Shown here in pieces: positions 1 to 64,000 of a stretch of 64,000 bases of DNA (positions are counted from its first letter, which is position 1; each line of letters opens with the position of its first letter). This DNA is from Candidatus Enterousia sp. GTDB lineage: Bacteria > Pseudomonadota > Alphaproteobacteria > Rs-D84. The stretch covers positions 532 through 64,531 of the forward strand of contig JAZLJO010000013.1 of NCBI GenBank assembly GCA_045617905.1. Direction: 5' to 3'. The notes below the pieces were generated by a model, which was not told the DNA's origin, ran no database searches, and was given only the letters and a program-made list of their open reading frames with translations. Made by a program: the position numbers and the translations under genes.

Positions 1-51
1 GCGGACACAGATGAAACGGGTGGAGTAATATCCGTAATCCGGCCACCGGTG

Positions 52-180
52 TTTTTCCTGTCGTCCCCCCGTTGCAGAACGGGGGCCATTGTCATTATTG
101 GTTATGTCTGCATTGCGGTGGATCATGGCCAAGTATCAGCCACAAAATTTATCAATTTTGCGGGCCCGATTGCCGGGTTC
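52..180 (-). repeat. Bipartite palindromic (REP/RPE-like) element, copy 1
   Basis: Reverse complement shares two hairpins (CCGCAAAATT..AATTTTGTGG and CCCCCGTT-CTGC-AACGGGGG) and flanks with 21081-21217. Confidence 0.75.
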
Positions 181-310
181 ATGGCGATAAACAGGGAACA
201 GGAACCTTTTCTTAAATGTGGTATTGTGGTTGAAAGACACGATAAATGGCCATATAATCGGGTATGTCTGAACGACAAATTTTTATTAAAAAAACGAAAG
301 GAAAAACAAA

Positions 311-526
311 ATGAACGCATTAACAAATTTCATTTTTAAACCATTAACATTTATCGGTGCATTGAATTGGGGATTGGTTGGTATATTTGGTTTTGACTTT
401 GTTGCATGGATATTCGGTGCCGGTACATTGGTCAGCAATATTATATACGCAGTAATCGGTTTGTCTGCATTAATATGGTTGTTGTGGGCCATGGTTACCC
501 AACCGGTTGTAAACAACGATCGATAA
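311..526 (+). CDS. DUF378 family small membrane protein
   Basis: IGALNWGLVGIFGFDFVAWIFG...IIYAVIGLSAL signature. Confidence 0.85.
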   Translation: MNALTNFIFKPLTFIGALNWGLVGIFGFDFVAWIFGAGTLVSNIIYAVIGLSALIWLLWAMVTQPVVNNDR

Positions 527-559
527 ATTTTAATATACGTTATCCTTTATATGAATATG

Positions 560-587
560 AAAACGTCCCAGTGCTGGGACGTTTTTT
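560..587. terminator. Intrinsic terminator, probably bidirectional
   Basis: AAAACGTCCCAG/CTGGGACGTTTT inverted repeat between convergent DUF378 gene and tRNA-Lys. Confidence 0.65.
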
Positions 588-639
588 GAAAAAAATATAC
601 CGGATAAAAATAAAACCACCAAATGGCGGCCTATTTTTC

Positions 640-715
640 TGGTGGGGACACAGGGACTCGAACCCTGGACCCAATGATTAAAAGTCATTTGCTCTACCAA
701 CTGAGCTATGTCCCC
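640..715 (-). tRNA. tRNA-Lys(UUU)
   Basis: GGGGACATAGCTCAGTTGGTAGAGC...CTTTTAA anticodon loop...GGTTCGAGTCC...ACCA, 76 nt. Confidence 0.97.
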
Positions 716-979
716 AGAACGGAACCGGAAATCTGAAACTCTCATTTCATTTCCGTGGTTCGGCGTAAATTTTTACATAAAAAAAATATAAAATCAAGAA
801 AAAATACACGAAAAATGCAATTTAATTAAAAAATGTTGTTTTACATCATGATTTACGTTTTGTGGGCGGTGTTGTGCTGGGGTGAAAATATGCGAAAAAT
901 GCTAAGGAATCTTGAATTTTTAATAAAATATACTATAATTTAAATGTGATTGGTAACGTATAACCACAGGGGGCAAATC

Positions 980-3538
980 ATGGCAGATGTTTCAATGAAA
1001 GATTTTTTACTGCAATATTATATGCAGCATCGCTTTAACAATATGCCACCAGAGGTATTTGCCAAATACCAAGATTACCTGAATGGTAACGACGGTAACG
1101 GCGATTTTGCCGGCAATATGAAATCGTGGCGCGATAAGTTGATGTATATTAATGCCGATGGAAAATACGACAGAAATGAACTGCCCAATGCGTTGATGGC
1201 ACCATGGGTATTGTCGGATGACGAATGGAAAAAGTTATTCAAGGCTTTTCGTGATGCGTTTCGTTCCATGTCGGCATCACGTGATAACTTCAAAGATAAT
1301 AAAGATGCAACGGAATTCCTGAATGAATATTTTGGCGATGCTATAACCCATATCTTTTCAAATGCTGTGGCCGATCCACTCATAGAACCAACGTTGTCAG
1401 ATTTCGCAAATAGACTAAGTGCGAACCCGGGATTGCAATATTTAATCTCTTCTTATTTGGGCGATATATCTTATTCTGATTTTGTGGCCGGTATAAAAAA
1501 CAAGAAATACAATAAAGATACAAAATTTCAAGGCGTGTTGAAAGATGTTGTCGGCTATCTGATATATATGAAAGATCAGAATGCGGCAGGGTATGGAACG
1601 AATGAATATCAACCGTATGCTGCGGTATTTGAAAATTTTGATTTGGATGGAATCCAAAATGGCTTTCACGATGATGTTGATGATAAAAAATTGGATGCGT
1701 TCAAACAAGAGTATAAAAATCTATTAAATGCTGTAACCCGTAAAAAAATAAACGATGTTTTCAAAGATTACGATGGTGGTAAAATCACCGGCCAGATAGA
1801 GGCGGCAAGATCCAAAATTGATTATGATAACAAAGATAGCAAAGATTATGTCCCACCAAAACGTGACGATGAATTGACGCCGTTGCAACAAATGGATCGT
1901 TGGACCGGCGATACCTGGGACAGCATTTTGGGCAAATACCTGGGCACGCATGGAAATCGTGTTTATTTTTCGCCGTCTGCCCGTATGATTGTTGGGGCAA
2001 TTGATGGCGCAAAAATAAAACCAACCGATGGCCTGGACAAGGTTTTATCCACCACCGCCGACATCAAAAAAGGATTACAATATAAATCCCCGACGGCGAA
2101 CGACCATTTCGATTGGTTTACCAAAACTTTGACTGAATTAAAAACAACGATGCCAAAGGCCTTTGCCGGTGCACTGAAAAACGGTACCCAAATGAAGGCC
2201 ATTGTTTCCGAAATGATTGCCAAGGCCGTTCGTGACGGCAAAGTGGACCAGGCCAAAACCGCATTAGAGGTGTTATCGGTTATAAAATATGGATACACCA
2301 CCAGTAATATTATGGACGCAATGCGCAAAGAACCGTTATCTATATTTTCCGATGGCAAATTGTCATGGAACAAGAACGAGGGTATGAAATTCGTCACCAC
2401 CGCATTGGATAAAAGTATCAAGGCCGCATTTATTGGCATTGGATACGGAATAACCATGACGGCAAATGCGTGGCGCCTGAACGGCAGCAAATTTAATGGG
2501 AAAAAGGGTCGGTTAAGGGGTGAACAGGAACGGTGGGACTCGCAAAATTCTGCGGATAAAGCCGCCCTTATCGCGGACAATGCGGCAAAAGATACGGCGG
2601 ACGCCGTCACCCGCGACCCACACGACAAGACATTGGCACGTTTGGCGCGCGCCGGTGTGACCGAGGCCACATTACCCGCCAAAGAGGCCGATGTCGCCCG
2701 CCGGACCCAACGCGCAACAATTCGGCGTCAGCGTTTGGACGCACGCAAGGCTGGAACACGCTATACCAATGCCGATGCCAAGGTGACCACGGTTAATAAT
2801 TTAGATGCTGCATTGGAAGGTTTGACAACTGCAATAGGTGGTTTGAATGCAGAAATAACAAATTTGGATAACGACATAATAGCTCAGGATAATGAAATAG
2901 CAAGACTGGACCAGCAATTGAATGATCCTGCTACATTTGCTGGTATGCCGGATGCAACCGCCAATGCGATGGCGGCGGGTCTTTATCGTGACAAACGGCT
3001 TGCAGAGGCTAAAAAGAAAAGATTAGAAAAGGAACGTACCGATAAACAAACCGAACGTGCCGATAAAACCAACGAATTAACCACAAAAAGTGGTGAGTAC
3101 CAGCGGGAAACCGGCCAACTGTGGCATACTGGAATTAGTGCGACTGGACATGGTGCGAAATATAACGCCGCCCAGGCCGAACTTTCCGCCGTTGGTCGTT
3201 TAGAAACAAATTTGCAACGGTATGAAGATACTACATCACGAAATCAAGAAAAAATAGATCAATTCAAAGAAGCCAAAGGCGTAATTGATGAAATAACCGA
3301 ACGCGCAAATAAACGCAATCAAATGGTTGCTGAATGGGACGACAAACACAAAGATCAATACAAAGAATTGATGGCGTATTGGGATATGCTGGAAAGCGGT
3401 CGCGACAGTCATACCGGTGTTATGTACAAATGGGATCTGTTGCGCAGCAATAAAAACAGCCAGAAAAGTTTTGATCGTGCCAAAACACGCATTATTGAGT
3501 TAAATTTGAATGGGTATCAGTATGCCAAGACTGCATAG
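980..3538 (+). CDS. Large hypothetical protein with long C-terminal coiled coil
   Basis: Long ORF; ATG at 980 after AGGGGG RBS; heptad-rich C-terminal third; terminator downstream. Confidence 0.8.
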   Translation: MADVSMKDFLLQYYMQHRFNNMPPEVFAKYQDYLNGNDGNGDFAGNMKSWRDKLMYINADGKYDRNELPNALMAPWVLSDDEWKKLFKAFRDAFRSMSASRDNFKDNKDATEFLNEYFGDAITHIFSNAVADPLIEPTLSDFANRLSANPGLQYLISSYLGDISYSDFVAGIKNKKYNKDTKFQGVLKDVVGYLIYMKDQNAAGYGTNEYQPYAAVFENFDLDGIQNGFHDDVDDKKLDAFKQEYKNLLNAVTRKKINDVFKDYDGGKITGQIEAARSKIDYDNKDSKDYVPPKRDDELTPLQQMDRWTGDTWDSILGKYLGTHGNRVYFSPSARMIVGAIDGAKIKPTDGLDKVLSTTADIKKGLQYKSPTANDHFDWFTKTLTELKTTMPKAFAGALKNGTQMKAIVSEMIAKAVRDGKVDQAKTALEVLSVIKYGYTTSNIMDAMRKEPLSIFSDGKLSWNKNEGMKFVTTALDKSIKAAFIGIGYGITMTANAWRLNGSKFNGKKGRLRGEQERWDSQNSADKAALIADNAAKDTADAVTRDPHDKTLARLARAGVTEATLPAKEADVARRTQRATIRRQRLDARKAGTRYTNADAKVTTVNNLDAALEGLTTAIGGLNAEITNLDNDIIAQDNEIARLDQQLNDPATFAGMPDATANAMAAGLYRDKRLAEAKKKRLEKERTDKQTERADKTNELTTKSGEYQRETGQLWHTGISATGHGAKYNAAQAELSAVGRLETNLQRYEDTTSRNQEKIDQFKEAKGVIDEITERANKRNQMVAEWDDKHKDQYKELMAYWDMLESGRDSHTGVMYKWDLLRSNKNSQKSFDRAKTRIIELNLNGYQYAKTA

Positions 3539-3560
3539 TAAATTTTGCTGAAAATGTGTG

Positions 3561-3593
3561 CCACCGCCCATAAATGGGCGGTGGTTTGTTTTT
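3561..3593 (+). terminator. Intrinsic terminator
   Basis: CCACCGCCCAT-AA-ATGGGCGGTGG followed by T-rich tract. Confidence 0.75.
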
Positions 3594-3660
3594 ACGGTTG
3601 AAACGTGTTGTATGGTTTGATACCATTTGGGCGTAATTTAAGTAAACAAGGGGAAAATAT

Positions 3661-4899
3661 ATGTACATAATGGCATTAAATTGTGGTTCGTCATCGTTGA
3701 AATATCAAATATTCGATGCGGATACAAAAAAATCAATTATTGGTGGAACGGTTGAAAAAATTGGTTCGGATGATTCATTTATAACACAAAAATACCCAGA
3801 TGGTCAAAAACAACGCAAAGATACCACAATGAAAAATCATGACGAGGCATTAAACGTTGTTTTATTCATGTTGCGTGAAGCGTCAATTGATTTAAATGAA
3901 ATTGTCGGTGTTGGTCATCGTGTTGTTATGGGGGGGGATAAATTTTCATCATCGGTTGAGGTTACAGATGATGTTATTGCAACCATTAATTCATTGGTTC
4001 CGTTGGCACCATTGCATAATCCGGCTGCATTATTGGGGATTAATACCGCAAAACAGGTTTTGCCAAATGCACGTCATGTTGTTGTATTTGATTCTGCATT
4101 TCACCAAACAATGCCGGAAAAATCTTTCCGTTATGCGGTACCAAACGCATGGTATACTGAATTGGGCGTTCGACGTTATGGTTTTCATGGAACCAGCCAC
4201 CTGTATGTATCAAAACGTGCGGCAAAATTGTTGGGTAAACCGGCAAATCAATGTAATATAATTACAATGCATATTGGTTCTGGGGCATCGGCGACCGCAA
4301 TTCGTGGTGGTGTTTCTGTGGATACATCAATGGGAATGACACCAACGGTTGGATTGCCAATGGGAACACGTTGTGGTGATTTGGATGTCAGTGTCGTTAC
4401 ATATGTAATGGAACGTTTGGGATTAAGTGCACAACAAATATTAACACATTTAAATAAAAAATCTGGTTTATTGGGGATTACCGGTAAATACGATGATCGC
4501 CGTGATGTTTTGGCAAATTGTGATACAGATGAAATGTGTCGTCTGGGTGTTGAAATGGAGGTTCAAAATGTAAAAAAATACATTGGTTCATACATGGCGG
4601 AATTGGGACACACAGATGCAATTGTATTTACAGCGGGTGTTGGGGAAAATAATCCGATATTACGTGAACAATTTTGTGCCGGATTGGAAGAACTGGGTAT
4701 AAAATTGGATGCGGAAAAAAATAATTCAGCGGTTGCATTCAAAGGGGCAGGTGAAACAGAAATCAGTGCCACCGACAGCCGGGTTAAGGTATTTATGATA
4801 CCAACAAATGAAGAATTAGTTATTGTAGAAGATACAATTGCAATATTGAACGGAACATATAATCCAAATCATTTGGAAATGGCATATTCATTTGCATAA
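3661..4899 (+). CDS. ackA: Acetate kinase
   Basis: LNCGSSSLKYQ, GHRVV, APLHNP, RRYGFHGTSH, FTAGVGEN, IPTNEEL motifs. Confidence 0.97.
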   Translation: MYIMALNCGSSSLKYQIFDADTKKSIIGGTVEKIGSDDSFITQKYPDGQKQRKDTTMKNHDEALNVVLFMLREASIDLNEIVGVGHRVVMGGDKFSSSVEVTDDVIATINSLVPLAPLHNPAALLGINTAKQVLPNARHVVVFDSAFHQTMPEKSFRYAVPNAWYTELGVRRYGFHGTSHLYVSKRAAKLLGKPANQCNIITMHIGSGASATAIRGGVSVDTSMGMTPTVGLPMGTRCGDLDVSVVTYVMERLGLSAQQILTHLNKKSGLLGITGKYDDRRDVLANCDTDEMCRLGVEMEVQNVKKYIGSYMAELGHTDAIVFTAGVGENNPILREQFCAGLEELGIKLDAEKNNSAVAFKGAGETEISATDSRVKVFMIPTNEELVIVEDTIAILNGTYNPNHLEMAYSFA

Positions 4900-4931
4900 A
4901 AAACACCCCGCCATGCGGGGTATTTTTTTAT
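4896..4931. repeat. 36-bp direct repeat (terminator hairpin), left copy
   Basis: ATAAAAAACACCCCGCCATGCGGGGTATTTTTTTAT, identical to 5953-5988. Confidence 0.9.
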
Positions 4932-5010
4932 AATTTTTTGACATAATAATATTGACAATGTGTTTTTTTGTGTAATACTAAGATCAATAAATTATAAAAT
5001 GGGGATAAAA

Positions 5011-5445
5011 ATGAAAAGTGATGAAAAAATTCTGGGTGTTTTACAGGCGGTAAATCGTTTGGTTGTTTCACAAATTGAAAAATATAATGTTACCCGATCT
5101 GTTCCGCATTTTGATTGTATTGAATATGTTGTTAAAGATGAATTGAACCAGATAGTTGTCACGGTGCGTCATGATAATGATTACGGTGCAACATATATTA
5201 ATATGAAGGATTCTGGAAAAGAAACAAGTGCCGTAATAGATTGGTATTTGGCAGAAAATGGAAAGTATATCGATGAAAAAAATGCATTATTAAAATTAAT
5301 TAATGCCGTTGAAAAACGGTATAATCAGATACAAAAACAAAATAATGATATAGATAATACAGTTAATATGGTAAAAAAATTGAAATTACCAGCCGATAAA
5401 GCAGGCGAAATAATAAAGTTATTGAACAGTCAGCGTATAAGATAA
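5011..5445 (+). CDS. Hypothetical protein, tandem paralog 1 (144 aa)
   Basis: ATG after GGGG RBS; ends nearly identical to next gene. Confidence 0.8.
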   Translation: MKSDEKILGVLQAVNRLVVSQIEKYNVTRSVPHFDCIEYVVKDELNQIVVTVRHDNDYGATYINMKDSGKETSAVIDWYLAENGKYIDEKNALLKLINAVEKRYNQIQKQNNDIDNTVNMVKKLKLPADKAGEIIKLLNSQRIR

Positions 5446-5521
5446 AAAAATGCCCAGTTTTTGGGCGTTTTTTTGGGTGTTATAAATAATTGTATTAATA
5501 AATTATAAAATGGGGATAAAA

Positions 5522-5956
5522 ATGAAAAGTGATGAAAAAATTCTGGGTGTTTTACAGGCGGTAAATCGTGCGGTTGTTTCACAAATTGACCGATATAATG
5601 TTACACGATCTGTCCCGCATCCTGGAGGTGTGGAATATGTTATCAGCGATACGTTAAAAGAAATGGTTGTTAGGATATACCACGAAAGGGATAAAGGTGG
5701 GGCGTCTGTTTATATGGATGAACATGGAAAAAAAACAATTGCCATAATGTATTGGACTAAAAATAAAAAGATTGAAAAACGTATCGGTGAAGATGTGTTT
5801 TACAATTTATTGGATACAGTTGAAAAACGGTGTAATCAGGCACAAAAACAAAATAATGATATAGATAATGTGGTTGATATGGTAAAAAAATTGAAATTAC
5901 CAACCGATAAAGCAAGCGAAATAATAAAGTTGTTGACCAGTCAGCGTATAAGATAA
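5522..5956 (+). CDS. Hypothetical protein, tandem paralog 2 (144 aa)
   Basis: Same length, upstream region and termini as 5011-5445; 511-bp period. Confidence 0.8.
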   Translation: MKSDEKILGVLQAVNRAVVSQIDRYNVTRSVPHPGGVEYVISDTLKEMVVRIYHERDKGGASVYMDEHGKKTIAIMYWTKNKKIEKRIGEDVFYNLLDTVEKRCNQAQKQNNDIDNVVDMVKKLKLPTDKASEIIKLLTSQRIR

Positions 5957-5988
5957 AAAACACCCCGCCATGCGGGGTATTTTTTTAT
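5953..5988. repeat. 36-bp direct repeat (bidirectional terminator), right copy
   Basis: Identical to 4896-4931; contains stop codons of both convergent genes. Confidence 0.9.
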
Positions 5989-6917
5989 TCGTTTGTATTA
6001 TCGTTATCAGTATTGGCACGCGGATGTGCGTGTGAATATATATCCATTATTTCGGACATGTTTACGCGTGTGTATAATTGGGTTGTAGATAACGAAGAAT
6101 GCCCCAATAATTCTTGCAAACTGCGTAAATCGGCACCACCCGCCAATAATGCGGTGGCAAATGTATGCCGTAATGCATGTGGGGTTACGTAATCTGGTAA
6201 TTGTAAATAATGTCTGATATTTTCAATAACTTTTTCCGCCATGCGGGCTGACATTGGTAAACCGCGAATGCTGTAAAATAATGGGGCACATGCATCATGT
6301 GAAAATGGCAGAACCGATAAATATTTATCAATTGCCGTCCAAACAGGTTGTAAAACCGGAATAATGCGTTCTTTGTGGCCTTTGCCGATTATACGTAATG
6401 TGTCGGGGTGATTATTAATATCGCGTTGGGTCAGGGATAATGCCTCTGATATTCGCAGACCACAACCGAAGATTAATGTAACCAATGCCCAATCACGTGC
6501 GGCAATCCACGGATCGTTTTCATCAATATTGCGGATTGCGTCATGCATATTTTCAACATCGCAAACATCTATGGCCTTGGATAATTTACGTGGAACCTTT
6601 GGCGATGTAATCAGACCAATTGCGTCATTTTTTATATTATGATATTTTGCCAAATATTTATAAAAACTGCGCAGGGCGGACATCGCACGTGATGTTGATT
6701 TAGCGGTTAATTCACGATTAACCCGATCCGCCAACCAACCACGAAAACACAATGTGTCTGCACGCGCCATCAAATCAATTGTAACATTTGAACCAATGAA
6801 ATTATTATAAAATTTTATGAAATCGTAAATATCTGTTTCATACGCCACCAGTGTGTTGGCAGAATAATTTTTAACATCTGTTAAATATTTTAAAAATTCG
6901 CCAATAATTTCATTCAT
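5985..6917 (-). CDS. xerC: Tyrosine recombinase XerC/XerD family
   Basis: GLRISE, GKGHKER, PHALRHTFAT, LLGHSSLSTTQLY catalytic motifs, 310 aa. Confidence 0.85.
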   Translation of the reverse strand: MNEIIGEFLKYLTDVKNYSANTLVAYETDIYDFIKFYNNFIGSNVTIDLMARADTLCFRGWLADRVNRELTAKSTSRAMSALRSFYKYLAKYHNIKNDAIGLITSPKVPRKLSKAIDVCDVENMHDAIRNIDENDPWIAARDWALVTLIFGCGLRISEALSLTQRDINNHPDTLRIIGKGHKERIIPVLQPVWTAIDKYLSVLPFSHDACAPLFYSIRGLPMSARMAEKVIENIRHYLQLPDYVTPHALRHTFATALLAGGADLRSLQELLGHSSLSTTQLYTRVNMSEIMDIYSHAHPRANTDNDNTNE

Positions 6918-6921
6918 AAAA

Positions 6922-7665
6922 TTATTTTATTTCAAATGTTGCCGATACCGTAACAGATATTTCCATATCTGTTGAAACAATACTGTCCGATACAATTGCC
7001 GCATCCATTGTTGGGGCGGCTGCCATTGTCATTTTTGAACGTGCCAGAAAATTTGTCGGTACGGGGTGTGCATCTGCATTGGTCCCGTATGATACTGTAA
7101 CTAATTTTCCGGCAATCCGACCATCGCCTGCCGCCAATGCGTTTGCACGCATGCGGGCATTACGGACCGCCGCGGCCAAACAACTGTCTAACACCGGTTG
7201 CATGGCTTGGGGGCTGGTAAACATGTGCAGATTTTCTGTAAATATGTTATCTTGGCCGGCAAAATGTGCCAATATTTTACCAATTGTATCAGAATTATCT
7301 GCGGATATATTAACGGATATTGTTGTTTCAATTCCCAAAATTTCTGATTTTTGTTCTTTGTTATTCCATTGGCTTTTTTCGTATGAATTAAAATCAGCAG
7401 TTTGCATTTTTACATCCATATTACGCAGATATTCTGTAATTTCATTCATACGGGTTGTTGCCCGTGCCATTGATTGGGCTGCGGATTTATCCAATATTGT
7501 AACACGCAATGTAATGGCGGTTCTGTCGCGTGGGGCGGTTGTTGTGCATGTCCCCGTCGTTGATACTGTTCGTATCACATCGTTATTGGTATGCATATTT
7601 GTTTGTGTATAAATAACCACGCATATCCCCAATAGACAACATAATATTGTTAATAATTTTTTCAT
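6922..7665 (-). CDS. SIMPL (DUF541) domain protein
   Basis: N-terminal signal/anchor, RTVSTTG start motif, AAVRNARMRANALA helix, ISVTVSATFEIK end. Confidence 0.75.
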   Translation of the reverse strand: MKKLLTILCCLLGICVVIYTQTNMHTNNDVIRTVSTTGTCTTTAPRDRTAITLRVTILDKSAAQSMARATTRMNEITEYLRNMDVKMQTADFNSYEKSQWNNKEQKSEILGIETTISVNISADNSDTIGKILAHFAGQDNIFTENLHMFTSPQAMQPVLDSCLAAAVRNARMRANALAAGDGRIAGKLVTVSYGTNADAHPVPTNFLARSKMTMAAAPTMDAAIVSDSIVSTDMEISVTVSATFEIK

Positions 7666-7683
7666 AATTGTCCCCATTGTTTA

Positions 7684-8730
7684 TTAATCAAAAAAGTTTA
7701 ATTTCATTGCTGTTTTTACGCGTTTTACTGTGTCTGCGGCAACATTGCGTGCATCAATTGTTCCTTTGTGCAATATTTCCATTACCGCCCCGGCATCACG
7801 TTCAAACATTTCGCGTCTTTCACGGATTGGACGCAACGTTTCTTGTAATACAGCGTTCAAGAATTTTTTTACCTTGACATCACCCAGACCGCCACGTTCA
7901 TAGTGACTTGCCAATTCTGTATAATTTGCATATTCTGGCATAAATGCAGCAAAATGTTCGGGTTTTGCAAATACAGATAAATACATAAATACCGGATTTT
8001 CTGTTGTGTTTCCTGGATCTTCAACACGTATATGTTTTGGATCGGTGAACATTGTTTTTACCTTGGCTGCGATTTCATCTGATGAATCTTTTAAATAAAT
8101 GCAATTGCCCAAAGATTTACTCATTTTTGCATTACCATCGGTTCCGGGTAACCGTGCCGCCACCCCAGATGTTGGGACAATTGCGCGTGGTGTTATTAAT
8201 GTTTGTCCGTAAATGGAATTGAATTTATGAACAATTTCCACCGTTTGTTCAATCATCGGTAATTGATCGTTACCAACCGGTATAACGTTTGCATTAAATG
8301 CGGTTATATCGGCGGCCTGTGATATTGGGTATGTCATAAAACCAACGGGAATACCGGTATTAAATTTTTCTTTTTGTGAAATTTCTGTTTTTACCGTTGG
8401 ATTACGTTGCAGACGTGCAACCGTTACCAAATTCATATAATAAAATGTTAATTCGGTTAATTCTGCAACCGCTGATTGTAAAAACATTGTTGTGCGTGTC
8501 GGATCATATCCGATTGCCAACATATCCAAGGCGACCTGTAATACATTGTCGTGAATTTTGGCCGGATTATCAAAGTTATCGGTTAAACCCTGGGCATCGG
8601 CAATCATACCGTACATTTTGTCATATTTGCCCGTATTTTGAATATCTACATTTGCTTGTAATGCCCCAGATAAATGGCCAATGTGCAATGGGCCGGTTGG
8701 TCGGACGCCGGTTAAAATAATTTCTGACAT
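7684..8730 (-). CDS. trpS: Tryptophanyl-tRNA synthetase
   Basis: TGVRPTGPLHIGH, YPISQAADI, KMSKS. Confidence 0.97.
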   Translation of the reverse strand: MSEIILTGVRPTGPLHIGHLSGALQANVDIQNTGKYDKMYGMIADAQGLTDNFDNPAKIHDNVLQVALDMLAIGYDPTRTTMFLQSAVAELTELTFYYMNLVTVARLQRNPTVKTEISQKEKFNTGIPVGFMTYPISQAADITAFNANVIPVGNDQLPMIEQTVEIVHKFNSIYGQTLITPRAIVPTSGVAARLPGTDGNAKMSKSLGNCIYLKDSSDEIAAKVKTMFTDPKHIRVEDPGNTTENPVFMYLSVFAKPEHFAAFMPEYANYTELASHYERGGLGDVKVKKFLNAVLQETLRPIRERREMFERDAGAVMEILHKGTIDARNVAADTVKRVKTAMKLNFFD

Positions 8731-8911
8731 GATAAAATCTTCCTGTTTTTTATTTGGTTAAATCATAATATGTTTATGTAAAAAATAAAAGTGCAAAATG
8801 TGTGTAAATGAATTTAGATGGCACGTCTGTGCCAGTAATGTGTGTAGATAAAATATAACTTTGATGTCAACATTTTTATTTATTGTAATATTGGTATACA
8901 GCAATGTCAAA

Positions 8912-9760
8912 TCAGCGTTCGTTCGTCCTAATTATATCGGCCAGATTCATAAAACGTGTTATACCGCAATCAATCGCCAATTTTTCTGCCCGTTCAAAAT
9001 GGCGGCCGATTTGGTCTTTGTTATGTGCATCATCGCTGATGATAATCGGAATATTCTTTTGGACGGTCATTTTTAGTATCGCGGGGGATGGATATGGTTC
9101 ATCACAGGTTGACCGATACATGCTGGTATTAATTTCTAGACCAGTTTTTGTTTGGGCGATTGTATCTAAAACATCTGATTGTATTGCATGCCAATATTTT
9201 TCGCCCCCCAATCCCATTTTTTTCGGTAAATCCAGATGCGCCATCCATGTAAACAGACCAGATGCAGCGGCATTTTTAACGTTTTTCCAATATGTCTGTA
9301 TGGCTTTTATTTGGGTGTTTGAATCAAATGTTGCAATGTCGTGCATATTGCATAATGTGCCATTATGATATACAAAATGTGCGGATCCGATTATGTAATC
9401 GGGATGTAAAATTTTAATTGCTGTATCAAATCCATTACGCCATTGTGTGGTGTTGAAAAAATCAACCTCCATCCCACGTAATATTTTTATTTTTGATGTC
9501 TGTTGTAATGTGTCAATTTCATTATAGTGGGCGATAAATTTTTGAATTACCTGATCAAACGATGTGTTGTATATATTTGCAAAATTATACATTTTTGCAT
9601 ATTTATACATGCGTGCCGATTTTATTTCTGGATGCACAATAAAATGATTTGATATCCCGATTGTTTTAAAACCTGCGGATGTGGCGGTTTCAATCATTTC
9701 GGCGACGGAATTTTTGCCATCAAACCCAATCGTATGTGTATGCAGTGTAAAAGATTGCAT
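8912..9760 (-). CDS. PHP-domain phosphoesterase (HisJ/histidinol-phosphatase-like)
   Basis: LHTHT, GISNH, GMEVDF, IGSAH, AHLD, DDAH metal-binding motifs. Confidence 0.85.
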   Translation of the reverse strand: MQSFTLHTHTIGFDGKNSVAEMIETATSAGFKTIGISNHFIVHPEIKSARMYKYAKMYNFANIYNTSFDQVIQKFIAHYNEIDTLQQTSKIKILRGMEVDFFNTTQWRNGFDTAIKILHPDYIIGSAHFVYHNGTLCNMHDIATFDSNTQIKAIQTYWKNVKNAAASGLFTWMAHLDLPKKMGLGGEKYWHAIQSDVLDTIAQTKTGLEINTSMYRSTCDEPYPSPAILKMTVQKNIPIIISDDAHNKDQIGRHFERAEKLAIDCGITRFMNLADIIRTNER

Positions 9761-9772
9761 TTCTTGACCGTT

Positions 9773-10312
9773 TTAGAATTTTACCTGTGGGGCTGTGCGT
9801 TCAGATTCCGTTATTTCAAATAAAGTTTCCTGTTTAATACCAAATAAATTCGCAATAATATTGGATGGAAATTGTTCAATTTGGGTATTTAAACGCATAA
9901 CAACCGTATTATAAAATTGGCGTGCAGACTGAATTTTGTTTTCTGTGTCTGATAATTCATGCTGTAATTCTAAAAAGTTTTCGTTCGCACGCAATGTTGG
10001 ATAATTTTCAACATTTGCAAATAATGTTTTTAACGTTTTGGTTAAATTATTTTCTGCGCTAATGCGTTCTGGGCCTGTGGCATTCATTGCCATGTTGCGG
10101 GCAGATATAACGGCATTCAAAGTTTCTTTTTCATGATTTGCCGCCGCACGAACTGTTTCTAGTAAGTTTGGAATTAAATCATACCTGCGTTTTAATTGCG
10201 TATCGATTGTTGCGGATGCTTCGTGTGATTGGTTACGTAATGCGATTAAATTATTATAAATACAAATAACATATAATGAAATCACGGCGATGATGGCAAT
10301 TGATGTCCACAT
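9773..10312 (-). CDS. lemA: LemA family protein
   Basis: YNNLI, QLKRRYDLIPNL, ENYPTLRANENF, FPSNIIA. Confidence 0.93.
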   Translation of the reverse strand: MWTSIAIIAVISLYVICIYNNLIALRNQSHEASATIDTQLKRRYDLIPNLLETVRAAANHEKETLNAVISARNMAMNATGPERISAENNLTKTLKTLFANVENYPTLRANENFLELQHELSDTENKIQSARQFYNTVVMRLNTQIEQFPSNIIANLFGIKQETLFEITESERTAPQVKF

Positions 10313-10420
10313 AATATAAATCCTTTGGTTATTATAACTAAAATGGTATAAAAAAAATTTTTATGTCGCAACAAAAAACGGTGCCATGCATGGCACCGTA
10401 AAATTCAAAAAATAACATTA

Positions 10421-10762
10421 TTATTTTTTCCAAAATGCAAAACCGCGACGTGCAGATTTTTCTTCGTGTTGTTTGCGATTTTCAACAGAACGACGACGCT
10501 CCGCGCGACGTTCTTGGTATCTGCGTGCAGATTCTTCATCACGTTGAATCAATGTTAATGTTGTTGCAGATAATTTACCATTACGAACTTCTTCTTCAAA
10601 TTCAACGATATCGTTTTCATTTAAAAAACGGATGCCTGCTGCCTTCATTACACTGGAATGAATAAATACATCCTCTGTATTGCCATCTGCATTTGGGGCA
10701 TCTGGGCATATAAAACCGTAGCATAATTTACCATTAAAAAATCTAACTTTACCTTGACGCAT
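10421..10762 (-). CDS. Cold-shock domain protein with Arg-rich C-terminal tail
   Basis: GKVRFFN..YGFI (RNP1), DVFIHSS (RNP2). Confidence 0.85.
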   Translation of the reverse strand: MRQGKVRFFNGKLCYGFICPDAPNADGNTEDVFIHSSVMKAAGIRFLNENDIVEFEEEVRNGKLSATTLTLIQRDEESARRYQERRAERRRSVENRKQHEEKSARRGFAFWKK

Positions 10763-10892
10763 AATCTTTGTCCTTATGTTATGCAGTTATGGTTCCGTGA
10801 AACGCCAAAGAACCTGTATGATATTTTGCCGAAAAACGCCATTGAAAGCAAGCAAATAAAATGCACACCGTTTGCGTTTGTTTTCCTATAAT

Positions 10893-10923
10893 AAAAACAC
10901 CCGCCGATTGGCGGGTGTTTTTT
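10893..10923 (-). terminator. Intrinsic terminator of HU gene
   Basis: AAAAACACCCGCC-GATT-GGCGGGTGTTTTT. Confidence 0.8.
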
Positions 10924-10934
10924 ACCAGAAAACA

Positions 10935-11207
10935 TTAGTTTAATGCATCTTTTAATGCTTTACCTGGTTTGAATTTTGGCTGAACAGATGCAGCAATTTT
11001 GATTGCTTCGCCGGTTTGTGGATTACGGCCAGTTGTTGCTTTGCGTTTTGCAGTTGCGAATGTACCGAAACCAACCAAGCGAACTTCGCCTTTCTTTTTC
11101 AATACTTTTGTAACTGTGTTGATAAATGCGTCCAAACAAGCAGAGGCTGTGCCTTTTGTTACTTCGCATTCATTTGCGATTGCTTCAATCAATTGCATTT
11201 TGTTCAT
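10935..11207 (-). CDS. hup: HU DNA-binding protein
   Basis: MNKMQLIEAIA, VGFGTF, GRNPQTGE, PKFKPGKALKD. Confidence 0.96.
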   Translation of the reverse strand: MNKMQLIEAIANECEVTKGTASACLDAFINTVTKVLKKKGEVRLVGFGTFATAKRKATTGRNPQTGEAIKIAASVQPKFKPGKALKDALN

Positions 11208-11406
11208 GTGTTTCTCCTTTCATAGAAATTGATAAGCTGCCCGCAGTGTCTTGGCACAATTGATGTAACTATAATCAAAACTGCCTGTCCTGCTTAGCCA
11301 AAGCGTAGAGAATTCGGGCCTTTAAGTCAAGAAAATATTTATTTTTCCCAGAATATCAAAATATTGACAAAAAAGTGTGATAAAAAATGCCGGATTTTCG
11401 GGCCTG

Positions 11407-11880
11407 TTATCGAATACTGTTTGCACGTACCGCGCGGGCCCCTGGGGTATTGTTTTCACATAAAACCCATTCACCGGCCGCACCGGTAATATGAACTGTG
11501 CGGAAATGATTTGGGCTTGATGTTAATAATGTGAATATAATAATTGTCCAAAATAATAATTTGGTAAATCCCCATGGTTTTTTAAATCCGTCACGTGAAA
11601 ATTTATCTTTTAATAAATTTTGGTATAATTCCCACCCCCATACAAATACCAATATCATCGTGACAAAAAAGAATCCCATTATAACATACCGTGATATGGG
11701 GCGCATATTTATTGCCAACGCGTCCCATGTTGAATTTGCTGCGGGGCATACATATAATTCTGTCCCTAATAATTTTGGGGAAATATTTATCGCTGCATGC
11801 GGCATCAATTGTAAATCAAATGATGATGCAACAACAATTGCGGTCAATGCAATAAGTGCAAATAACATTGTTTTGTTCAT
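11407..11880 (-). CDS. Hypothetical membrane protein
   Basis: Signal-like N-terminus plus two hydrophobic segments. Confidence 0.65.
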   Translation of the reverse strand: MNKTMLFALIALTAIVVASSFDLQLMPHAAINISPKLLGTELYVCPAANSTWDALAINMRPISRYVIMGFFFVTMILVFVWGWELYQNLLKDKFSRDGFKKPWGFTKLLFWTIIIFTLLTSSPNHFRTVHITGAAGEWVLCENNTPGARAVRANSIR

Positions 11881-11966
11881 TGATATCTGTTCCCTGGATT
11901 TTTTTTATTATATCACAAATAATTAAGCGTTTGCAATTTTATAAACAATTCTTTACAATTTTGATT

Positions 11967-12824
11967 ATGTTGCGCAAAAATAAAAAATTTGTTGTTGGAT
12001 TAACTACATTTAATTTGGAAATGTTGCGGATTTCAATTCCGGTGTTGGGGCGTTTGCCACGAAATTTTGTATTAATCATATATAACGATAATCCGTCTGT
12101 GCGATTGCAGCGGCGGACTGTGCGTAAATTGGGGTATCGTGGTGATTTAAAAATTATTAACGGGGTGGAAAATATTGGATTGTTGGGGGCGCGTGTTGAA
12201 ATTATGCGCCATGGCCCAAAATTTGCAAAACAGGCCCAATGGATTGTTTTTGTTGATGACGATGATATGTTGATATCATTGGCTGATGTGCCGGATGTTG
12301 CCGTTGATAATTTCGCAATTGTACAAAGTGCCATCGTTTTGAATCATCGTATTTTGGATTTATTTCATGCAATTGAAAATCCAGAAACGTGTATTCCCGA
12401 TGGTGAAAATGTTGTATTGGTTCGGCCACATTTTGGATTTGCCGGTACATTAATTCGTATGGATACGGCAATCGGTTTTGCGGACGCGTTAAATGCGATT
12501 AAGTTGGATTTACAAAAAATCAGCGACAGTTTGAATTTTTATCCACCAATTGATGCCGCAATGTGGACAATGTTGGGGACGTATGCACGGACACTTAGTG
12601 CAACGGCCAGTCCTATATTTATGGATACGCAAAATTATATTTCGGTTAAAATAGATAATGCAAATACAAAGTATGGATTGCCGGCGACCCCAGTCCGTTC
12701 GCCAATTGAATATTATGAAAATGCGATTAACAGATATAATGCGTGTTTAAGTAATTATTTACAATCTGTTGATGATGCCACGCATGTGGGCCAAGATATA
12801 GAAATATCCCCGGATAATTTATAA
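11967..12824 (+). CDS. Glycosyltransferase family 2-like protein
   Basis: TTFN, IIYNDN, ENIGLLGAR, WIVFVDDDD (DxD) GT-A motifs. Confidence 0.6.
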   Translation: MLRKNKKFVVGLTTFNLEMLRISIPVLGRLPRNFVLIIYNDNPSVRLQRRTVRKLGYRGDLKIINGVENIGLLGARVEIMRHGPKFAKQAQWIVFVDDDDMLISLADVPDVAVDNFAIVQSAIVLNHRILDLFHAIENPETCIPDGENVVLVRPHFGFAGTLIRMDTAIGFADALNAIKLDLQKISDSLNFYPPIDAAMWTMLGTYARTLSATASPIFMDTQNYISVKIDNANTKYGLPATPVRSPIEYYENAINRYNACLSNYLQSVDDATHVGQDIEISPDNL

Positions 12825-12906
12825 CCAAAAACACAATTATTATGGTTGCATTCTGTGGTTATTTGTATCACACTGCAGTATCAATTTATATAACAAGGAC
12901 ATAAAG

Positions 12907-14985
12907 ATGACATATAACGATATACGTAAGGTTTATTTGGATTATTTTAAATCACATGGACACACGATTGTTCCATCTGCGTCGTTGATACCAAATGATC
13001 CGACATTGTTATTTACGGTGGCTGGCATGGTCCCATGGAAGGGTATTTTACAGGGGACAGAACCTGCGTTTGCCACGCGTGTTGCCGACGTTCAAAAATG
13101 TATTCGTGCCGGTGGCAAACATAATGATTTGGACGAGGTTGGTTTTGATGGACGTCATCATACATTCTTTGAAATGTTGGGGAATTGGTCATTTGGTGAT
13201 TATTTTAAAGAAGAAGCAATCAAAATGTCGTGGGATGTTTTGACAAATGTAATCGGATTGGATCCGAAAAGAATTGTTGTAACAACACACATCAGTGATG
13301 ACGAAGCAACCGAAATTTGGAAAAAGGTTGCCGGCAAGGATGCGATTCGTCTAGATAAAGATAATTGGTGGTCTGCGGGTGATACGGGACCATGTGGGCC
13401 ATGTACAGAAATGCACTATGATATGGGTGATCATTTGTTCGGTGATGTCCCGGGCAGCCCGGACGAAGATGGGGGCCGGTATGTTGAAATATGGAATAAC
13501 GTATTTATGCAATATGACAGGGATGCAAATGGTAATTTAAATCCGTTGCCTATGCAAAATGTTGATACCGGTGCCGGTTTGGAACGTTGGGCGGCGGTGT
13601 TACAGGGGGTAACAGACAATTATGATACAGATTTGTTCCGTCATTTGATTGCCGCCACCGAAGATGTTACGGGGGTAAAACGGACAGATGCAAATGTTTC
13701 ATCATTCAAAGTTATTACAGATCACCTGCGTGCGGTTGGTTTTGCCATTGCAGATGGTGTTATTCCATCAAATACGGACCGTGGCTATGTAATTCGTCGT
13801 ATATTACGTCGGGCAATGCGTCATGGACAAATGTTGGGGCATCGTGGGGCATTGTTGTCAAAATTGTATCCGGCATTGATTGCGGAAATGGGGATGGCAT
13901 ACCCTGAATTGGCGGCAAACCAACAACGTGTTGTTGAAATAATCCAAAATGAAGAAAATGCGTTTGCAGATATGTTGCAAAATGGAATGAAATTATTGGA
14001 TACCGAATTACCAAAGGTTAATAATGGGGTATTACCAGGTGACGTTGCATTTAAATTGTTTGATACATACGGTTTCCCATTGGATTTAACCCAAATGATT
14101 TTGCGTGATAAAAAAATGGATGTTGATGTTGCGGGATTTGAAAAATGTATGGCCGAACAAAAGGAACGTTCCCGTGCAGATACCAAGGGAACACGGACAT
14201 TATGGGAATCGCAAACAGGGTTACAGACAACCGCAGATAAATCAAAATATGCACCGGTTGCGGATATGCAATCAACGGTTTTGGCAATTTTGCGTGACGG
14301 ACAATTTGTGCAAACGGCCGCCGCAGGCGATATGGTAGAGGTTGCGCTGGATAAAACCAATTTTTATGGCACCCAAGGTGGCCAGGTTGGGGACAGTGGT
14401 GAATTAACGTGTGATGGTAAAACAGTTATGACCGTGTCCGAGGCTGCACGTGTTGGCACCATTGTTATTCATAAGGGCACATTAACCGCAGATATTAAAA
14501 CGGGTGATGTTGTTTGCACCGTTATCAATACTGCAACGCGCCAACAAACCGCACGTGCACATACGGCAACGCATTTGTTGCAGGCGGCATTGCGCAGCGT
14601 ATTAAACCAAGATGTTGAACAACGCGGGTCCAAGGTTTCGCCGGATTCCGTCCGTTTTGATTTTTCATTTGGACGTGCAATGACTGCGGATGAAAAACAG
14701 GCGGTTGAAGATTTGGTAAATTCATGGATTGCGGCGGATATGCCGGTTACACACGAAGAAATGAACATAGAACAGGCCAAGGCCCGTGGTGCCATGGCAT
14801 TGTTTGGTGAAAAATATGGTGATGTTGTTCGTGTTATTACCGCGGGCGATGTGTCATGTGAATTGTGTGGGGGAACACATATCAATCATACGGGGCAAAT
14901 TATTCGCGCACGTATTAACAAAGAAAAATCCATCAGCAGTGGAATCCGCCGTATTACAATGTCGGTTGGAACATTGGCGCAATAG
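12907..14985 (+). CDS. alaS: Alanyl-tRNA synthetase lacking the C-Ala domain
   Basis: DPTLLFTVAGM, HHTFFEMLGNWSFGDYFK, HTATHLL and ELCGGTH editing motifs; 692 aa. Confidence 0.96.
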   Translation: MTYNDIRKVYLDYFKSHGHTIVPSASLIPNDPTLLFTVAGMVPWKGILQGTEPAFATRVADVQKCIRAGGKHNDLDEVGFDGRHHTFFEMLGNWSFGDYFKEEAIKMSWDVLTNVIGLDPKRIVVTTHISDDEATEIWKKVAGKDAIRLDKDNWWSAGDTGPCGPCTEMHYDMGDHLFGDVPGSPDEDGGRYVEIWNNVFMQYDRDANGNLNPLPMQNVDTGAGLERWAAVLQGVTDNYDTDLFRHLIAATEDVTGVKRTDANVSSFKVITDHLRAVGFAIADGVIPSNTDRGYVIRRILRRAMRHGQMLGHRGALLSKLYPALIAEMGMAYPELAANQQRVVEIIQNEENAFADMLQNGMKLLDTELPKVNNGVLPGDVAFKLFDTYGFPLDLTQMILRDKKMDVDVAGFEKCMAEQKERSRADTKGTRTLWESQTGLQTTADKSKYAPVADMQSTVLAILRDGQFVQTAAAGDMVEVALDKTNFYGTQGGQVGDSGELTCDGKTVMTVSEAARVGTIVIHKGTLTADIKTGDVVCTVINTATRQQTARAHTATHLLQAALRSVLNQDVEQRGSKVSPDSVRFDFSFGRAMTADEKQAVEDLVNSWIAADMPVTHEEMNIEQAKARGAMALFGEKYGDVVRVITAGDVSCELCGGTHINHTGQIIRARINKEKSISSGIRRITMSVGTLAQ

Positions 14986-15245
14986 GGATATATTGTAATA
15001 TTTATATCCGATTTGCATGTGCCGGACAAAATCTGGCACATGTTTTTTTATGATAAAAAATACATGTGATTGAACATGGAAAATAATCGATTTTTATTCA
15101 AATGTAAAAATCAAACGTCCCCTTAGAACTTTCCACATTGATGCTAGCATAAGGGGCATAAATTCTCAATATTTATTTTATTTGACCGTAAAAATTAAAG
15201 GGACGTTAAAAGTTTATTGTGCCCCGTATTGAAAAAGGGGACATA

Positions 15246-16769
15246 ATGGTTAATAAATCAAACAATATAAATATTGGATTCGAAGAAAAAATATGGAAAG
15301 CCGCCGGTGTTTTATGGGGGCATATACCCGCCGCCGATTATCGCAAGGTTATAATTGGATTAATATTTTTACGATATATTTCCAGTGCATTTGATAAACG
15401 TTTCCGTGAATTGGTTGCCCAGGGCGATGGTTTTGAAAACGATAAAGATGCATATTTGGAACAAAATGTTTTCTATGTTCCCGAAAACGCACGTTGGAAT
15501 ATAATTGCGGCCGCGGCCCATACACCGGAAATCGGTATTGTTTTGGATAATGCCATGCGGGCAATCGAAAATGAAAATAAAACGTTAAAAAATGTATTAC
15601 CAAAAATATATGCGGGGCCGGATTTAGATAAACGTGTTTTGGGCGAAGTGGTTGATTTATTTACCAACGAAATCAATATGGATGATGTTGCAGAAAGTAA
15701 GGATTTATTGGGCCGGACCTATGAATACTGTATTGCCCAATTTGCCGCATACGAAGGGGCCAAGGGTGGCGAATTTTATACCCCGGCCAGTATTGTTAAA
15801 ACATTGGTATCTATCTTAAAACCCTATGCGGGGTGTCGTGTTTATGATCCATGTTGTGGTTCGGGTGGGATGTTTGTTCAATCGGTTAAATTTTTATCAG
15901 AACACAGTCAAAGCCGTAATAACATCAGTGTATTTGGCCAAGAATCAAATTCTGACACATGGAAAATGGCCAAAATAAATATGGCCATTCGTGGTATCAA
16001 TGCCAATCTTGGGGATTATCACGCGGATACATTCATGAACGATTTACATAAAAACCTGCGGGCAGACATTATTATGGCAAATCCACCGTTTAATCTGACC
16101 AATTGGGGCCAGGATAAATTACAGGATGACGTTCGTTGGAAATATGGCATTCCACCGGTTGGCAACGCCAATTATGGTTGGATTCAACATATGATATATC
16201 ATTTGGCACCAAATGGAAAAATTGGTTTGGTTTTGGCCAATGGTGCATTATCCACACAAACCGGTGGCGAAGGCGATATCCGTAAAAATATAATCGAATC
16301 TGATTTGATCGAAGGTATTATCGCCATGCCACCCCAGTTGTTTTACAGCGTAACAATTCCTGTAACATTATGGTTTATTAACAAAAATAAAACGCAGAAA
16401 GGCAAAACTGTATTTATTGATGCCCGTAAAATGGGATATATGGTTGATCGTAAACATCGTGATTTTTCGGACCAAGATATCAACAAATTGGTCGCAACAT
16501 TTGATGCATTCCAAAACGGGTCACTGGAAAATGAAAAAGGATTCTGTGCCGTTGCAACAACGGCCGATATTGCCGCCAATGATTATATTTTGACCCCCGG
16601 TCGTTACGTTGGTATCGAAGATGCCGAAGACGATGGTGAACCATTTGCCGAAAAAATGAAACGTTTAACATCTGAATTGGGACAAATGTTTGCGAAATCT
16701 GATGAATTACAAGATGAAATCCGCAAACAATTACGTGCCATTGGTTATGACATCAAAGAGGCAGCATAA
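15246..16769 (+). CDS. hsdM: Type I RM methyltransferase subunit
   Basis: GEFYTP, YDPCCGSGGM, ANPPFN. Confidence 0.95.
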   Translation: MVNKSNNINIGFEEKIWKAAGVLWGHIPAADYRKVIIGLIFLRYISSAFDKRFRELVAQGDGFENDKDAYLEQNVFYVPENARWNIIAAAAHTPEIGIVLDNAMRAIENENKTLKNVLPKIYAGPDLDKRVLGEVVDLFTNEINMDDVAESKDLLGRTYEYCIAQFAAYEGAKGGEFYTPASIVKTLVSILKPYAGCRVYDPCCGSGGMFVQSVKFLSEHSQSRNNISVFGQESNSDTWKMAKINMAIRGINANLGDYHADTFMNDLHKNLRADIIMANPPFNLTNWGQDKLQDDVRWKYGIPPVGNANYGWIQHMIYHLAPNGKIGLVLANGALSTQTGGEGDIRKNIIESDLIEGIIAMPPQLFYSVTIPVTLWFINKNKTQKGKTVFIDARKMGYMVDRKHRDFSDQDINKLVATFDAFQNGSLENEKGFCAVATTADIAANDYILTPGRYVGIEDAEDDGEPFAEKMKRLTSELGQMFAKSDELQDEIRKQLRAIGYDIKEAA

Positions 16770-18010
16770 TGAACACGTTCTATTGTGGAAATTTAAATGA
16801 TGTTATTGCGTTGGTAATTGACTATAGAGGAAAAACCCCGAAAAAACTTGGTTCTGATTGGAGTAACAGTGGATATAGAGCGTTATCCGCAAAAAACATT
16901 AAAACTGGTCAAATAGTTCAACCTGAAACAATCAGATATGTGGATAAAAATTTGTATACAAAATGGATGAAAGATGAAATTCAGCGAGGAGATATTCTGA
17001 TTACATCAGAAGCGCCTTTTGGGCAGGTTCTGTTTTGGGATAGTGATGAAAAAATTGTTTTAAGCCAACGAATATTCGGATTAAGAGTTAAAGAGAATTT
17101 TTGTCCTGCATACATATACTATTACATGACAGGAGCTGATTTTCAATCTGAACTAGATTCCAGAGCAACAGGAACAACTGTTACAGGCTTGCGTCAGCCA
17201 GAATTATTAAAATGTAAAATCTGTTATCCAGACAAAAAAAGACAGGAACAGATAGCAAAAATATTAAGTGAAATAGATAATAAAATTTCACTAAACACAG
17301 CGATAAATAATAATTTAGAACAACAAATTCAAATTATTTTTAACCAGACTTTTGTGAATGCATCTTTCGAAAATCAAGGCACAACCACACTTGGAAGTGT
17401 TTGTGAATGCGTTCTTGGTGGAACACCTAGTCGTACAAAAGTGAATTTTTGGAATGGCGATATTCCTTGGATAAATTCTGGGGAAGTTAATAAGTTCAGA
17501 ATAACCAAACCAAGTGAGTATATTACCAAACTCGGTTTAGATGGGTCTGCTACAAAATTGTTACCAGCCCATACAACAGTTATCGCTATAACAGGAGCGA
17601 CATTGGGACAGATCAGTTTACTTGAAATAGATTCTTGTACCAATCAGTCTGTTGTCGGAATTTTAGAAAACAGTGATATTCCATTTGAATTTATATATCC
17701 ATTCATATGTCAGAATATTGATGTCTTGTTATCTTATCAGACAGGCGGTGCACAACAACACATAAACAAACAAAATGTGGAACAGTTGCCTTTGGTATTA
17801 CCTATCAAATCAGTTTTATTGGGTTATAAAAACAAAGTGGAACCGTTCTTCAAAATGATAGCAAAAAATTGTTTTGAAAATGAACGATTGACAGAGATTA
17901 GAGACGCATTATTACCAAAACTGATGTCAGGCGAAATTGACGTGTCAAAGGTCGATATTTCTGCCCCAAGTTACTTAGATAAATCATTGTTTAACAAAGA
18001 AACGGAGTAA
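16769..18010 (+). CDS. hsdS: Type I RM specificity subunit
   Basis: Two TRDs (DYRGKTP; GGTPSR), central helical spacer, RDALLPKLMSGEI. Confidence 0.93.
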   Translation: MNTFYCGNLNDVIALVIDYRGKTPKKLGSDWSNSGYRALSAKNIKTGQIVQPETIRYVDKNLYTKWMKDEIQRGDILITSEAPFGQVLFWDSDEKIVLSQRIFGLRVKENFCPAYIYYYMTGADFQSELDSRATGTTVTGLRQPELLKCKICYPDKKRQEQIAKILSEIDNKISLNTAINNNLEQQIQIIFNQTFVNASFENQGTTTLGSVCECVLGGTPSRTKVNFWNGDIPWINSGEVNKFRITKPSEYITKLGLDGSATKLLPAHTTVIAITGATLGQISLLEIDSCTNQSVVGILENSDIPFEFIYPFICQNIDVLLSYQTGGAQQHINKQNVEQLPLVLPIKSVLLGYKNKVEPFFKMIAKNCFENERLTEIRDALLPKLMSGEIDVSKVDISAPSYLDKSLFNKETE

Positions 18011-18013
18011 ATT

Positions 18014-21000
18014 ATGTCATATACCGAAGATAGCTATGAAAAATCTGTTATAGAATTGTTTCAGAATATGGACTATGACCATGTATATGGCCCGGATGTT
18101 GCGCGTGACTATAATTGCCCGTTGTATGAAGATGTTTTAAAATCGCAATTAAAACGATTAAATCCGTTTTCGTCTGATGAAGTTTTGAATTCTGCATTCA
18201 AAAAATTAAAATATTTTGACAATGGCGCATTGATTCAAAAAAACGAATTGTTCATGGAATATCTGCAAAATGGTATGGAAATTTCATTTTCGGAAAATGG
18301 CGAACAAAAAACAGAAATGGTTTATCTGGTTGATTATGAACATCCAGAAAATAATTCTTTCATCGTTGCAAATCAATGGACATTTATTGAAAACAGTGAA
18401 AAACGCCCCGATATTGTTATTTTCTTGAACGGACTTCCGGTTGTTATTGTTGAATTAAAATCACCATCACGGGCCGAAACCGAAGTGTCCGATGCATATC
18501 GGCAATTGCGTAATTATATGCAGGAAATCCCATCTATGTTCATTTATAATGCCATTTGTGTTATGAGTGATCAATTAACATCCAAAGCTGGCACAATTAC
18601 ATCCGGCGAAGATCGTTTTATGGAATGGAAAACCACAGACGGTTCATACGAAAATACTCAATTTGCCCAGTTTGATACATTTTTTGATGGGATATTCAAC
18701 CAAAAACGTTTCTTGGATATTTTGCATAACTTTATTTGTTTTTCCAAAGAATCCAAACAGGATGTTAAAATTTTGGCCGGATATCATCAATATTTTGCCG
18801 TTAAAAAGGCAATTAAATCCACAGAAAATGCCGTTGGACATGATGGGCGGGCCGGTGTATTTTGGCATACCCAGGGCAGTGGTAAATCATTGTCTATGGT
18901 GTTCTATGCAAAATTGTTACAATCTGCATTGAACAGTCCAACAATTGTTGTTATTACAGACCGTAATGATTTAGATGATCAATTATTCAGCCAATTTTCC
19001 AAGTGTCAGAATTTTTTACGCCAATCCCCGGTTCAGGCCACCAGCCGCAAAGGCTTAAAAGATTGTTTAGACGGACGCGCGGCAAATGGAATTATTTTTA
19101 CAACAATGCAAAAATTCGAAGAATCCGAAGAACCTTTGTCTAACAGAACAAATATTATTGTAATGGCCGATGAAGCACATCGCAGCCAATATGGTTTAAG
19201 TGAAAAAATCAAAATCACCAAAGATAACAACGGTAATGATGTTGCAAAACGTGTTGTTGGTGCCGCCCGTATAATTCGTAACAGCCTGCCAAATGCAACA
19301 TATATTGGGTTTACCGGAACACCAATTTCCAGCAAAGACCGCAATACACGTGAAGTATTCGGTGATTATATCGATATTTATGATATGACCCAGGCCGTCC
19401 AAGATGGTGCCACACGCCCCGTTTATTATGAAAGTCGTGTTGTTAAATTGAAATTAGATGAACGGGTTATCAAAGAAATTGATGATCAATATGATGCATT
19501 GGCAGGTGATGTTGATGCGGATGTTCTGGAACACAGCAAAAAACAAATTGGTCAAATGGATGCCGTTTTGGGTAATGATAATACAATCAATTCTTTGGTT
19601 GCAGACATTTTGGATCACTATGAAACAAATCGCGCCCAATTGTTAACCGGCAAAGCGATGATTGTTGCCTATTCACGACCAATCGCAATGAAAATTTATA
19701 ATCGTATTATGGAATTGCGGCCGGATTGGACGGAAAAAGTTGCCGTCGTTATGACCGATGATAACAAAGATCCCGAACAATGGCGGAAAATTATTGGAAA
19801 TAAAACATATCGTGAAGAATTGGCAACTAAATTCAAAGACAATAACGGCCCGTTAAAAATTGTCATAGTTGTTGATATGTGGTTAACCGGATTTGATGTG
19901 CCATCTTTGGCCACAATGTATGTTTATAAACCAATGGCCGGTCATAATTTGATGCAGGCAATTGCACGTGTAAACCGTGTGTTTAAAGATAAAGAGGGCG
20001 GTTTAATCGTTGATTATATTGGTATTGCCAATGCCTTGAAACAGGCAATGAACGATTATACAGCCCGTGACCGTAAAAAATACGGTGACCCTGACATTTC
20101 CAAAGTTGCTTATCCAAAGTTCTTGGAAAAAATTGATGTGTGTCGATCTTGGTTGCACGGCTTTGATTATTCAGATTTTTTGAACGGTACAGATTTACAA
20201 CGTGCCAAAACCATCAGCGGTGCATTAAACTTTATGTTGGAACCATCCCGCAAAGATGCCAAAGAATCTTTGACCAAAGATGCATTATTGCTACATCAGG
20301 CTTTGTCTTTATGCTCTTCGATTGTTCCAAAGGATTTACGGTTCGAAGCGGCATTTTTTGAAACACTGCGTGTATTATTACAACGTTTGATGTTTGCAGG
20401 TTCCGGTGGCAAAAAAATGTCATTAAAAGAATTAAACGACAAAATTAATGAAATGTTAAAATACAGCATCAAAAGTGATGGTGTTATAAATCTGTTTTCT
20501 ACGGATGTTAATTCTGGTTTTTCTTTGTTTGATTCTAAATTCTTATCTGAAATTGCAAAAATGAAAGAAAAAAATATCGCAGTTGAAATATTAAAAAAAT
20601 TAATTGCCGAACAAATCCATATTTATCGTCGTTCAAATGTTGTAAAATCAGAAAAGTTCAGCGAAATCATACAAATGGTTATGAATAAATATCTAAATGG
20701 TATGTTAACCAACGAAGAAGTTATTGCAGAATTATTAAAATTGGCACAACAAATAACCGACGCACAACAGACCGGCGATAATATGGGATTAACCGAAGAA
20801 GAATTGGCGTTTTATGATGCGTTAACAAAACCACAGGCCGTCAAAGATTTTTATGAAAACGATGAATTGGTCGCCATTACCAAAGAATTAACACAGGCCC
20901 TGCAAAAAAACAAAACGGTCGATTGGCAACGTCGTGATGACGCACGTGCGGCAATGCGTATGACTATAAAACGATTGCTGAAACAGCATAAATATCCACC

Positions 21001-21082
21001 CGAAGGCGAAGCTGATGCAATTCAAACGGTTATGATTCAGTGTGAATTATGGACAGATAATCTGATGACTTTTGACGATTGA
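18014..21082 (+). CDS. hsdR: Type I RM restriction subunit
   Basis: RPDIV..ELK nuclease, WHTQGSGKS, DEAHR, FTGTP, QAIARVNR. Confidence 0.95.
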   Translation: MSYTEDSYEKSVIELFQNMDYDHVYGPDVARDYNCPLYEDVLKSQLKRLNPFSSDEVLNSAFKKLKYFDNGALIQKNELFMEYLQNGMEISFSENGEQKTEMVYLVDYEHPENNSFIVANQWTFIENSEKRPDIVIFLNGLPVVIVELKSPSRAETEVSDAYRQLRNYMQEIPSMFIYNAICVMSDQLTSKAGTITSGEDRFMEWKTTDGSYENTQFAQFDTFFDGIFNQKRFLDILHNFICFSKESKQDVKILAGYHQYFAVKKAIKSTENAVGHDGRAGVFWHTQGSGKSLSMVFYAKLLQSALNSPTIVVITDRNDLDDQLFSQFSKCQNFLRQSPVQATSRKGLKDCLDGRAANGIIFTTMQKFEESEEPLSNRTNIIVMADEAHRSQYGLSEKIKITKDNNGNDVAKRVVGAARIIRNSLPNATYIGFTGTPISSKDRNTREVFGDYIDIYDMTQAVQDGATRPVYYESRVVKLKLDERVIKEIDDQYDALAGDVDADVLEHSKKQIGQMDAVLGNDNTINSLVADILDHYETNRAQLLTGKAMIVAYSRPIAMKIYNRIMELRPDWTEKVAVVMTDDNKDPEQWRKIIGNKTYREELATKFKDNNGPLKIVIVVDMWLTGFDVPSLATMYVYKPMAGHNLMQAIARVNRVFKDKEGGLIVDYIGIANALKQAMNDYTARDRKKYGDPDISKVAYPKFLEKIDVCRSWLHGFDYSDFLNGTDLQRAKTISGALNFMLEPSRKDAKESLTKDALLLHQALSLCSSIVPKDLRFEAAFFETLRVLLQRLMFAGSGGKKMSLKELNDKINEMLKYSIKSDGVINLFSTDVNSGFSLFDSKFLSEIAKMKEKNIAVEILKKLIAEQIHIYRRSNVVKSEKFSEIIQMVMNKYLNGMLTNEEVIAELLKLAQQITDAQQTGDNMGLTEEELAFYDALTKPQAVKDFYENDELVAITKELTQALQKNKTVDWQRRDDARAAMRMTIKRLLKQHKYPPEGEADAIQTVMIQCELWTDNLMTFDD

Positions 21083-21217
21083 ACACCGGCAATCAGGCCC
21101 CGCAAAATTAGTAAATTTTGTGGGGAATCTCAGGTCGGGAACCATAACTATAAAATCCGAATGTCTGCGACGCAATGCAATGGCCCCCGTTCTGCAACGG
21201 GGGGACGATGGGGAAAA
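21081..21217 (+). repeat. Bipartite palindromic (REP/RPE-like) element, copy 2
   Basis: Same two hairpins as reverse complement of 52-180; starts at hsdR stop. Confidence 0.75.
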
Positions 21218-21313
21218 GACATCCCACAGAATACTGGCGTTGTTTTTCCACAAAACATCATTCACAGATTTATAACCTGGGGGCGAAAATGTTTTTCAAT
21301 TTAAAAAATAACT

Positions 21314-22081
21314 TTAAAACGCATATGGTTTGGCATGGAAATTTTCGCGGGCCTGTTGGATGTTTAATGATGCATCTGATGCATTACGGCCATTATCAAC
21401 CAAATCCAATGAACCAAAATATGCTGTCATCATTGGATCATACGCGTTATCAGATGAAATCCATTTGTCAGATCCGGAATTTGGCGTGCCATATTTATCT
21501 AAGACATTTTGCCAAAATGCCAAAACCTTTTTTTCACGTTGATTGGCAAATTTGTCATGGTCGCCTTCTAATTCATCAACATCATTATTGTATAAAACAC
21601 GCCATACAACATTATCGGTTGCATTGCTGGTAAAATACACTGTGATCGTTTCACCTGTATTTTCACGCGTTAAATGTAATTCGGATGCAAACAATAAACC
21701 ACGTTTACGTGCCAAACTGTTTATACATTTTTCTAGTTTTTCTGGTATTACAACCCCCTGTTGACGGCATTCATAATCTAAATTGTATTTCCAATCTGGG
21801 ATAATTGTATAAATAATACTGTTTTTTTTACGCGGTGAATACAAACCTTTGTTTTTGAAAAACAGTGTTTGAACATCTTCAAAGCCCATCCCCAACATAA
21901 TGCCGGCAATATCAAATGTTTCAACCGGTGCGGGATCGGCCCCCATGTTTAATGTAACGGAATCTGTTATAATATCCGCATCATCTGCGTCAACAATCGC
22001 AAAATCGTCAAACGCATCATCTGCGAATGCGGGAACAATTAAATTTGTCAGAATTAATAAAATATTAAAATATTTTTTCAT
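21314..22081 (-). CDS. Hypothetical exported protein
   Basis: Signal peptide ending AFA-DD; tightly linked to upstream genes. Confidence 0.75.
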   Translation of the reverse strand: MKKYFNILLILTNLIVPAFADDAFDDFAIVDADDADIITDSVTLNMGADPAPVETFDIAGIMLGMGFEDVQTLFFKNKGLYSPRKKNSIIYTIIPDWKYNLDYECRQQGVVIPEKLEKCINSLARKRGLLFASELHLTRENTGETITVYFTSNATDNVVWRVLYNNDVDELEGDHDKFANQREKKVLAFWQNVLDKYGTPNSGSDKWISSDNAYDPMMTAYFGSLDLVDNGRNASDASLNIQQARENFHAKPYAF

Positions 22082-22083
22082 TT

Positions 22084-22719
22084 TTATTGCTTTATAATTT
22101 CTGTGACACCAAAACGAAACATTGTCGCAGGATCTATGCCCCTGTTTAAATCTTTGCGAAATCTGTTTTGTTCTGATTGATATTTTGGACGCAGGGCAGG
22201 TTCAAAAATCCATTTCATAATCAATGTCCCGTATGAAACCGTTGGTGATTCAGTAAAATTGTTTGATTGATTCCACGTTTTCATTGTGTATGAAACAGTC
22301 CAGTATTGGCTGTCTATGGGGCGAACAATATCTTTTAAGTGGATGGTTCGTAACATTTTTTTATTTGTCATTTGATCTATTTCTGGTAAAACATCATTGA
22401 TCCATTCAGAAAACACACTTTGTCGTGACATTGAACGAATGGTATTTTTACGCAAATCAATACTGTTCTTGTCTGGAATTACTGAAAAATAATCATGCAA
22501 ATATTTGGCAACAAAAAATTTTTGTAATTCTAAATCGTCAATTAAATCGGGACGTTGTGGCATGCCGGGACGTTGTTCAGATAAATTGCCCGGTTGAAAA
22601 AAATAAACATTTGTTTCGCGTTGCAACCCCGCATCATATATTGTTGCACCCAAAAATATTGCGGTAATCGTTACCAATAACAGTATCAATCCAATAAAAA
22701 ACGAAATCAGTTTTTTCAT
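22084..22719 (-). CDS. VirB8-like bitopic protein
   Basis: Single N-terminal TM, helix FVAKYLHDY, SMSRQSVFSEW, strands, C-terminal P..FRFGVTE. Confidence 0.45.
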   Translation of the reverse strand: MKKLISFFIGLILLLVTITAIFLGATIYDAGLQRETNVYFFQPGNLSEQRPGMPQRPDLIDDLELQKFFVAKYLHDYFSVIPDKNSIDLRKNTIRSMSRQSVFSEWINDVLPEIDQMTNKKMLRTIHLKDIVRPIDSQYWTVSYTMKTWNQSNNFTESPTVSYGTLIMKWIFEPALRPKYQSEQNRFRKDLNRGIDPATMFRFGVTEIIKQ

Positions 22720-22726
22720 TGTGTTC

Positions 22727-23491
22727 TTACTTTATTTTGTATGCATTAAAATCATTTATATAAAATCCCAACGTGTCTGGGTGTGTTTTTTCATCGCGTG
22801 ATACATCTATGTATGCGATGATGTCAATATTACCCATTGTTGATGTTTTTATTGTTGCATGCATGTGCCAATTACCACCGCGTTCTGTAATTTCGCCAAT
22901 TGGTGACAATTTAATTGTTTTCGTTAATAATTGCATATATTCGCCGTTTTGAACAAAATTTGTCCATTGTGGAACAATGTTATACAAAAATTTTGTAAAC
23001 ATGGCATCATTTGTGGCACAATATATTGCACATTCATTGTCGTTATGAAACGGAACATCAATTGATTGACATACTGTATTGCGATCGCATGCATGCCATC
23101 GTACGGTATTTTGGGCAATGGGCGCATTATCAATTCTGAATAAATTTTTTGCAAATTTAACAATTAATGATTCTTGCATTGCGCGGTATGGGGTATAATT
23201 GGTGTGCTTTTTTTGAAACACTTGGCCGGTGACTTTGTTTGATTGTGATATTGGTTGTAATTTGGCATAAATATTATTTGGATTTTCTATAATTTGCCAA
23301 TCGCCGGTGTCAGAATCGATTGATACGATAAATGGATCAACACGCGCTGAACGGGTTGCCCATATCAAAAATATGCATGTAAATATTATCAAAAAAAATA
23401 CGACGGACACAGCAATACCCATCACGCGTGTGATGGAAATGCTGGCCCCCGCAGGGAAAGCCTGGGTTTCATAATCATTTGGATATTCCAA
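22727..23491 (-). CDS. VirB8-like bitopic protein
   Basis: TM then VDPFIVSIDSDTG; C-terminal PDTLGFYINDF resembling VirB8 NPLGF motif; TTG start. Confidence 0.55.
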   Translation of the reverse strand: MEYPNDYETQAFPAGASISITRVMGIAVSVVFFLIIFTCIFLIWATRSARVDPFIVSIDSDTGDWQIIENPNNIYAKLQPISQSNKVTGQVFQKKHTNYTPYRAMQESLIVKFAKNLFRIDNAPIAQNTVRWHACDRNTVCQSIDVPFHNDNECAIYCATNDAMFTKFLYNIVPQWTNFVQNGEYMQLLTKTIKLSPIGEITERGGNWHMHATIKTSTMGNIDIIAYIDVSRDEKTHPDTLGFYINDFNAYKIK

Positions 23492-23523
23492 TTTGTTTTT
23501 CCCCCGGATTTATGCACCATTCC

Positions 23524-23670
23524 TTAGGCCTGATATACCATCATGCATGCACATGGACTCAATTTCAATTCGTTGTTGTCGTATCCAACACCAACCGGTT
23601 CACGATCATATACCTGACCACATCCGGCCAAAGCGATTGCAACTAACAACCCTAAGAAAATTTTTTTCAT
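23524..23670 (-). CDS. Small lipoprotein (48 aa), VirB7-like; not in ORF track
   Basis: MKKIFLGLLVAIALAGCGQVYDREPVGVGYDNNELKLSPCACMMVYQA; LAGC lipobox; GGGGG RBS. Confidence 0.75.
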   Translation of the reverse strand: MKKIFLGLLVAIALAGCGQVYDREPVGVGYDNNELKLSPCACMMVYQA

Positions 23671-23765
23671 TTTTCCCCCGTTATACTACTTTTCTGAAAT
23701 TATAAAAAATTTACACTGCTTGGGTCAAGTCAAAACAAATTGGTATTGTTACATGCACCGATTTA

Positions 23766-26036
23766 TTAAAACTGCGTTTCGAATGATAATAAGAATCGTT
23801 GTTCACGATCATATTTGTTCATTTTTAATGGCCAACCCCAACTGAAATTCATAGGCCCCATTGGTGTGTTCCAATAAATTCCAAAACCAACAGATGTTCG
23901 CCAATCGTTATCTATATAATTTTTATGCCCAATAAAATCATATTCTTTGTGTGGTGGTTTGCCTAATATACCATAATCTGCAAACAGGAAACCTTTGATC
24001 TGATATTCATCTGGGATAAATACGGGGAAATTTAATTGCGTTGACCCATTAATTTTCCACAGTCCACCCAATGAATATGTTGTGTAATACCAATTGCGGC
24101 TGCCAACACCTGCAATGTCAAAACCACGTAATGTTTCACCCCCCAAGAAATAACGATATACACGTGATACATAATCATCATCCAGTGTTTGCAGATAACC
24201 GAAATCCATAGATGAACGCAGTTGCCAACGGTCGTCTAAAAATTTTACCATACCAATAATATCTGCGTTATAACGCATAAACGTTTCTGTACCACCAAAA
24301 CCGGTATATGCAATTCCAAAATTTGCAACAACGCCGGTATGTGTGTTCTGCTGAAAATTTGTATCTAAATTATGGTATTTAAAATATGTGCCAAATGTAT
24401 ACAGATTTGCATCAGCCCAGCCATTTTTTGATTGAATATCATAATTTTGATCAAATGACGCAGATAAACGCACATTTTGTGACCAATGATCCGTTAATTT
24501 CCACCCCATACGTGTTGCCAATGTTAACGAATCTCGATCATATCCAAAACCACCCAATGATGAATAATTGTACATTGTATATGAAATATCAAAACCTGCG
24601 GACAGTGGCCGACCAAATAAAAATGGTTCTGTAAAACTAAACAAAGCCTGTTTTTGATATTGTGCAATTGAACCACGTAATTGAACGGTCTGGCCACGGC
24701 CCATAAAATTATTTTCTGTGATACCTGCATCAACCATAAAACCGTTAATGTTTGACCAACCAAAACCGCCAGATAATTCACCGGTTGGTTGTTCTTCAAC
24801 CTTGATATCCAAATTCATCATATTTGCATCAGCAATGCGTGTAGGAATCATTTGAACATCTTTAAAATATCGGGTTCGCATCAGATTTTGACGCCCCGTC
24901 TCAATTGTTTGTAGCGAAAATGGATCGCCCGAACGCATTGGAATTAATTGTTCAATAACGCTGTCAAATGTGCGAACGTTCCCCAAAATATTTATCGAAT
25001 TTAGATATATACGATTTGTTTTTTGAATCTTGAATATCATATCGATTGTATGGGATGTATCATTTTTTGTTGGTACCGGTTCAACGTTTATGAATGCATA
25101 TCCATAATCGGCAACTGCACTGCGCAGGGCCGACATTGTTTCTTCGACCAAGTCCACATTGTATGTTGTGTTCGAAGATACCTTTAATACACGGGTCAAT
25201 GCATCCATTGGAATGTCGGGAAATGGATTATCAATATCAATTTTGCCGAATTTATATTTTTCCCCTTCTGACACGTCGAATGTAACAGAATAATATTCGC
25301 GATCTGGTGTAAACAGACCTGTGGTATTTAATACCTGAAAATCCACATAACCATTGCGCAGATAAAATTGACGCAACATTTGTTGATCATATAAAATGCG
25401 ATCTTCGTCAAATACATCAAATTGTGTCATAAAACGCCACCACGCGTGTTCACGGGATAAAATTTCACTGCGTAATTCGCGACTGCGGAATTTTTTGTTG
25501 CCTGTAAATTTTATGTCTGATATGTATGTCGGGTGACCTTCGGTTATTTCATATACGATATTTACGCGATTGTTTTCTAATTTAATTTTTTTCGGTTCTA
25601 TTTTGGTGCCGAAATATCCTTTGCGTTGATACAACGTTAACATACGGCGGACATCTGCCCCAATTATTGATTCATCATAAGATGTTCTTTCTTTGGTTCG
25701 AATTTCTTTTTTTAAATCATCTGTTGATATTTCATCATTGCCTTCAACCGTTACAACGTTGATTGTTGGGGCCTCGGTTATGTCGATTTTTAACGTATTG
25801 CCGGACATATAAACATTAATTTTTGAAAAATATCCGCTTTCTTGTAATTTTTTTGCAATTTGATTTGTCCGTTCTGTATCAATTTTATCGCCAATATGGA
25901 CATCTGATATTATACGAACAGATTCAGAATCCATGCGTTGATTGCCAGATACGTCAATCTTGGATACAACGGTTGCATTTGCCCCGACAATACCAAGTCC
26001 AAGATATGTTGCAAAAATTACATGTTGTTTTTTCAT
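23766..26036 (-). CDS. bamA: Outer membrane protein assembly factor BamA
   Basis: POTRA repeats, LRGF motif, TPMGPMNFS, terminal Phe. Confidence 0.95.
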   Translation of the reverse strand: MKKQHVIFATYLGLGIVGANATVVSKIDVSGNQRMDSESVRIISDVHIGDKIDTERTNQIAKKLQESGYFSKINVYMSGNTLKIDITEAPTINVVTVEGNDEISTDDLKKEIRTKERTSYDESIIGADVRRMLTLYQRKGYFGTKIEPKKIKLENNRVNIVYEITEGHPTYISDIKFTGNKKFRSRELRSEILSREHAWWRFMTQFDVFDEDRILYDQQMLRQFYLRNGYVDFQVLNTTGLFTPDREYYSVTFDVSEGEKYKFGKIDIDNPFPDIPMDALTRVLKVSSNTTYNVDLVEETMSALRSAVADYGYAFINVEPVPTKNDTSHTIDMIFKIQKTNRIYLNSINILGNVRTFDSVIEQLIPMRSGDPFSLQTIETGRQNLMRTRYFKDVQMIPTRIADANMMNLDIKVEEQPTGELSGGFGWSNINGFMVDAGITENNFMGRGQTVQLRGSIAQYQKQALFSFTEPFLFGRPLSAGFDISYTMYNYSSLGGFGYDRDSLTLATRMGWKLTDHWSQNVRLSASFDQNYDIQSKNGWADANLYTFGTYFKYHNLDTNFQQNTHTGVVANFGIAYTGFGGTETFMRYNADIIGMVKFLDDRWQLRSSMDFGYLQTLDDDYVSRVYRYFLGGETLRGFDIAGVGSRNWYYTTYSLGGLWKINGSTQLNFPVFIPDEYQIKGFLFADYGILGKPPHKEYDFIGHKNYIDNDWRTSVGFGIYWNTPMGPMNFSWGWPLKMNKYDREQRFLLSFETQF

Positions 26037-26050
26037 TTGTTTTTATTCGT

Positions 26051-27109
26051 TTAATTTAGGTTAAATACACGTGATATATCATTCCACATTGTGAACATAA
26101 TTAATGCCAGAATTAAAATCCACCCGATTATTATTGCGATTTCCATCCCTTTGCCATCTAATTTACGACGGCTAATCCCTTCGATGATTAAAATTGCAAG
26201 ATAACCACCATCCAACACGGGCAGGGGTAATAAATTTATTACGCCTAAATTTACAGACAATAACGCAATGATTGACAATAATGCCAAAATACCCAAAGTC
26301 ATTGCATGGCCTGATACTTCGGCAATTGAAATGAACGACCCCAGTTGTTTTGATGAACGCTCGCCCGTAATTATTTGTTTTAATACGGTTAACAATGTTT
26401 TAGATTGTTGATATGTTTCACGTGCACCGGCATATATTGCTGTTAAAAAACCACGTTTGCGAATTTCTGTTTTGCTGCCGTCTGCGATTAGGCCCCATCG
26501 TTCTGCAGGTGTAATTTTTACGTTAACCAATTTTTCATTGCGTAATAATATTACGTCCGCATCATGTTTATCTGCCAATTCTTTGGCAATGATTAAGTCA
26601 CCCCAATTTGTGATTTTTTCGCCATCAACCCGCATGATAGTATCCCCCGGACGAATTCCGGCATCAAATGCGGCAGATTTCTGAATAACCTGGCCAACGA
26701 CGGGTAATTGTATGTTTTGTGGTTTTACCATGAATAACGCAGAATATAATGTCCATGCCAAAATAAAATTCATAAATACCCCGGCGGCCAAAATTATAAA
26801 TTGTTTCCATGCTGGCACAGACAGGTAATGTCCAACACGTTTTTTTTCAGGTAATTCGTTGTATTTATTCCGATTAAACATGTCTTCTTGGCCGTATAAT
26901 GATACAAAACCACCAAAGGGTAATATTGCAATTTGCCACTGTGTATTATGTTTATCATGCCATTTTATCAGTGCCGGTCCAAATCCAATTGAAAATTTAT
27001 CAACGCGAACACCCGCCCAACGTGCGGCCAAAAAATGTCCAAGTTCATGGATAAAAACCATAGTTCCCAAAACAATCAATAATGCGACAATATTCCAAAT
27101 AATATGCAT
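26051..27109 (-). CDS. rseP: RIP metalloprotease RseP
   Basis: HELGH, FSIGFG, PDZ domain, NLLPLPVLDGG. Confidence 0.95.
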   Translation of the reverse strand: MHIIWNIVALLIVLGTMVFIHELGHFLAARWAGVRVDKFSIGFGPALIKWHDKHNTQWQIAILPFGGFVSLYGQEDMFNRNKYNELPEKKRVGHYLSVPAWKQFIILAAGVFMNFILAWTLYSALFMVKPQNIQLPVVGQVIQKSAAFDAGIRPGDTIMRVDGEKITNWGDLIIAKELADKHDADVILLRNEKLVNVKITPAERWGLIADGSKTEIRKRGFLTAIYAGARETYQQSKTLLTVLKQIITGERSSKQLGSFISIAEVSGHAMTLGILALLSIIALLSVNLGVINLLPLPVLDGGYLAILIIEGISRRKLDGKGMEIAIIIGWILILALIMFTMWNDISRVFNLN

Positions 27110-27126
27110 GTTTTTTCATCCGTTGT

Positions 27127-27777
27127 TTAAATCATTACAAACCATATCAGTGGCAACACATAAATCCATCCATCAAAACGGTCTAATAAACCGCCATGTC
27201 CAGGCAATATATTGCCAAAATCTTTAATTCCAATATTACGTTTTATCCAACTGGCGGTTAAATCACCATATTGGCTAAGCAGAGAAACACTGATGCCAAT
27301 CCATAATAACTGTGGCATAAATGTATCCGTTCCCAACAGACCATATAATACAGATGCACCCGTTCCGCATATGATACCGGCAATTTGTCCCGCCCATGTT
27401 TTATTGGCAGATATACGTTCCCACATCTTGTCACCGCCAAATATGCGGCCAAAATACCATGCACCAACGTCAGCCGCACTGATTGTCATTAATATCAATA
27501 ACATAATCCATGGCCGGGTGCCGACAAAATTTGCCGCCATCAGCATTGTTATTAACAATACAAAAAATATTATAAATTTAATACGATTGTTTTTTGTCGG
27601 AATTTTATTTTTTCTGCTGTGAATAATTGCTAAAATAAATTCGATAATCATTCCAAACACAACTAATACAGACAATATGCGAACAGTATGTAAACCATAA
27701 TATTCACCAAAGCCGGCCCCTGTTGCAATTAACATCATAACGATGGCGGCCAATATGCGTTTTAGTGTATTGTTCAT
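27127..27777 (-). CDS. cdsA: Phosphatidate cytidylyltransferase
   Basis: ISANKTWAG, GDLTASWIKR, KDFGNILPGHGGLLDRFD. Confidence 0.93.
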   Translation of the reverse strand: MNNTLKRILAAIVMMLIATGAGFGEYYGLHTVRILSVLVVFGMIIEFILAIIHSRKNKIPTKNNRIKFIIFFVLLITMLMAANFVGTRPWIMLLILMTISAADVGAWYFGRIFGGDKMWERISANKTWAGQIAGIICGTGASVLYGLLGTDTFMPQLLWIGISVSLLSQYGDLTASWIKRNIGIKDFGNILPGHGGLLDRFDGWIYVLPLIWFVMI

Positions 27778-27790
27778 ACTAATAACCTTT

Positions 27791-28552
27791 TTATTTCTTT
27801 TTTTTACCGGCGTAATTTGCCTTTTTGCCACCACCAAAGCGACGATTGCGTTTTGCAAATTCATCCAATGTGTACTGCCATAATTTTTCAGACTTTACTA
27901 ATTCAGGCCAATGTTCTGGAACGAATAACAATTCAGAATATGCCAGTTTCCATAACAGAAAGTTTGAAATTCTATATTCATTGCTGGTTCTGACCATTAA
28001 ATCAATAGGTAATAAATCCCCAGTGTCTAAAAACGTTTCAAATGTTTGTTTATCCACAGGGGCACCCGCAGCAATCGCCGCATTAACGGCGTCAATAATT
28101 TCATCTTGGCCACCATAGTTCAGGGCAAATACAACGGTTCCATTGGTGTTTTCTGCAGTGGCATTTTCTAATTCATCGCACAAATCAGCCAATCGTTTTG
28201 GTAAACGTTCACGTGTGCCAACGATACGATAACGCAGATTTTTTTTGATGGCATGCTTTAAATTCTTTTTTAATTCCGTATAAAATAACTTCATCAAAAA
28301 ATCGACTTCTTCTTTTGAACGTGTCCAGTTTTCGGTGGAAAATACAAAAAAAGTAATTGTTGAAACACCACGTTTTATATACCAATCAATCAAATTTTCA
28401 AAATTTGAAATTCCCGCCTGATGACCGGCCAATGGTGGCAGGCCGCGTTGTTCGGCCCAACGACGGTTGCCGTCACATATAAATGCAACGTGTTGTGGAA
28501 TATTGGGGACCGCAGATACTGTGGCGTTTTTCTTTTTTAAAAAGTTAAACAT
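27791..28552 (-). CDS. uppS: Undecaprenyl diphosphate synthase
   Basis: HVAFICDGNRRWA, FSTENW, NYGG, RISNFLLW. Confidence 0.95.
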   Translation of the reverse strand: MFNFLKKKNATVSAVPNIPQHVAFICDGNRRWAEQRGLPPLAGHQAGISNFENLIDWYIKRGVSTITFFVFSTENWTRSKEEVDFLMKLFYTELKKNLKHAIKKNLRYRIVGTRERLPKRLADLCDELENATAENTNGTVVFALNYGGQDEIIDAVNAAIAAGAPVDKQTFETFLDTGDLLPIDLMVRTSNEYRISNFLLWKLAYSELLFVPEHWPELVKSEKLWQYTLDEFAKRNRRFGGGKKANYAGKKKK

Positions 28553-28576
28553 GTTATACCCGATTACCTATTACTG

Positions 28577-29137
28577 TTAAACAGACATAATGTCAGTTTC
28601 TTTTTGTTTTGCCATTGCGTCAACTTCGGCACCACGTTTTTCAAAAACTTTCTGTAAATCTTCTTCGAATTTATGTTGATCGTCTTCGGAAATTTCTTTA
28701 TCGGTAACCGCACGTTTAATCTTGCCCATTGCGTCTTGGCGAATATTACGCATAGAAATCTTTGCTTCTTCGGCATATTTTCCGGCAACCTTGGTTAATT
28801 CACGACGACGTTCTTCGGTTAATGGGGGCAAATTTAACCGTATAACACCACCTGCGGTCATTGGATTTAAACCCAGACCTGAATCACGAATTGCCTTTTC
28901 TACGGCTGGGGCATTATTTATATCCCATACAGTAACGGATAATGTTTGGGTGTCTGGTGTTGAAACGGTTGCAACCTGATTAATTGGCATTTCAGAACCA
29001 TAAACGGGGACGCGTATTCCATCCAATAAATGAACAGATGCCCGACCGGTACGTAAACCTGCGTATTCACCCTGTAAAACTTCCAGTGTTTGGGCGGTTT
29101 TTTGTTCTGTTTCGGCTTTTAAAGCTTGATAATCCAT
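28577..29137 (-). CDS. frr: Ribosome recycling factor
   Basis: LRTGRA, PPLTEERRREL, RNIR. Confidence 0.97.
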   Translation of the reverse strand: MDYQALKAETEQKTAQTLEVLQGEYAGLRTGRASVHLLDGIRVPVYGSEMPINQVATVSTPDTQTLSVTVWDINNAPAVEKAIRDSGLGLNPMTAGGVIRLNLPPLTEERRRELTKVAGKYAEEAKISMRNIRQDAMGKIKRAVTDKEISEDDQHKFEEDLQKVFEKRGAEVDAMAKQKETDIMSV

Positions 29138-29218
29138 AATAAAAACTCCTTCTTGGAAAAAAGGTTAGCAAATTGATTTGACATTTGGCAAGAAGAAATG
29201 TAAAATATATTCCTGCAT

Positions 29219-29294
29219 GGGGTTGTAGCTCAGTTGGTAGAGCACTTGCATGGCATGCAAGGGGTCGTCGGTTCGAGTCCGATCAGCTCCACCA
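29219..29294 (+). tRNA. tRNA-Ala(GGC)
   Basis: Cloverleaf, G3:U70 pair, GGC anticodon, CCA. Confidence 0.96.
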
Positions 29295-29299
29295 AGTAT

Positions 29300-29377
29300 G
29301 GCGGGTGTAGCTCAGTTGGTTAGAGCGTTGGTTTGTGGTACCAAATGTCGCCAGTTCGAATCTGGTCACCCGCCCCA
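29300..29377 (+). tRNA. tRNA-His(GUG)
   Basis: GTG anticodon, encoded G-1, C73, CCA. Confidence 0.96.
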
Positions 29378-29613
29378 GAAAAATTTGTCCCTCACGAAAG
29401 TGGGGGATTAATTTTTATGCGAAAGGGCAGATGAGAACTGGCAGTTCGACAAAAAAGTAGGTGATAACGAGTGAAGCGAAGTTAGAACCGTTACGATTTG
29501 GAAAGGGGCCCAACAAAGTTGGGAATATACAATCTGGTCACCCGCCCCAGAAAAATTTGTCCCTCACGAAAGTGGGGGATTAATTTTTATGCGAAAGGGT
29601 AGATGAGAACTGG
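29359..29613 (+). repeat. 83-bp direct repeat containing tRNA-His 3' end (29359-29441, 29531-29613)
   Basis: Two copies differ at one base; 172-bp period. Confidence 0.9.
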
Positions 29614-29686
29614 TGATGCATCTGTTCGAACCGCTGCAAAAAGGCAGACGGAAGTATGCCGTTTTATCTATCTATTTTATTTAATC

Positions 29687-30775
29687 CTATTGATTAATAG
29701 TGTTTTGCACTGTCTGTATAATATTGTTGGCTTGTTTATCGGTTATCCCTACTTGATGGGCTAATGTCAGCATATCTTGGGTTGTAATATCTGTGCCTTT
29801 GTGGTTTACAGACGTTGCATGTTCCCATACCCCAATAGTTTGCGTAAGGTCGAAAGCAGGGGATAATTTCCAATCTTTGCCATCGTATAAAAAAGCAAAG
29901 TTTTTTGCATGATCATCAGTATTGTTTATAAGTACATTAAATACCATCAGGCGAAACATTTTTTCAACGTCACGTATGTTGCGTGTCAATTTTGCCGTTA
30001 GGGTTAATAAATCAGAATAATCTAACACTGGTTGGTTATGATCTGTGTCCAATAAGCCAGAAGCAGATATCATAAATACTTTTTCGCCATTCCGCTTACG
30101 ATCAAACCTTTCTACACCAAAATATTTGTCGTTAAACAGTTTGTAATTAGGAACCTCTAACCCCGCCTTTTGAGCCATTTCCATAATTTCAAATTCATGT
30201 TTGCCAATATTAGCAGGATCAATTGCTGATCGGAACTTTATAATCCAATCACTATTTTCAAATTTCCGAAAAATCTTTGGTCGTGTCCCGCCAGACGAAC
30301 CGCCGATACGAAATAATTCTTCTGTTACTGAATCATCAGTAACTATTGCTGCATCATCAATAATTTTGTTTATTTCTTCGGCTATTGTATCAAGTCCAGA
30401 ATCTTTATATTCGGTTGGTAATTCTTCACTGGGTTCAAATTCTAATGCACCCGGACCATTTTTTCCAACTATGGCCAATCTATCCAGTACAGAAATACTA
30501 TTTGGTGCAATGCCTCGCCTTTGTAATTCACGATTTACCAACAGTTTTCCCCAATTATCAGGCAGGCAATCGTTAAATATTCCGAATACACCATCAAATG
30601 GGTTACGGTTAGCTATAAATACCCGTTTTTCCAAAGGCAGTTTAAAAGGTGATATGCTAAAACCATTTTGTAACCAAAATGCATCATACTCAAAGGCTAA
30701 AAGATTATCAGATGTTAAGGCTAAACGTCCCACGATAGAATTGTGGTATTTTACAATTATCATTTTATTTTGCAC
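29687..30775 (-). CDS. hipA: HipA family toxin kinase
   Basis: DCLPDNWG, GSSGGTRPK, VERFDR, NTDDHAKNF, LSPAFD. Confidence 0.92.
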   Translation of the reverse strand: MQNKMIIVKYHNSIVGRLALTSDNLLAFEYDAFWLQNGFSISPFKLPLEKRVFIANRNPFDGVFGIFNDCLPDNWGKLLVNRELQRRGIAPNSISVLDRLAIVGKNGPGALEFEPSEELPTEYKDSGLDTIAEEINKIIDDAAIVTDDSVTEELFRIGGSSGGTRPKIFRKFENSDWIIKFRSAIDPANIGKHEFEIMEMAQKAGLEVPNYKLFNDKYFGVERFDRKRNGEKVFMISASGLLDTDHNQPVLDYSDLLTLTAKLTRNIRDVEKMFRLMVFNVLINNTDDHAKNFAFLYDGKDWKLSPAFDLTQTIGVWEHATSVNHKGTDITTQDMLTLAHQVGITDKQANNIIQTVQNTINQ

Positions 30776-31049
30776 TTTTAACCCCTTCGTTTATCACATC
30801 AAAAATGGATTTGTAATTTTTACGCACAAACAGATTATCAAAGTCGGATTCATATCCCAGTACCATTGCAATTTTTAATAATGCAGATAGTGATATTTCC
30901 CCAGTATGTTCAAACCGTTTGATTGACCCCAGTGAAACACCAGAACGTTCGGCCAATGTGGTTTGCGACATTTTAACGTTTCTGCGGGCAATACGAAAAC
31001 GACTGCTGATGTTCTTTTTTATAGATAATATATTGTCCAATTCTGTCAT
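30765..31049 (-). CDS. hipB: HipB-like XRE HTH antitoxin
   Basis: MSQTTLAERSGVSLGSIKRFE HTH; overlaps hipA start. Confidence 0.85.
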   Translation of the reverse strand: MTELDNILSIKKNISSRFRIARRNVKMSQTTLAERSGVSLGSIKRFEHTGEISLSALLKIAMVLGYESDFDNLFVRKNYKSIFDVINEGVKSAK

Positions 31050-31079
31050 TTGTAATCCGTTTTAGATAATATGTTGTCT
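31022..31079. promoter_or_regulatory. Candidate HipB operators
   Basis: Two imperfect palindromes TAGATAATAT(A/G)TTGTC 40 bp apart around the hipB start. Confidence 0.4.
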
Positions 31080-31388
31080 GTTTTTTTTGTGCTGATTATA
31101 ACACTTATAAGCACAAAGGCAAATAATTTGTATTCGTTTTGTTTGTATTTATTCAAAATCAGGAAATTTGATTTTTATTTGATAAACCGGTAAGTCTAAT
31201 AAATTTGTCATACGCGAAAGTGTATGTTGGGGGGCAGATTTTATAATCTGTATAATGACAGCAAATTCAGAAAAAATATTATTTCTTTTTACGTTTTTTG
31301 TGGCATGTGGAATATTGGCAATATCGTACAGATTACATTCCAAAAGTATTTTTGTTTTAATGTATATGAAAAAACGTGCTGCGATAAA

Positions 31389-31730
31389 TTATTTTCTGAT
31401 TGCATCAGTTATGGTTATGTAATAAGTACCATATTCACCACGGGTCCTACGGACGGTATAATTCATATTAAAGTATTTATATGTCCCGTCTTTTTTGTTG
31501 TATTTCGTTACCAATCGTGCCGCACATGCACGACGTTGTGGGGTGGTGTTTGTGAGTATTTCCATTTCTGTAATTTCTTCAATACCTACAACGTTTTCAT
31601 TATAGTTTTCTTTTGCCAAATCTTTTAATAATTCTTTTGCTGTGCTGTTCCAACATTCTGGGGCCGGTTCAGAACATCCGAACAAGACGGTCGAAATTAA
31701 AATTAATGATAAAACGCGAATTTTTTTCAT
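31389..31730 (-). CDS. Hypothetical lipoprotein
   Basis: Signal peptide with LFGC lipobox. Confidence 0.7.
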   Translation of the reverse strand: MKKIRVLSLILISTVLFGCSEPAPECWNSTAKELLKDLAKENYNENVVGIEEITEMEILTNTTPQRRACAARLVTKYNKKDGTYKYFNMNYTVRRTRGEYGTYYITITDAIRK

Positions 31731-31899
31731 ATCACAGTCCTTGATGTAAGTACATTTTATTTAATAGCACATATTTTATAATATTTCAAAGGATTAAATT
31801 CATTGGTTGTATTTTAATCAATAAATGCCCATATTGGGCATTCGTTGTTAAATTAATCAATTTATAAACAAAAAATTATTAACGGAAGTTATATCGTGA

Positions 31900-32748
31900 T
31901 TATTGATAATGGCATTCACTGGTTATTTTGTATGTACCGATATCGTTTGTAAATGTATCATTCGATATACTGTATGCTTGCATAAAACAGTCTTTTATAC
32001 TGTTGGCATTTGTAGTGCTTCGACCATATTTGCCGGATGCTGCGCCTGTTCCTGCAATTTCATATTCAGGACATCTTGTACAATTGGATGTTGATGCATA
32101 ATACCCAGCGGAACAATCTTTGTAACAATCGAAAATGTATTTATGGTATCCCGATTTACAGGTAACGGGGCCCCATTGAGCCTGTCCACCAGAATTCGTT
32201 ACACCTTTGCCACCATAACATTTAGAATAAAATAAACCACATGTATCCATACCAATGGTATTGCTTGTATTACCACTGCATGAACCTGTTGTCCCGGTCC
32301 AACAATATAGTTTGCCATCTGGTCCAGTTAATTGTGCTTGGCTACAATTTGAAGCGGTGCAATCAACACCATTACCGGTTGTTGTGCCACCGCCGGTTCC
32401 ACCGCTGGTTTTACCACCATTGTATTTTATTTCGGTTATACTGCCGCAATTATTGCATGGCTTTGTCTGGCCGGTTGCTCCTCCACTTATAAGGTTTGCA
32501 CCTCTACATTCACATGTTTCGTCTGTATCTATAGACCAGGATTTGCAACAAATAGGTGTATCGATAAATGTAGGTGATTGACCAGAGATAAATGGCGTTG
32601 AGCCAGAAAAACGCTGTGCACAGTATTTAGAACCTGTCACAGCACCCGCACCACATGTAGGAAATGTTGTCGTTGATCCCCCAAAAACATTATTAAAACC
32701 AAAGAAAAACAAACACAAAGATGTGGTAAAAATTGGTAAGAATTTCAT
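31900..32748 (-). CDS. Secreted Cys/Gly/Thr-rich protein
   Basis: Signal peptide, many Cys, CSAGYY/CTRCP motifs. Confidence 0.8.
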   Translation of the reverse strand: MKFLPIFTTSLCLFFFGFNNVFGGSTTTFPTCGAGAVTGSKYCAQRFSGSTPFISGQSPTFIDTPICCKSWSIDTDETCECRGANLISGGATGQTKPCNNCGSITEIKYNGGKTSGGTGGGTTTGNGVDCTASNCSQAQLTGPDGKLYCWTGTTGSCSGNTSNTIGMDTCGLFYSKCYGGKGVTNSGGQAQWGPVTCKSGYHKYIFDCYKDCSAGYYASTSNCTRCPEYEIAGTGAASGKYGRSTTNANSIKDCFMQAYSISNDTFTNDIGTYKITSECHYQ

Positions 32749-32781
32749 GATAATACCCCTTCCGTTTGACTATAAAACTTA

Positions 32782-32801
32782 ATATATATATATATATATA
32801 T
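32782..32801. repeat. (AT)10 microsatellite in promoter region
   Basis: ATATATATATATATATATAT next to TTGCAA, 34 bp upstream of the 32748 start. Confidence 0.85.
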
Positions 32802-32927
32802 TGCAAGAATAAAATGGTGTATACATCCGCTTAAAGCGTCGGTGATACGTAAAATAAAAAAAGTGGCGATTTTTTGTCACAAAAAATAACCCGCCTGTGG
32901 GCGGGAAAAATGAAAAATCTGTATTGA

Positions 32928-33152
32928 TTAAAAGATCTTTGGATCAAACATATTGATAAAATTATTTTTATTTGATATCGATTTATTTATTTTATTTTTA
33001 ATGTTGTCCTCATTTATTTCTGATTTTTGTTTATCTGCATACTTGCGTTTACAATCAAATCGAAGTTGCAGGTAAGTTTTCTGTACTTGAAGTGGTAAAT
33101 TATTAAAATCTGGATTCGAAATTAATTTACGTATTTGCGTATAGTCACTCAT
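32928..33152 (-). CDS. Small hypothetical protein
   Basis: ATG with AGGG RBS, terminator downstream. Confidence 0.5.
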   Translation of the reverse strand: MSDYTQIRKLISNPDFNNLPLQVQKTYLQLRFDCKRKYADKQKSEINEDNIKNKINKSISNKNNFINMFDPKIF

Positions 33153-33238
33153 TTTTTTATCCCTGTGATATTTTTATTGTGTGCCACAGAGAATAACATA
33201 GTAGACAAAAAATAGTCAAGAATTTTTTGTCTGAAATG

Positions 33239-35260
<2,022 letters not shown>

Positions 35261-35293
35261 TCATATTTTTAATACAATTGAAATTATGTTGGG

Positions 35294-35761
35294 TTATCCC
35301 TTTAACAGACGTGATTGTGTTTTACTCCATTCACGTCGTTTTATTGTTTCGCGTTTATCTATGCGATTTTTACCATATCCAACACCCAATAACACCTTTA
35401 ACCGGCCATGATTTGTAAAGTATAATTTCAGTGGAACAATGGTGGCACCTTTTTCCTGTAATTTTCCGACTAATCGATTTATTTGATTACGGTGTAATAA
35501 TAATTGACGACTGCGTCGTTCATCAAAGTTTATAATGCGGGCCGCTGTTGGCAATTTTTGAATTTCAATTCCTGCCAGAAACAGGTTATCCCCACGGCGT
35601 TGAACAAATCCGTCAACAATCGTTACCAAACCATATCGAATTGATTTTATTTCGGCACCGGTTAATGCGATTCCTGCCTCTATTGTGTCATCAATAGAAT
35701 AATTGAACCGCGCTTTGCGGTTTTCAGAAACTTGACCAAATTTTATCAATTGACGTGTCAT
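35294..35761 (-). CDS. smpB: SsrA-binding protein
   Basis: NRKARFNY, EAGIALTGAEIKSIR, DKRETIK. Confidence 0.96.
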   Translation of the reverse strand: MTRQLIKFGQVSENRKARFNYSIDDTIEAGIALTGAEIKSIRYGLVTIVDGFVQRRGDNLFLAGIEIQKLPTAARIINFDERRSRQLLLHRNQINRLVGKLQEKGATIVPLKLYFTNHGRLKVLLGVGYGKNRIDKRETIKRREWSKTQSRLLKG

Positions 35762-35929
35762 AATGCGATATATTCTATATTATGTGGGTATAAAAAGCAA
35801 ATTTTATCTGCATAGGTCTGTTGTTAGATATATTTTCAAGGTTTTATTTCTTAAAATGTTATTGACTATGATAAAAAGGGTGTTATTGTTACCGGAGTTG
35901 AAAAATACATAAATAAAGGAATTGTAGAT

Positions 35930-36382
35930 ATGAATAATAAAACAAAGGCATTGTTGCTTGCTTTGTTGACTTGGACTGGTGTTGCACGTTCACAGACAAA
36001 TTCTGCGGATTCAATTGCAGATGATACGCGATCATTGTTGAAAGATACAATGTTTGTAAATAAAGTTTTTAACCGTATCAGAATGGATATTTGCACCGCC
36101 GGTGCGAAAAATAAATTTGGCGATAACAAAAATGTTGTAATTATATCTAAAAAAGAAGAATGTGAAACGCCAAATATGGTTGGACAAATTAAGTGTAATG
36201 GAACGTATCAATGTGCAGTGGATGATTTGTCTGCACAAAATACGGATACAATCCCAGGGCAGAAATTTAACGTTGAATATGAATTTATATGTCAACGCGG
36301 TGAACATTATTATATTAAAAATGCCAGACGTGTCCCAACAATGCCGGTGCAGGTAATTGCAAACAATGTAAAAACTTATTAA
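35930..36382 (+). CDS. Hypothetical exported protein
   Basis: Signal peptide; AAGGA RBS. Confidence 0.65.
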   Translation: MNNKTKALLLALLTWTGVARSQTNSADSIADDTRSLLKDTMFVNKVFNRIRMDICTAGAKNKFGDNKNVVIISKKEECETPNMVGQIKCNGTYQCAVDDLSAQNTDTIPGQKFNVEYEFICQRGEHYYIKNARRVPTMPVQVIANNVKTY

Positions 36383-37035
36383 TGCGGATGGTGATTATGA
36401 AAATGTTAAAGCAGGGCAATTTATTAAATTGGATGAAAAGAAATAAACGATCATCTGTTTTGATGATGGCTGGGGCTATGTTAATGAATGTTGCACATGC
36501 GCATGATGTGCCAACGCGTAAGCTGTTGAAAATTAATGATATAAAAAATGAGAAAATAATATTCCCAATTGAAAAAAATTTTTTTCTTGGATCAATAAAA
36601 TGGTCGGACAGGGCGGTTTGTGAGGCATTGGCAGATATTGTAATGCAATATGATAATTCATGGTTTGGGTATGCGTTATATAAAGATCATTTTTACAATG
36701 ATTTAACTTTGTTGTGTTATCAGATTATTTCAGATATGTTAAAATCACATCAAGAATTAACCAGACAAAATGTTTTTGATGCGTTGTTTAATGTTTTGTG
36801 TGCCGAAACAACATGTTTAAATATAAATGGAACTTATGTTCCACGTGTAATGCGGGAAATTGAAGTAAATGGTCGTAAATGTGCTATTGATTGGTTGTCA
36901 TTTGAGGTTGGAATGATGGAATTTACCGATTTGTTAATAAATGCTGTGAATGAAAAACAGGACGCGTTAGATAAAAAACAATCTTTGAATGGTTTGGACA
37001 TATTTTTGAATAATGTGATAAAACTAAATCGCTAA
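36382..37035 (+). CDS. Hypothetical protein (start uncertain)
   Basis: 217-aa ORF coupled to upstream gene, terminator downstream. Confidence 0.65.
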   Translation: MRMVIMKMLKQGNLLNWMKRNKRSSVLMMAGAMLMNVAHAHDVPTRKLLKINDIKNEKIIFPIEKNFFLGSIKWSDRAVCEALADIVMQYDNSWFGYALYKDHFYNDLTLLCYQIISDMLKSHQELTRQNVFDALFNVLCAETTCLNINGTYVPRVMREIEVNGRKCAIDWLSFEVGMMEFTDLLINAVNEKQDALDKKQSLNGLDIFLNNVIKLNR

Positions 37036-37062
37036 AAAAAAATCCCCCGAATTGGGGGATTT

Positions 37063-37812
37063 TTATAGTTTAATTTTTGGATATAGACGTTTTGTGTTTT
37101 CAAATAAAATGTTTTCCATTTCAGATAATGGAATATTTTTTATTGTTGCCAAAACACGTGCCGTTTCGATTGCCATGAATGGTTCGCATTGTTTTCCACG
37201 ATATGGAACCGGTGCACAATATGGGGTGTCTGTTTCAATAACTATGCGATCATTTGGAATTGTTGCAAATGTTTCACGAACATCATTTGCATTTTTGAAT
37301 GTTAAAATGCCACTGGCTGAAAAATAAAAACCACGATCCAACATTTTTTTTGCAAAACCTGTGGTTCCCGTAAAACAATGCATAACGCCATAAATATCAA
37401 ATTCAGACAGTATTTGTTCTGTGTCGGTTTCTGCATCACGCGTATGTATCGCAACCGGTAATTTATTGTGTTTGGCAATTTCTAATTGATTGTGAAACAA
37501 TTTAATTTGGGCGTCTTTTGTGTCTGCATTATAATGATAATCTAAGCCGATTTCACCAATGCCAACAACATACTGATTTGATAATACCGAATCTGTTAAA
37601 TATTCAAATGCATTTGTCCCACTGTATTCTGGGTGAATACCGATTGTGCAAAAAATATTTTTATTGTTTTGGGCAATGTCTAGTGTTGGTTTTATATCGT
37701 CTGGATTTGCGGTGGCACATATCAATGCACCAACCCCAGCCACATTTGCCCGTATAATAACATCTGGTAAATTTTCAATATCTGTTAAATGGCAGTGGGT
37801 GTCGATAAACAT
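37063..37812 (-). CDS. tatD: TatD family hydrolase
   Basis: IDTHCHL, GIHP, GEIGLDY, HTRDA, HCF, ETD. Confidence 0.95.
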   Translation of the reverse strand: MFIDTHCHLTDIENLPDVIIRANVAGVGALICATANPDDIKPTLDIAQNNKNIFCTIGIHPEYSGTNAFEYLTDSVLSNQYVVGIGEIGLDYHYNADTKDAQIKLFHNQLEIAKHNKLPVAIHTRDAETDTEQILSEFDIYGVMHCFTGTTGFAKKMLDRGFYFSASGILTFKNANDVRETFATIPNDRIVIETDTPYCAPVPYRGKQCEPFMAIETARVLATIKNIPLSEMENILFENTKRLYPKIKL

Positions 37813-38705
37813 TTTTTTATTTCTGATATTATTTTAAATACAGCAATTTCTGGTTCTAAATTTACTGATTTGATATCTGCAATTGCACGTGTCGTTTTTG
37901 GATATAAATCTGCCAACCCATATGCGGCAACCGCATCCAATAATATACTGTGTAAAGACATGTCGGGGGCAATCTTTTTTGCAACTGCCATAATATCTGC
38001 GGAATTTGATCTGGGTGAATTTAATGTTTTTATTAATTCGTCATAAATTGCATCGCCACCGGTTTGCTTTAATTTTGCAATACGTCCAAAACACCCGTTT
38101 GACAGACGCAAATTTTCAGTGCTGATATCTTCTTCGGGCATAAATTTTACGCACAGTTGTCGTAATTGGTCAATGCTTAGCGGACGCATTTTCTCAACGC
38201 GTGCACGTGATCGAATTGTCGGTAATACGTTTGCCAATTGATGGACAACCAATAAAAATAATGTTTTTGCGGGCGGTTCTTCTAATAATTTCAATATCGC
38301 ATTTGATGCCGCGGTATTTAATTCATCTACAGAATCAATTAATATCACACGCCAATCGCCGGACATAGATGACATTTGCATTTTTTCAATCATTGCGCGT
38401 ACGGTAAACACAGATATTGTTTTTGAATCAGATTTTATCTTTCCGTCTTTATCTATGTTTCGATCAATATCAATTATGAAAAAATCGCCAACATTACCGT
38501 ATACCATTTTTGCAATTTTATATGCTAATGTTGCTTTGCCGATGCCACGTGGACCGGTTAACATCCATACCGGATGGATTGGATGAATATCACGGCCCGC
38601 CCATGCGGTTGTGAAATTTTTTAATACATCATCATGGCCAATTAAAACCTCATTATCCATTGGGTGTGGAAATGTATACGAAGATGCGGATTTTCGTGGT
38701 GCCAT
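37785..38705 (-). CDS. holB: DNA polymerase III delta' subunit
   Basis: GPRGIGKAT, NAILKLLEEPP, LPTIRSR. Confidence 0.88.
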   Translation of the reverse strand: MAPRKSASSYTFPHPMDNEVLIGHDDVLKNFTTAWAGRDIHPIHPVWMLTGPRGIGKATLAYKIAKMVYGNVGDFFIIDIDRNIDKDGKIKSDSKTISVFTVRAMIEKMQMSSMSGDWRVILIDSVDELNTAASNAILKLLEEPPAKTLFLLVVHQLANVLPTIRSRARVEKMRPLSIDQLRQLCVKFMPEEDISTENLRLSNGCFGRIAKLKQTGGDAIYDELIKTLNSPRSNSADIMAVAKKIAPDMSLHSILLDAVAAYGLADLYPKTTRAIADIKSVNLEPEIAVFKIISEIKKCLSTPTAI

Positions 38706-38711
38706 CGGATT

Positions 38712-39887
38712 TTATTTGCCCCCGAATATAATGTTAAGGTTTTTAATTATACGTCCGATAAATCGTGTTTTTGATACACGTTCTGCGGCAACCAATGGGG
38801 CACGTGCAATTACACGACCGTCTTGTTCTGCGATAATTTCACCGATTGTGTCACCTTTGGCAATTGGGGCGCGTAATGGGTCATCATATCGTGCCAAAAC
38901 GCGGATTCCATGCAATCCTGTGCCGTGTGGTAATGTAACTGCAAAGGTTTTTGCAACAGTTGCGGTTACGGTATTGTTACGACCATACCACACAGGAATG
39001 TTTGCAATTTTATTTCCCGAACGGTAAAAAACATGGGTTGTTGTCGTTGTGTATCCATAATTTAATAATTTTTTCATCTCGGCCGCCAATGCGTCGTGAC
39101 CATTGCCACGGAAACCGTTTATAACACCAATTAGACGACGCCCCCCAATAATGCTGGATGCAACCATTCCATAACCACCATCTGCTGTATGTCCCGTTTT
39201 TAATCCATCGGCCCCATTCATAATGAACAGCAATTTGTTATAATTTACAGTATGTGTCCGCCCCCATTCACGACACCAATCGGTCTTATGTTCCGTAAAA
39301 TCAAAACGTCTGGTCGCAAACATTGGATAAATATCTGGGTGGTGTGATATTACGTATTCCGCCAATGTTGCTAATTCGCGACTGGTCATCAAATTGTTTG
39401 GATTAGGCAGTCCGCTGGCATTCCCAAATGTTGATTGTGGCATCCCAATTTCACGTGCCTTGCGGCGCATTAAATCTGTAAATGCATTTTCATTTCCTGC
39501 CAAATATTCTGCAACGACAACAGATACATCACCACCGGATAAAACGATTAAACCCAATATCGCGTCGCGTACACTGATTGTTTGCCCAGATACCAGGCAA
39601 ACCTTGCTGGCCGGATACCATAATGGGTTTGTATAATCTGCATTTGGACCAACGGGCAGGCGTGAATCCATATTTAAATGTCCAGCCTTGATTTCATCAA
39701 ACAGAACGGTCAGTGTCATCAATTTTATCATTGATGATGGTGGCATTAAAACATCACCATTTTTATTAACAATTTCCGCCCCAGAATCATAATCTATCAA
39801 AAATGCCGATTGTGCCTTGGTATTAAAATTTGCAAATGCCATAACTGGACTTAATGCAACAAACAAAGTAAGTAATATGTTTCTCAT
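38712..39887 (-). CDS. dacA: D-Ala-D-Ala carboxypeptidase
   Basis: SMIK (SxxK), KTGHT, C-terminal PBP5 domain; SxN appears as SGG. Confidence 0.88.
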   Translation of the reverse strand: MRNILLTLFVALSPVMAFANFNTKAQSAFLIDYDSGAEIVNKNGDVLMPPSSMIKLMTLTVLFDEIKAGHLNMDSRLPVGPNADYTNPLWYPASKVCLVSGQTISVRDAILGLIVLSGGDVSVVVAEYLAGNENAFTDLMRRKAREIGMPQSTFGNASGLPNPNNLMTSRELATLAEYVISHHPDIYPMFATRRFDFTEHKTDWCREWGRTHTVNYNKLLFIMNGADGLKTGHTADGGYGMVASSIIGGRRLIGVINGFRGNGHDALAAEMKKLLNYGYTTTTTHVFYRSGNKIANIPVWYGRNNTVTATVAKTFAVTLPHGTGLHGIRVLARYDDPLRAPIAKGDTIGEIIAEQDGRVIARAPLVAAERVSKTRFIGRIIKNLNIIFGGK

Positions 39888-39934
39888 GATGATTGTGATA
39901 CTAGCAATAATATCATCCTTTGACAATATATATT

Positions 39935-41176
39935 TTATAAAGTTTTACCAATAAATTCATCATTTTCAATATCTGTTAATTTTATGTTGCAGATTGTGCG
40001 TGATGGAATTGTTGCACCATCTATGCGAACGGAAATATCGTGTGGCGTGCGTGCAATATTGTTTTCTTCGACCAATACTTGTGTGATCTGTCCCAGATTT
40101 TTTTGCATAAATGCACGTCGATTTTCATCGGCTGCATCTGATATTATTTTTACACGTTGTTTTGATATGTTGTGGTCAATTTGTCCGGACATGTCGGCTG
40201 CTGACGTTCCAGGACGGGGTGAAAATGGAAATGCGTGAATTTTAATTGGTTTTGTTTCGTGTATTAAATCCAATGTTTGATTGAATAAATTGTCTGTTTC
40301 ACCTGGAAAACCGCAGATAATATCCCAACTGAATGTGATGTCATTCGCCGCAGAAACAATTTGTCGAACCGTATCTGCATTATGGCGGCGGCCCATTGTG
40401 CGCAATATTTCGTTTGCCCCAGATTGCATTGACAGGTGTATATGTGGCATCATGCGTTTGTCACTATGTATCAAATCAATTAATTTGAAAATTTCTGGGG
40501 ATGCTGGATCTAATGATGATATGCGTAAACGTTGTATCTTGGGGACGTCTTCTAACAGTTTTTTGCATAAATCTGATATGAAAAAGCCATTATGGATGTA
40601 ACTGGCTGTATCAACACCGGTTAATACAATTTCATAAAAGCCATTTTCGACCGCATTACGGGCATCCGATAAAATATCCTCATATTTGAATGATACCGCA
40701 TGCCCACGCAACATTCGTGTTATACAGTATGTACAGGCGTGATTACAACCATTTTGAACCTGAATAAATTGCTTTGATAAAGGTGTATCGCATTTTGCGG
40801 ACATAGTAATTTTATCTGTGGTAAAATTGCATGGCGCAGAATTTATGGCATCAATGTACGCCATTGGTGTTAATTTGTCTGAATTTTGGATAACCATTGT
40901 ATTTGGTATTTCGGAAAACAGACCTGAATTACGTGTTGCCGCACATCCTGTAACGAAAATAGGGGCATCTGGATTTTCGCGCGCCAAACGACGAACGGTT
41001 TGACCGGATTGGCGTTCTGCCTCGGCTGTGACGGCACATGTGTTAACTAAAATTGCGGCGGGAACGATTTTAGACAGCATATTTTGAATCTTTTCAGACT
41101 CTAATGCATTTAATCTGCATCCCATAGACAATGTTTTTATATTGTTTTTGTTATTTTCTGCTTGCATTTTTATCAT
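39935..41176 (-). CDS. mtaB: tRNA methylthiotransferase, MtaB type
   Basis: GCRLN, NTCAVT, CNHACTYC radical SAM motif. Confidence 0.88.
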   Translation of the reverse strand: MIKMQAENNKNNIKTLSMGCRLNALESEKIQNMLSKIVPAAILVNTCAVTAEAERQSGQTVRRLARENPDAPIFVTGCAATRNSGLFSEIPNTMVIQNSDKLTPMAYIDAINSAPCNFTTDKITMSAKCDTPLSKQFIQVQNGCNHACTYCITRMLRGHAVSFKYEDILSDARNAVENGFYEIVLTGVDTASYIHNGFFISDLCKKLLEDVPKIQRLRISSLDPASPEIFKLIDLIHSDKRMMPHIHLSMQSGANEILRTMGRRHNADTVRQIVSAANDITFSWDIICGFPGETDNLFNQTLDLIHETKPIKIHAFPFSPRPGTSAADMSGQIDHNISKQRVKIISDAADENRRAFMQKNLGQITQVLVEENNIARTPHDISVRIDGATIPSRTICNIKLTDIENDEFIGKTL

Positions 41177-41229
41177 CCATAATGCATTATAATCAGGTTA
41201 AAAAGTGATTTCAATAAAGGATTTTAATT

Positions 41230-41583
41230 ATGGCACGTACGACAAATTCTGATACATTACCATTTGTGGACAGTCGTTATGAATTGGGAATGTTGGCATC
41301 ACAGCGTGTTCGCGACCTGAATGGTGGTGCGGCATCGGTTATTGATAAACGTAATGATAAAATGACGGTTGTTGCATTACGTGAAATTGCCAGTGGTAAA
41401 TTGGATATAAACGCGGTTCGTCATGAATTTGTTCAATCGTATAAACAGGCTCCATCCGTTGCGGATTCATTAGAGGTTGGCACGACCGAAGATCCATTGT
41501 TGCGTGAAATAGATGCGGAATTGGAAAATGTGTTGGCTGTTGAAGACAATGCCGAAGATGCCGCGGATGATGACGCAGAGTAA
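41230..41583 (+). CDS. rpoZ: RNA polymerase omega subunit
   Basis: MAR.T..D, RYEL, ASQR, DKMTVVALREIA. Confidence 0.93.
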   Translation: MARTTNSDTLPFVDSRYELGMLASQRVRDLNGGAASVIDKRNDKMTVVALREIASGKLDINAVRHEFVQSYKQAPSVADSLEVGTTEDPLLREIDAELENVLAVEDNAEDAADDDAE

Positions 41584-41598
41584 GGGTTAAACGAATAC

Positions 41599-41689
41599 GG
41601 AGACGTCGCATAGTTGGTCTAGTGCGCTACATTGGAAATGTAGTATACCGGCAACGGTATCAAGGGTTCGAATCCCTTCGTCTCCGCCA
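41599..41689 (+). tRNA. tRNA-Ser(GGA)
   Basis: GGA anticodon, long variable arm, GCCA end. Confidence 0.95.
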
Positions 41690-41698
41690 CTAAAATTC

Positions 41699-41906
41699 AA
41701 CATCTCTGACAATGTTCAGAGATGTTCTTTTTTTGCCCGGTTCCCGGGGCTTTCTGTATATAAGGTTTCCAGTATATGCAAATGACAAAGCCAAATGTCC
41801 CAACATTTACCCATATGACATACCTTGCCAAAAATCCCGATGCCAGTTTAAGTATTTATAATCAATTTTTTACTATCTTGAACAAATCATTATCATTGAT
41901 TTTAAT
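41699..41906. repeat. Diverged direct repeat, copy 1 (includes relic of recombinase 3' end)
   Basis: Colinear with 47642-47850; minus strand reads IKINDNDLFKIVKN*. Confidence 0.7.
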
Positions 41907-42135
41907 TATTCAATATACTTTGTTTGAGCTCTCGGTCTGACTGTTTTTTATCTGATAAGGATATCTGTTTGGAACTTTTTGACAGATAAAATATGGTTCA
42001 TATCATGTTCTTCTTTATTTTTTTTATGTGAATTTTTTCTTGCGAAAAATACTATAAACTAATACGATTACAATGTTGATGTGTAATGTTTTCAAATGCA
42101 CGAAAAAACAAAAATCCAAAAACAAGGTTGCTAAA

Positions 42136-43680
42136 ATGAAAAGCCAAAAGAAAAATATTAAAAATCTCGGATATGAAAGCAATAAAAGTTTATATTGGGC
42201 AATAGGAACCGTATTAGTTTCTGAATTGTTGATGTTGATTATGAACGCTAATATTGTAACCATGTTTGTAACGGGGCTATTCTGTGCTGGTATAGGGGGA
42301 TTATTTGGTTACGATTTGACCAAACATACCTACAATAAATCTTGGTATCCAACTATTGGTATGTTAGGTACATTTGTTGGGATATTTATAGGACTTTATG
42401 GTTTAGATATTTCTAATGTTAATAAAGTTACAACAAGTTTATCAGAATTACTTAGCGGATTAAAACTGGCATTTATTACAAGTATTGTTGGGTTGATATT
42501 TTCTATTTTGCGTAAAGCTTGGGACTCTTTTGATTGGAATAAAATTGAAGAACTTGATACAGATATGGTGTTGCAATCAATCGATGAAAACACAAAGCAA
42601 ATAGATAATAATACGGCTATAGTCAATGAATTAGTTGCTCTGAAGACAGAATTCAAAAAGTTTGCTGTGAAGGTTTCAGAAACTGCAGCAGTCCAGTTTT
42701 CTAGTGCATTAAATGAAGTTGCAAGTGATCTTAACAATAAGTTGTCCGAACAATTTGGTTCTAACTTCAAGGCATTCGCTGGTTCTGTTGACAAGCTGGT
42801 CGATTGGCAAACAAAAAATAAAGAATATATGGAAAAATACACAAAGTATCTGACAGATTGTACAAATGCTTATAACGAAAAACTTGAACTCTTGGCAAAT
42901 TCTGCAGCCAGTGTTGAGAAAATTATGGCACAAACACAGCAACATATCACAGCCTTAAACTCATCTCTGAAAGAACTTGACTCATTGGGAGAACAGGCAC
43001 ATAAATTTATTCCTGAGATAAAGGCTGTAATTGCTGAAGCAGAAACAGAAATTAAAACAATTGGTGATACGAGTCAAGCTGTTGTGACTTCTGTTCAAGA
43101 AATAACAAAATCATCAGAAGAAGAATTACAGAAACTGCATGTTGAAATCAGAGATACTGTTATAGAGAATCTTGATGCAACGTCTGCGAAACTTATTGAT
43201 GGATTCAATGTTGTAATTGCTGAAGCAGAAACAGAAATTAAAACAATTGGTGATATGAGTCAAGCTGTTGTGACTTCTGTTCAAGAAATAACAAAATCAT
43301 CAGAAGAAGAATTACAGAAACTGCGTGTTGAAATTAAAGACGCTGTCATAGAGAATCTTAATAACACATCCTCTAAAATTGTTGATGGAATAAAAGATAT
43401 CTCTAAAAAGAACATCGAAGAAGTTCAAAAGGTGGCAACAAACACAGCCACTACGGTTGACAATATGGCAAAGATATTTGTTGAGGAGTCGGTTACCAAA
43501 TTACAAGGCGTTGTTGGTAGAATGGACAAACAATTGGGCGAAGCAGGCGGTTATATTGCAGGTGCATTAAGTAAAATGGGTGATGATTTATATTATTTGC
43601 ATAACAAGCTTGAAGACCAGAAAGAGCAGACAGAAAATCTTAAGCAGGAAACAAAAAAAATATCTAAAAAAGGTAAATAA
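42136..43680 (+). CDS. zorA: Zorya ZorA-like MotA/ExbB channel with long helical tail
   Basis: GMLGTFVGI and LLSGLKLAFITSIVG TM motifs, LSEQFGSNFK..LVDWQ, long coiled-coil tail. Confidence 0.85.
   Translation: MKSQKKNIKNLGYESNKSLYWAIGTVLVSELLMLIMNANIVTMFVTGLFCAGIGGLFGYDLTKHTYNKSWYPTIGMLGTFVGIFIGLYGLDISNVNKVTTSLSELLSGLKLAFITSIVGLIFSILRKAWDSFDWNKIEELDTDMVLQSIDENTKQIDNNTAIVNELVALKTEFKKFAVKVSETAAVQFSSALNEVASDLNNKLSEQFGSNFKAFAGSVDKLVDWQTKNKEYMEKYTKYLTDCTNAYNEKLELLANSAASVEKIMAQTQQHITALNSSLKELDSLGEQAHKFIPEIKAVIAEAETEIKTIGDTSQAVVTSVQEITKSSEEELQKLHVEIRDTVIENLDATSAKLIDGFNVVIAEAETEIKTIGDMSQAVVTSVQEITKSSEEELQKLRVEIKDAVIENLNNTSSKIVDGIKDISKKNIEEVQKVATNTATTVDNMAKIFVEESVTKLQGVVGRMDKQLGEAGGYIAGALSKMGDDLYYLHNKLEDQKEQTENLKQETKKISKKGK
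43026..43334 (+). repeat. Tandem duplication within zorA, 186-bp (62-aa) period
   Basis: 43026-43148 and 43212-43334 nearly identical. Confidence 0.92.
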
Positions 43681-43683
43681 TAA

Positions 43684-44379
43684 ATGTTTATAAAAACTCG
43701 TGATGACTCATCACACTTTATATCTTTATCTGACATTATGACCGCTCTTATGATGATATTCTTGTTTGTGTCCGTAGCAATTATTATGCAAATTCAAAAA
43801 CATAATGAAATCGTCACAAATATTCAGGCAAACTATAAAAAACAAAAAGAGATGTTGTACGCTGACCTACAAGCTGAATTCAAGGATGATATGTCTAAGT
43901 GGGGGGCTAAAATAAATGAAGAAACATTGTCTGTTTATTTTGCTGGGGATGATGTTAGGTTTGATACTGGGCAATCTGATGTAAAACCAGAGTTTAAAAC
44001 AACCTTAGCAGAATTCTTTCCACGTTATGTACAGCTTATAAAAAAACATAAAGATGCTATCCAAGAAGTTCGTATAGAAGGGTATACAGATTCAACAGGT
44101 AAGCTTGGACAAACCATAGAAGAAAGATACTTTTATAACATGAAACTTTCGCAGGATAGAACACGCAGTGTTTTGGAATACTGTCTAACGTTACCTAATT
44201 TCACTAAAGATGATTTTAACTATATGAAAGATTTTATAACCGCCAATGGGTTAAGTTTCTCAAGATACATTCGTGATTCTAAAGGACATGAGGACAAAGC
44301 TGCCTCAAGACGTGTTGAATTTAGAATTCTAACTAATGCAGAAGCGACCATCGAAAGCATTGTAAAGGAAATGAATTGA
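43684..44379 (+). CDS. zorB: Zorya ZorB-like MotB/OmpA protein
   Basis: ISLSDIMTALMMIFL TM with conserved Asp; IEGYTDS, NMKLSQDRTRSV, SRRVEF. Confidence 0.88.
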   Translation: MFIKTRDDSSHFISLSDIMTALMMIFLFVSVAIIMQIQKHNEIVTNIQANYKKQKEMLYADLQAEFKDDMSKWGAKINEETLSVYFAGDDVRFDTGQSDVKPEFKTTLAEFFPRYVQLIKKHKDAIQEVRIEGYTDSTGKLGQTIEERYFYNMKLSQDRTRSVLEYCLTLPNFTKDDFNYMKDFITANGLSFSRYIRDSKGHEDKAASRRVEFRILTNAEATIESIVKEMN

Positions 44380-45536
44380 AAATCGGATTAAAAGATACGG
44401 GAATTCATATCAATGATGTTCATCATTTAGATGACGCTGTTTGTGTATTGAAAAGCGTAGCAAACAAGTTAAATGCTCAACCTATCAAAATTCCAAAAAC
44501 GTTTTATGGAACGTTAGCAGAATTGGTTTCTGATGGGTTAATCACACCGCCTAGACTCGACGACAAAGGCGAGTTTATAAACACGCAGAGAGGCCATGTG
44601 CTGCGTGCTGCAAACGGAGAAATTGCGTACCTATATATACCAGATAAAGAAAATGCATATAAAAACCAAACAGATAGAAACAAGGTCCACATGTATTGGT
44701 GTAGAACTCTTGTTCAAATGTGGCAAGAAAACCATAAGGATCGATACTGGGGAACGACTGATGCCGAAGGGGTATTTGGTATGGAAAATGGTGCCAGAAT
44801 CAAGTTAAACGTTTGTCAGAATTGTTATCAATATATTGGAACATCAATATATGGCCCCTTAAATGATTTCGATTTTCAACGGTTTTCTGTTGATCATGCC
44901 AATAAAGGCAAGTTTTCGTATGGTAAAAAAACGTCCAACGAATCATACGTTTGGACGTGTTGTAAATGTGGAAAGACAATTCTTGATATAAATGAAGTAG
45001 AGATAAATAATTCGGAAACATATTGTTCTGATTGTTTTGATATAGAAAGTGTGTTTTTGCCGTTGGCAAAAGCAGAAAATATTTCTGATATTGATAATTG
45101 GGTTTCAAATACAAAAGATATCAATATTGTAGACCATAATGGGCAGAATGCACTTATGTATTTAGCTCAAAAGAATCCAAATGTTTCTCTAATACAAGCA
45201 ATGATTAAAAGATATCAATTTGATGTTAATGCAATAGACGAAAAAGGCAAAAATATTTTAATGTACTTGGTTGACCAACCAAAAACTAAAAACGAGGATC
45301 AACAATATAAAGCCTTATTACCTGTTATTAATATGTTAGCAAAACTTGGGGTAACTGTAAAGAGTCAGTCAGATAATGATCATAAAACAGCTATAGGATA
45401 TACTAAAAACTCGATTGTTCGTGATTATCTGTTATCTCAATATACTGCTGCGGGTGGGCATGTTCGTAGTAATAATCCGGTTAATACGGTATATGTAACA
45501 GATTCAAAAACAGGAATAATATCTCAACAGGAATGA
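44376..45536 (+). CDS. ZorE-like N-terminal region, Zn ribbon and ankyrin repeats
   Basis: KVHMYWCRTL..RY..LNVCQNC; CCKC...CSDC; DINIVDHNGQNALMY, DVNAIDEKGKNILMY; TTG start overlaps zorB stop. Confidence 0.65.
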   Translation: MKIGLKDTGIHINDVHHLDDAVCVLKSVANKLNAQPIKIPKTFYGTLAELVSDGLITPPRLDDKGEFINTQRGHVLRAANGEIAYLYIPDKENAYKNQTDRNKVHMYWCRTLVQMWQENHKDRYWGTTDAEGVFGMENGARIKLNVCQNCYQYIGTSIYGPLNDFDFQRFSVDHANKGKFSYGKKTSNESYVWTCCKCGKTILDINEVEINNSETYCSDCFDIESVFLPLAKAENISDIDNWVSNTKDINIVDHNGQNALMYLAQKNPNVSLIQAMIKRYQFDVNAIDEKGKNILMYLVDQPKTKNEDQQYKALLPVINMLAKLGVTVKSQSDNDHKTAIGYTKNSIVRDYLLSQYTAAGGHVRSNNPVNTVYVTDSKTGIISQQE

Positions 45537-45552
45537 CAGAAAGGAAACGTTT

Positions 45553-47622
45553 ATGTCAAATTTAACAAAATCTCAACAAGAATTTGTAAACAGCTCTAGC
45601 AAATTTATTCGTTTACTTGCACCAGCAGGTTGTGGTAAAACATTTTCAATAATTGAAAAAATTAAGAGTATTTGTGCACATAATTCCAAAGATAAAATCA
45701 GTGTTTTTACTTTTACTCGTGGTGCTGCAGAAGAAATTCGTGAACGTTGCGATAATGATACATGTGTAACAGTAAATACATTAAATAGTTGGGGAAATAA
45801 TTATATAAAATCTAACGTATTAAAAAATGCTCAGATTATTTCGACACCGAAAGATAGAAAATTCTGTTTGTTAAATCACTTACAACCAATTTGGGATAAA
45901 CCTGAATACCGTCAAACCTTTGGTAAATTGTTTACAAGCCGTTCCAAAACAAGATACAGCGAAACATTCTTGGAAATGATGGACGAATTCAAAAATATAG
46001 GGTTTGTACACTCATTGTTTACAAAAGATGAAAAGGCAGACAAAATTACCTATGAAAAACACGTAAACTTTATTAAAGAAGTCGGTTTGCAACGTTACTA
46101 TGAAGCTTTGACAGAAATTCTTAAACATGCCATAGGTGTAATTTGTATAGATGAAGCACAGACAACCGATTTTATGGTCAAAACCTGGATTCCTTTTTGG
46201 AAAGACTGTTGTGATCAAATGCAAGCCGCTGGTTTATACACACTTGATGATCAAAAATATTTAGCAAACATCGCGTTGCTTAAAAAAGTTGAGAAACGTG
46301 AAAAGTGGAACGGTACTGCTAAAATTGATTACATATTTGTTGACGAGTTTCAAGACACTAGCCCGCTTGATTTGATGTTAATATCTAATTTACAGCAGTT
46401 AAATGATGCAGGTTTGGTAATCGTAGGTGATGATGACCAGGCTATCTACGAGTTTCGTGGTGCGACGCCATACTTTATATTGCATCCAGATAAAATATTC
46501 GGTCAATTATTTACAACATATATTTTGGACGAGAATTTCAGATCTCCTGCTAACATAGTTGAAAAATCCATGGATTTAATATCAAATAACAAAAACAGAG
46601 TAGAAAAAAGAGTGTCTGCACATAACACAACCGATTCTGCGGAAATAAAACTTTTAACCTATTCAACGCAAGAGGAAATGATAGATCATGTTATCCGAGA
46701 TATTAACGACACTGTAAATTCTAAAGGAGAAACAGTCGCTGTGTTATCTCGGTTGAAAGCCAGTCTTTTGCCATACCAGGTTCTATTAACCAAGGAATCT
46801 GTACCATATTGTGTTAGTGATGACTTGGCGTTCTTTTTGACTGGGGCTGCAGAAAGCCTTAATCGAGTCATGGAAATAAAAAAGAAAAAAACAGAACCAA
46901 CTCGTGCGGATTTAATAGAATTAGTCTGCTTAGACAGTAAAAACGAAATATATAAAACACAAAAAGATACATTGACAAGACTGTTTTTAGCAAACAATGT
47001 AAAAAAAACTAATATTGAAGATGCATTACGTGCCATAGGTGAAAAATATCCAAAACAGTTTCAAAATCTTTTCACAGACGCTTTTATTACACATTTTATG
47101 AATGCAATGGATAAGTTTTTAAAGGCGGATAATGTGTACAATACACTCGAATGCATGTTGCGTGATTTTCAAGGATTAAAACAAAACTACAGCAGATCAC
47201 TGGAAGACTTGTATTATAGAGATCCGCCTCTTGCCAGCTTGTTGGATTTTGCTTCTAAATATGGCGATGATTACGAAAGCTTCCTTGAAGACTTTAATGC
47301 TGCGATAGCAACTGCCAGCTTGTCCAAAGATTCAAATGATAGATTGTTTGATACAGAACCAGCACGTGTGTTCTTGTCCACAGCATTACGTGTAAAAGGT
47401 CAACAGTTTGATAAAGTCATCATCTTAAATGTTGATGATGGAACTTGGCCAAAGTCTCAAGCTCAAACGAATGATGATGCATATGAAGCAGAACGTAGAT
47501 TGTTTTACGTTGCTACAACAAGATCAAAGAAAACTTTGCATTTGTATCGAGGAAACGAATATCATAATGAGAGTACAACAATATCGCCTTTCGTTTTGGA
47601 AGGAAATTACAATAAAAAATAA
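45553..47622 (+). CDS. UvrD/Rep (SF1A) helicase
   Basis: APAGCGKT, FTRGAA, VDEFQD, VGDDDQAIYEFRGA, ENFRS, ERRLFYVATTR. Confidence 0.92.
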   Translation: MSNLTKSQQEFVNSSSKFIRLLAPAGCGKTFSIIEKIKSICAHNSKDKISVFTFTRGAAEEIRERCDNDTCVTVNTLNSWGNNYIKSNVLKNAQIISTPKDRKFCLLNHLQPIWDKPEYRQTFGKLFTSRSKTRYSETFLEMMDEFKNIGFVHSLFTKDEKADKITYEKHVNFIKEVGLQRYYEALTEILKHAIGVICIDEAQTTDFMVKTWIPFWKDCCDQMQAAGLYTLDDQKYLANIALLKKVEKREKWNGTAKIDYIFVDEFQDTSPLDLMLISNLQQLNDAGLVIVGDDDQAIYEFRGATPYFILHPDKIFGQLFTTYILDENFRSPANIVEKSMDLISNNKNRVEKRVSAHNTTDSAEIKLLTYSTQEEMIDHVIRDINDTVNSKGETVAVLSRLKASLLPYQVLLTKESVPYCVSDDLAFFLTGAAESLNRVMEIKKKKTEPTRADLIELVCLDSKNEIYKTQKDTLTRLFLANNVKKTNIEDALRAIGEKYPKQFQNLFTDAFITHFMNAMDKFLKADNVYNTLECMLRDFQGLKQNYSRSLEDLYYRDPPLASLLDFASKYGDDYESFLEDFNAAIATASLSKDSNDRLFDTEPARVFLSTALRVKGQQFDKVIILNVDDGTWPKSQAQTNDDAYEAERRLFYVATTRSKKTLHLYRGNEYHNESTTISPFVLEGNYNKK

Positions 47623-47641
47623 ATGTGAGGGTATAAGATTA

Positions 47642-47850
47642 AACATTTCTGACAATAGTTAGGGATGTTCTGTTTTGGCTAAAGTGCTGGATGGTAAGTA
47701 CGAGATTTTTGGTATGTATTATGATCTGATACAAACTTATTAAAAAATTCACTGAATATATACTTTGCATAAAATCATGATGCAAGGTTGAATATTTATA
47801 ATTGATTATTTCTAGCAATCTGAAACAAATCATTAACATTAATTTTTAAT
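47642..47850. repeat. Diverged direct repeat, copy 2
   Basis: Colinear with 41699-41906; overlaps 3' end of serine recombinase. Confidence 0.7.
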
Positions 47851-49385
47851 CGCCCAGACAAGATTTGATTTATCTTGTCTGGATTCATATATGCAATGTC
47901 CAGGTATCTATAAAATTGTCGTGGTGATGTATGTAGTTTTGCAATGGTTACGTCCACATTTCCATCTTGCTCGTATAACTCTTTGTATCGCCAAGCTGTG
48001 GCGAAAGCCTTGACTATTAGGTGGTTGTTATCGGTAATGCTTAGTACACCGTTTTTACCGTGGTCGTATACTGTGTTAACGTATTTCCGTAGAAACACTT
48101 TTTCTGTAATTGTTATACAGTTATCACCTGTGATATATTCCATCTGTTGAGCATTTTGATTCGCATAATTATCAGATACAAACAGCTGTAATTTTTGTGT
48201 GTCTGTAGTAATCGTATAAATTAGTTGTTCTTGAGAATATACGACTTTTTCAATCAAACATCGAATAAAAGTTCGTTTTTGTGCATATGACATTTCTGTT
48301 ATATTGATGCGTTTTAATGTGCTGGATATGTCTATTGGCAAGGCGGACATATTACTGTTCAGAAAATCTGTTACTGTCTTAATCACAATGTTATCAATCT
48401 GTGGTGCGGGCAGATAAAATCCCTTGGTTGCGTAATAATGCATTTTCTTTTTACCTTTGCCACTGGTCATTTGATTGAAAAATTTAGTACCTTTATGATT
48501 AAACAATTTTCCGGTTAATATATTTGGAACACGCGTACTCGTTGATTTGTTATTGGAATTATTAGCCAGTGCAACTTGCACGCGTTCAAATAATTCTGGG
48601 GACACAATCGGTTCATGTTCTCCTTTGGCAAATGTGCCTTCTTTTTTGTTTTCGATCATTCCAATATATATTTTATCGCGTAATATTCGATGCATACTCA
48701 TTTTACTAATCGGATTACCACCACGTATTTGTCGTTTTGCTGTCTCCCATCGTTTACCAAATATACCATTTTGTTTTGCATATTCAGTTAAATCATTCAC
48801 AGATTGCAATTCCAGATATTTTTCAAACAGATGTCGTATTTGTGTGGCTTCGGTTGGATTTACTACCAACTTCTTATTTACCAGGTCATACCCTAAACGT
48901 GGTGCACCACCCATCCATAGGCCTTTGGCCTTTGATGCACGGATTTTATCCCGAGCGCGTTCACTTGATACTTCACGTTCAAATTGGGCGAATGATAGCA
49001 ACATGTTCAATGTTAGTTTACCCATTGATGTACTGGTATCAAATGATTGGGTAATGGACACAAAATTAGCACCGTATTTTTCGAAATACTTCATCATATT
49101 GTGGAAATCCAGGATTGAGCGCGATAATCGGTCAACCTTATAAACAACCACGGTATTAACCAAGCCATGCGCCATATCATCTAGCATTTGCTTTAACGCT
49201 GGTCGTTCCATAGTTCCACCTGATATAGCCGCATCACTGTATGTTTTATAATATTGCCAGCCATTAAACGCCTGTGAAGCAATATAAGCCTTACATGCTT
49301 CTTCTTGGTTTTGCAAAGAATTAAACTCTTGGTCAAGCCCATGTTCTGTTGATTTACGGGTGTAAATTGCACACTTAATTGTCAT
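47796..49385 (-). CDS. Large serine recombinase
   Basis: CAIYTRKS, SGGTMERPAL, VYKVDRLSRS, FAQFERE, GEHEPIVS. Confidence 0.93.
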   Translation of the reverse strand: MTIKCAIYTRKSTEHGLDQEFNSLQNQEEACKAYIASQAFNGWQYYKTYSDAAISGGTMERPALKQMLDDMAHGLVNTVVVYKVDRLSRSILDFHNMMKYFEKYGANFVSITQSFDTSTSMGKLTLNMLLSFAQFEREVSSERARDKIRASKAKGLWMGGAPRLGYDLVNKKLVVNPTEATQIRHLFEKYLELQSVNDLTEYAKQNGIFGKRWETAKRQIRGGNPISKMSMHRILRDKIYIGMIENKKEGTFAKGEHEPIVSPELFERVQVALANNSNNKSTSTRVPNILTGKLFNHKGTKFFNQMTSGKGKKKMHYYATKGFYLPAPQIDNIVIKTVTDFLNSNMSALPIDISSTLKRINITEMSYAQKRTFIRCLIEKVVYSQEQLIYTITTDTQKLQLFVSDNYANQNAQQMEYITGDNCITITEKVFLRKYVNTVYDHGKNGVLSITDNNHLIVKAFATAWRYKELYEQDGNVDVTIAKLHTSPRQFYRYLDIAYMNPDKINQILSGRLKINVNDLFQIARNNQL

Positions 49386-49812
49386 TGTTTACCTTTTTAT
49401 TTAATCCGAAAAAATCAGGTCCAGACACCTTAGAGCCTGTAATATCTTTTGCTATTGCAGATAATGTTTTGTATTTCTTATCTAGGTATGTAAAAGTATC
49501 ATCATCATCATTTTTTATTACTTTATGTTCTACTCCTCTAAAAGTTTTTATTATTGTAAAACCTGTGGGGATGTTATATTTGTGCTTTGTTACTTTGTTT
49601 AGGCATATATCAGGATTTTCTTTGTATTTCTTTATTTTAAGCATATATTTTGCTTCTATTTTTAATTTTTGCCGATCGCATTGTATGTAATACCAAAGTG
49701 CTTTGGTTTGACGTTTATATTCTGAATCTGGAACATATTTATTCCAAAGTGCCGATCGATCTGAAAAAGGTAAATTTTGTAGTTCTTTATAGCTATTTGG
49801 TAACTTTATCAT
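49375..49812 (-). CDS. DUF2924-like protein
   Basis: FRGVEHKV, YKTLSAIAKDITG..VSGPDFFGL; coupled to recombinase. Confidence 0.8.
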   Translation of the reverse strand: MIKLPNSYKELQNLPFSDRSALWNKYVPDSEYKRQTKALWYYIQCDRQKLKIEAKYMLKIKKYKENPDICLNKVTKHKYNIPTGFTIIKTFRGVEHKVIKNDDDDTFTYLDKKYKTLSAIAKDITGSKVSGPDFFGLNKKVNNDN

Positions 49813-49841
49813 AATTTGCCCCTTTATTTATAACCGGTGTC

Positions 49842-49872
49842 ATTACCGCTCTAAATAGCACAGAAGTCAAGT
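49842..49872 (-). promoter_or_regulatory. Repeated promoter motif, copy 1
   Basis: ACTTGACTTCTG-N5-TTTAGAGCGGTAAT; also at 50801-50831. Confidence 0.6.
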
Positions 49873-49937
49873 CATTAAATATTTATTGTCACATGTATTT
49901 TGCATATGTATAATACAAGATATATTTGGAGGTTTAT

Positions 49938-50573
49938 ATGACAAAAGGACTGGTGTATTTTGCGAGAAATTCTGCTTTTCAACATTTGACAAAAATAGGA
50001 AAAACCTCAAAATTAAATGTTGAAGAAAGAGGGTTGACGGCTAGTAATGTGCCGGAAGATTTTGATTATTTGGCGGTATTGCATTGTGATGATATGGATT
50101 CTATAGAATGCAAAATACACGAACAATTTAAAATGTTTCGTCATTATTCGGCGACAGGTAGAAAAACTGAATTTTTTTGGAGTGGTTGTATAGATGATGC
50201 GATTAAATATGCTAGAGATTTGAAAGGTGTGAGTGATATTACTGAAACCGAAACTGAAGAAATACCTGTAATAGTAAACGGAGAACAGCACACAGCTCGT
50301 CGTCCAAATACTACCTTTAAAATGATTGGTTTGGAAAAAGGGTGTAAAATTTTGTTAGATAACGATCCTAACAAAGTGGCAATTGTAGAAGATGATAAGA
50401 ATTTAATATCGTATAAAGACCAAGCGCCTCAACCCATTTCTAATGTTGTAAATCAGATCAAAGCTCCAGGAAGATATAACGGCTTTTTGTATTTTTATTA
50501 TAAAGGCAAACGATTGTTTGATATGCGGCCAGATATGCAGCAACCTGATGAATTGTGTTTATTTAACGATTAA
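49938..50573 (+). CDS. T5orf172/GIY-YIG-like domain protein
   Basis: GLVYF..KIGKT..R, SNVPEDF, IECKIH, TEFF. Confidence 0.75.
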   Translation: MTKGLVYFARNSAFQHLTKIGKTSKLNVEERGLTASNVPEDFDYLAVLHCDDMDSIECKIHEQFKMFRHYSATGRKTEFFWSGCIDDAIKYARDLKGVSDITETETEEIPVIVNGEQHTARRPNTTFKMIGLEKGCKILLDNDPNKVAIVEDDKNLISYKDQAPQPISNVVNQIKAPGRYNGFLYFYYKGKRLFDMRPDMQQPDELCLFND

Positions 50574-50574
50574 A

Positions 50575-50775
50575 TTAAACGCCTTCTTCTATATCGAACC
50601 ATGTTGATATTTTGATAACGACAGGGGTTCTTTTTGAACGTTTTAGTGTCTTTGCATACTCTGATAATTGTGCGGATAAATCACAGTTATTGAGTGCTTT
50701 AATGCATTCGACAATAAAGTCCGTATTAGTATGGTAATTATAAGTTTTTATAGTGATTTCAGGATATTTGATCAT
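50575..50775 (-). CDS. Small hypothetical protein
   Basis: AAGGAG RBS and repeated promoter motif upstream. Confidence 0.6.
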   Translation of the reverse strand: MIKYPEITIKTYNYHTNTDFIVECIKALNNCDLSAQLSEYAKTLKRSKRTPVVIKISTWFDIEEGV

Positions 50776-50800
50776 AATAACTCCTTTTTAAGGTTGTTTA

Positions 50801-50831
50801 ATTACCGCTCTAAAGGGGCCAGAAGTCAAGT
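50801..50831 (-). promoter_or_regulatory. Repeated promoter motif, copy 2
   Basis: 27 of 31 bases match 49842-49872. Confidence 0.6.
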
Positions 50832-50950
50832 TTTTATTTGTATAAATATTTAATATTGTGATATTGCAAAAACAATAACGCTATATGTAATATTTTAATA
50901 TTGTATTTTTTTTATTGACTTTTGTTTCGGGTTTGGTTATATTATATGAC

Positions 50951-51514
50951 ATGAAATATAAAAAATTAGAGTCTTTTTCGACAATAAAATCCGGATACGC
51001 CTTTCGTGGCGCCATTATGGATGAAACGGATGGGAAAACGATTGTAATTCAACCAAAGGATGTAATCTCTGGGTTTGACGGTGATTTTGTCCGTATCAAG
51101 TCGGCTTCTGTTTCTGAGCGTCATATTTTGGAACGCGGTTCTGTTCTTGTGACTAATCGTGGGGCGTTTTGTGCGTGTGTATTTAATGAGCGTTTCAAGG
51201 CGATCACAACAAGTGGGGTTTTCGTTATAATGTTGCAACATGATTCTGGTATAACACCAGAGTATCTTGCTCTGTATATCAATTCTGATGTTGGGCAACG
51301 TCAGATTGCGTCGAAACAAGAATCGATGACTGTGCCGGCTTTAACTATTAAGCAGATGCAAGAATTGGAAATACCGATTATTTCAATAGAAAAGCAAGAT
51401 TTGTTATCAAAAGCGTTTAACCTATCACAACGTTGCAAGGGTATTGTTTTAGAAATACAAAAACAAAATAAAAGTTTAATAAATCAAGTAATCAAAGGGG
51501 CAATAGATGGCTAA
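50951..51514 (+). CDS. Single-TRD HsdS-like protein
   Basis: SGYAFRG, PEYLALYINS, LEIPII..KQ; half the length of HsdS. Confidence 0.75.
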   Translation: MKYKKLESFSTIKSGYAFRGAIMDETDGKTIVIQPKDVISGFDGDFVRIKSASVSERHILERGSVLVTNRGAFCACVFNERFKAITTSGVFVIMLQHDSGITPEYLALYINSDVGQRQIASKQESMTVPALTIKQMQELEIPIISIEKQDLLSKAFNLSQRCKGIVLEIQKQNKSLINQVIKGAIDG

Positions 51515-53009
51515 AATTACACAGGATGAATTGAATAAATTATTGTGGGCGGCGGCCGACTCTGCACGGGGTACGGTTGATGGCGGCGTGTTCAAAGATT
51601 ATGTCTTGGCGCTGTTGTTCTATAAATATATGTCGGATATGCATCGTGTCGAGCGGGCAAAATTGGTCGAACGTTATGGCGATGATAAAGAACGTATAGA
51701 AATGCGTTTGAAAAATGCCCGTTTTGTGATGCCGGATGGTGCTAGCTTTTACGATGTTTACGCACAGCAGTCTGCCGATAATATTGGCGAAGTATTAAAC
51801 GTTGCATTGCAACAAATTGAAGATGCCAACGACGAAAAACTGCACGATATATTTACTGTTGATTTTAATTCTCAGGCAATTCTTGGTCCAACGGCTCAAC
51901 GTAACAAAATGATACGTGACCTATTAAATGATTTTAATAAGGCTGATTTAAGCGAAGTAGATGACGATATTCTTGGAAATGCATACATGTACATGATCGA
52001 GAAGTTCGGAACCGAAGCCGGTAAAAAGGCTGGGGAGTTCTTTTCGCCACGTACTTTGTGTAAATTGGTTGCTAAATTGGCAGAGCCCAAACCTGGTAAT
52101 CGTATATGTGATCCAACGTGCGGTTCTGGCGGGTTGTTATTACTGGCCGGTGCCGAAATAGAAAAAACAAGATCCAAGGATTATGCATTATATGGCCAAG
52201 AAAAAACAGGTGCAACATACAATTTGGCGCGTATGAACATGTTTTTGCATGGACTGGATTCGGCGCGTATTGAATGGGGTGATACGCTAAATAACCCTTT
52301 GTTGCGCGATGGTAATGGGTTGATGAAATTTGATGTTGTGGTTGCCAATCCGCCATTTTCATTGGATAAATGGGGCGATAAATCGCTAGAAAATGATAAA
52401 TACAATCGTTTCTGGCGCGGTATGCCCCCGGCCAGCAAGGGCGATTATGCATTTATATCCCACATGGTTGAAACGGCCAAAGCCAAAGAAGGACGCGTTG
52501 CAGTGATTGTTCCGCACGGTGTTTTATTCCGTGGTTCATCCGAAGGCCGTATTCGCAAAGCGCTTATAGAAGAAAATATTTTGGATGCGGTTATTGGTTT
52601 GCCGTCGGGACTGTTTCAGACAACTGGCATCCCGGTTGCAGTGTTGATTTTCGACAGAAGTCGTGAGCCAGGTGGTATCAACGAAAACCGTAAAAATGTT
52701 TTGTTTATTGATGCCAGCCGTGAATTTACAGCCGGCAAGAATCAAAATACATTGTCGGACGAAAATATTGCAAAAATCGTGGATACATATAAAAAACGCA
52801 GTGAAATTGAAAAATATTCACACGTGGCGACATTTGATGAAATCAAGGAAAACGATTTCAATCTGAATATTCCACGCTATGTTGATACATTCGAAGAAGA
52901 AGCACCTGTGGACATTCCGGCAACCCGCAAACGCATCGCCGAACTAACCGCCGAACTGTCCAAAACCACCGCAGAAATGGAAAAATATTTGAAAGAATTG
53001 GGGTTGTAA
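51507..53009 (+). CDS. hsdM: Type I RM methyltransferase subunit
   Basis: AGEFFSP, DPTCGSGG, ANPPFS, FNLNIPRYVD. Confidence 0.95.
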   Translation: MAKITQDELNKLLWAAADSARGTVDGGVFKDYVLALLFYKYMSDMHRVERAKLVERYGDDKERIEMRLKNARFVMPDGASFYDVYAQQSADNIGEVLNVALQQIEDANDEKLHDIFTVDFNSQAILGPTAQRNKMIRDLLNDFNKADLSEVDDDILGNAYMYMIEKFGTEAGKKAGEFFSPRTLCKLVAKLAEPKPGNRICDPTCGSGGLLLLAGAEIEKTRSKDYALYGQEKTGATYNLARMNMFLHGLDSARIEWGDTLNNPLLRDGNGLMKFDVVVANPPFSLDKWGDKSLENDKYNRFWRGMPPASKGDYAFISHMVETAKAKEGRVAVIVPHGVLFRGSSEGRIRKALIEENILDAVIGLPSGLFQTTGIPVAVLIFDRSREPGGINENRKNVLFIDASREFTAGKNQNTLSDENIAKIVDTYKKRSEIEKYSHVATFDEIKENDFNLNIPRYVDTFEEEAPVDIPATRKRIAELTAELSKTTAEMEKYLKELGL

Positions 53010-53019
53010 AGGATGAAAA

Positions 53020-53604
53020 ATGGCCTGTTTTAAAAATGATGCTTGGAAAAATTTTGATAATATTAAGTCTAAAAAATTTATTTGTTGGAATTGCAACAAT
53101 ATGGTTGCTAGTCAATACGGATATATGACAAAAAATGGATTAAGCCATATTTATATTTGCCCACATTGTAGAGCACCTCATGTTGAGGATGAAAACAATG
53201 TAGAAATCCCCGGTGTTTTGCCGGGTAAATCAATACAGAGATTGCCAAAAGAAATAGAAACAGTGTATGAAGAAACACGAAATTGTATTGCTGCTGGTGC
53301 ATACACTGCTACCGTTATGATTTTGCGTAAAATTTTGATGAATTTGGCTGTCGAAGAAGGCGCCAAGGAAGGCGATAGTTTTGCACATTATGTTGATTAT
53401 TTGTGCGAGAATGGTTTTGTGCATAGACGACAGCACGAACAAGCAAAAAGAATTCAACGTCTTGGCAATGATGTAAACCATAAAATTGAATCACGAACCA
53501 AAGAAGATGCGTTAGAATTATTAAATTTGGTTCAATTGATTTTGATAAATAATTATGAACAAGCGGATGAACTCGTTAAAAAGGAACCTGTAGTAGTGAT
53601 GTAA
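53020..53604 (+). CDS. DUF4145 (HEPN-like) protein with N-terminal Zn ribbon
   Basis: CWNC/CPHC, YEETRNC..AYTA..LRK, RLGNDVNH. Confidence 0.75.
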   Translation: MACFKNDAWKNFDNIKSKKFICWNCNNMVASQYGYMTKNGLSHIYICPHCRAPHVEDENNVEIPGVLPGKSIQRLPKEIETVYEETRNCIAAGAYTATVMILRKILMNLAVEEGAKEGDSFAHYVDYLCENGFVHRRQHEQAKRIQRLGNDVNHKIESRTKEDALELLNLVQLILINNYEQADELVKKEPVVVM

Positions 53605-53616
53605 AGAGGTATAGAA

Positions 53617-54186
53617 ATGGAAAGAATTGTAGAAGTTTTGTTGTCTGGTGCCGTTGGGGCATTGTTGGTATGGGTATTGCAGTTTTTTACTGAGCGTCGT
53701 CGTAGACGTTATGAACGTAGGTTATATATTTTGCGTTCATTGATTGCTAATTCGGCTAATATTGTATCAGTTGATTTTGTGTCCGCATTTAATATGATAT
53801 TGATTGAATATAATTCAAAGTCCGTTGTTCGTGAGTGGCATGGCAAATTTATGGAACACGTCACCCAAAGACCAGCATCAGATGAAGAAGAAGCAAAAAT
53901 CAGAAATAAAAAGTTTGAATCGATTTTGATAAAGTTAATCGAAGAGATAGCAAAATCTATACACATAAGAATAGAACAGTTAGATTTGGCAGATAAAATT
54001 TATTGGCCACGTGGCTTCGCGGATGTTGCTGAAAAACAACAAAAATTAACAGATTTATTGATAGATAACCACGGATATTGGAATAATTTATTAGAACAAG
54101 CAGTCAATCAAGATAGACAGATTTTGTTGGAAACAAAAAAGATCCCTGAAACAGCAAATAAGAGAAAAAAAGATGCAAATGAATAA
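53617..54186 (+). CDS. Hypothetical protein with N-terminal TM helix (DUF6680-like)
   Basis: TM followed by Arg run, FVSAFNMI..EY, IYWPRG. Confidence 0.55.
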   Translation: MERIVEVLLSGAVGALLVWVLQFFTERRRRRYERRLYILRSLIANSANIVSVDFVSAFNMILIEYNSKSVVREWHGKFMEHVTQRPASDEEEAKIRNKKFESILIKLIEEIAKSIHIRIEQLDLADKIYWPRGFADVAEKQQKLTDLLIDNHGYWNNLLEQAVNQDRQILLETKKIPETANKRKKDANE

Positions 54187-55378
54187 TGTGCCGTTTGACT
54201 GGAAAATGAATAAATTAGGTCACGTTGCCGATGTTTTTGATGGGACGCATCAGACACCGGAATATGTTGACCATGGTATAAAATTTATCAGTGCTGAAGA
54301 TATTTCTGATCCCAGTGCCTCCACAAAATATATAACACATCAAGCATTTGAAAATAATTTTAAAATACGCCCTAACAAAAACGATATTTTTATGACACGC
54401 ATAGGCCGTATAGGAATACCCTTTTTGTTAAAAACCGATGAAGATTTTGCTTATTATGTTACATTGGCATTGTTAAAATTAAAACGTGACGTTGTCCCAG
54501 AATATTTATTTTACTTCATTCAAGGTAATTATTTTCAATTTGAACTATGGAAACGCACATTACACGTAGCTTTCCCAGAAAAGATAAATAAAGACGAAAT
54601 CGGAAAGTGTCTTGTTTTATATCCCGATAATATCACAGAACAGAAAAAGATTGCGGAGATATTGGGGACGTGGGATCGGGCGATTGAAGAATTGACAGAT
54701 CTGATTACTGAAAAGAAGGAGTTAAAACGCGGTTTGATGCAACGATTGTTGACGGGTGCCCAACGCCTGCCAGGTTTTACAAAACCGTGGAAAAATAAAA
54801 AAATTGGCGATATAACACATATCGCAACGGCGGTCAGCAAATCACAATATATAAAAGAAACTGGACCATATCTTATTGTTGATATGGGAGCTGTTTCAAA
54901 TGAGGCGACACTTATAGCAAAAAAACAAACAGATTATGAAGGTGACTTTTTAGCATGTGGTGATCTTATAATGCCAAAAGACGACATTGGTGGGGGAAAT
55001 ATCATAGGAAAAACGGTGGTTGTCGATTGTAATAATAAATATATTCTTGGAGACCATGTTTTTAAAATACACGTGATGGGTGAATATGATGCTAAATTTA
55101 TATCGAATGTAATCAATTCATTTGATGTGAATAAATATATGCGAAGAATGTCTACGGGCTCAGCCCAGCTTGGGTTGGCAAAACGAGATGTGGAAAAGTG
55201 TGTGTTGTTTGTGCCAACGGAACTTGCAGAGCAAAAAGCTATTGCTGACGTATTGTCTAAGGCGGATTCAGAAATTGATTTATTAAATCAGCAACTGGAT
55301 CTACTGAAAGAGCAAAAACGCGGCCTGATGCAGAAATTATTAACTGGCGAAATACGTGTAAAGGTGGATAAAAAATAA
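54173..55378 (+). CDS. hsdS: Type I RM specificity subunit
   Basis: Two TRDs, EQKKIAEIL/EQKAIADVL, KRGLMQ.LLTG repeats. Confidence 0.93.
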   Translation: MQMNNVPFDWKMNKLGHVADVFDGTHQTPEYVDHGIKFISAEDISDPSASTKYITHQAFENNFKIRPNKNDIFMTRIGRIGIPFLLKTDEDFAYYVTLALLKLKRDVVPEYLFYFIQGNYFQFELWKRTLHVAFPEKINKDEIGKCLVLYPDNITEQKKIAEILGTWDRAIEELTDLITEKKELKRGLMQRLLTGAQRLPGFTKPWKNKKIGDITHIATAVSKSQYIKETGPYLIVDMGAVSNEATLIAKKQTDYEGDFLACGDLIMPKDDIGGGNIIGKTVVVDCNNKYILGDHVFKIHVMGEYDAKFISNVINSFDVNKYMRRMSTGSAQLGLAKRDVEKCVLFVPTELAEQKAIADVLSKADSEIDLLNQQLDLLKEQKRGLMQKLLTGEIRVKVDKK

Positions 55379-55430
55379 CTCTAGGGTGATAACGTTACCA
55401 GGACGTCATAGCACTACCTAGAGAATTTCG
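55370..55430 (-). ncRNA. Candidate small hairpin RNA divergent from Abi-like gene
   Basis: CTCTAGG/CCTAGAG stem with inner stems, T-tract after it, consensus promoter directly upstream. Confidence 0.55.
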
Positions 55431-55435
55431 AGGTG

Positions 55436-55464
55436 ATTATAACAAAAAAGCGAAAAAATGTCAA
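55436..55464 (-). promoter_or_regulatory. Consensus sigma70 promoter
   Basis: TTGACA-17 bp-TATAAT on minus strand. Confidence 0.8.
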
Positions 55465-55514
55465 GCGAATATTTAAGACGCTAAAAGATAAAATTATGTA
55501 AAGGGGATTCTAAA

Positions 55515-56183
55515 ATGAATTTATTACAACTAAAAGAACACTTTTCAGAAGAACGTATGTATTCTTATGAAGAATTGGCTTTGCAGCGTGGATTGTCTGC
55601 AGAAGCAGCTATAGACCTGTATAAGTTAAATATATTATTATGTGAAGAACTTTATTCTTTGATCTGTTGTTTAGAAGTTTGTCTTAGAAACAAGATTCAC
55701 GATAAATTGACAGAAACTTTTGGTACAGAAGATTGGTTTTCTTGCGAGTGTGTAAAATGGGGCGATAGGCATTCAAAAGATATAGAAAATACGGTAGCAG
55801 AAATAAAGAAACGTAAACATATTGATGTTGTACGACCGGATCAAATGGTGTGTGGACTAAATTTTGGTTTTTGGTGCCATGTTTTTGATAATTGCTATGA
55901 AAATTGTCTGTGGACAGCAGGTTTGAATAAAATTTTCCCTCATTATATGGGGCGCCCAAACAGAAAACATATTGCTCAATCTTTAACCCAATTACTAAAA
56001 ATAAGAAACAGAATAGCGCATTTCGAAATAATTATCAAAGATGAAAAAGAATTGTTGGCATCTCACAATAAGATGGTAGAAGTAATAAATTGGTTTTCGC
56101 CCGAAATATATTTATGGTTTAAAAGCTTTAATAATTTTGAAAAACTATATAACAATCTGCAAAATAATACTTTTGACGAATAG
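55515..56183 (+). CDS. Abi-like (AbiD/AbiF, Abi_2) HEPN protein
   Basis: FSEER, LY..N, LEVCLRN, LNFGFW, RNRIAH (RxxxxH). Confidence 0.85.
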   Translation: MNLLQLKEHFSEERMYSYEELALQRGLSAEAAIDLYKLNILLCEELYSLICCLEVCLRNKIHDKLTETFGTEDWFSCECVKWGDRHSKDIENTVAEIKKRKHIDVVRPDQMVCGLNFGFWCHVFDNCYENCLWTAGLNKIFPHYMGRPNRKHIAQSLTQLLKIRNRIAHFEIIIKDEKELLASHNKMVEVINWFSPEIYLWFKSFNNFEKLYNNLQNNTFDE

Positions 56184-56193
56184 GGGGTTGATT

Positions 56194-59100
56194 ATGACAA
56201 ATATTGATAATCCATTTTATTTACCAGATTTTGATGAGGCATCTAGCAGCCAAATCCCGGCTATTATTCAGTTAATCAATATGGGCTATTCATATATTGG
56301 ACGGCACGAAGTTGAAAAGATGCGTGAATCTCATGGACAATATATTTTGCGAGATATCGCATTTGATGCATTACGTAACATAAATGATCCTGCAAAAATA
56401 TCTGATGCCAGTATCCGTGAAGCCATTTTAGATCTTGAAAAGATAAAGATGGACGATGGTATTATCAAAGCATCTGAAACTTTGTTTTTTAATTTGCTGG
56501 CCGGTGTTGGTGTGTCTGAAATAATAGAAGGGAAAAAAACATCGCCACAGTTGCGTTTCATTGATTGGGAACATCCAGAAAACAACAAGTTTCATATTGT
56601 TCCGGAATTTGAAATATCAGAAGAACAAAATCGCCGTCCAGATATTGTGTTGTTTGTCAACGGAATTCCATTCGCAGTAATAGAAAACAAAAAAGCGTCT
56701 GTTCCTGTGGACGAGGCTGTTAAACAAATGATACGTAACCAATCTGGCAACCAAACACCAAAATTCTTTATTTATCCACAGATCCTAATAGCGACAAATA
56801 TCAATGAATTAAAATATGGGACCATGTTGACCCCTCGTGAATTTTATTCTGTATGGAAAGAAAAATATAAAAGCCCAACATTTAACGATGATGTTTTTAA
56901 TTCTGTAAACAGAATGTTACCGGATGAACAAATAAAACAGATATCTGCTGACTTATTGCGAAATAATTATGTTCAGGGTTTGAAAGAAAATTTAACAGCA
57001 CAAGATTATAGTATTTACAGTTTATTAGAACCGAAACGTATGTTAGATATTGTGCGTAATTTTGTGATTTATGACAATGGAATAAAAAAATTACCACGAT
57101 ATCAACAATATTTTGCAATAAAAAAGACTTTAGAACAGATAGAAAAACAAGACAATAAAGGCAAAAGACACGGTGGGGTTATTTGGCATACTCAGGGCTC
57201 AGGGAAATCGTTGACTATGGTTATGTTGACCAAGAATTTGATCGAGCACATTCAAAACCCACGCATCATAGTTGTAACAGATAGAACAGATCTTGATATA
57301 CAAATACGTGATACATTCAAAGCATGTAATATCAAAGTTGGTGTTCAACAGGCAACATCTTGTAAAGATCTTATAAATAAAATCAAATCAAAAACAACAG
57401 ATGTTATAACAACATTGGTACAAAAGTTTGAACCAACAAAATTCAAGGATACAGACAATAATATATTTATTCTTATTGATGAGGCGCATCGTAGCCAAGG
57501 TGGTGAAGATAATGGCAATATGAACATGGTATTACCAAATGCTTGTCAAATTGCTTTTACAGGTACACCCTTAATGACGAAGAAAAAACGTACAACAGAA
57601 ACAAAATTTGGTGGCATTATTGATTCCTATACAATATCAGAGGCAGAGGCAGATGGGGCTATATTGCCATTGATTTATCAAGGACGCTTTGTAGATCAAG
57701 AAATAAATCCAATTGTGAATAAATTCTATGAGCGTATATCACAACCAATGTCAGAATCTGCACGTAAAGATTTTGAAAAAAAATGTGTGTCCAAATCAGT
57801 ATTAGAAGAAACTTCTCAACGAATAGATATGATCGCAACAGATGTTTATGATCATTATACAAAATATTTCCAAGGAACCGGATTAAAAGGACAATTGGTT
57901 GCTCCGTCTAAATATGCAGCAGTTATGTTCCAAAATGCATTAGAAATGCTTGGTAATATAAAAACTGCAGTTGTTATTTCTGATTCACAAACAAGCGAAT
58001 CCGATGAAGATAAATTGCCAGAACAAAAAGCAGTGGTTGAACGTTATTTGCAAGAACAAAAACGAAAATATGGTTCATTAGAATCTCGTGAAAAACAAAT
58101 TATTCAAGATTATAAGAAGAATCCAGAAGGTATAGAACTATTGATCGTTGTTGATAAATTGTTAACAGGATTTGATGCACCACGCGATACTGTTTTGTAT
58201 TTAGCCAAGCAATTACAAGATCATAATTTGTTACAGGCAATTGCCAGGGTTAATCGTCTGTTTGATGGAGACAAAGACAAACAGGCAAAAACAAACGGTC
58301 TGATTGTAGATTATTCTAAAAATGCTAAGAATTTAAAAAATGCATTGGAATTATTCTCTAACTATGATCCAAGTGATATAAATCGTGCTTTATTAGATAC
58401 AGACGAACAAATTAAAATGTTAGAAAGTTTGTATCAAAAATTATATAGTGCTTTTGCAGACATCAAGGATATTCATAATACTGATGCTTATGTTCAAAAG
58501 TTATTAGATCCAAGTAATGAAGAATTAAAAAAAGAATTTTATGAAAATGTAAATAATTTTATAAAAACATTTTCTTCGTGCTCAAGTTTATATGATTTTT
58601 ATGAAAAATTTGATGAAGAAAAACTAAAACGTTATAAATTAGATTTAAAACGTTTTGTAGAAATAAAAAAGACAGCCCAACTTGCAAATGGTGAAACTGT
58701 CGATTTTTCAAAATATAAAGACCAGTTACGTAAATTATTAGATAAATATGTAACAGCTAATGATGTAGAAGTGCTATCTCAAGAAATCAGTTTGACGGAT
58801 ATGAGAGAATTTAACCAATTTATAGAAGATGAAAAGCAGGGATTGTCAAAACGTTCTCAAGCCAAAGCAATTGCCGCACAAACTAGCCGAGTTATAAGCG
58901 AACGTTATAAACAAGACGAAGTATTTTATAAGAATTTTTCAGACAGAATTAATAAATTGTTAGAAGAATTGCGAACTGCAAAAGCAGAAGACATTGCCGC
59001 ACTATTTGATCAAGTAAAAGATATTCAAGTCCAAGTTGAAAATTATGAAGACTCAGATATCCCAGAAGCTTTACATAATCAAAAACACACACATGCATTT

Positions 59101-59361
59101 TTTAGAAATACATGGGAATATATAAAAAACACTGGGATTAGCAAAGATGATTTTGCGGATGTTATTAAGCATATAGTTCAAGTTATTCAAAAACATAAAA
59201 TTGTTGATTTTGAGAGTAATCTATCCGTTAAACGTGACGTCTTAATCGAAATAGAAGACTTTTTATTAGATGATTTAGAGATTGATATTACTACACAACA
59301 GGCCGAACAAATTGCTCAAAAATGTTGGGAATTAGCGGTAGAAAATAAGAGTAATATTTAA
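56194..59361 (+). CDS. hsdR: Type I RM restriction subunit
   Basis: RPDIV..ENK, WHTQGSGKS, DEAHR, FTGTP, QAIARVNR. Confidence 0.95.
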   Translation: MTNIDNPFYLPDFDEASSSQIPAIIQLINMGYSYIGRHEVEKMRESHGQYILRDIAFDALRNINDPAKISDASIREAILDLEKIKMDDGIIKASETLFFNLLAGVGVSEIIEGKKTSPQLRFIDWEHPENNKFHIVPEFEISEEQNRRPDIVLFVNGIPFAVIENKKASVPVDEAVKQMIRNQSGNQTPKFFIYPQILIATNINELKYGTMLTPREFYSVWKEKYKSPTFNDDVFNSVNRMLPDEQIKQISADLLRNNYVQGLKENLTAQDYSIYSLLEPKRMLDIVRNFVIYDNGIKKLPRYQQYFAIKKTLEQIEKQDNKGKRHGGVIWHTQGSGKSLTMVMLTKNLIEHIQNPRIIVVTDRTDLDIQIRDTFKACNIKVGVQQATSCKDLINKIKSKTTDVITTLVQKFEPTKFKDTDNNIFILIDEAHRSQGGEDNGNMNMVLPNACQIAFTGTPLMTKKKRTTETKFGGIIDSYTISEAEADGAILPLIYQGRFVDQEINPIVNKFYERISQPMSESARKDFEKKCVSKSVLEETSQRIDMIATDVYDHYTKYFQGTGLKGQLVAPSKYAAVMFQNALEMLGNIKTAVVISDSQTSESDEDKLPEQKAVVERYLQEQKRKYGSLESREKQIIQDYKKNPEGIELLIVVDKLLTGFDAPRDTVLYLAKQLQDHNLLQAIARVNRLFDGDKDKQAKTNGLIVDYSKNAKNLKNALELFSNYDPSDINRALLDTDEQIKMLESLYQKLYSAFADIKDIHNTDAYVQKLLDPSNEELKKEFYENVNNFIKTFSSCSSLYDFYEKFDEEKLKRYKLDLKRFVEIKKTAQLANGETVDFSKYKDQLRKLLDKYVTANDVEVLSQEISLTDMREFNQFIEDEKQGLSKRSQAKAIAAQTSRVISERYKQDEVFYKNFSDRINKLLEELRTAKAEDIAALFDQVKDIQVQVENYEDSDIPEALHNQKHTHAFFRNTWEYIKNTGISKDDFADVIKHIVQVIQKHKIVDFESNLSVKRDVLIEIEDFLLDDLEIDITTQQAEQIAQKCWELAVENKSNI

Positions 59362-60053
59362 TGGAAATCAAAGGAATTTGTTCAGCAAAACTCGTCAAGG
59401 AAACGCGAAAAAGCTTATCTATTCGCGTATTCCCTGATATGCGAGTTATTATTAAAGTACCAGAACAAGCGACTGACGATGAAATAAATATATTCATTAA
59501 TAAGAAACGAACTTGGCTAATAAAGCAATTGGCGTATTTTAAACAATTTTGTAATTGTATGGTTTTAACCAAATTATCCGGTAGCTCGATGCTATATTTG
59601 GGCCGACAATATAAATTGTTGGTTATAAAAAGTTTACAAAAAAACATTAAAATAGAAAAAAACAAAATCGTTTTATATGTATCTTTCGTTGATAAAGATT
59701 TTGAAAATAAAAAATTTTTAGAAGAATGGTTAAACAAACGAGCGTCGACGATATTTCAAGAACGTTTGATTTATATGCATTCTATGTTTGATAAAGTGCC
59801 ACTGCCGCAAATAAAAATTCGTAAACTGAGTCGGAGATGGGGGAGTTATCTACATAAAACCAATACAATCATCCTAAATCCATGCTTAATCCAGGCTCAA
59901 AAGCCTGCGATAGATTTCATAATTGCACATGAATTATGTCACTATTATTATAAAGAACATAATTCCTCTTTTTATAATTTATTAGAATCTAAAGTTCCAA
60001 ATTGGAAACAAATAGAAGCAAAAATGGAACAAAAGCTTTTAGCAAATAACTAG
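59361..60053 (+). CDS. YgjP/M48-like metallopeptidase (DUF45)
   Basis: RKSLSIRV, RWGS, HELCH; usual position after hsdR. Confidence 0.88.
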   Translation: MEIKGICSAKLVKETRKSLSIRVFPDMRVIIKVPEQATDDEINIFINKKRTWLIKQLAYFKQFCNCMVLTKLSGSSMLYLGRQYKLLVIKSLQKNIKIEKNKIVLYVSFVDKDFENKKFLEEWLNKRASTIFQERLIYMHSMFDKVPLPQIKIRKLSRRWGSYLHKTNTIILNPCLIQAQKPAIDFIIAHELCHYYYKEHNSSFYNLLESKVPNWKQIEAKMEQKLLANN

Positions 60054-60328
60054 TTGATTTTAACCTGTTTTGATGTAATATTTTCCTATGAATCCATAGA
60101 GATATGGTTTCGGGGCTGTGGTAGGCCTACACGTTCGGTGCGAAAGCATCGTTATATCTGATGTTTTCGGTGCTTTTTGCATCGTTTTCATCCCTGACTT
60201 ATGATCGGGGAGCTGTTGGCTATAAAATACGGTTATCCGAAAAGCCACAGAACATTAACGTGTTATTACCAACTCCCCGACCGCCATATTATCGCATGGC
60301 GGTCAATGTTTGTTATAGGGAGGTATTC

Positions 60329-61318
60329 ATGTCTGACACTAAAGAAAAATTAAAACTTATAAAACTTATAGATGTTCTAGGTGGATTAAAAAAAGACAAT
60401 TTTGAAAAAAAATATCCCAACAAACGTCGTAAAGTTCGTTTTAATGTTTCGTGGCAAGAAGAATTTAGTAATGCAGACGGAAAAAAGAAAATAAAAGTTT
60501 TTGATTTTTTAGAAAAATATAAATCAGATAATGCTGCCTATTTAACCAATAATACAAAATCAGAATTTCTTCAGTGGATTTTATCGTTGGGATCGGGACA
60601 ACGTAAACGATTGAGAACAGATGAAATCGTTTTTCAATTTATAAAAATTGACTTAAAAAAATGGTTGTTTGTTGGGGCGTATGAGGTATTAGATTTAAAT
60701 GGTGTTGGGGTATTTAATTTATCTGAAACACAATCCAGACAATTTCTTTATGCCAATGTAAGACGCCTCACTGAATATGATGTTTATGTTGGTCGCTTAG
60801 TTGTTGATTTTACAAATATGCCACAGCAATTTTATTATGTTCAGGATGATATTATAGATAACATAGAAGTAAGCGAAATATTGCCACGCCCATATTTAAA
60901 AATGGAAGAAGAATTTAAGGGATATGATAATGTATGTAAAAGCTATTGGGCCTTACAGCATTGTATGAAACAGTCTGCATGGCATGATGCATTAAAGAAC
61001 GTATATGGTGTATATTTATTAACAGATACAAAAACAGGTAAACAATATGTGGGCTCGGCAACAGGAAAAGATGGGATATACGGACGTTGGAGTACGTATT
61101 TAGATAAGGGGTACGAGACAAACGAAAAAGAATATCCGAACAAACGCCTTAAAGAATTAGTAAAAAAAGAACACATCGAATATATCCAAGAGAATTTTCA
61201 ATATACCATTTTAGAAATCTTTTCGAAAAATGATCATGGACGAGATAAAGCACTAGAGCGAGAGAGTTATTGGAAAGATGTTCTTAAAACCCGCGAGTTT
61301 GGGTATAACGACAACTAG
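60329..61318 (+). CDS. GIY-YIG nuclease family protein
   Basis: GVYLLTD..GKQYVGSA.G..GIYGRW..Y, FQYTILE, RESYWK. Confidence 0.88.
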   Translation: MSDTKEKLKLIKLIDVLGGLKKDNFEKKYPNKRRKVRFNVSWQEEFSNADGKKKIKVFDFLEKYKSDNAAYLTNNTKSEFLQWILSLGSGQRKRLRTDEIVFQFIKIDLKKWLFVGAYEVLDLNGVGVFNLSETQSRQFLYANVRRLTEYDVYVGRLVVDFTNMPQQFYYVQDDIIDNIEVSEILPRPYLKMEEEFKGYDNVCKSYWALQHCMKQSAWHDALKNVYGVYLLTDTKTGKQYVGSATGKDGIYGRWSTYLDKGYETNEKEYPNKRLKELVKKEHIEYIQENFQYTILEIFSKNDHGRDKALERESYWKDVLKTREFGYNDN

Positions 61319-61386
61319 AAAATAGCTGTACTCATGTGAATGAATATATTCTATTTAGGGGCTTTTTAGCAAAAGGTTAATGAAAA

Positions 61387-62547
61387 ATGGATGTCCTAGA
61401 CGAACGTAACCCTAAAATGATTTATCGGTACGAGGAACCAATTCCTCGTCCAATATATTGGTGCGATTGCATATTGAAAGGTTTTTATAATATAACAAAT
61501 CCTGCTCCATACGATGTTTTAAAAGAACAAATATGGAAAGATATGCGTTTAACAGAAACGCAAATAGATTGTCCAAATAATACAAACCTGAAACGTGCAG
61601 TTGATGTGATAGCAGAAAATGCGGTGTGCTTATTATTGTTGATGGAATTAATAAAAATAGAAAAATATGGTCCGTCTAGTTATTATATAAATATCGAGAC
61701 AGGAAAAGCTGCGGAAGTCCCTTACTATTTAATAACCTCTCTTGGGAAAAATTTTATTGAAACTAAGCAAACCATAAATGAAGGATTTGTTTTAAAACAA
61801 CATCCTGATCTATCATATTATTTATATGATATTAAATCTCCAACCTTAGCCCGTGAGTGCATTAAATACAAAGATTTCGAGTTGGATTTTGCTTGTTATA
61901 TAATTCATGGTATCCGTGATACGGATAATGGGGATACAGATTATATTGATGGAACTTTAGCTTCTGCGTTAGCAGAATATAGTTGTTTTAAGGATGATGA
62001 AAGTTGGAATTATTTTTTAGCGGAATTAATGCGGTCTAAGGTTCTTGTGCCGGTGCATATGTTACCATCATTTGGAAAAACAAATAGTATGGCCATTCGT
62101 CATATAGATCCAGAAGATCTAATTGATATGAAAAAATATAATATACCAAAAGAACATATAGATTTAGTCCCAATTACCAAAAAGTCAATAAACACAAATC
62201 AAGAGTTTTTGATGTTGTTTTTGTCTATTCGGCAAATAGGGTACATCTCATGGAAAAACGACATAAAAGAACCATCGTATACATTTCTTTATATCGAATT
62301 TAAACATGTCTATGAATGGTTAAAAAAGCATAATAAAGATTTAGACTCTATAATTTTTGATCTATTCGATAAATACAAACACACATTAGACGTTAATTTG
62401 ATTGATTTTATAAAAAATATGAAAACATTTGAAAAATTTAAATCCAAGTACAAGGGTAAATATATAGATTTTATCCAAGATTTAAGAAAGGCCAGTTTGA
62501 ATAAACACATGCCCAAAAAGCCTAATAAACAACAGGACTACATATAA
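61387..62547 (+). CDS. Hypothetical protein
   Basis: 386-aa ORF; no confident motif. Confidence 0.65.
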   Translation: MDVLDERNPKMIYRYEEPIPRPIYWCDCILKGFYNITNPAPYDVLKEQIWKDMRLTETQIDCPNNTNLKRAVDVIAENAVCLLLLMELIKIEKYGPSSYYINIETGKAAEVPYYLITSLGKNFIETKQTINEGFVLKQHPDLSYYLYDIKSPTLARECIKYKDFELDFACYIIHGIRDTDNGDTDYIDGTLASALAEYSCFKDDESWNYFLAELMRSKVLVPVHMLPSFGKTNSMAIRHIDPEDLIDMKKYNIPKEHIDLVPITKKSINTNQEFLMLFLSIRQIGYISWKNDIKEPSYTFLYIEFKHVYEWLKKHNKDLDSIIFDLFDKYKHTLDVNLIDFIKNMKTFEKFKSKYKGKYIDFIQDLRKASLNKHMPKKPNKQQDYI

Positions 62548-62576
62548 TGCCAGATATTATCCAAGGAATAAGAAAA

Positions 62577-62774
62577 TCATTTGAAAATCTGAAAAATAAA
62601 AGATTCTTTGTATCCGAGGCAGATTTTCAAGCATCTTTTACCTGGGAGCTGGCGCAAGTATTTCAAGATTGCCCAGACGTTAAAATATACCGCGAATTCC
62701 CCGTACGCGTCTAAGATGTCCAGAAAGGCGTCCGGGTTTTTACCACTGAAACCAATTGTGAATATCTTTGGCAT
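62577..62774 (-). pseudogene. Truncated DUF488-like gene
   Basis: MPKIFTIGFSGK..AFLDIL start resembles DUF488, similarity lost after about 25 aa. Confidence 0.5.
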
Positions 62775-63833
62775 TTATTTGTTCAATGTATAAACTGTGC
62801 CGCGGGTGGTTCCGCATTTGGTAATGTGGCCGCGTTTAACCAATACTTGTACCGCCTTGCGAATGGTTTCTGGATTTTTTTCAATTAAAGACACGATTTG
62901 TGACATGCTTAATTCAGACGTGTTTTCAAACAATGCCAGAATTTCGCTTTGTGTGGTGGACAATTTGGCGATGCCGGTACTACGAACCTGTGCGATTTTG
63001 TCTTCCAACACGCGTTTCTGGGTAACCAATGAACGCACAAAGAATGTCAACCAAGGCTCGTAATTAATACGGTCGCCCCAGATGGTCTTTTGTGTGCCGC
63101 GTAATGCACGATAATAAGCGTCTTTGGTGGCCTCTATCACAGATTCCATTGATGCGTACGGCATATATGTGTATCCGCTTTTCAGCATCAGCATAATCGT
63201 TAATGCACGCGACAGGCGGCCGTTTCCATCTGTAAATGGATGGATAGACAGAAAGTGTATCACAAATATCCCAATGGTAATAATCGGGTGAAAGAACCGA
63301 TCGTTCAGTGTATCGTTCGTCCATTTTATAGTGTCCGCCATAAGGCGTGGTGTATCAAATGGTGTTGCCGTTTCAAATATAGAGCCGATTTCAGTGCCAT
63401 TTGCATCAAATGCCGCAACCCGGTTGCTGTCTTTTTTGTATTCACCACGGTGGCGCGCATCCTTGTCGGAGTAGTTCAAAAGAATCTTATGTAATTGCTT
63501 GATATAATTCTCGCTTAACGGGATTGTGGCGTAATTTTCAAATATCGTATTGACCAGGTCGGAATAGCCGGCAACCTCTTGCTGGTCACGGGTTATAAAT
63601 GACTGCTGATTGATATTAGCAAACAAGGCCTCTATCTCGGAATCGGCCATACGGTTACCTTCTATACGATTTGAAGAGCCGACAGATTCTATTGTGGCGA
63701 CCCGGCGCATAACGCGCAAATCGTCGGCGGACAGTTTTACAGCCCCACCAGCCCATGCGCCATTAAAAGCGTCGATTTCGGCAATATTATTCAGTATTTC
63801 AGGTGTGATAATAACATCGCGATTATTTGGCAT
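62775..63833 (-). CDS. Fic family protein with C-terminal winged HTH
   Basis: SNRIEG, HPFTDGNGRLSR, C-terminal HTH/wing. Confidence 0.92.
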   Translation of the reverse strand: MPNNRDVIITPEILNNIAEIDAFNGAWAGGAVKLSADDLRVMRRVATIESVGSSNRIEGNRMADSEIEALFANINQQSFITRDQQEVAGYSDLVNTIFENYATIPLSENYIKQLHKILLNYSDKDARHRGEYKKDSNRVAAFDANGTEIGSIFETATPFDTPRLMADTIKWTNDTLNDRFFHPIITIGIFVIHFLSIHPFTDGNGRLSRALTIMLMLKSGYTYMPYASMESVIEATKDAYYRALRGTQKTIWGDRINYEPWLTFFVRSLVTQKRVLEDKIAQVRSTGIAKLSTTQSEILALFENTSELSMSQIVSLIEKNPETIRKAVQVLVKRGHITKCGTTRGTVYTLNK

Positions 63834-63864
63834 TTTGTGCGGCCTTTTTAGGTTTGTTAATATT

Positions 63865-63965
63865 TTACCTGATATTACCAGATAGTTCCCAGAAAGTCAA
63901 TGTTTTTCCCAGATAGTTCCCTAATCTTACTTAATTGTTACCTAAATATTACCTAATTATTCCAA
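63865..63965. repeat. 10-11-bp degenerate tandem repeats over fic promoter
   Basis: TTACCTGATA, TTACCAGATAG, TTCCCAGAAAG, TTCCCAGATAG, TTCCCTAATC, TTACCTAAATA, TTACCTAATTA. Confidence 0.6.
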
Positions 63966-64000
63966 TAATACACGATATCGTTAATAATAGTGGCTTTTTG

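Follow-up and report, generated by a model that had tools for sequence, protein, structure and literature searches.

The four co-oriented plus-strand genes at 42136-47622, namely zorA, zorB, a ZorE-like gene with ankyrin repeats (ORF3) and a gene for a UvrD-family helicase, are best explained as a type II Zorya derivative on a mobile cassette, which would act from the motor through an adaptor to the helicase; we give this reading a probability of about two in three. The genes lie in a 64,000-nt window of Candidatus Enterousia sp. (GCA_045617905.1, contig JAZLJO010000013.1), and all coordinates are positions in this window. The three described Zorya types combine the ZorAB motor with DNA-binding or DNA-cutting proteins, and the effector of type II is considered to be the ZorE nickase. 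The original prediction proposed a motor coupled to an ankyrin adaptor and a helicase in place of an HNH nuclease, and it is supported computationally here; what speaks for such a coupling is comparative genomics. The set had also been called an undescribed subtype, and a catalogued subtype matching the four genes was found neither in PADLOC-DB 2.0 nor in the literature searched.

Layout of the cassette and its genomic setting

The junctions described earlier were recovered as 3 nt between zorA and zorB, a 4-nt overlap between zorB and ORF3, and 16 nt between ORF3 and the helicase gene, and the corresponding junctions in the related cassettes L001 and L003 are 3, -4 and 3-4 nt. For zorA, a start at 42073 was rejected in favour of the one originally given (Table), as both L001 and L003 begin at the equivalent ATG; a conserved AACAAGG-N7-ATG precedes the shared start, and in L001 a stop codon lies upstream of it. 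The quartet had further been described as bounded as a unit. This agrees with blastn, in which homology to the two other contexts (L001 and L003) is confined to 42017-47627 and the flanks are unrelated, and with the terminator-like hairpin that follows the helicase stop codon, at the matching place of which L001 has a clear hairpin with a T-run. From these comparisons, the four genes appear to travel jointly as a 5.6-kb mobile unit. Purifying selection acts on all four of them, with dN/dS of 0.014-0.094 for every gene and for both halves of ORF3.

The setting of the cassette is a defence island beside tRNA-Ser. In four of five genomes of the same genus, homology to the window ends at the end of this tRNA gene, and since synteny with the relatives stops there, we regard it as the border of a hot spot for integration. 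The direct repeats of families D3, D4 and D6 are spaced 5940-5943 nt apart and are 77-80% identical; the left copy consists of a hairpin and a remnant similar to the 3' end of the serine recombinase gene, and the right copy begins at the hairpin 3' of the helicase gene. The promoter-like site upstream of zorA, just beyond the conserved limit of the cassette, is a consensus match in a region where such sites are not in excess (25 found, 29.3 expected). The minus-strand serine recombinase and DUF2924 pair is context and stands outside the Zorya system, and in genome G077 such a pair adjoins tRNA-Ser with neither the Zorya cassette nor the helicase.

Table. Features of the cassette and its surroundings in the 64,000-nt window
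Feature	Position	Strand	Basis
tRNA-Ser (GGA)	41599-41689	+	ARAGORN
Imperfect direct repeat flanking the cassette, left copy	41691-41903	+	Repeat families D3, D4, D6
Promoter-like site, TTGACA-16-TATCAT, 11/12 matches	41979-42006	+	Consensus match only
zorA, MotA-like membrane motor subunit, 514 aa	42136-43680	+	PADLOC, Pfam
Tandem duplication in ZorA tail, 186 nt (62 aa)	43003-43374	+	Repeat family D1, 87% identity
zorB, MotB-like subunit	43684-44379	+	PADLOC, Pfam
ORF3, TTG start	44376-45536	+	Open reading frame
ORF3 N-terminal part, ZorE-type N-domain and second Cys4 ribbon	44376-45050	+	PADLOC, alignments A2/A4
ORF3 C-terminal part, ankyrin repeats and short conserved tail	45051-45536	+	Pfam, family profile
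SF1 UvrD-family helicase, 689 aa	45553-47622	+	Pfam, PADLOC
Imperfect direct repeat, right copy	47634-47846
Terminator-like hairpin after helicase stop	47642-47669	+	Sequence
Large serine recombinase (47796-49385) and DUF2924 protein (49375-49812)	47796-49812	-	Pfam Resolvase, Recombinase, DUF2924

The motor genes and the ZorE homologue

ZorA and ZorB had been thought to resemble type II, and the profile searches agree. ZorA matches the PADLOC model ZorA2 (2.8e-35) and passes the Pfam cut-off for MotA_ExbB (28.1 bits vs 22.9), and its long helical cytoplasmic tail extends about 350 residues beyond the membrane part. ZorB matches ZorB2 over its full length (2.5e-82, residues 5-230), carries an OmpA-type peptidoglycan-binding domain (Pfam OmpA 38.3 bits vs a cut-off of 27.2) and has a transmembrane aspartate, D17, that is kept in 9/9 ZorB sequences covering the region. 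For both proteins the type II models of PADLOC outscore those of type I, and the NCBIfam equivalog cut-offs are missed (ZorA2 81.5 vs 700 bits; ZorB2 179.7 vs 400 bits). The pair is type II-like and bears the hallmarks of MotA and MotB. In the ZorA alignment, the site of the tail duplication is single copy in L003 and carries a different indel in L001.

The third gene had been described as ZorE-like with ankyrin repeats. Its PADLOC match to ZorE2 (6.5e-14) covers residues 73-171 only, and the NCBIfam ZorE equivalog cut-off is missed by far (32.7 vs 600 bits). The zinc ligands of the N-domain (H105, C109, C147 and C150) are invariant across the 19 sequences of alignment A2, and precomputed PF26739 is listed on all eight ORF3 homologues; this family is probably the same as DUF8245, the name given to the ZorE N-terminal domain in PMC13192584. 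A second Cys4 ribbon (C195, C198, C217 and C220) follows, and a deletion has removed the HNH catalytic loop from it. Loss of this loop, which the original prediction only implied, is consistent throughout the family: in alignment A2 the canonical ZorE proteins all have the HH-N-G...N...C-x-x-C-H loop (11/11), whereas all eight ankyrin-clade proteins lack it while keeping the eight zinc ligands, and in alignment A4 it is deleted in 14/14 ankyrin-clade sequences. The catalytic positions have gone together with their loop and were not merely substituted. Pfam HNH is present in the ZorE of L002 and absent from ORF3, and the Pfam, NCBIfam and PADLOC models gave no sign of a different nuclease family in this protein.

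The ankyrin repeats span approximately residues 226-360. As a single sequence, ORF3 reaches 25.8 bits with Ank_2 of Pfam (residues 239-300), slightly below the cut-off of 27.3; with the family profile the call is firmer, as many designed ankyrin proteins are matched (best E 4.5e-11), and the window's own protein has a precomputed PF12796 entry. The dN/dS of the ankyrin part is 0.06-0.09. By these comparisons ORF3 is descended from ZorE, its usual C-terminus being replaced by ankyrin repeats. The cassette is like type II Zorya in that it opens with motor genes of the ZorA2 and ZorB2 types, arranged alike, and that ORF3 is homologous to ZorE in the N-domain and both sets of zinc ligands, and it differs in the deleted HNH loop, the ankyrin C-terminus and the fourth gene.

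The helicase and its linkage to ORF3

The fourth gene encodes an SF1 helicase with UvrD-helicase (4.9e-32, 112.1 bits) and UvrD_C (9.9e-29, 101.3 bits) domains, both above the Pfam cut-offs. Its Walker A, DEFQD, GDDDQ and NFRS motifs are invariant in 11/11 clade members, the invariant blocks being G26-T30, D264-D268, G292-Q296, N328-S331 and E647-R657, which we take to be Walker A and motifs II, III, IV and VI; the ATPase/translocase motifs are intact. The same genome has two further UvrD-like genes elsewhere, and the cassette helicase is additional to these housekeeping genes. The best PADLOC matches of the helicase are the GajB models of Gabija (3.3e-43), a level expected of any UvrD-family helicase, and in NCBIfam the PcrA, UvrD and Rep models score about as well as GajB. 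In contrast to Gabija, none of the four genes has a PADLOC match to GajA, the OLD-family ATPase/TOPRIM nuclease.

Type I Zorya follows the same logic, combining a motor with a partner that binds DNA and an effector that contains a helicase, the effector being recruited to the activated motor according to PMC11946911. However, ZorD is an SF2 SNF2 helicase-nuclease fusion, whereas the present helicase is SF1 UvrD-type without a nuclease domain, and ORF3 is unrelated to ZorC. Models of ZorC, ZorD, ZorF and ZorG were absent from the four PADLOC matches of ORF3 and from the 25 listed of the 46 matches of the helicase.

Recurrence of the helicase with zorAB and ankyrin-ZorE, on which the proposed subtype depended, was found in every ankyrin-ZorE locus with visible context. 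Among 328 genomes of the order, ankyrin-ZorE occurs in four and the helicase in ten, and the helicase adjoins ankyrin-ZorE in 4/4 genomes, in two gene orders. In L042 and L043, which have the same neighbours, the helicase gene lies upstream of zorA, about 155 nt away and divergently transcribed. These DNA-verified cases all belong to one genus and represent two independent lineages only. In five further lineages, linkage rests on equal contig sizes, as ORF3-like and helicase proteins come from contigs of 28475, 5615, 15323, 19516/20249 and 38189. HNH-bearing relatives are without this helicase, an adjacent UvrD gene being found in none of six canonical Zorya II loci. ORF3 and the helicase are inherited together and co-diverge, their identities being strongly correlated (Mantel r 0.965 over 8 pairs, with 2/5000 permutations reaching the observed value).

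All Zorya-linked helicases are united in a single clade of 13 rows (ultrafast bootstrap 100, SH-aLRT 99), within which none of the six stand-alone helicases falls. The latter, 49-58% identical, occur without zor genes in 6/10 other helicase loci examined in the same genus and, as L044 and L045 share synteny, count as five independent contexts. Since such relatives exist, this type of helicase does not need Zorya for its function, or at least for its persistence.

A second, independent architecture was seen in two loci of the same genus (L060 and L061), where a compact gene cluster encodes an SNF2 helicase, an ankyrin protein, ZorA, ZorB and a ZorE N-domain; no description of it was found in the literature searched. 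It shares with the window a helicase, ankyrin repeats, type II-like ZorAB and an HNH-less ZorE N-domain. However, its helicase is SF2, DrmD-like (about 1e-178) and upstream, whereas that of the window is SF1 UvrD; its ankyrin repeats form a separate protein of about 200 aa, whereas those of the window are fused to the ZorE domain; and its ZorE piece of 169-171 aa also lacks the second zinc ribbon, which ORF3 keeps.

Proposed mechanism and alternative explanations

In the mechanism we propose, ZorA5B2 would sense envelope perturbation at phage entry and signal via the ZorA tail, as in the Zorya systems studied. ORF3 would be recruited as an adaptor that binds DNA but is nuclease-dead. The ankyrin repeats of this adaptor may keep the helicase at the incoming phage DNA or activate it there. 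The helicase would be the effector, unwinding or stripping the DNA so that host nucleases gain access to it or replication is blocked; no nuclease was recognised in the cassette. ORF3 and the helicase would then resemble the ZorC/ZorD adaptor-plus-helicase logic of type I. A wider reading, to which we give slightly less than an even chance, is that the Zorya motor drives a non-nucleolytic effector through nuclease-dead ZorE and an ankyrin-delivered helicase, and that this arose at least twice from type II, once with ZorE-fused ankyrin repeats and an SF1 UvrD-type helicase and once with ankyrin repeats on a free protein and a helicase of the SF2 SNF2 type, giving a new subtype or subtypes.

The strongest alternative, which we consider unlikely, is that the Zorya part and the helicase are two separate systems and not one machine. 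It draws on the stand-alone homologues and on the divergent transcription unit that the helicase has to itself in L042 and L043. In addition, PMC13192584 and 10.1101/2025.09.15.676423 report that E. coli Zorya II is found in conserved arrays together with separate systems that carry helicases, and that it acts in synergy with these although no constitutive complex is formed, so conserved adjacency need not mean one machine. However, with the HNH loop lost from all 14 sequences, nothing in a Zorya part without the helicase could be recognised as an effector. Furthermore, the Zorya-linked helicases are a single clade that excludes the stand-alone ones and co-diverges with ORF3, the spacing between ORF3 and helicase is 3-16 nt in three cassettes, and a second ankyrin-plus-helicase Zorya architecture exists.

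It is considerably less probable that the effector role has stayed with ORF3, which would then use an activity other than HNH or clamp the DNA, and that the helicase is an accessory preparing its substrate. The invariant N-domain and zinc sites would fit such a role. In E. coli ZorE, according to PMC13192584, defence requires N-domain residues as well as the HNH histidine (H226A), and activity depends on ssDNA-containing intermediates. Nevertheless, the catalytic His-Asn-His positions are deleted with the loop that carried them, and the searches of ORF3 detected no nuclease of another family. We give the least credence to a helicase that serves replication or transfer of the neighbouring mobile element beside a decaying Zorya remnant: a homologous serine recombinase does adjoin the helicase in 3/11 loci (the window, L046 and L048) and the cassette lies between direct repeats beside tRNA-Ser, but cassette homology goes no further than the helicase stop codon and leaves the recombinase out, the flanking DNA examined in L001, L003, L042 and L043 contains no such recombinase, G077 has the pair alone, and decay is ruled out by the low dN/dS of all four genes.

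The hosts are small-genome gut Alphaproteobacteria known from metagenomes alone, and to our knowledge their defence biology is essentially unstudied. The variant described here, in which the four genes would work as motor, adaptor and helicase, may show the Zorya membrane motor acting through a different kind of effector. It is a natural, conserved and selected variant in which the cutting site of ZorE has been deleted and a dedicated helicase appears to have been recruited instead. It would offer a clean test of which part of ZorE communicates with the motor, of the need for nuclease activity in Zorya immunity, and of how new effectors plug into the same sensor. In addition, the stand-alone sister helicases of the same genus may provide a ready comparison for the co-option of a free-living defence or repair helicase.

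Organization and mobility of the cassette

In the present study, the ORF calls and junctions of the four co-oriented genes (zorA, zorB, ORF3 and a UvrD-family helicase gene) were re-read, and the arrangement given in the original prediction, with 3-nt, overlapping and 16-nt junctions, was borne out in full. Between consecutive genes the window has spacings of 3, -4 and 16 nt; in L001 and L003, a genome contig and a metagenome contig carrying the same four genes, the first two spacings are unchanged and the third is 3-4 nt. The zorA start was placed at 42136; the equivalent ATG is used in L001 and L003, behind a conserved AACAAGG, and in L001 a stop codon lies upstream of it. A terminator-like hairpin is found 3' of the helicase stop codon in the window, and an obvious hairpin with a T-run occupies the equivalent position in L001.

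By blastn, the matches of L001 and L003 to the window are confined to 42017-47627, and the match between L001 and L003 spans the same stretch, all flanks being different; the predicted bounds of the unit were thus confirmed. Protein identity between the copies is 96% for ZorB, 93-96% for the helicase, 82-88% for ORF3 and 70-74% for ZorA. All four genes move as a single unit. The cassette of the window stands directly after a tRNA-Ser gene and is flanked by an imperfect direct repeat. The right copy of this repeat enters the gene of a large serine recombinase at its 3' end, and a DUF2924 gene comes next. A hairpin is present in each repeat copy, as is sequence that resembles the recombinase gene at its 3' end. 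In the same-genus genome G077, the recombinase and DUF2924 genes come after the tRNA-Ser gene and the cassette is absent; two other same-genus genomes have neither this gene pair nor the cassette at tRNA-Ser. The flanking repeats suggest that related islands have accreted in tandem at tRNA-Ser and that the left recombinase was lost.

The surroundings of the cassette are defence-rich. Downstream in the window there is a T5orf172 protein, together with a cluster that contains a methyltransferase, and the neighbours in L001 include a C-5 methylase, an AIPR protein and a WYL protein. The region downstream of the recombinase, with the T5orf172 protein, a methyltransferase-like gene, two ORFs that match one and the same PHROG family and a 1074-aa ORF, resembles a restriction-modification cluster in which specificity-type genes are duplicated, the PHROG families being nameless. 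A WYL-WCX gene is located 70 nt downstream of ORF3 in L042 and L043, which carry the second gene order, and in L001 a WYL-WCX domain fused to a UDG-like domain is encoded about 2 kb upstream of the cassette. These proteins are possible regulators; the cassette of the window has no such gene.

Features of the cassette, its surroundings and related loci (positions without a locus name are those of the window)
Feature	Position	Strand	Remarks
zorA ORF	42073/42136-43680	+	Pfam MotA_ExbB; PADLOC-DB 2.0 ZorA2 2.8e-35
zorB ORF	43684-44379	+	Pfam OmpA; PADLOC-DB 2.0 ZorB2 2.5e-82, full length
ORF3	44376-45536	+	Pfam Ank_2 25.8 bits, just under the 27.3 cut-off; PADLOC-DB 2.0 ZorE2 6.5e-14
Helicase ORF	45553-47622	+	Pfam UvrD-helicase and UvrD_C; PADLOC-DB 2.0 GajB-like models 3.3e-43
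Duplication in ZorA tail	43003-43374		62-aa tandem duplication (186 nt)
ORF3 tail after ankyrin repeats	45492-45536		Y-x-[TSV]-D-x-[KR]-[TS]-G, then acidic end
Imperfect direct repeat	41691-41903 and 47634-47846		~215 nt, 77-80% identical, flanking the cassette
Region downstream of recombinase	49926-59361		includes T5orf172 protein
Methyltransferase-like gene	51507-53009
ORFs of one PHROG family	50915-51514 and 54173-55378
1074-aa ORF	56137-59361
WYL-WCX gene	L042:7972-9000	+
WYL-WCX gene	L043:3115-4143	-
WYL-WCX/UDG-like fusion	L001:2401-3849	+
SNF2-ankyrin-ZorA-ZorB-ZorE N-domain operon	L061:7720-13508	-	tightly packed; same-genus genome
SNF2-ankyrin-ZorA-ZorB-ZorE N-domain operon	L060:7790-14335	-	tightly packed; same-genus genome

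Family assignments and the loss of the nuclease core in ORF3

The ZorA and ZorB genes show the defining features of the motor, and their type II-like character, as first proposed, was upheld by the PADLOC matches. ZorA consists of a MotA-like core and a long tail, and ZorB has its Asp (D17) kept in 9 of 9 sequences, together with an OmpA domain. Tail length differs among otherwise close cassette copies, since the tandem duplication of the window is single-copy in L003; L001 carries a different indel at this site. The type II Zorya equivalogs rank first in NCBIfam for zorA, zorB and ORF3, yet at scores far under the curated cut-offs (81.5 against 700, 179.7 against 400 and 32.7 against 600 bits, respectively); for the helicase, PcrA, UvrD and Rep all score at a similar sub-threshold level.

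ORF3 is rare: a search of 5.8 billion proteins gave eight clusters at E <= 1e-3, and its N-terminal 228 residues retrieved 25 representatives among 1.84 billion. Sixteen of these 25, plus P0001, P0010 and P0012, make up the 19-sequence alignment A2, from which nine short or fragmentary matches (88-205 aa) were left out. The classic HNH loop (L-x-x-H-H-x-N-G-x-K-x-D ... N-L-x-x-L-C-x-x-C-H) is present in all 11 canonical ZorE-like proteins of A2, of which the 252-aa ZorE of the canonical locus L002 also has a Pfam HNH match. The loop is deleted in 8/8 proteins of the ankyrin-bearing clade, which also lack the final His and some 20 residues ahead of the first Cys pair; the same loop is lost in 14/14 ankyrin-clade sequences of a further alignment (A4). 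Eight metal ligands (H105, C109, C147, C150 and C195, C198, C217, C220) are invariant in all 19 sequences of A2. The ZorE2 match is restricted to residues 73-171, and the C-terminus is ankyrin, the family profile matching designed ankyrin proteins at 4.5e-11, so that the ZorE-like and ankyrin parts ascribed to ORF3 were both recovered. Judged from these residues, ORF3 is a ZorE relative with the zinc-stabilised scaffold kept and the catalytic loop gone. After the ankyrin repeats, its tail bears a short motif common to the window lineage, L042/L043 and P0157 despite an overall identity of only 32-37%, and this could be a docking peptide.

According to the available text of a 2026 preprint, E. 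coli ZorE combines a DUF8245 domain at the N-terminus with a central HNH domain and has two Zn sites, and either H226A (HNH domain) or H90A (N-terminal Zn site) abolishes its defence (PMC13192584). The same text filtered nuclease-less variants out of its ZorE phylogeny, so these forms appear to have been set aside rather than studied there. Decay of the locus was rejected, because dN/dS among the three cassette copies stays at 0.014-0.094 over all four genes (zorA 0.04-0.07, zorB 0.014-0.024, helicase 0.014-0.023, N-terminal half of ORF3 0.036-0.045 and its ankyrin half 0.062-0.094).

Among known systems, the cassette works most like Zorya overall, and zorA, zorB and ORF3 derive from type II Zorya, from which the cassette differs in the absent HNH residues and in the NCBIfam cut-offs, missed by all three. 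ZorC, ZorD, ZorF and ZorG were not found among all 4 PADLOC matches of ORF3 and the best 25 of 46 of the helicase, and Gabija was rejected, as no GajA occurs among the PADLOC matches listed for the cassette. The statement that no catalogued subtype has this gene set agreed with PADLOC-DB 2.0 and with the literature searched, in whose main texts neither ankyrin repeats nor a UvrD helicase are described for any Zorya system. The available text on Zorya plus UvrD describes no Zorya-encoded UvrD helicase, that joining Zorya and ankyrin was judged unrelated, and the name type IV Zorya was not found in the literature searched. On sequence grounds, we regard the cassette as a variant within Zorya for which we found no prior description.

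Association of the helicase with the Zorya genes

The helicase (E <= 1e-100) is present in 10 of the 328 genomes of the order, all in the genus of the window. Four of these ten (that of the window, G475 with the L001 contig, G536 and G552) have a full-length ankyrin-ZorE, and helicase and ankyrin-ZorE genes are adjacent in all four. The check set beforehand, that helicase homologues should stand beside zorAB elsewhere, therefore gave a positive answer, in two gene orders. In the second order (L042 in G536, L043 in G552), the helicase is upstream of zorA, divergently transcribed and about 155 nt away, and identity to the window is only 37% for ORF3 and 61% for the helicase. In addition, ORF3-like proteins and helicases were found on contigs of equal size: P0011 with P0015 (28475), P0134 with P0018 (5615), P0139 with P0040 and P0240 (15323), P0138 and P0157 with P0177 and P0183 (19516 and 20249), and P0158 with P0221 (38189); five more such matches are all inside the lineage of the window. 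For the five further lineages we infer linkage from the equal contig size, adjacency itself being observed in the four genomes.

A maximum-likelihood tree was built from 43 helicases, after removal of two rows whose sequences are identical to those of L048 and L049 and without the partial P0040. In this tree the Zorya-linked helicases, 13 rows, group as one clade (SH-aLRT 99, ultrafast bootstrap 100), and all six helicases seen without zor genes fall outside it. What we take to be the helicase motifs (Walker A, DEFQD, GDDDQ, NFRS and ERRL-Y-V-TR) are kept in 11/11 clade members. Pairwise identities of ORF3 and helicase co-vary, with a Mantel r of 0.965 that was reached in 2 of 5000 permutations (8 pairs, 3 of them paired through equal contig size). 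The genome has its own UvrD-like housekeeping gene and an AddA-like gene elsewhere, so the cassette helicase is an extra one. No UvrD-type gene was found in the fetched flanks of six canonical Zorya II loci (L002, L028-L032; the L030 sequence stops 1.2 kb after its ZorE), the sole match being 47 residues on the opposite strand in L031.

Against the helicase as a component stand its relatives in six same-genus loci, L044-L049, which are 49-58% identical (L044 and L045 syntenic) and have no zor genes within 7-12 kb and no shared neighbours, and a homologous serine recombinase, which adjoins the helicase in the window, L046 and L048. The genes of these loci belong to sister clades of the helicase and occur singly in a variety of contexts; they may have an uncharacterised single-gene defence or mobile-element function. 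The E. coli type II Zorya also counts against it: according to the text available, it is conserved in arrays that include separate systems with helicases, and it synergises with these in the absence of a stable complex (PMC13192584; 10.1101/2025.09.15.676423). On balance, we take the helicase to come from a stand-alone lineage; an HNH-less ZorE would have captured it once, and the two would have been inherited together since. That it is an integral, co-evolving component of the system is probable from the comparisons made, at odds of roughly two to one.

Plasmids gave no tblastn match with ORF3 or the helicase, none of 84 pattern matches of the ORF3 alignment to viral contigs was confirmed, and the helicase query matched only the window's own genome in a class-wide sample of 401 genomes. 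The metagenome contig scan yielded one locus and the genome contig scan two.

Predicted mechanism and a second helicase-ankyrin architecture

Following the work published on Zorya (including the available text of PMC11946911), ZorA5B2 would sense envelope perturbation at phage entry, and its tail would recruit soluble partners. ORF3 may then act as a DNA-binding adaptor, like ZorC of type I, and its ankyrin repeats may bring the helicase to the entering DNA or switch it on. The helicase would unwind or strip this DNA, leading to exposure to host nucleases or to a replication block; the model is weakest at this last step, because the cassette encodes no nuclease. Our confidence in this specific adaptor-helicase mechanism is lower than in the helicase as an integral component.

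By following the 169-173-aa proteins with the ZorE N-domain only, obtained from the ORF3 N-terminal search, we reached two further operons, in L060 and L061, which we regard as an independent architecture built from the same kinds of parts. They encode an SNF2 helicase (917-953 aa; PADLOC DrmD ~1e-178, ZorD1 ~1e-39), a stand-alone ankyrin-repeat protein (198-205 aa; Ank_2 match 2e-30), ZorA, ZorB and a ZorE N-domain of 169-171 aa with no HNH. The two ankyrin proteins are 38% identical, and their similarity to the ankyrin part of ORF3 is generic. Just upstream of the L060 operon stands a separate HNH ZorE; after the L061 operon come type III restriction-modification genes and a DUF2726-containing SF1 helicase. 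The short ZorE proteins (169 aa, N-domain only) were rejected as partners of the cassette helicase, since that helicase (E <= 1e-100) occurs in 0/5 short-ZorE genomes. That nuclease-less ZorE has a helicase and ankyrin repeats in two different forms argues for placing both on the effector side of such systems.

Follow-up and report, generated by a model that had tools for sequence, protein, structure and literature searches.

The soluble effectors of type I Zorya are ZorC, a DNA-binding protein, and ZorD, an SNF2-type helicase-nuclease. Zorya is divided into three subtypes on the basis of the soluble effectors, and in type I ZorAB recruits the helicase-nuclease ZorD (PMC11946911). ZorAB likewise brings ZorE to the membrane upon infection (PMC11890865), and ZorE cooperates with the helicase-nuclease DruE (PMC13192584). 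In this last source, a 2026 preprint from which the name DUF8245 for the N-terminal domain of ZorE is also taken, a large survey of ZorE was confined to variants whose endonuclease domain could be recognized (PMC13192584), and forms like the fusion protein described below were therefore set aside. Our literature searches for Zorya with ankyrin repeats, Zorya IV, Zorya with UvrD and ZorE, and PDC-M72 with ankyrin repeats found no relevant publication.

The window analyzed here, a stretch of 64,000 nucleotides from Candidatus Enterousia sp., contains a Zorya operon in the order zorA2, zorB2, fusion gene and uvrD-like helicase gene (Table 1). The source organism is a gut bacterium with a small genome of 1.01 Mb. 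With the NCBIfam models, the window ZorA scored 81.5 bits for ZorA2, far under the equivalog cut-off of 700 bits, and the window ZorB scored 179.7 bits for ZorB2 against a cut-off of 400 bits. The dN/dS of zorB in comparisons with its orthologues was 0.014–0.024. Among the features that characterize type II Zorya, the ZorA and the ZorB are present and an HNH-bearing ZorE is absent, and no nuclease was recognizable in the operon. The cassette is bordered by two copies of a direct repeat, the hairpin cores of which are identical at 23 of 28 positions. Within the 1.01-Mb genome only these two close copies were found, together with one site on another contig that has 3 mismatches. Promoter-like sites were no more numerous in this region than in shuffled sequences.

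Table 1 Features of the Zorya locus and its borders, with positions in the window
Feature	Position	Strand	Remarks
tRNA-Ser(GGA)	41599..41689	+	Detected by ARAGORN; directly left of the cassette
Direct repeat, left copy	41699..41726	+	~46 bp, imperfect; with terminator-like hairpin
Promoter-like site	41979..42006	+	TTGACA-16 nt-TATCAT, 11/12 matches; 67 nt upstream of zorA; consensus match only
zorA2-like gene	42073..43680	+	535 aa; MotA-like channel and long coiled-coil tail; PADLOC ZorA2 E 2.8e-35; Pfam MotA_ExbB E 1.9e-6
Tandem duplication in the ZorA tail	43026..43389		186 bp (62 aa)
zorB2	43684..44379	+	231 aa; MotB-like, with OmpA-type peptidoglycan-binding domain; PADLOC ZorB2 E 2.5e-82; Pfam OmpA E 1.7e-9
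Fusion gene	44376..45536	+	386 aa; TTG start; 4-nt overlap with the zorB stop codon
ZorE N-terminal domain (DUF8245), residues 1–185	44376..44930	+	His/Cys3 zinc site H105/C109/C147/C150; dN/dS 0.03–0.04
HNH remnant, now a 4-Cys zinc ribbon, residues 186–225	44931..45050	+	C195, C198, C217, C220; His-His loop deleted; dN/dS 0.02–0.07
Ankyrin-repeat domain, residues 226–360	45051..45455	+	dN/dS 0.05–0.07
C-terminal tail, residues 361–386, and stop codon	45456..45536	+	Low confidence; modelled as small beta-hairpin
UvrD/Rep/PcrA-like SF1 helicase gene	45553..47622	+	689 aa; starts 16 nt past the fusion gene; ATPase motifs intact
Direct repeat, right copy	47642..47669	+	Terminator-like hairpin, 20 nt past the helicase stop codon

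A preliminary description of the third gene, made from the sequence alone, had proposed a ZorE-like N-terminal half with the motif H..WC.TL..M...RY...L.VC.NC, followed by the zinc ribbon of an HNH module that had lost its catalytic residues, and by appended ankyrin repeats. Each of these elements was recovered in our analyses. The motif is made up of H105, W108, C109, T111, L112, M115, R123, Y124, L144, V146, C147, N149 and C150, and the ZorE-like character of this half was borne out by profile as well as plasmid searches. Residues 73–171 match the PADLOC ZorE2 profiles (best E 6.5e-14, profile positions 61–173 of 283), and the NCBIfam ZorE profile NF041791 matches with E 3.4e-8, at 32.7 bits against a whole-protein cut-off of 600 bits. 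In a tblastn search against plasmids, only E. coli genes annotated as zorE matched (4 of 4 records), with 30% identity over residues 73–154. Pfam PF26739, precomputed on homologues, is at a guess the same domain as DUF8245. A Foldseek search of the PDB with the N-terminal model yielded no match at E 0.001 or better. The zinc ligands H105, C109, C147 and C150 align with H90, C94, C136 and C139 of E. coli ZorE, and this His/Cys3 site is invariant in all 32 alignment rows. All 12 subfamily members, the most divergent of which has 28% identity, keep every ligand of this site and of the second zinc site of the protein, C195/C198/C217/C220.

The second zinc site corresponds to the HNH module of canonical ZorEs. 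The two Cys pairs lie in WTCCKCG (193–199) and YCSDC (216–220), with 18 residues between C198 and C217, and all four zinc cysteines of the module are retained, each aligned to its HNH counterpart in canonical ZorEs. In the 32-row alignment, the signature C..C..L.xHH.NG..N..C..CH occurs in all 13 canonical ZorEs, whereas all 13 ankyrin-fused proteins have gaps in the His-His columns. Measured against the HNH/beta-beta-alpha-Me superfamily, the remnant has the CxxC...CxxC zinc site and lacks the catalytic His and the metal-binding Asn/His. In the AlphaFold model it forms strands at residues 191–194, 208–211 and 214–217, and a helix from residue 218. In E. coli ZorE, the substitutions H90A, Y189F, H226A and K231A are each reported to abolish defence, and H247 and H253 are also named as needed (PMC13192584). 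Three of these four mutated residues (Y189, H226 and K231) are absent from the fusion protein. Y189 and H226 as well as H253 lie opposite gaps, K231 is replaced by I205, N234/H235 by V/E, and H247 by F. As judged from these alignments, the fusion protein is unable to act as an HNH nuclease. It could still cut DNA if it used a non-canonical active site, either the acidic pair before the second Cys pair or one in DUF8245 itself, a domain without assigned function. By eye, an acidic or amide pair, [D/E/N][D/E] at residues 207–208, does recur in the zinc-ribbon loop of the subfamily. However, the stretch between the Cys pairs has no conserved His, Asn or other candidate for a general base in the 13 aligned fusions, and E. 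coli ZorE depends on its HNH residues for defence (PMC13192584). We consider a cryptic nuclease activity of this kind extremely improbable.

In comparison with type II ZorE, the HNH nickase of E. coli, the fusion protein thus shares the operon position after zorA2 and zorB2, a homologous N-terminal domain, the same His/Cys3 site and the four HNH zinc cysteines, but lacks the catalytic His-His loop with its flanking residues. The C-termini differ as well, with a nuclease-like extension in E. coli ZorE and an ankyrin domain in the fusion protein. Pfam Ank_2 matched with E 1.7e-5 and 25.8 bits, just below its cut-off of 27.3 bits, and a phmmer search of the PDB matched designed ankyrin proteins at E 2.3e-11. 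The C-terminal part of the AlphaFold model (mean pLDDT 84.0) superposes on ankyrin domains, for which the best local Foldseek matches had E values of ~1e-5, a probability of 1.00 and an rmsd of ~3–3.5 Å over 130–145 columns. About four helix pairs are seen in the model, and two repeats are recognizable by sequence. In the ESM Atlas, the best score was 0.76, which is below the useful range. The tail contains a Y..D..G motif common to some distant members.

Phylogenetic analysis placed the 13 fusions and four short DUF8245-only proteins in one clade with a support of 96/99. Not included in the tree and the 32-row alignment were P0004, which is 87% identical to the window protein, and P0014, P0017, P0025, P0027, P0030, P0033 and P0034, which comprise fragments, short forms and a single protein of 1675 aa; the alignment did contain P0018, and the representative hits numbered 26 in all. 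Because canonical HNH ZorEs flank the fusion clade on both sides of the midpoint-rooted tree, loss of the HNH core and gain of the ankyrin repeats is the likelier direction of change. The preliminary claim of such a loss and gain stands to the extent that the ankyrin-fused proteins fall in one clade and that loss is favored, and its polarity depends on a midpoint root, which does not establish the true root. A metagenome scan and a scan of genome contigs returned one close relative each, and neither viral contigs nor phage records contained a match. In a sample of 400 other genomes of the class, only G358, which lies outside the order, matched DUF8245 with an E value of 1e-12 or below.

Twelve sequences, with identities as low as 28%, have the same fusion architecture. 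In three pairwise comparisons, dN/dS was 0.05–0.06 for the whole fusion gene and 0.02–0.07 for each of its three domains, and all three domains are under strong purifying selection. The fastest-evolving folded domain is the ankyrin part, with 78–82% identity as compared to 85–97% for the other two. These values bear on the question whether the fusion protein is a non-functional or regulatory leftover, that is, a decaying ZorE or a dominant-negative brake which silences ZorAB, in an operon that is no active defence system. The only catalytic module of ZorE has indeed been destroyed, a genome of this small size is a setting where gene decay is common, and the DUF8245 match in G358 carries three in-frame stop codons. 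Nevertheless, we regard a leftover as very unlikely, given the low dN/dS in every domain, the zinc-ribbon remnant included, an alignment of 13 fusions free of frameshifts and stops, two invariant zinc sites, intact zorA and zorB genes, and intact helicase motifs.

The helicase encoded by the fourth gene matches Pfam UvrD-helicase (E 4.9e-32) and UvrD_C (E 9.9e-29) and, in the PDB, Rep (E 1e-25) and PcrA (E 1.5e-25). Its motifs GxGKT (residues 26–30) and DEFQD (residues 264–268) are invariant in 31 sequences. It also matches the PADLOC GajB profiles (E 3.3e-43), and the NCBIfam profiles for PcrA, Rep and UvrD match it equally well. On the basis of these profiles, the GajB match is a sign of general UvrD-family similarity. 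The likeness to Gabija consists of this match and the location in a defence operon, whereas PADLOC and Pfam detected no GajA or OLD-family nuclease in the operon, and PADLOC gave no GajA match for the next two genes downstream either.

Orthologues of this helicase (61–96% identity) directly adjoin the Zorya genes at all five fusion loci for which the DNA context is available, with the fusion gene as neighbor in three loci and zorA in two. At the former (the window, L001/L036 and L008), the helicase gene lies on the same strand 3–16 nt downstream of the fusion gene, and the four genes occur together within three different flanking contexts. At the latter (L034 and L035), it is divergently transcribed at a distance of 154 nt from zorA. 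Because of the short gaps and the single terminator after the helicase gene, co-transcription of the fusion gene and the helicase gene is suggested. The fusion loci with context represent two independent lineages, and the sole pointer to a third is that P0008, a 46%-identical fusion, and P0037, a 63%-identical helicase, are each listed on an NCBI contig of 28,475 nt. Across the order, the helicase was present in 10 of 328 genomes, among them all four genomes with a full-length fusion.

In 6 of these 10 genomes, helicase orthologues (53–58% identity) occur without a fusion-family match at E 1e-5 or better; these Zorya-free orthologues are found in unrelated contexts, near rho/ssb or beside serine recombinases. 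Furthermore, a large serine recombinase adjoins the helicase in three of the ten helicase loci, including the window. Such occurrences would be expected if the helicase were an independent accessory or defence gene that shares the island by chance, and if the ankyrin domain sensed or trapped a phage or host protein, for which its comparatively fast evolution would fit an arms-race interface. We judge this combination to be rather unlikely, as the helicase is rare in the order and yet adjacent at every fusion locus with context, its gene is probably co-transcribed with the fusion gene, the four-gene set persists across three different flanks, and in the sister loci described below the ankyrin gene again lies directly beside a helicase gene, although one from another superfamily. 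A complex prediction for the helicase with fusion residues 186–386 gave no answer (score 0.01, mark 0.32) and counts neither for nor against such a complex. The possibility that the helicase belongs to the neighboring serine-recombinase element was considered separately and rejected, since the four genes stay together in three flanks, two of which lack a recombinase among the scanned flanking ORFs.

Three sister loci (L037, L038 and L041) have a split layout with genes for a DrmD-like SNF2 helicase, an ankyrin protein of 190–205 aa, ZorA, ZorB and a DUF8245-only protein, in that order, with the ankyrin gene directly beside or overlapping that of the helicase. L037 and L041 are the source of the short DUF8245-only proteins in the fusion clade, and the corresponding protein of L038 is absent from the tree. 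The SNF2 helicases match DrmD at 1e-177 to 1e-179 and ZorD at ~1e-39. No nuclease domain was found in them or in the UvrD-like helicase of the window. The ankyrin part of the fusion resembles the stand-alone ankyrins from these sister loci no more than it resembles unrelated ankyrin proteins (E 1e-6 to 1e-9 in either case), and the two layouts, fused and split, may therefore have gained their ankyrin repeats independently. The helicase and the split layout had escaped the preliminary description. Its suggestion that the protein may act as a sensor or adaptor gains strength from the helicase partner and from the split ankyrin genes.

The logic of type I Zorya, namely ZorAB with a non-catalytic soluble partner and a helicase, recurs in these loci, and the sister-locus helicases are also of the SNF2 type with a ZorD profile match. 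In contrast to type I, there is no ZorC, the window helicase belongs to SF1 (UvrD-like) and not to SNF2, and the helicases of the window and the sister loci lack a nuclease domain. A further parallel is the synergy of Druantia III and Zorya II, where a ZorE-type protein and a helicase act together functionally on common DNA intermediates (PMC13192584). However, those are two separate systems in one island, with a ZorE that is an active nuclease, and no stable complex between them was reported (PMC13192584), whereas here the helicase is encoded within the same operon and the ZorE is catalytically dead.

We propose that the fusion protein is a nuclease-dead, ZorE-derived adaptor in a four-gene Zorya system derived from type II, which consists of ZorA, ZorB, the DUF8245-zinc ribbon-ankyrin protein and the UvrD-like helicase. 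We consider this reading, in which the adaptor would couple ZorAB to the helicase, slightly more likely than not. By analogy with characterized Zorya systems, the peptidoglycan-anchored ZorAB motor would sense the attack of a phage on the envelope and signal through the ZorA tail. The DUF8245 part would retain the coupling of ZorE to ZorAB and/or DNA, and the ankyrin repeats would offer a surface for docking, most likely that of the helicase. Driven by ATP, the helicase would then take the place of the nickase as enzymatic effector on phage DNA or replication intermediates, perhaps by itself, perhaps by feeding host nucleases. A Zorya variant may thus work without its usual nuclease. More tentatively, the window locus and the split sister loci might together represent a fourth kind of Zorya, in which the ZorAB signal would reach a helicase motor by way of an ankyrin scaffold and a DUF8245 adaptor without a nuclease. 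This motor would be UvrD-like in loci with a fused ankyrin module and SNF2/DrmD-like in those with a separate ankyrin gene, and defence would need no dedicated nuclease; this wider grouping is possible but doubtful.

Routine profile annotation, in which the PADLOC profiles for ZorA2, ZorB2 and ZorE2 all match, would probably call this a "Zorya type II" locus that encodes an "HNH endonuclease", a wrong name for the effector. The fusion would be a natural separation-of-function allele of ZorE, with the N-terminal domain and both zinc sites kept and the nuclease swapped for a docking module and a helicase. It makes testable which role DUF8245 has on its own, whether Zorya can protect without cutting DNA, and how modular the Zorya effectors are. 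If the wider grouping as a fourth kind of Zorya holds, all ZorE-type effectors would couple to ZorAB by DUF8245, a module onto which different effector domains could be swapped.

The proposed feature at 44376–45536 corresponds to one ORF, the fusion gene. This gene is the third of four co-oriented, closely packed genes in the window, and the start of the following helicase gene lies 16 nt past its end. In the helicase, the motifs GxGKT and DEFQD are invariant across an alignment of 31 sequences. The host genome comprises 1.01 Mb (97% complete), and the nearest named relative locus belongs to an Alphaproteobacteria MAG. The ZorA protein of the window owes its 535 aa to a tandem duplication in its tail, compared with 474 aa (L001) and 452 aa (L008) at 82–88% identical orthologous loci. 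As the length of the ZorA tail is thought to be important for signalling (PMC11946911), this duplication represents a natural tail-length polymorphism.

All sequence motifs quoted in the preliminary description were found in the ORF with the spacing reported, and profile searches supported the ZorE-like assignment of the N-terminal half: residues 73–171 match PADLOC ZorE2 (E 6.5e-14; profile positions 61–173 of 283) and NCBIfam ZorE (E 3.4e-8). A tblastn search of 72,556 plasmids with residues 1–225 matched four records, all of them E. coli genes annotated zorE, and E. coli ZorE from a plasmid record was aligned with the window protein for residue mapping. The zinc site of the N-terminal ZorE domain (DUF8245) is kept, with E. 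coli H90/C94/C136/C139 corresponding to H105/C109/C147/C150 of the window protein, and is invariant in 32 of 32 rows of the family alignment. E. coli Y109, predicted to face the DNA (PMC13192584), corresponds to Y124; this position is Tyr in eight of the nine rows of the E. coli-mapped alignment and Phe in one canonical (HNH-containing) ZorE.

The proposed loss of the HNH core was confirmed by the 32-row alignment. The elements C..C, L.xHH.NG, N and C..CH follow one another in all 13 canonical ZorEs; the 13 ankyrin fusions align the four cysteines but are gapped at the His-His columns, and an 18-residue segment ahead of the first CxxC is also absent from them. The alignment thus indicates that the HNH site was removed by deletion, and its remnant is a four-cysteine zinc ribbon. 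In the window protein, E. coli Y189, H226 and H253 fall into gaps, and I205 stands in for K231, V208/E209 for N234/H235 and F221 for H247; N238 corresponds to N212, but this position is variable across the subfamily. Each of the substitutions H90A, Y189F, H226A and K231A abolished defence by E. coli ZorE (PMC13192584), and only H90 of these four essential residues has a counterpart in the window protein. A structure model of residues 1–230 (mean pLDDT 85.0, pTM 0.74) shows two strands and then a helix at the ribbon position. Neither structure search was decisive: Foldseek returned no match for this model at E ≤0.001, and a wide VIA-align search lists, for residues 175–230, the HNH nucleases Cap5, T4 endonuclease VII and ZRANB3 as well as Cas9 HNH domains.

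The C-terminal half scores 25.8 bits with Pfam Ank_2, slightly below the cut-off of 27.3. The presence of ankyrin repeats, as initially proposed, is evident from the match of residues 222–294 to designed ankyrin proteins (phmmer against PDB sequences, E 2.3e-11) and from the full-length model (mean pLDDT 84.0, pTM 0.63, 12 aligned sequences), which superposes on ankyrin domains with a Foldseek probability of 1.00; the best local superpositions have an rmsd of ~3–3.5 Å across 130–145 columns. The final 26 residues are modelled with low confidence. They contain a motif that is common to fusions only 31–38% identical (P0015, L034, L035), is absent from others (P0007, P0008, P0011), and may be a short docking motif.

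Features of the window and of related loci (coordinates in nt)
Feature	Location	Strand	Details
zorA2	window 42073-43680	+	535 aa; PADLOC ZorA2 E 2.8e-35, Pfam MotA_ExbB
zorB2	window 43684-44379	+	231 aa; PADLOC ZorB2 E 2.5e-82, Pfam OmpA
Fusion gene	window 44376-45536	+	386 aa, TTG start; first codon overlaps preceding gene's stop by 4 nt
UvrD/Rep/PcrA-type SF1 helicase	window 45553-47622	+	689 aa; Pfam UvrD-helicase E 4.9e-32, UvrD_C E 9.9e-29
Promoter-like site	window 41979-42006		11/12 consensus matches
Terminator-like hairpin	window 47642-47669
ZorA tail duplication	window 43026-43389		186 bp (62 aa) in tandem, 2.0 copies, 90% match
Fusion tail motif	window 45456-45533		residues 361-386; Y-x-x-D-x-x-x-G, then acidic residues
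Imperfect direct repeats, with tRNA-Ser(GGA) before the left copy	window 41599-41737 and 47634-47680		roughly 46 bp
Defence island	window 47796-63833
Island: large serine integrase, DUF2924		-	with a PDC-S57-like gene
Island: type I R-M			half-size hsdS, hsdM, full hsdS, hsdR; PD-T7-4-like and AbiD/PD-T4-5-like genes embedded
Island: UzuA-like, SoFic-like genes			after R-M system
Window cassette flanks			rpoZ/tRNA-Ser; serine integrase
L036 flanks			FtsK-like/WYL-UDG; Dcm-AIPR-DUF4420
L008 flanks			housekeeping genes
Sister operons	L037 7790-14335; L038 8720-14508; L041 7090-13064
Sister DrmD-like SNF2 helicase			917-953 aa; PADLOC DrmD E 1e-177 to 1e-179, ZorD profiles ~1e-39
Sister ankyrin protein			190-205 aa; Ank_2 E 4e-23 to 2e-30
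Sister ZorA2, short			364-404 aa
Sister DUF8245-only protein			169-216 aa
Orphan canonical ZorE	L037 13571-14335		254 aa; PADLOC ZorE2 E 2.1e-49
Cys-rich ORF	L004 896-1231 (= L039 6917-7252)		111 aa, two CxxC pairs
Helicase orthologues beside recombinases	L054 6498-10511; L056 8207-12225		54-56% identity
DUF8245 match	L059 (G358:C23:7188-7562)		3 in-frame TAA

Among 5.8 billion clustered proteins, eight relatives were identified, the window's own protein included. HMMER, run exhaustively over 1.84 billion representatives with residues 1–225 as query, gave only 26 proteins at E ≤0.001. The fetched members of these 26 were five full-length ankyrin fusions of 346–387 aa (P0008, P0010, P0011, P0012, P0016), a sixth, N-terminally truncated fusion (P0015, 303 aa), three DUF8245-only proteins (169–183 aa) and, as the remainder, canonical HNH ZorEs. 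Both zinc sites are invariant in 12 fusion sequences with identities down to 28%. For the window gene versus 82–88% identical orthologues, dN/dS was 0.05–0.06 overall, 0.03–0.04 in DUF8245, 0.02–0.07 in the zinc ribbon and 0.05–0.07 in the ankyrin part, values that are approximate because dS (~0.9–2.4) is near saturation. The fusion gene is not decaying.

A maximum-likelihood tree was computed from 147 DUF8245 columns of 32 rows, with the L038 protein left out. It united every one of the 13 fusions with four of the six short DUF8245-only proteins in one clade with a long stem (support 96/99), within which monophyly of the fusions alone was weakly supported (45/81). Since canonical HNH ZorEs fall on either side of this clade when the tree is rooted at its midpoint, the HNH loss would most simply be a derived state. 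A sample of 400 further genomes from the class gave a single DUF8245 match (L059), which may be a pseudogene, or possibly reflects a different reading of TAA.

In the window's order, 19 of 328 genomes matched the fusion profile at E ≤1e-5, many of them via the ankyrin part alone, and four encode full-length fusions. The DNA context was compared for five fusion loci from two lineages, including two further contigs, L008 from a metagenome and L001, which is identical to L036. Three of the loci (window, L001/L036, L008) share the order zorA-zorB-fusion-helicase on one strand, with fusion-helicase gaps of 3–16 nt, and keep these four genes together within differing flanks. At L034 and L035, where the fusions are only 38% identical to that of the window, an orthologous helicase (61% identical) is divergently transcribed 154 nt from zorA, with a WYL/WCX protein encoded after the fusion gene. 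Hence, with three same-strand and two divergent layouts, the helicase lies directly beside the Zorya genes in five of five fusion loci. Two NCBI proteins, the fusion P0008 (46% identical) and the helicase P0037 (63% identical), each have a longest contig of 28,475 nt, which suggests that they may share one contig. The helicase orthologue (E ≤1e-120) is rare, occurring in ten of the 328 genomes, including all four with fusions; it is not exclusive to fusion loci, because the other six gave no match to the fusion family. In those six it is found near rho/ssb, beside serine recombinases, or alone. Large serine recombinases adjoin the orthologues at L054 and L056, neither of which has Zorya genes in the vicinity; this pairing occurs in the window too. 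Integrative elements may be another means of spread for the helicase.

Three sister loci of the same genus (L037, L038, L041) encode on one strand an SNF2 helicase, an ankyrin protein, ZorA2, ZorB2 and a DUF8245-only protein. Their ankyrin and helicase genes are separated by a 0-nt gap or overlap by 16 nt, and two of the DUF8245-only proteins (L037, L041) fall in the fusion clade. Taken together with the fusion loci, ankyrin repeats, a nuclease-free DUF8245 domain and a helicase thus recur with ZorAB in two layouts and with two helicase superfamilies. The ankyrin part of the fusion is no nearer to the stand-alone sister proteins than to unrelated ones. For the sister ankyrin proteins, PADLOC gave matches to its candidate PDC-M72A (E 2e-21 to 5e-27). 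Directly upstream of the SNF2 helicase, L037 also contains a canonical but orphan ZorE whose HNH site is intact, and so unites live and nuclease-free ZorE-type proteins with a single ZorAB. The canonical zorA-zorB-zorE locus of this genus with HNH (L039, = L004) has no adjoining helicase-size ORF, as judged by ORF size. A Cys-rich ORF without a PADLOC match overlaps its zorE stop by 4 nt.

The four-gene cassette is bracketed by direct repeats, each of which holds a terminator-like hairpin, and the left copy begins directly after tRNA-Ser(GGA). These are the only two close copies in the whole genome, in addition to one 3-mismatch site on another contig, and the repeat is absent from the orthologous locus L001. 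By its arrangement, the cassette seems to have been inserted at a tRNA hotspot. A defence island follows downstream.

Judged from its gene content, the locus probably works like a Zorya system, and it is built of type II parts. It differs from type II Zorya in lacking the defining effector, an HNH nuclease, and the window protein scores 32.7 bits against the NCBIfam ZorE equivalog cut-off of 600. We found no description of such an ankyrin-fused, nuclease-less Zorya variant in the literature, although the supplements of the ZorE survey might list such forms. This phylogenetic survey (PMC13192584) states that variants were kept only if their endonuclease domain was recognisable; forms without a nuclease evidently occur in RefSeq and were set aside. 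The locus would thus be an undescribed variant of Zorya.

In other Zorya systems, ZorAB forms a 5:2 motor that is anchored to peptidoglycan and driven by ions, and the ZorA tail is required for recruitment of the effectors ZorC and ZorD (PMC11946911). The nickase ZorE is directed to the membrane by ZorAB upon infection (PMC11890865), and ZorE and the helicase-nuclease DruE cooperate via shared DNA intermediates (PMC13192584). The window protein would retain the part of ZorE that couples to ZorAB and/or DNA, would no longer be able to cut, and would offer its ankyrin surface to a partner. Action on phage DNA would fall to the adjoining ATP-dependent helicase as the sole remaining enzyme. We slightly favour this adaptor-plus-helicase reading of the operon (probability roughly 0.55); within it, a direct contact between ankyrin repeats and helicase seems less likely than not. 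The helicase alone might stop phages by stripping replication proteins, by exposing single-stranded DNA to host nucleases or by draining NTPs.
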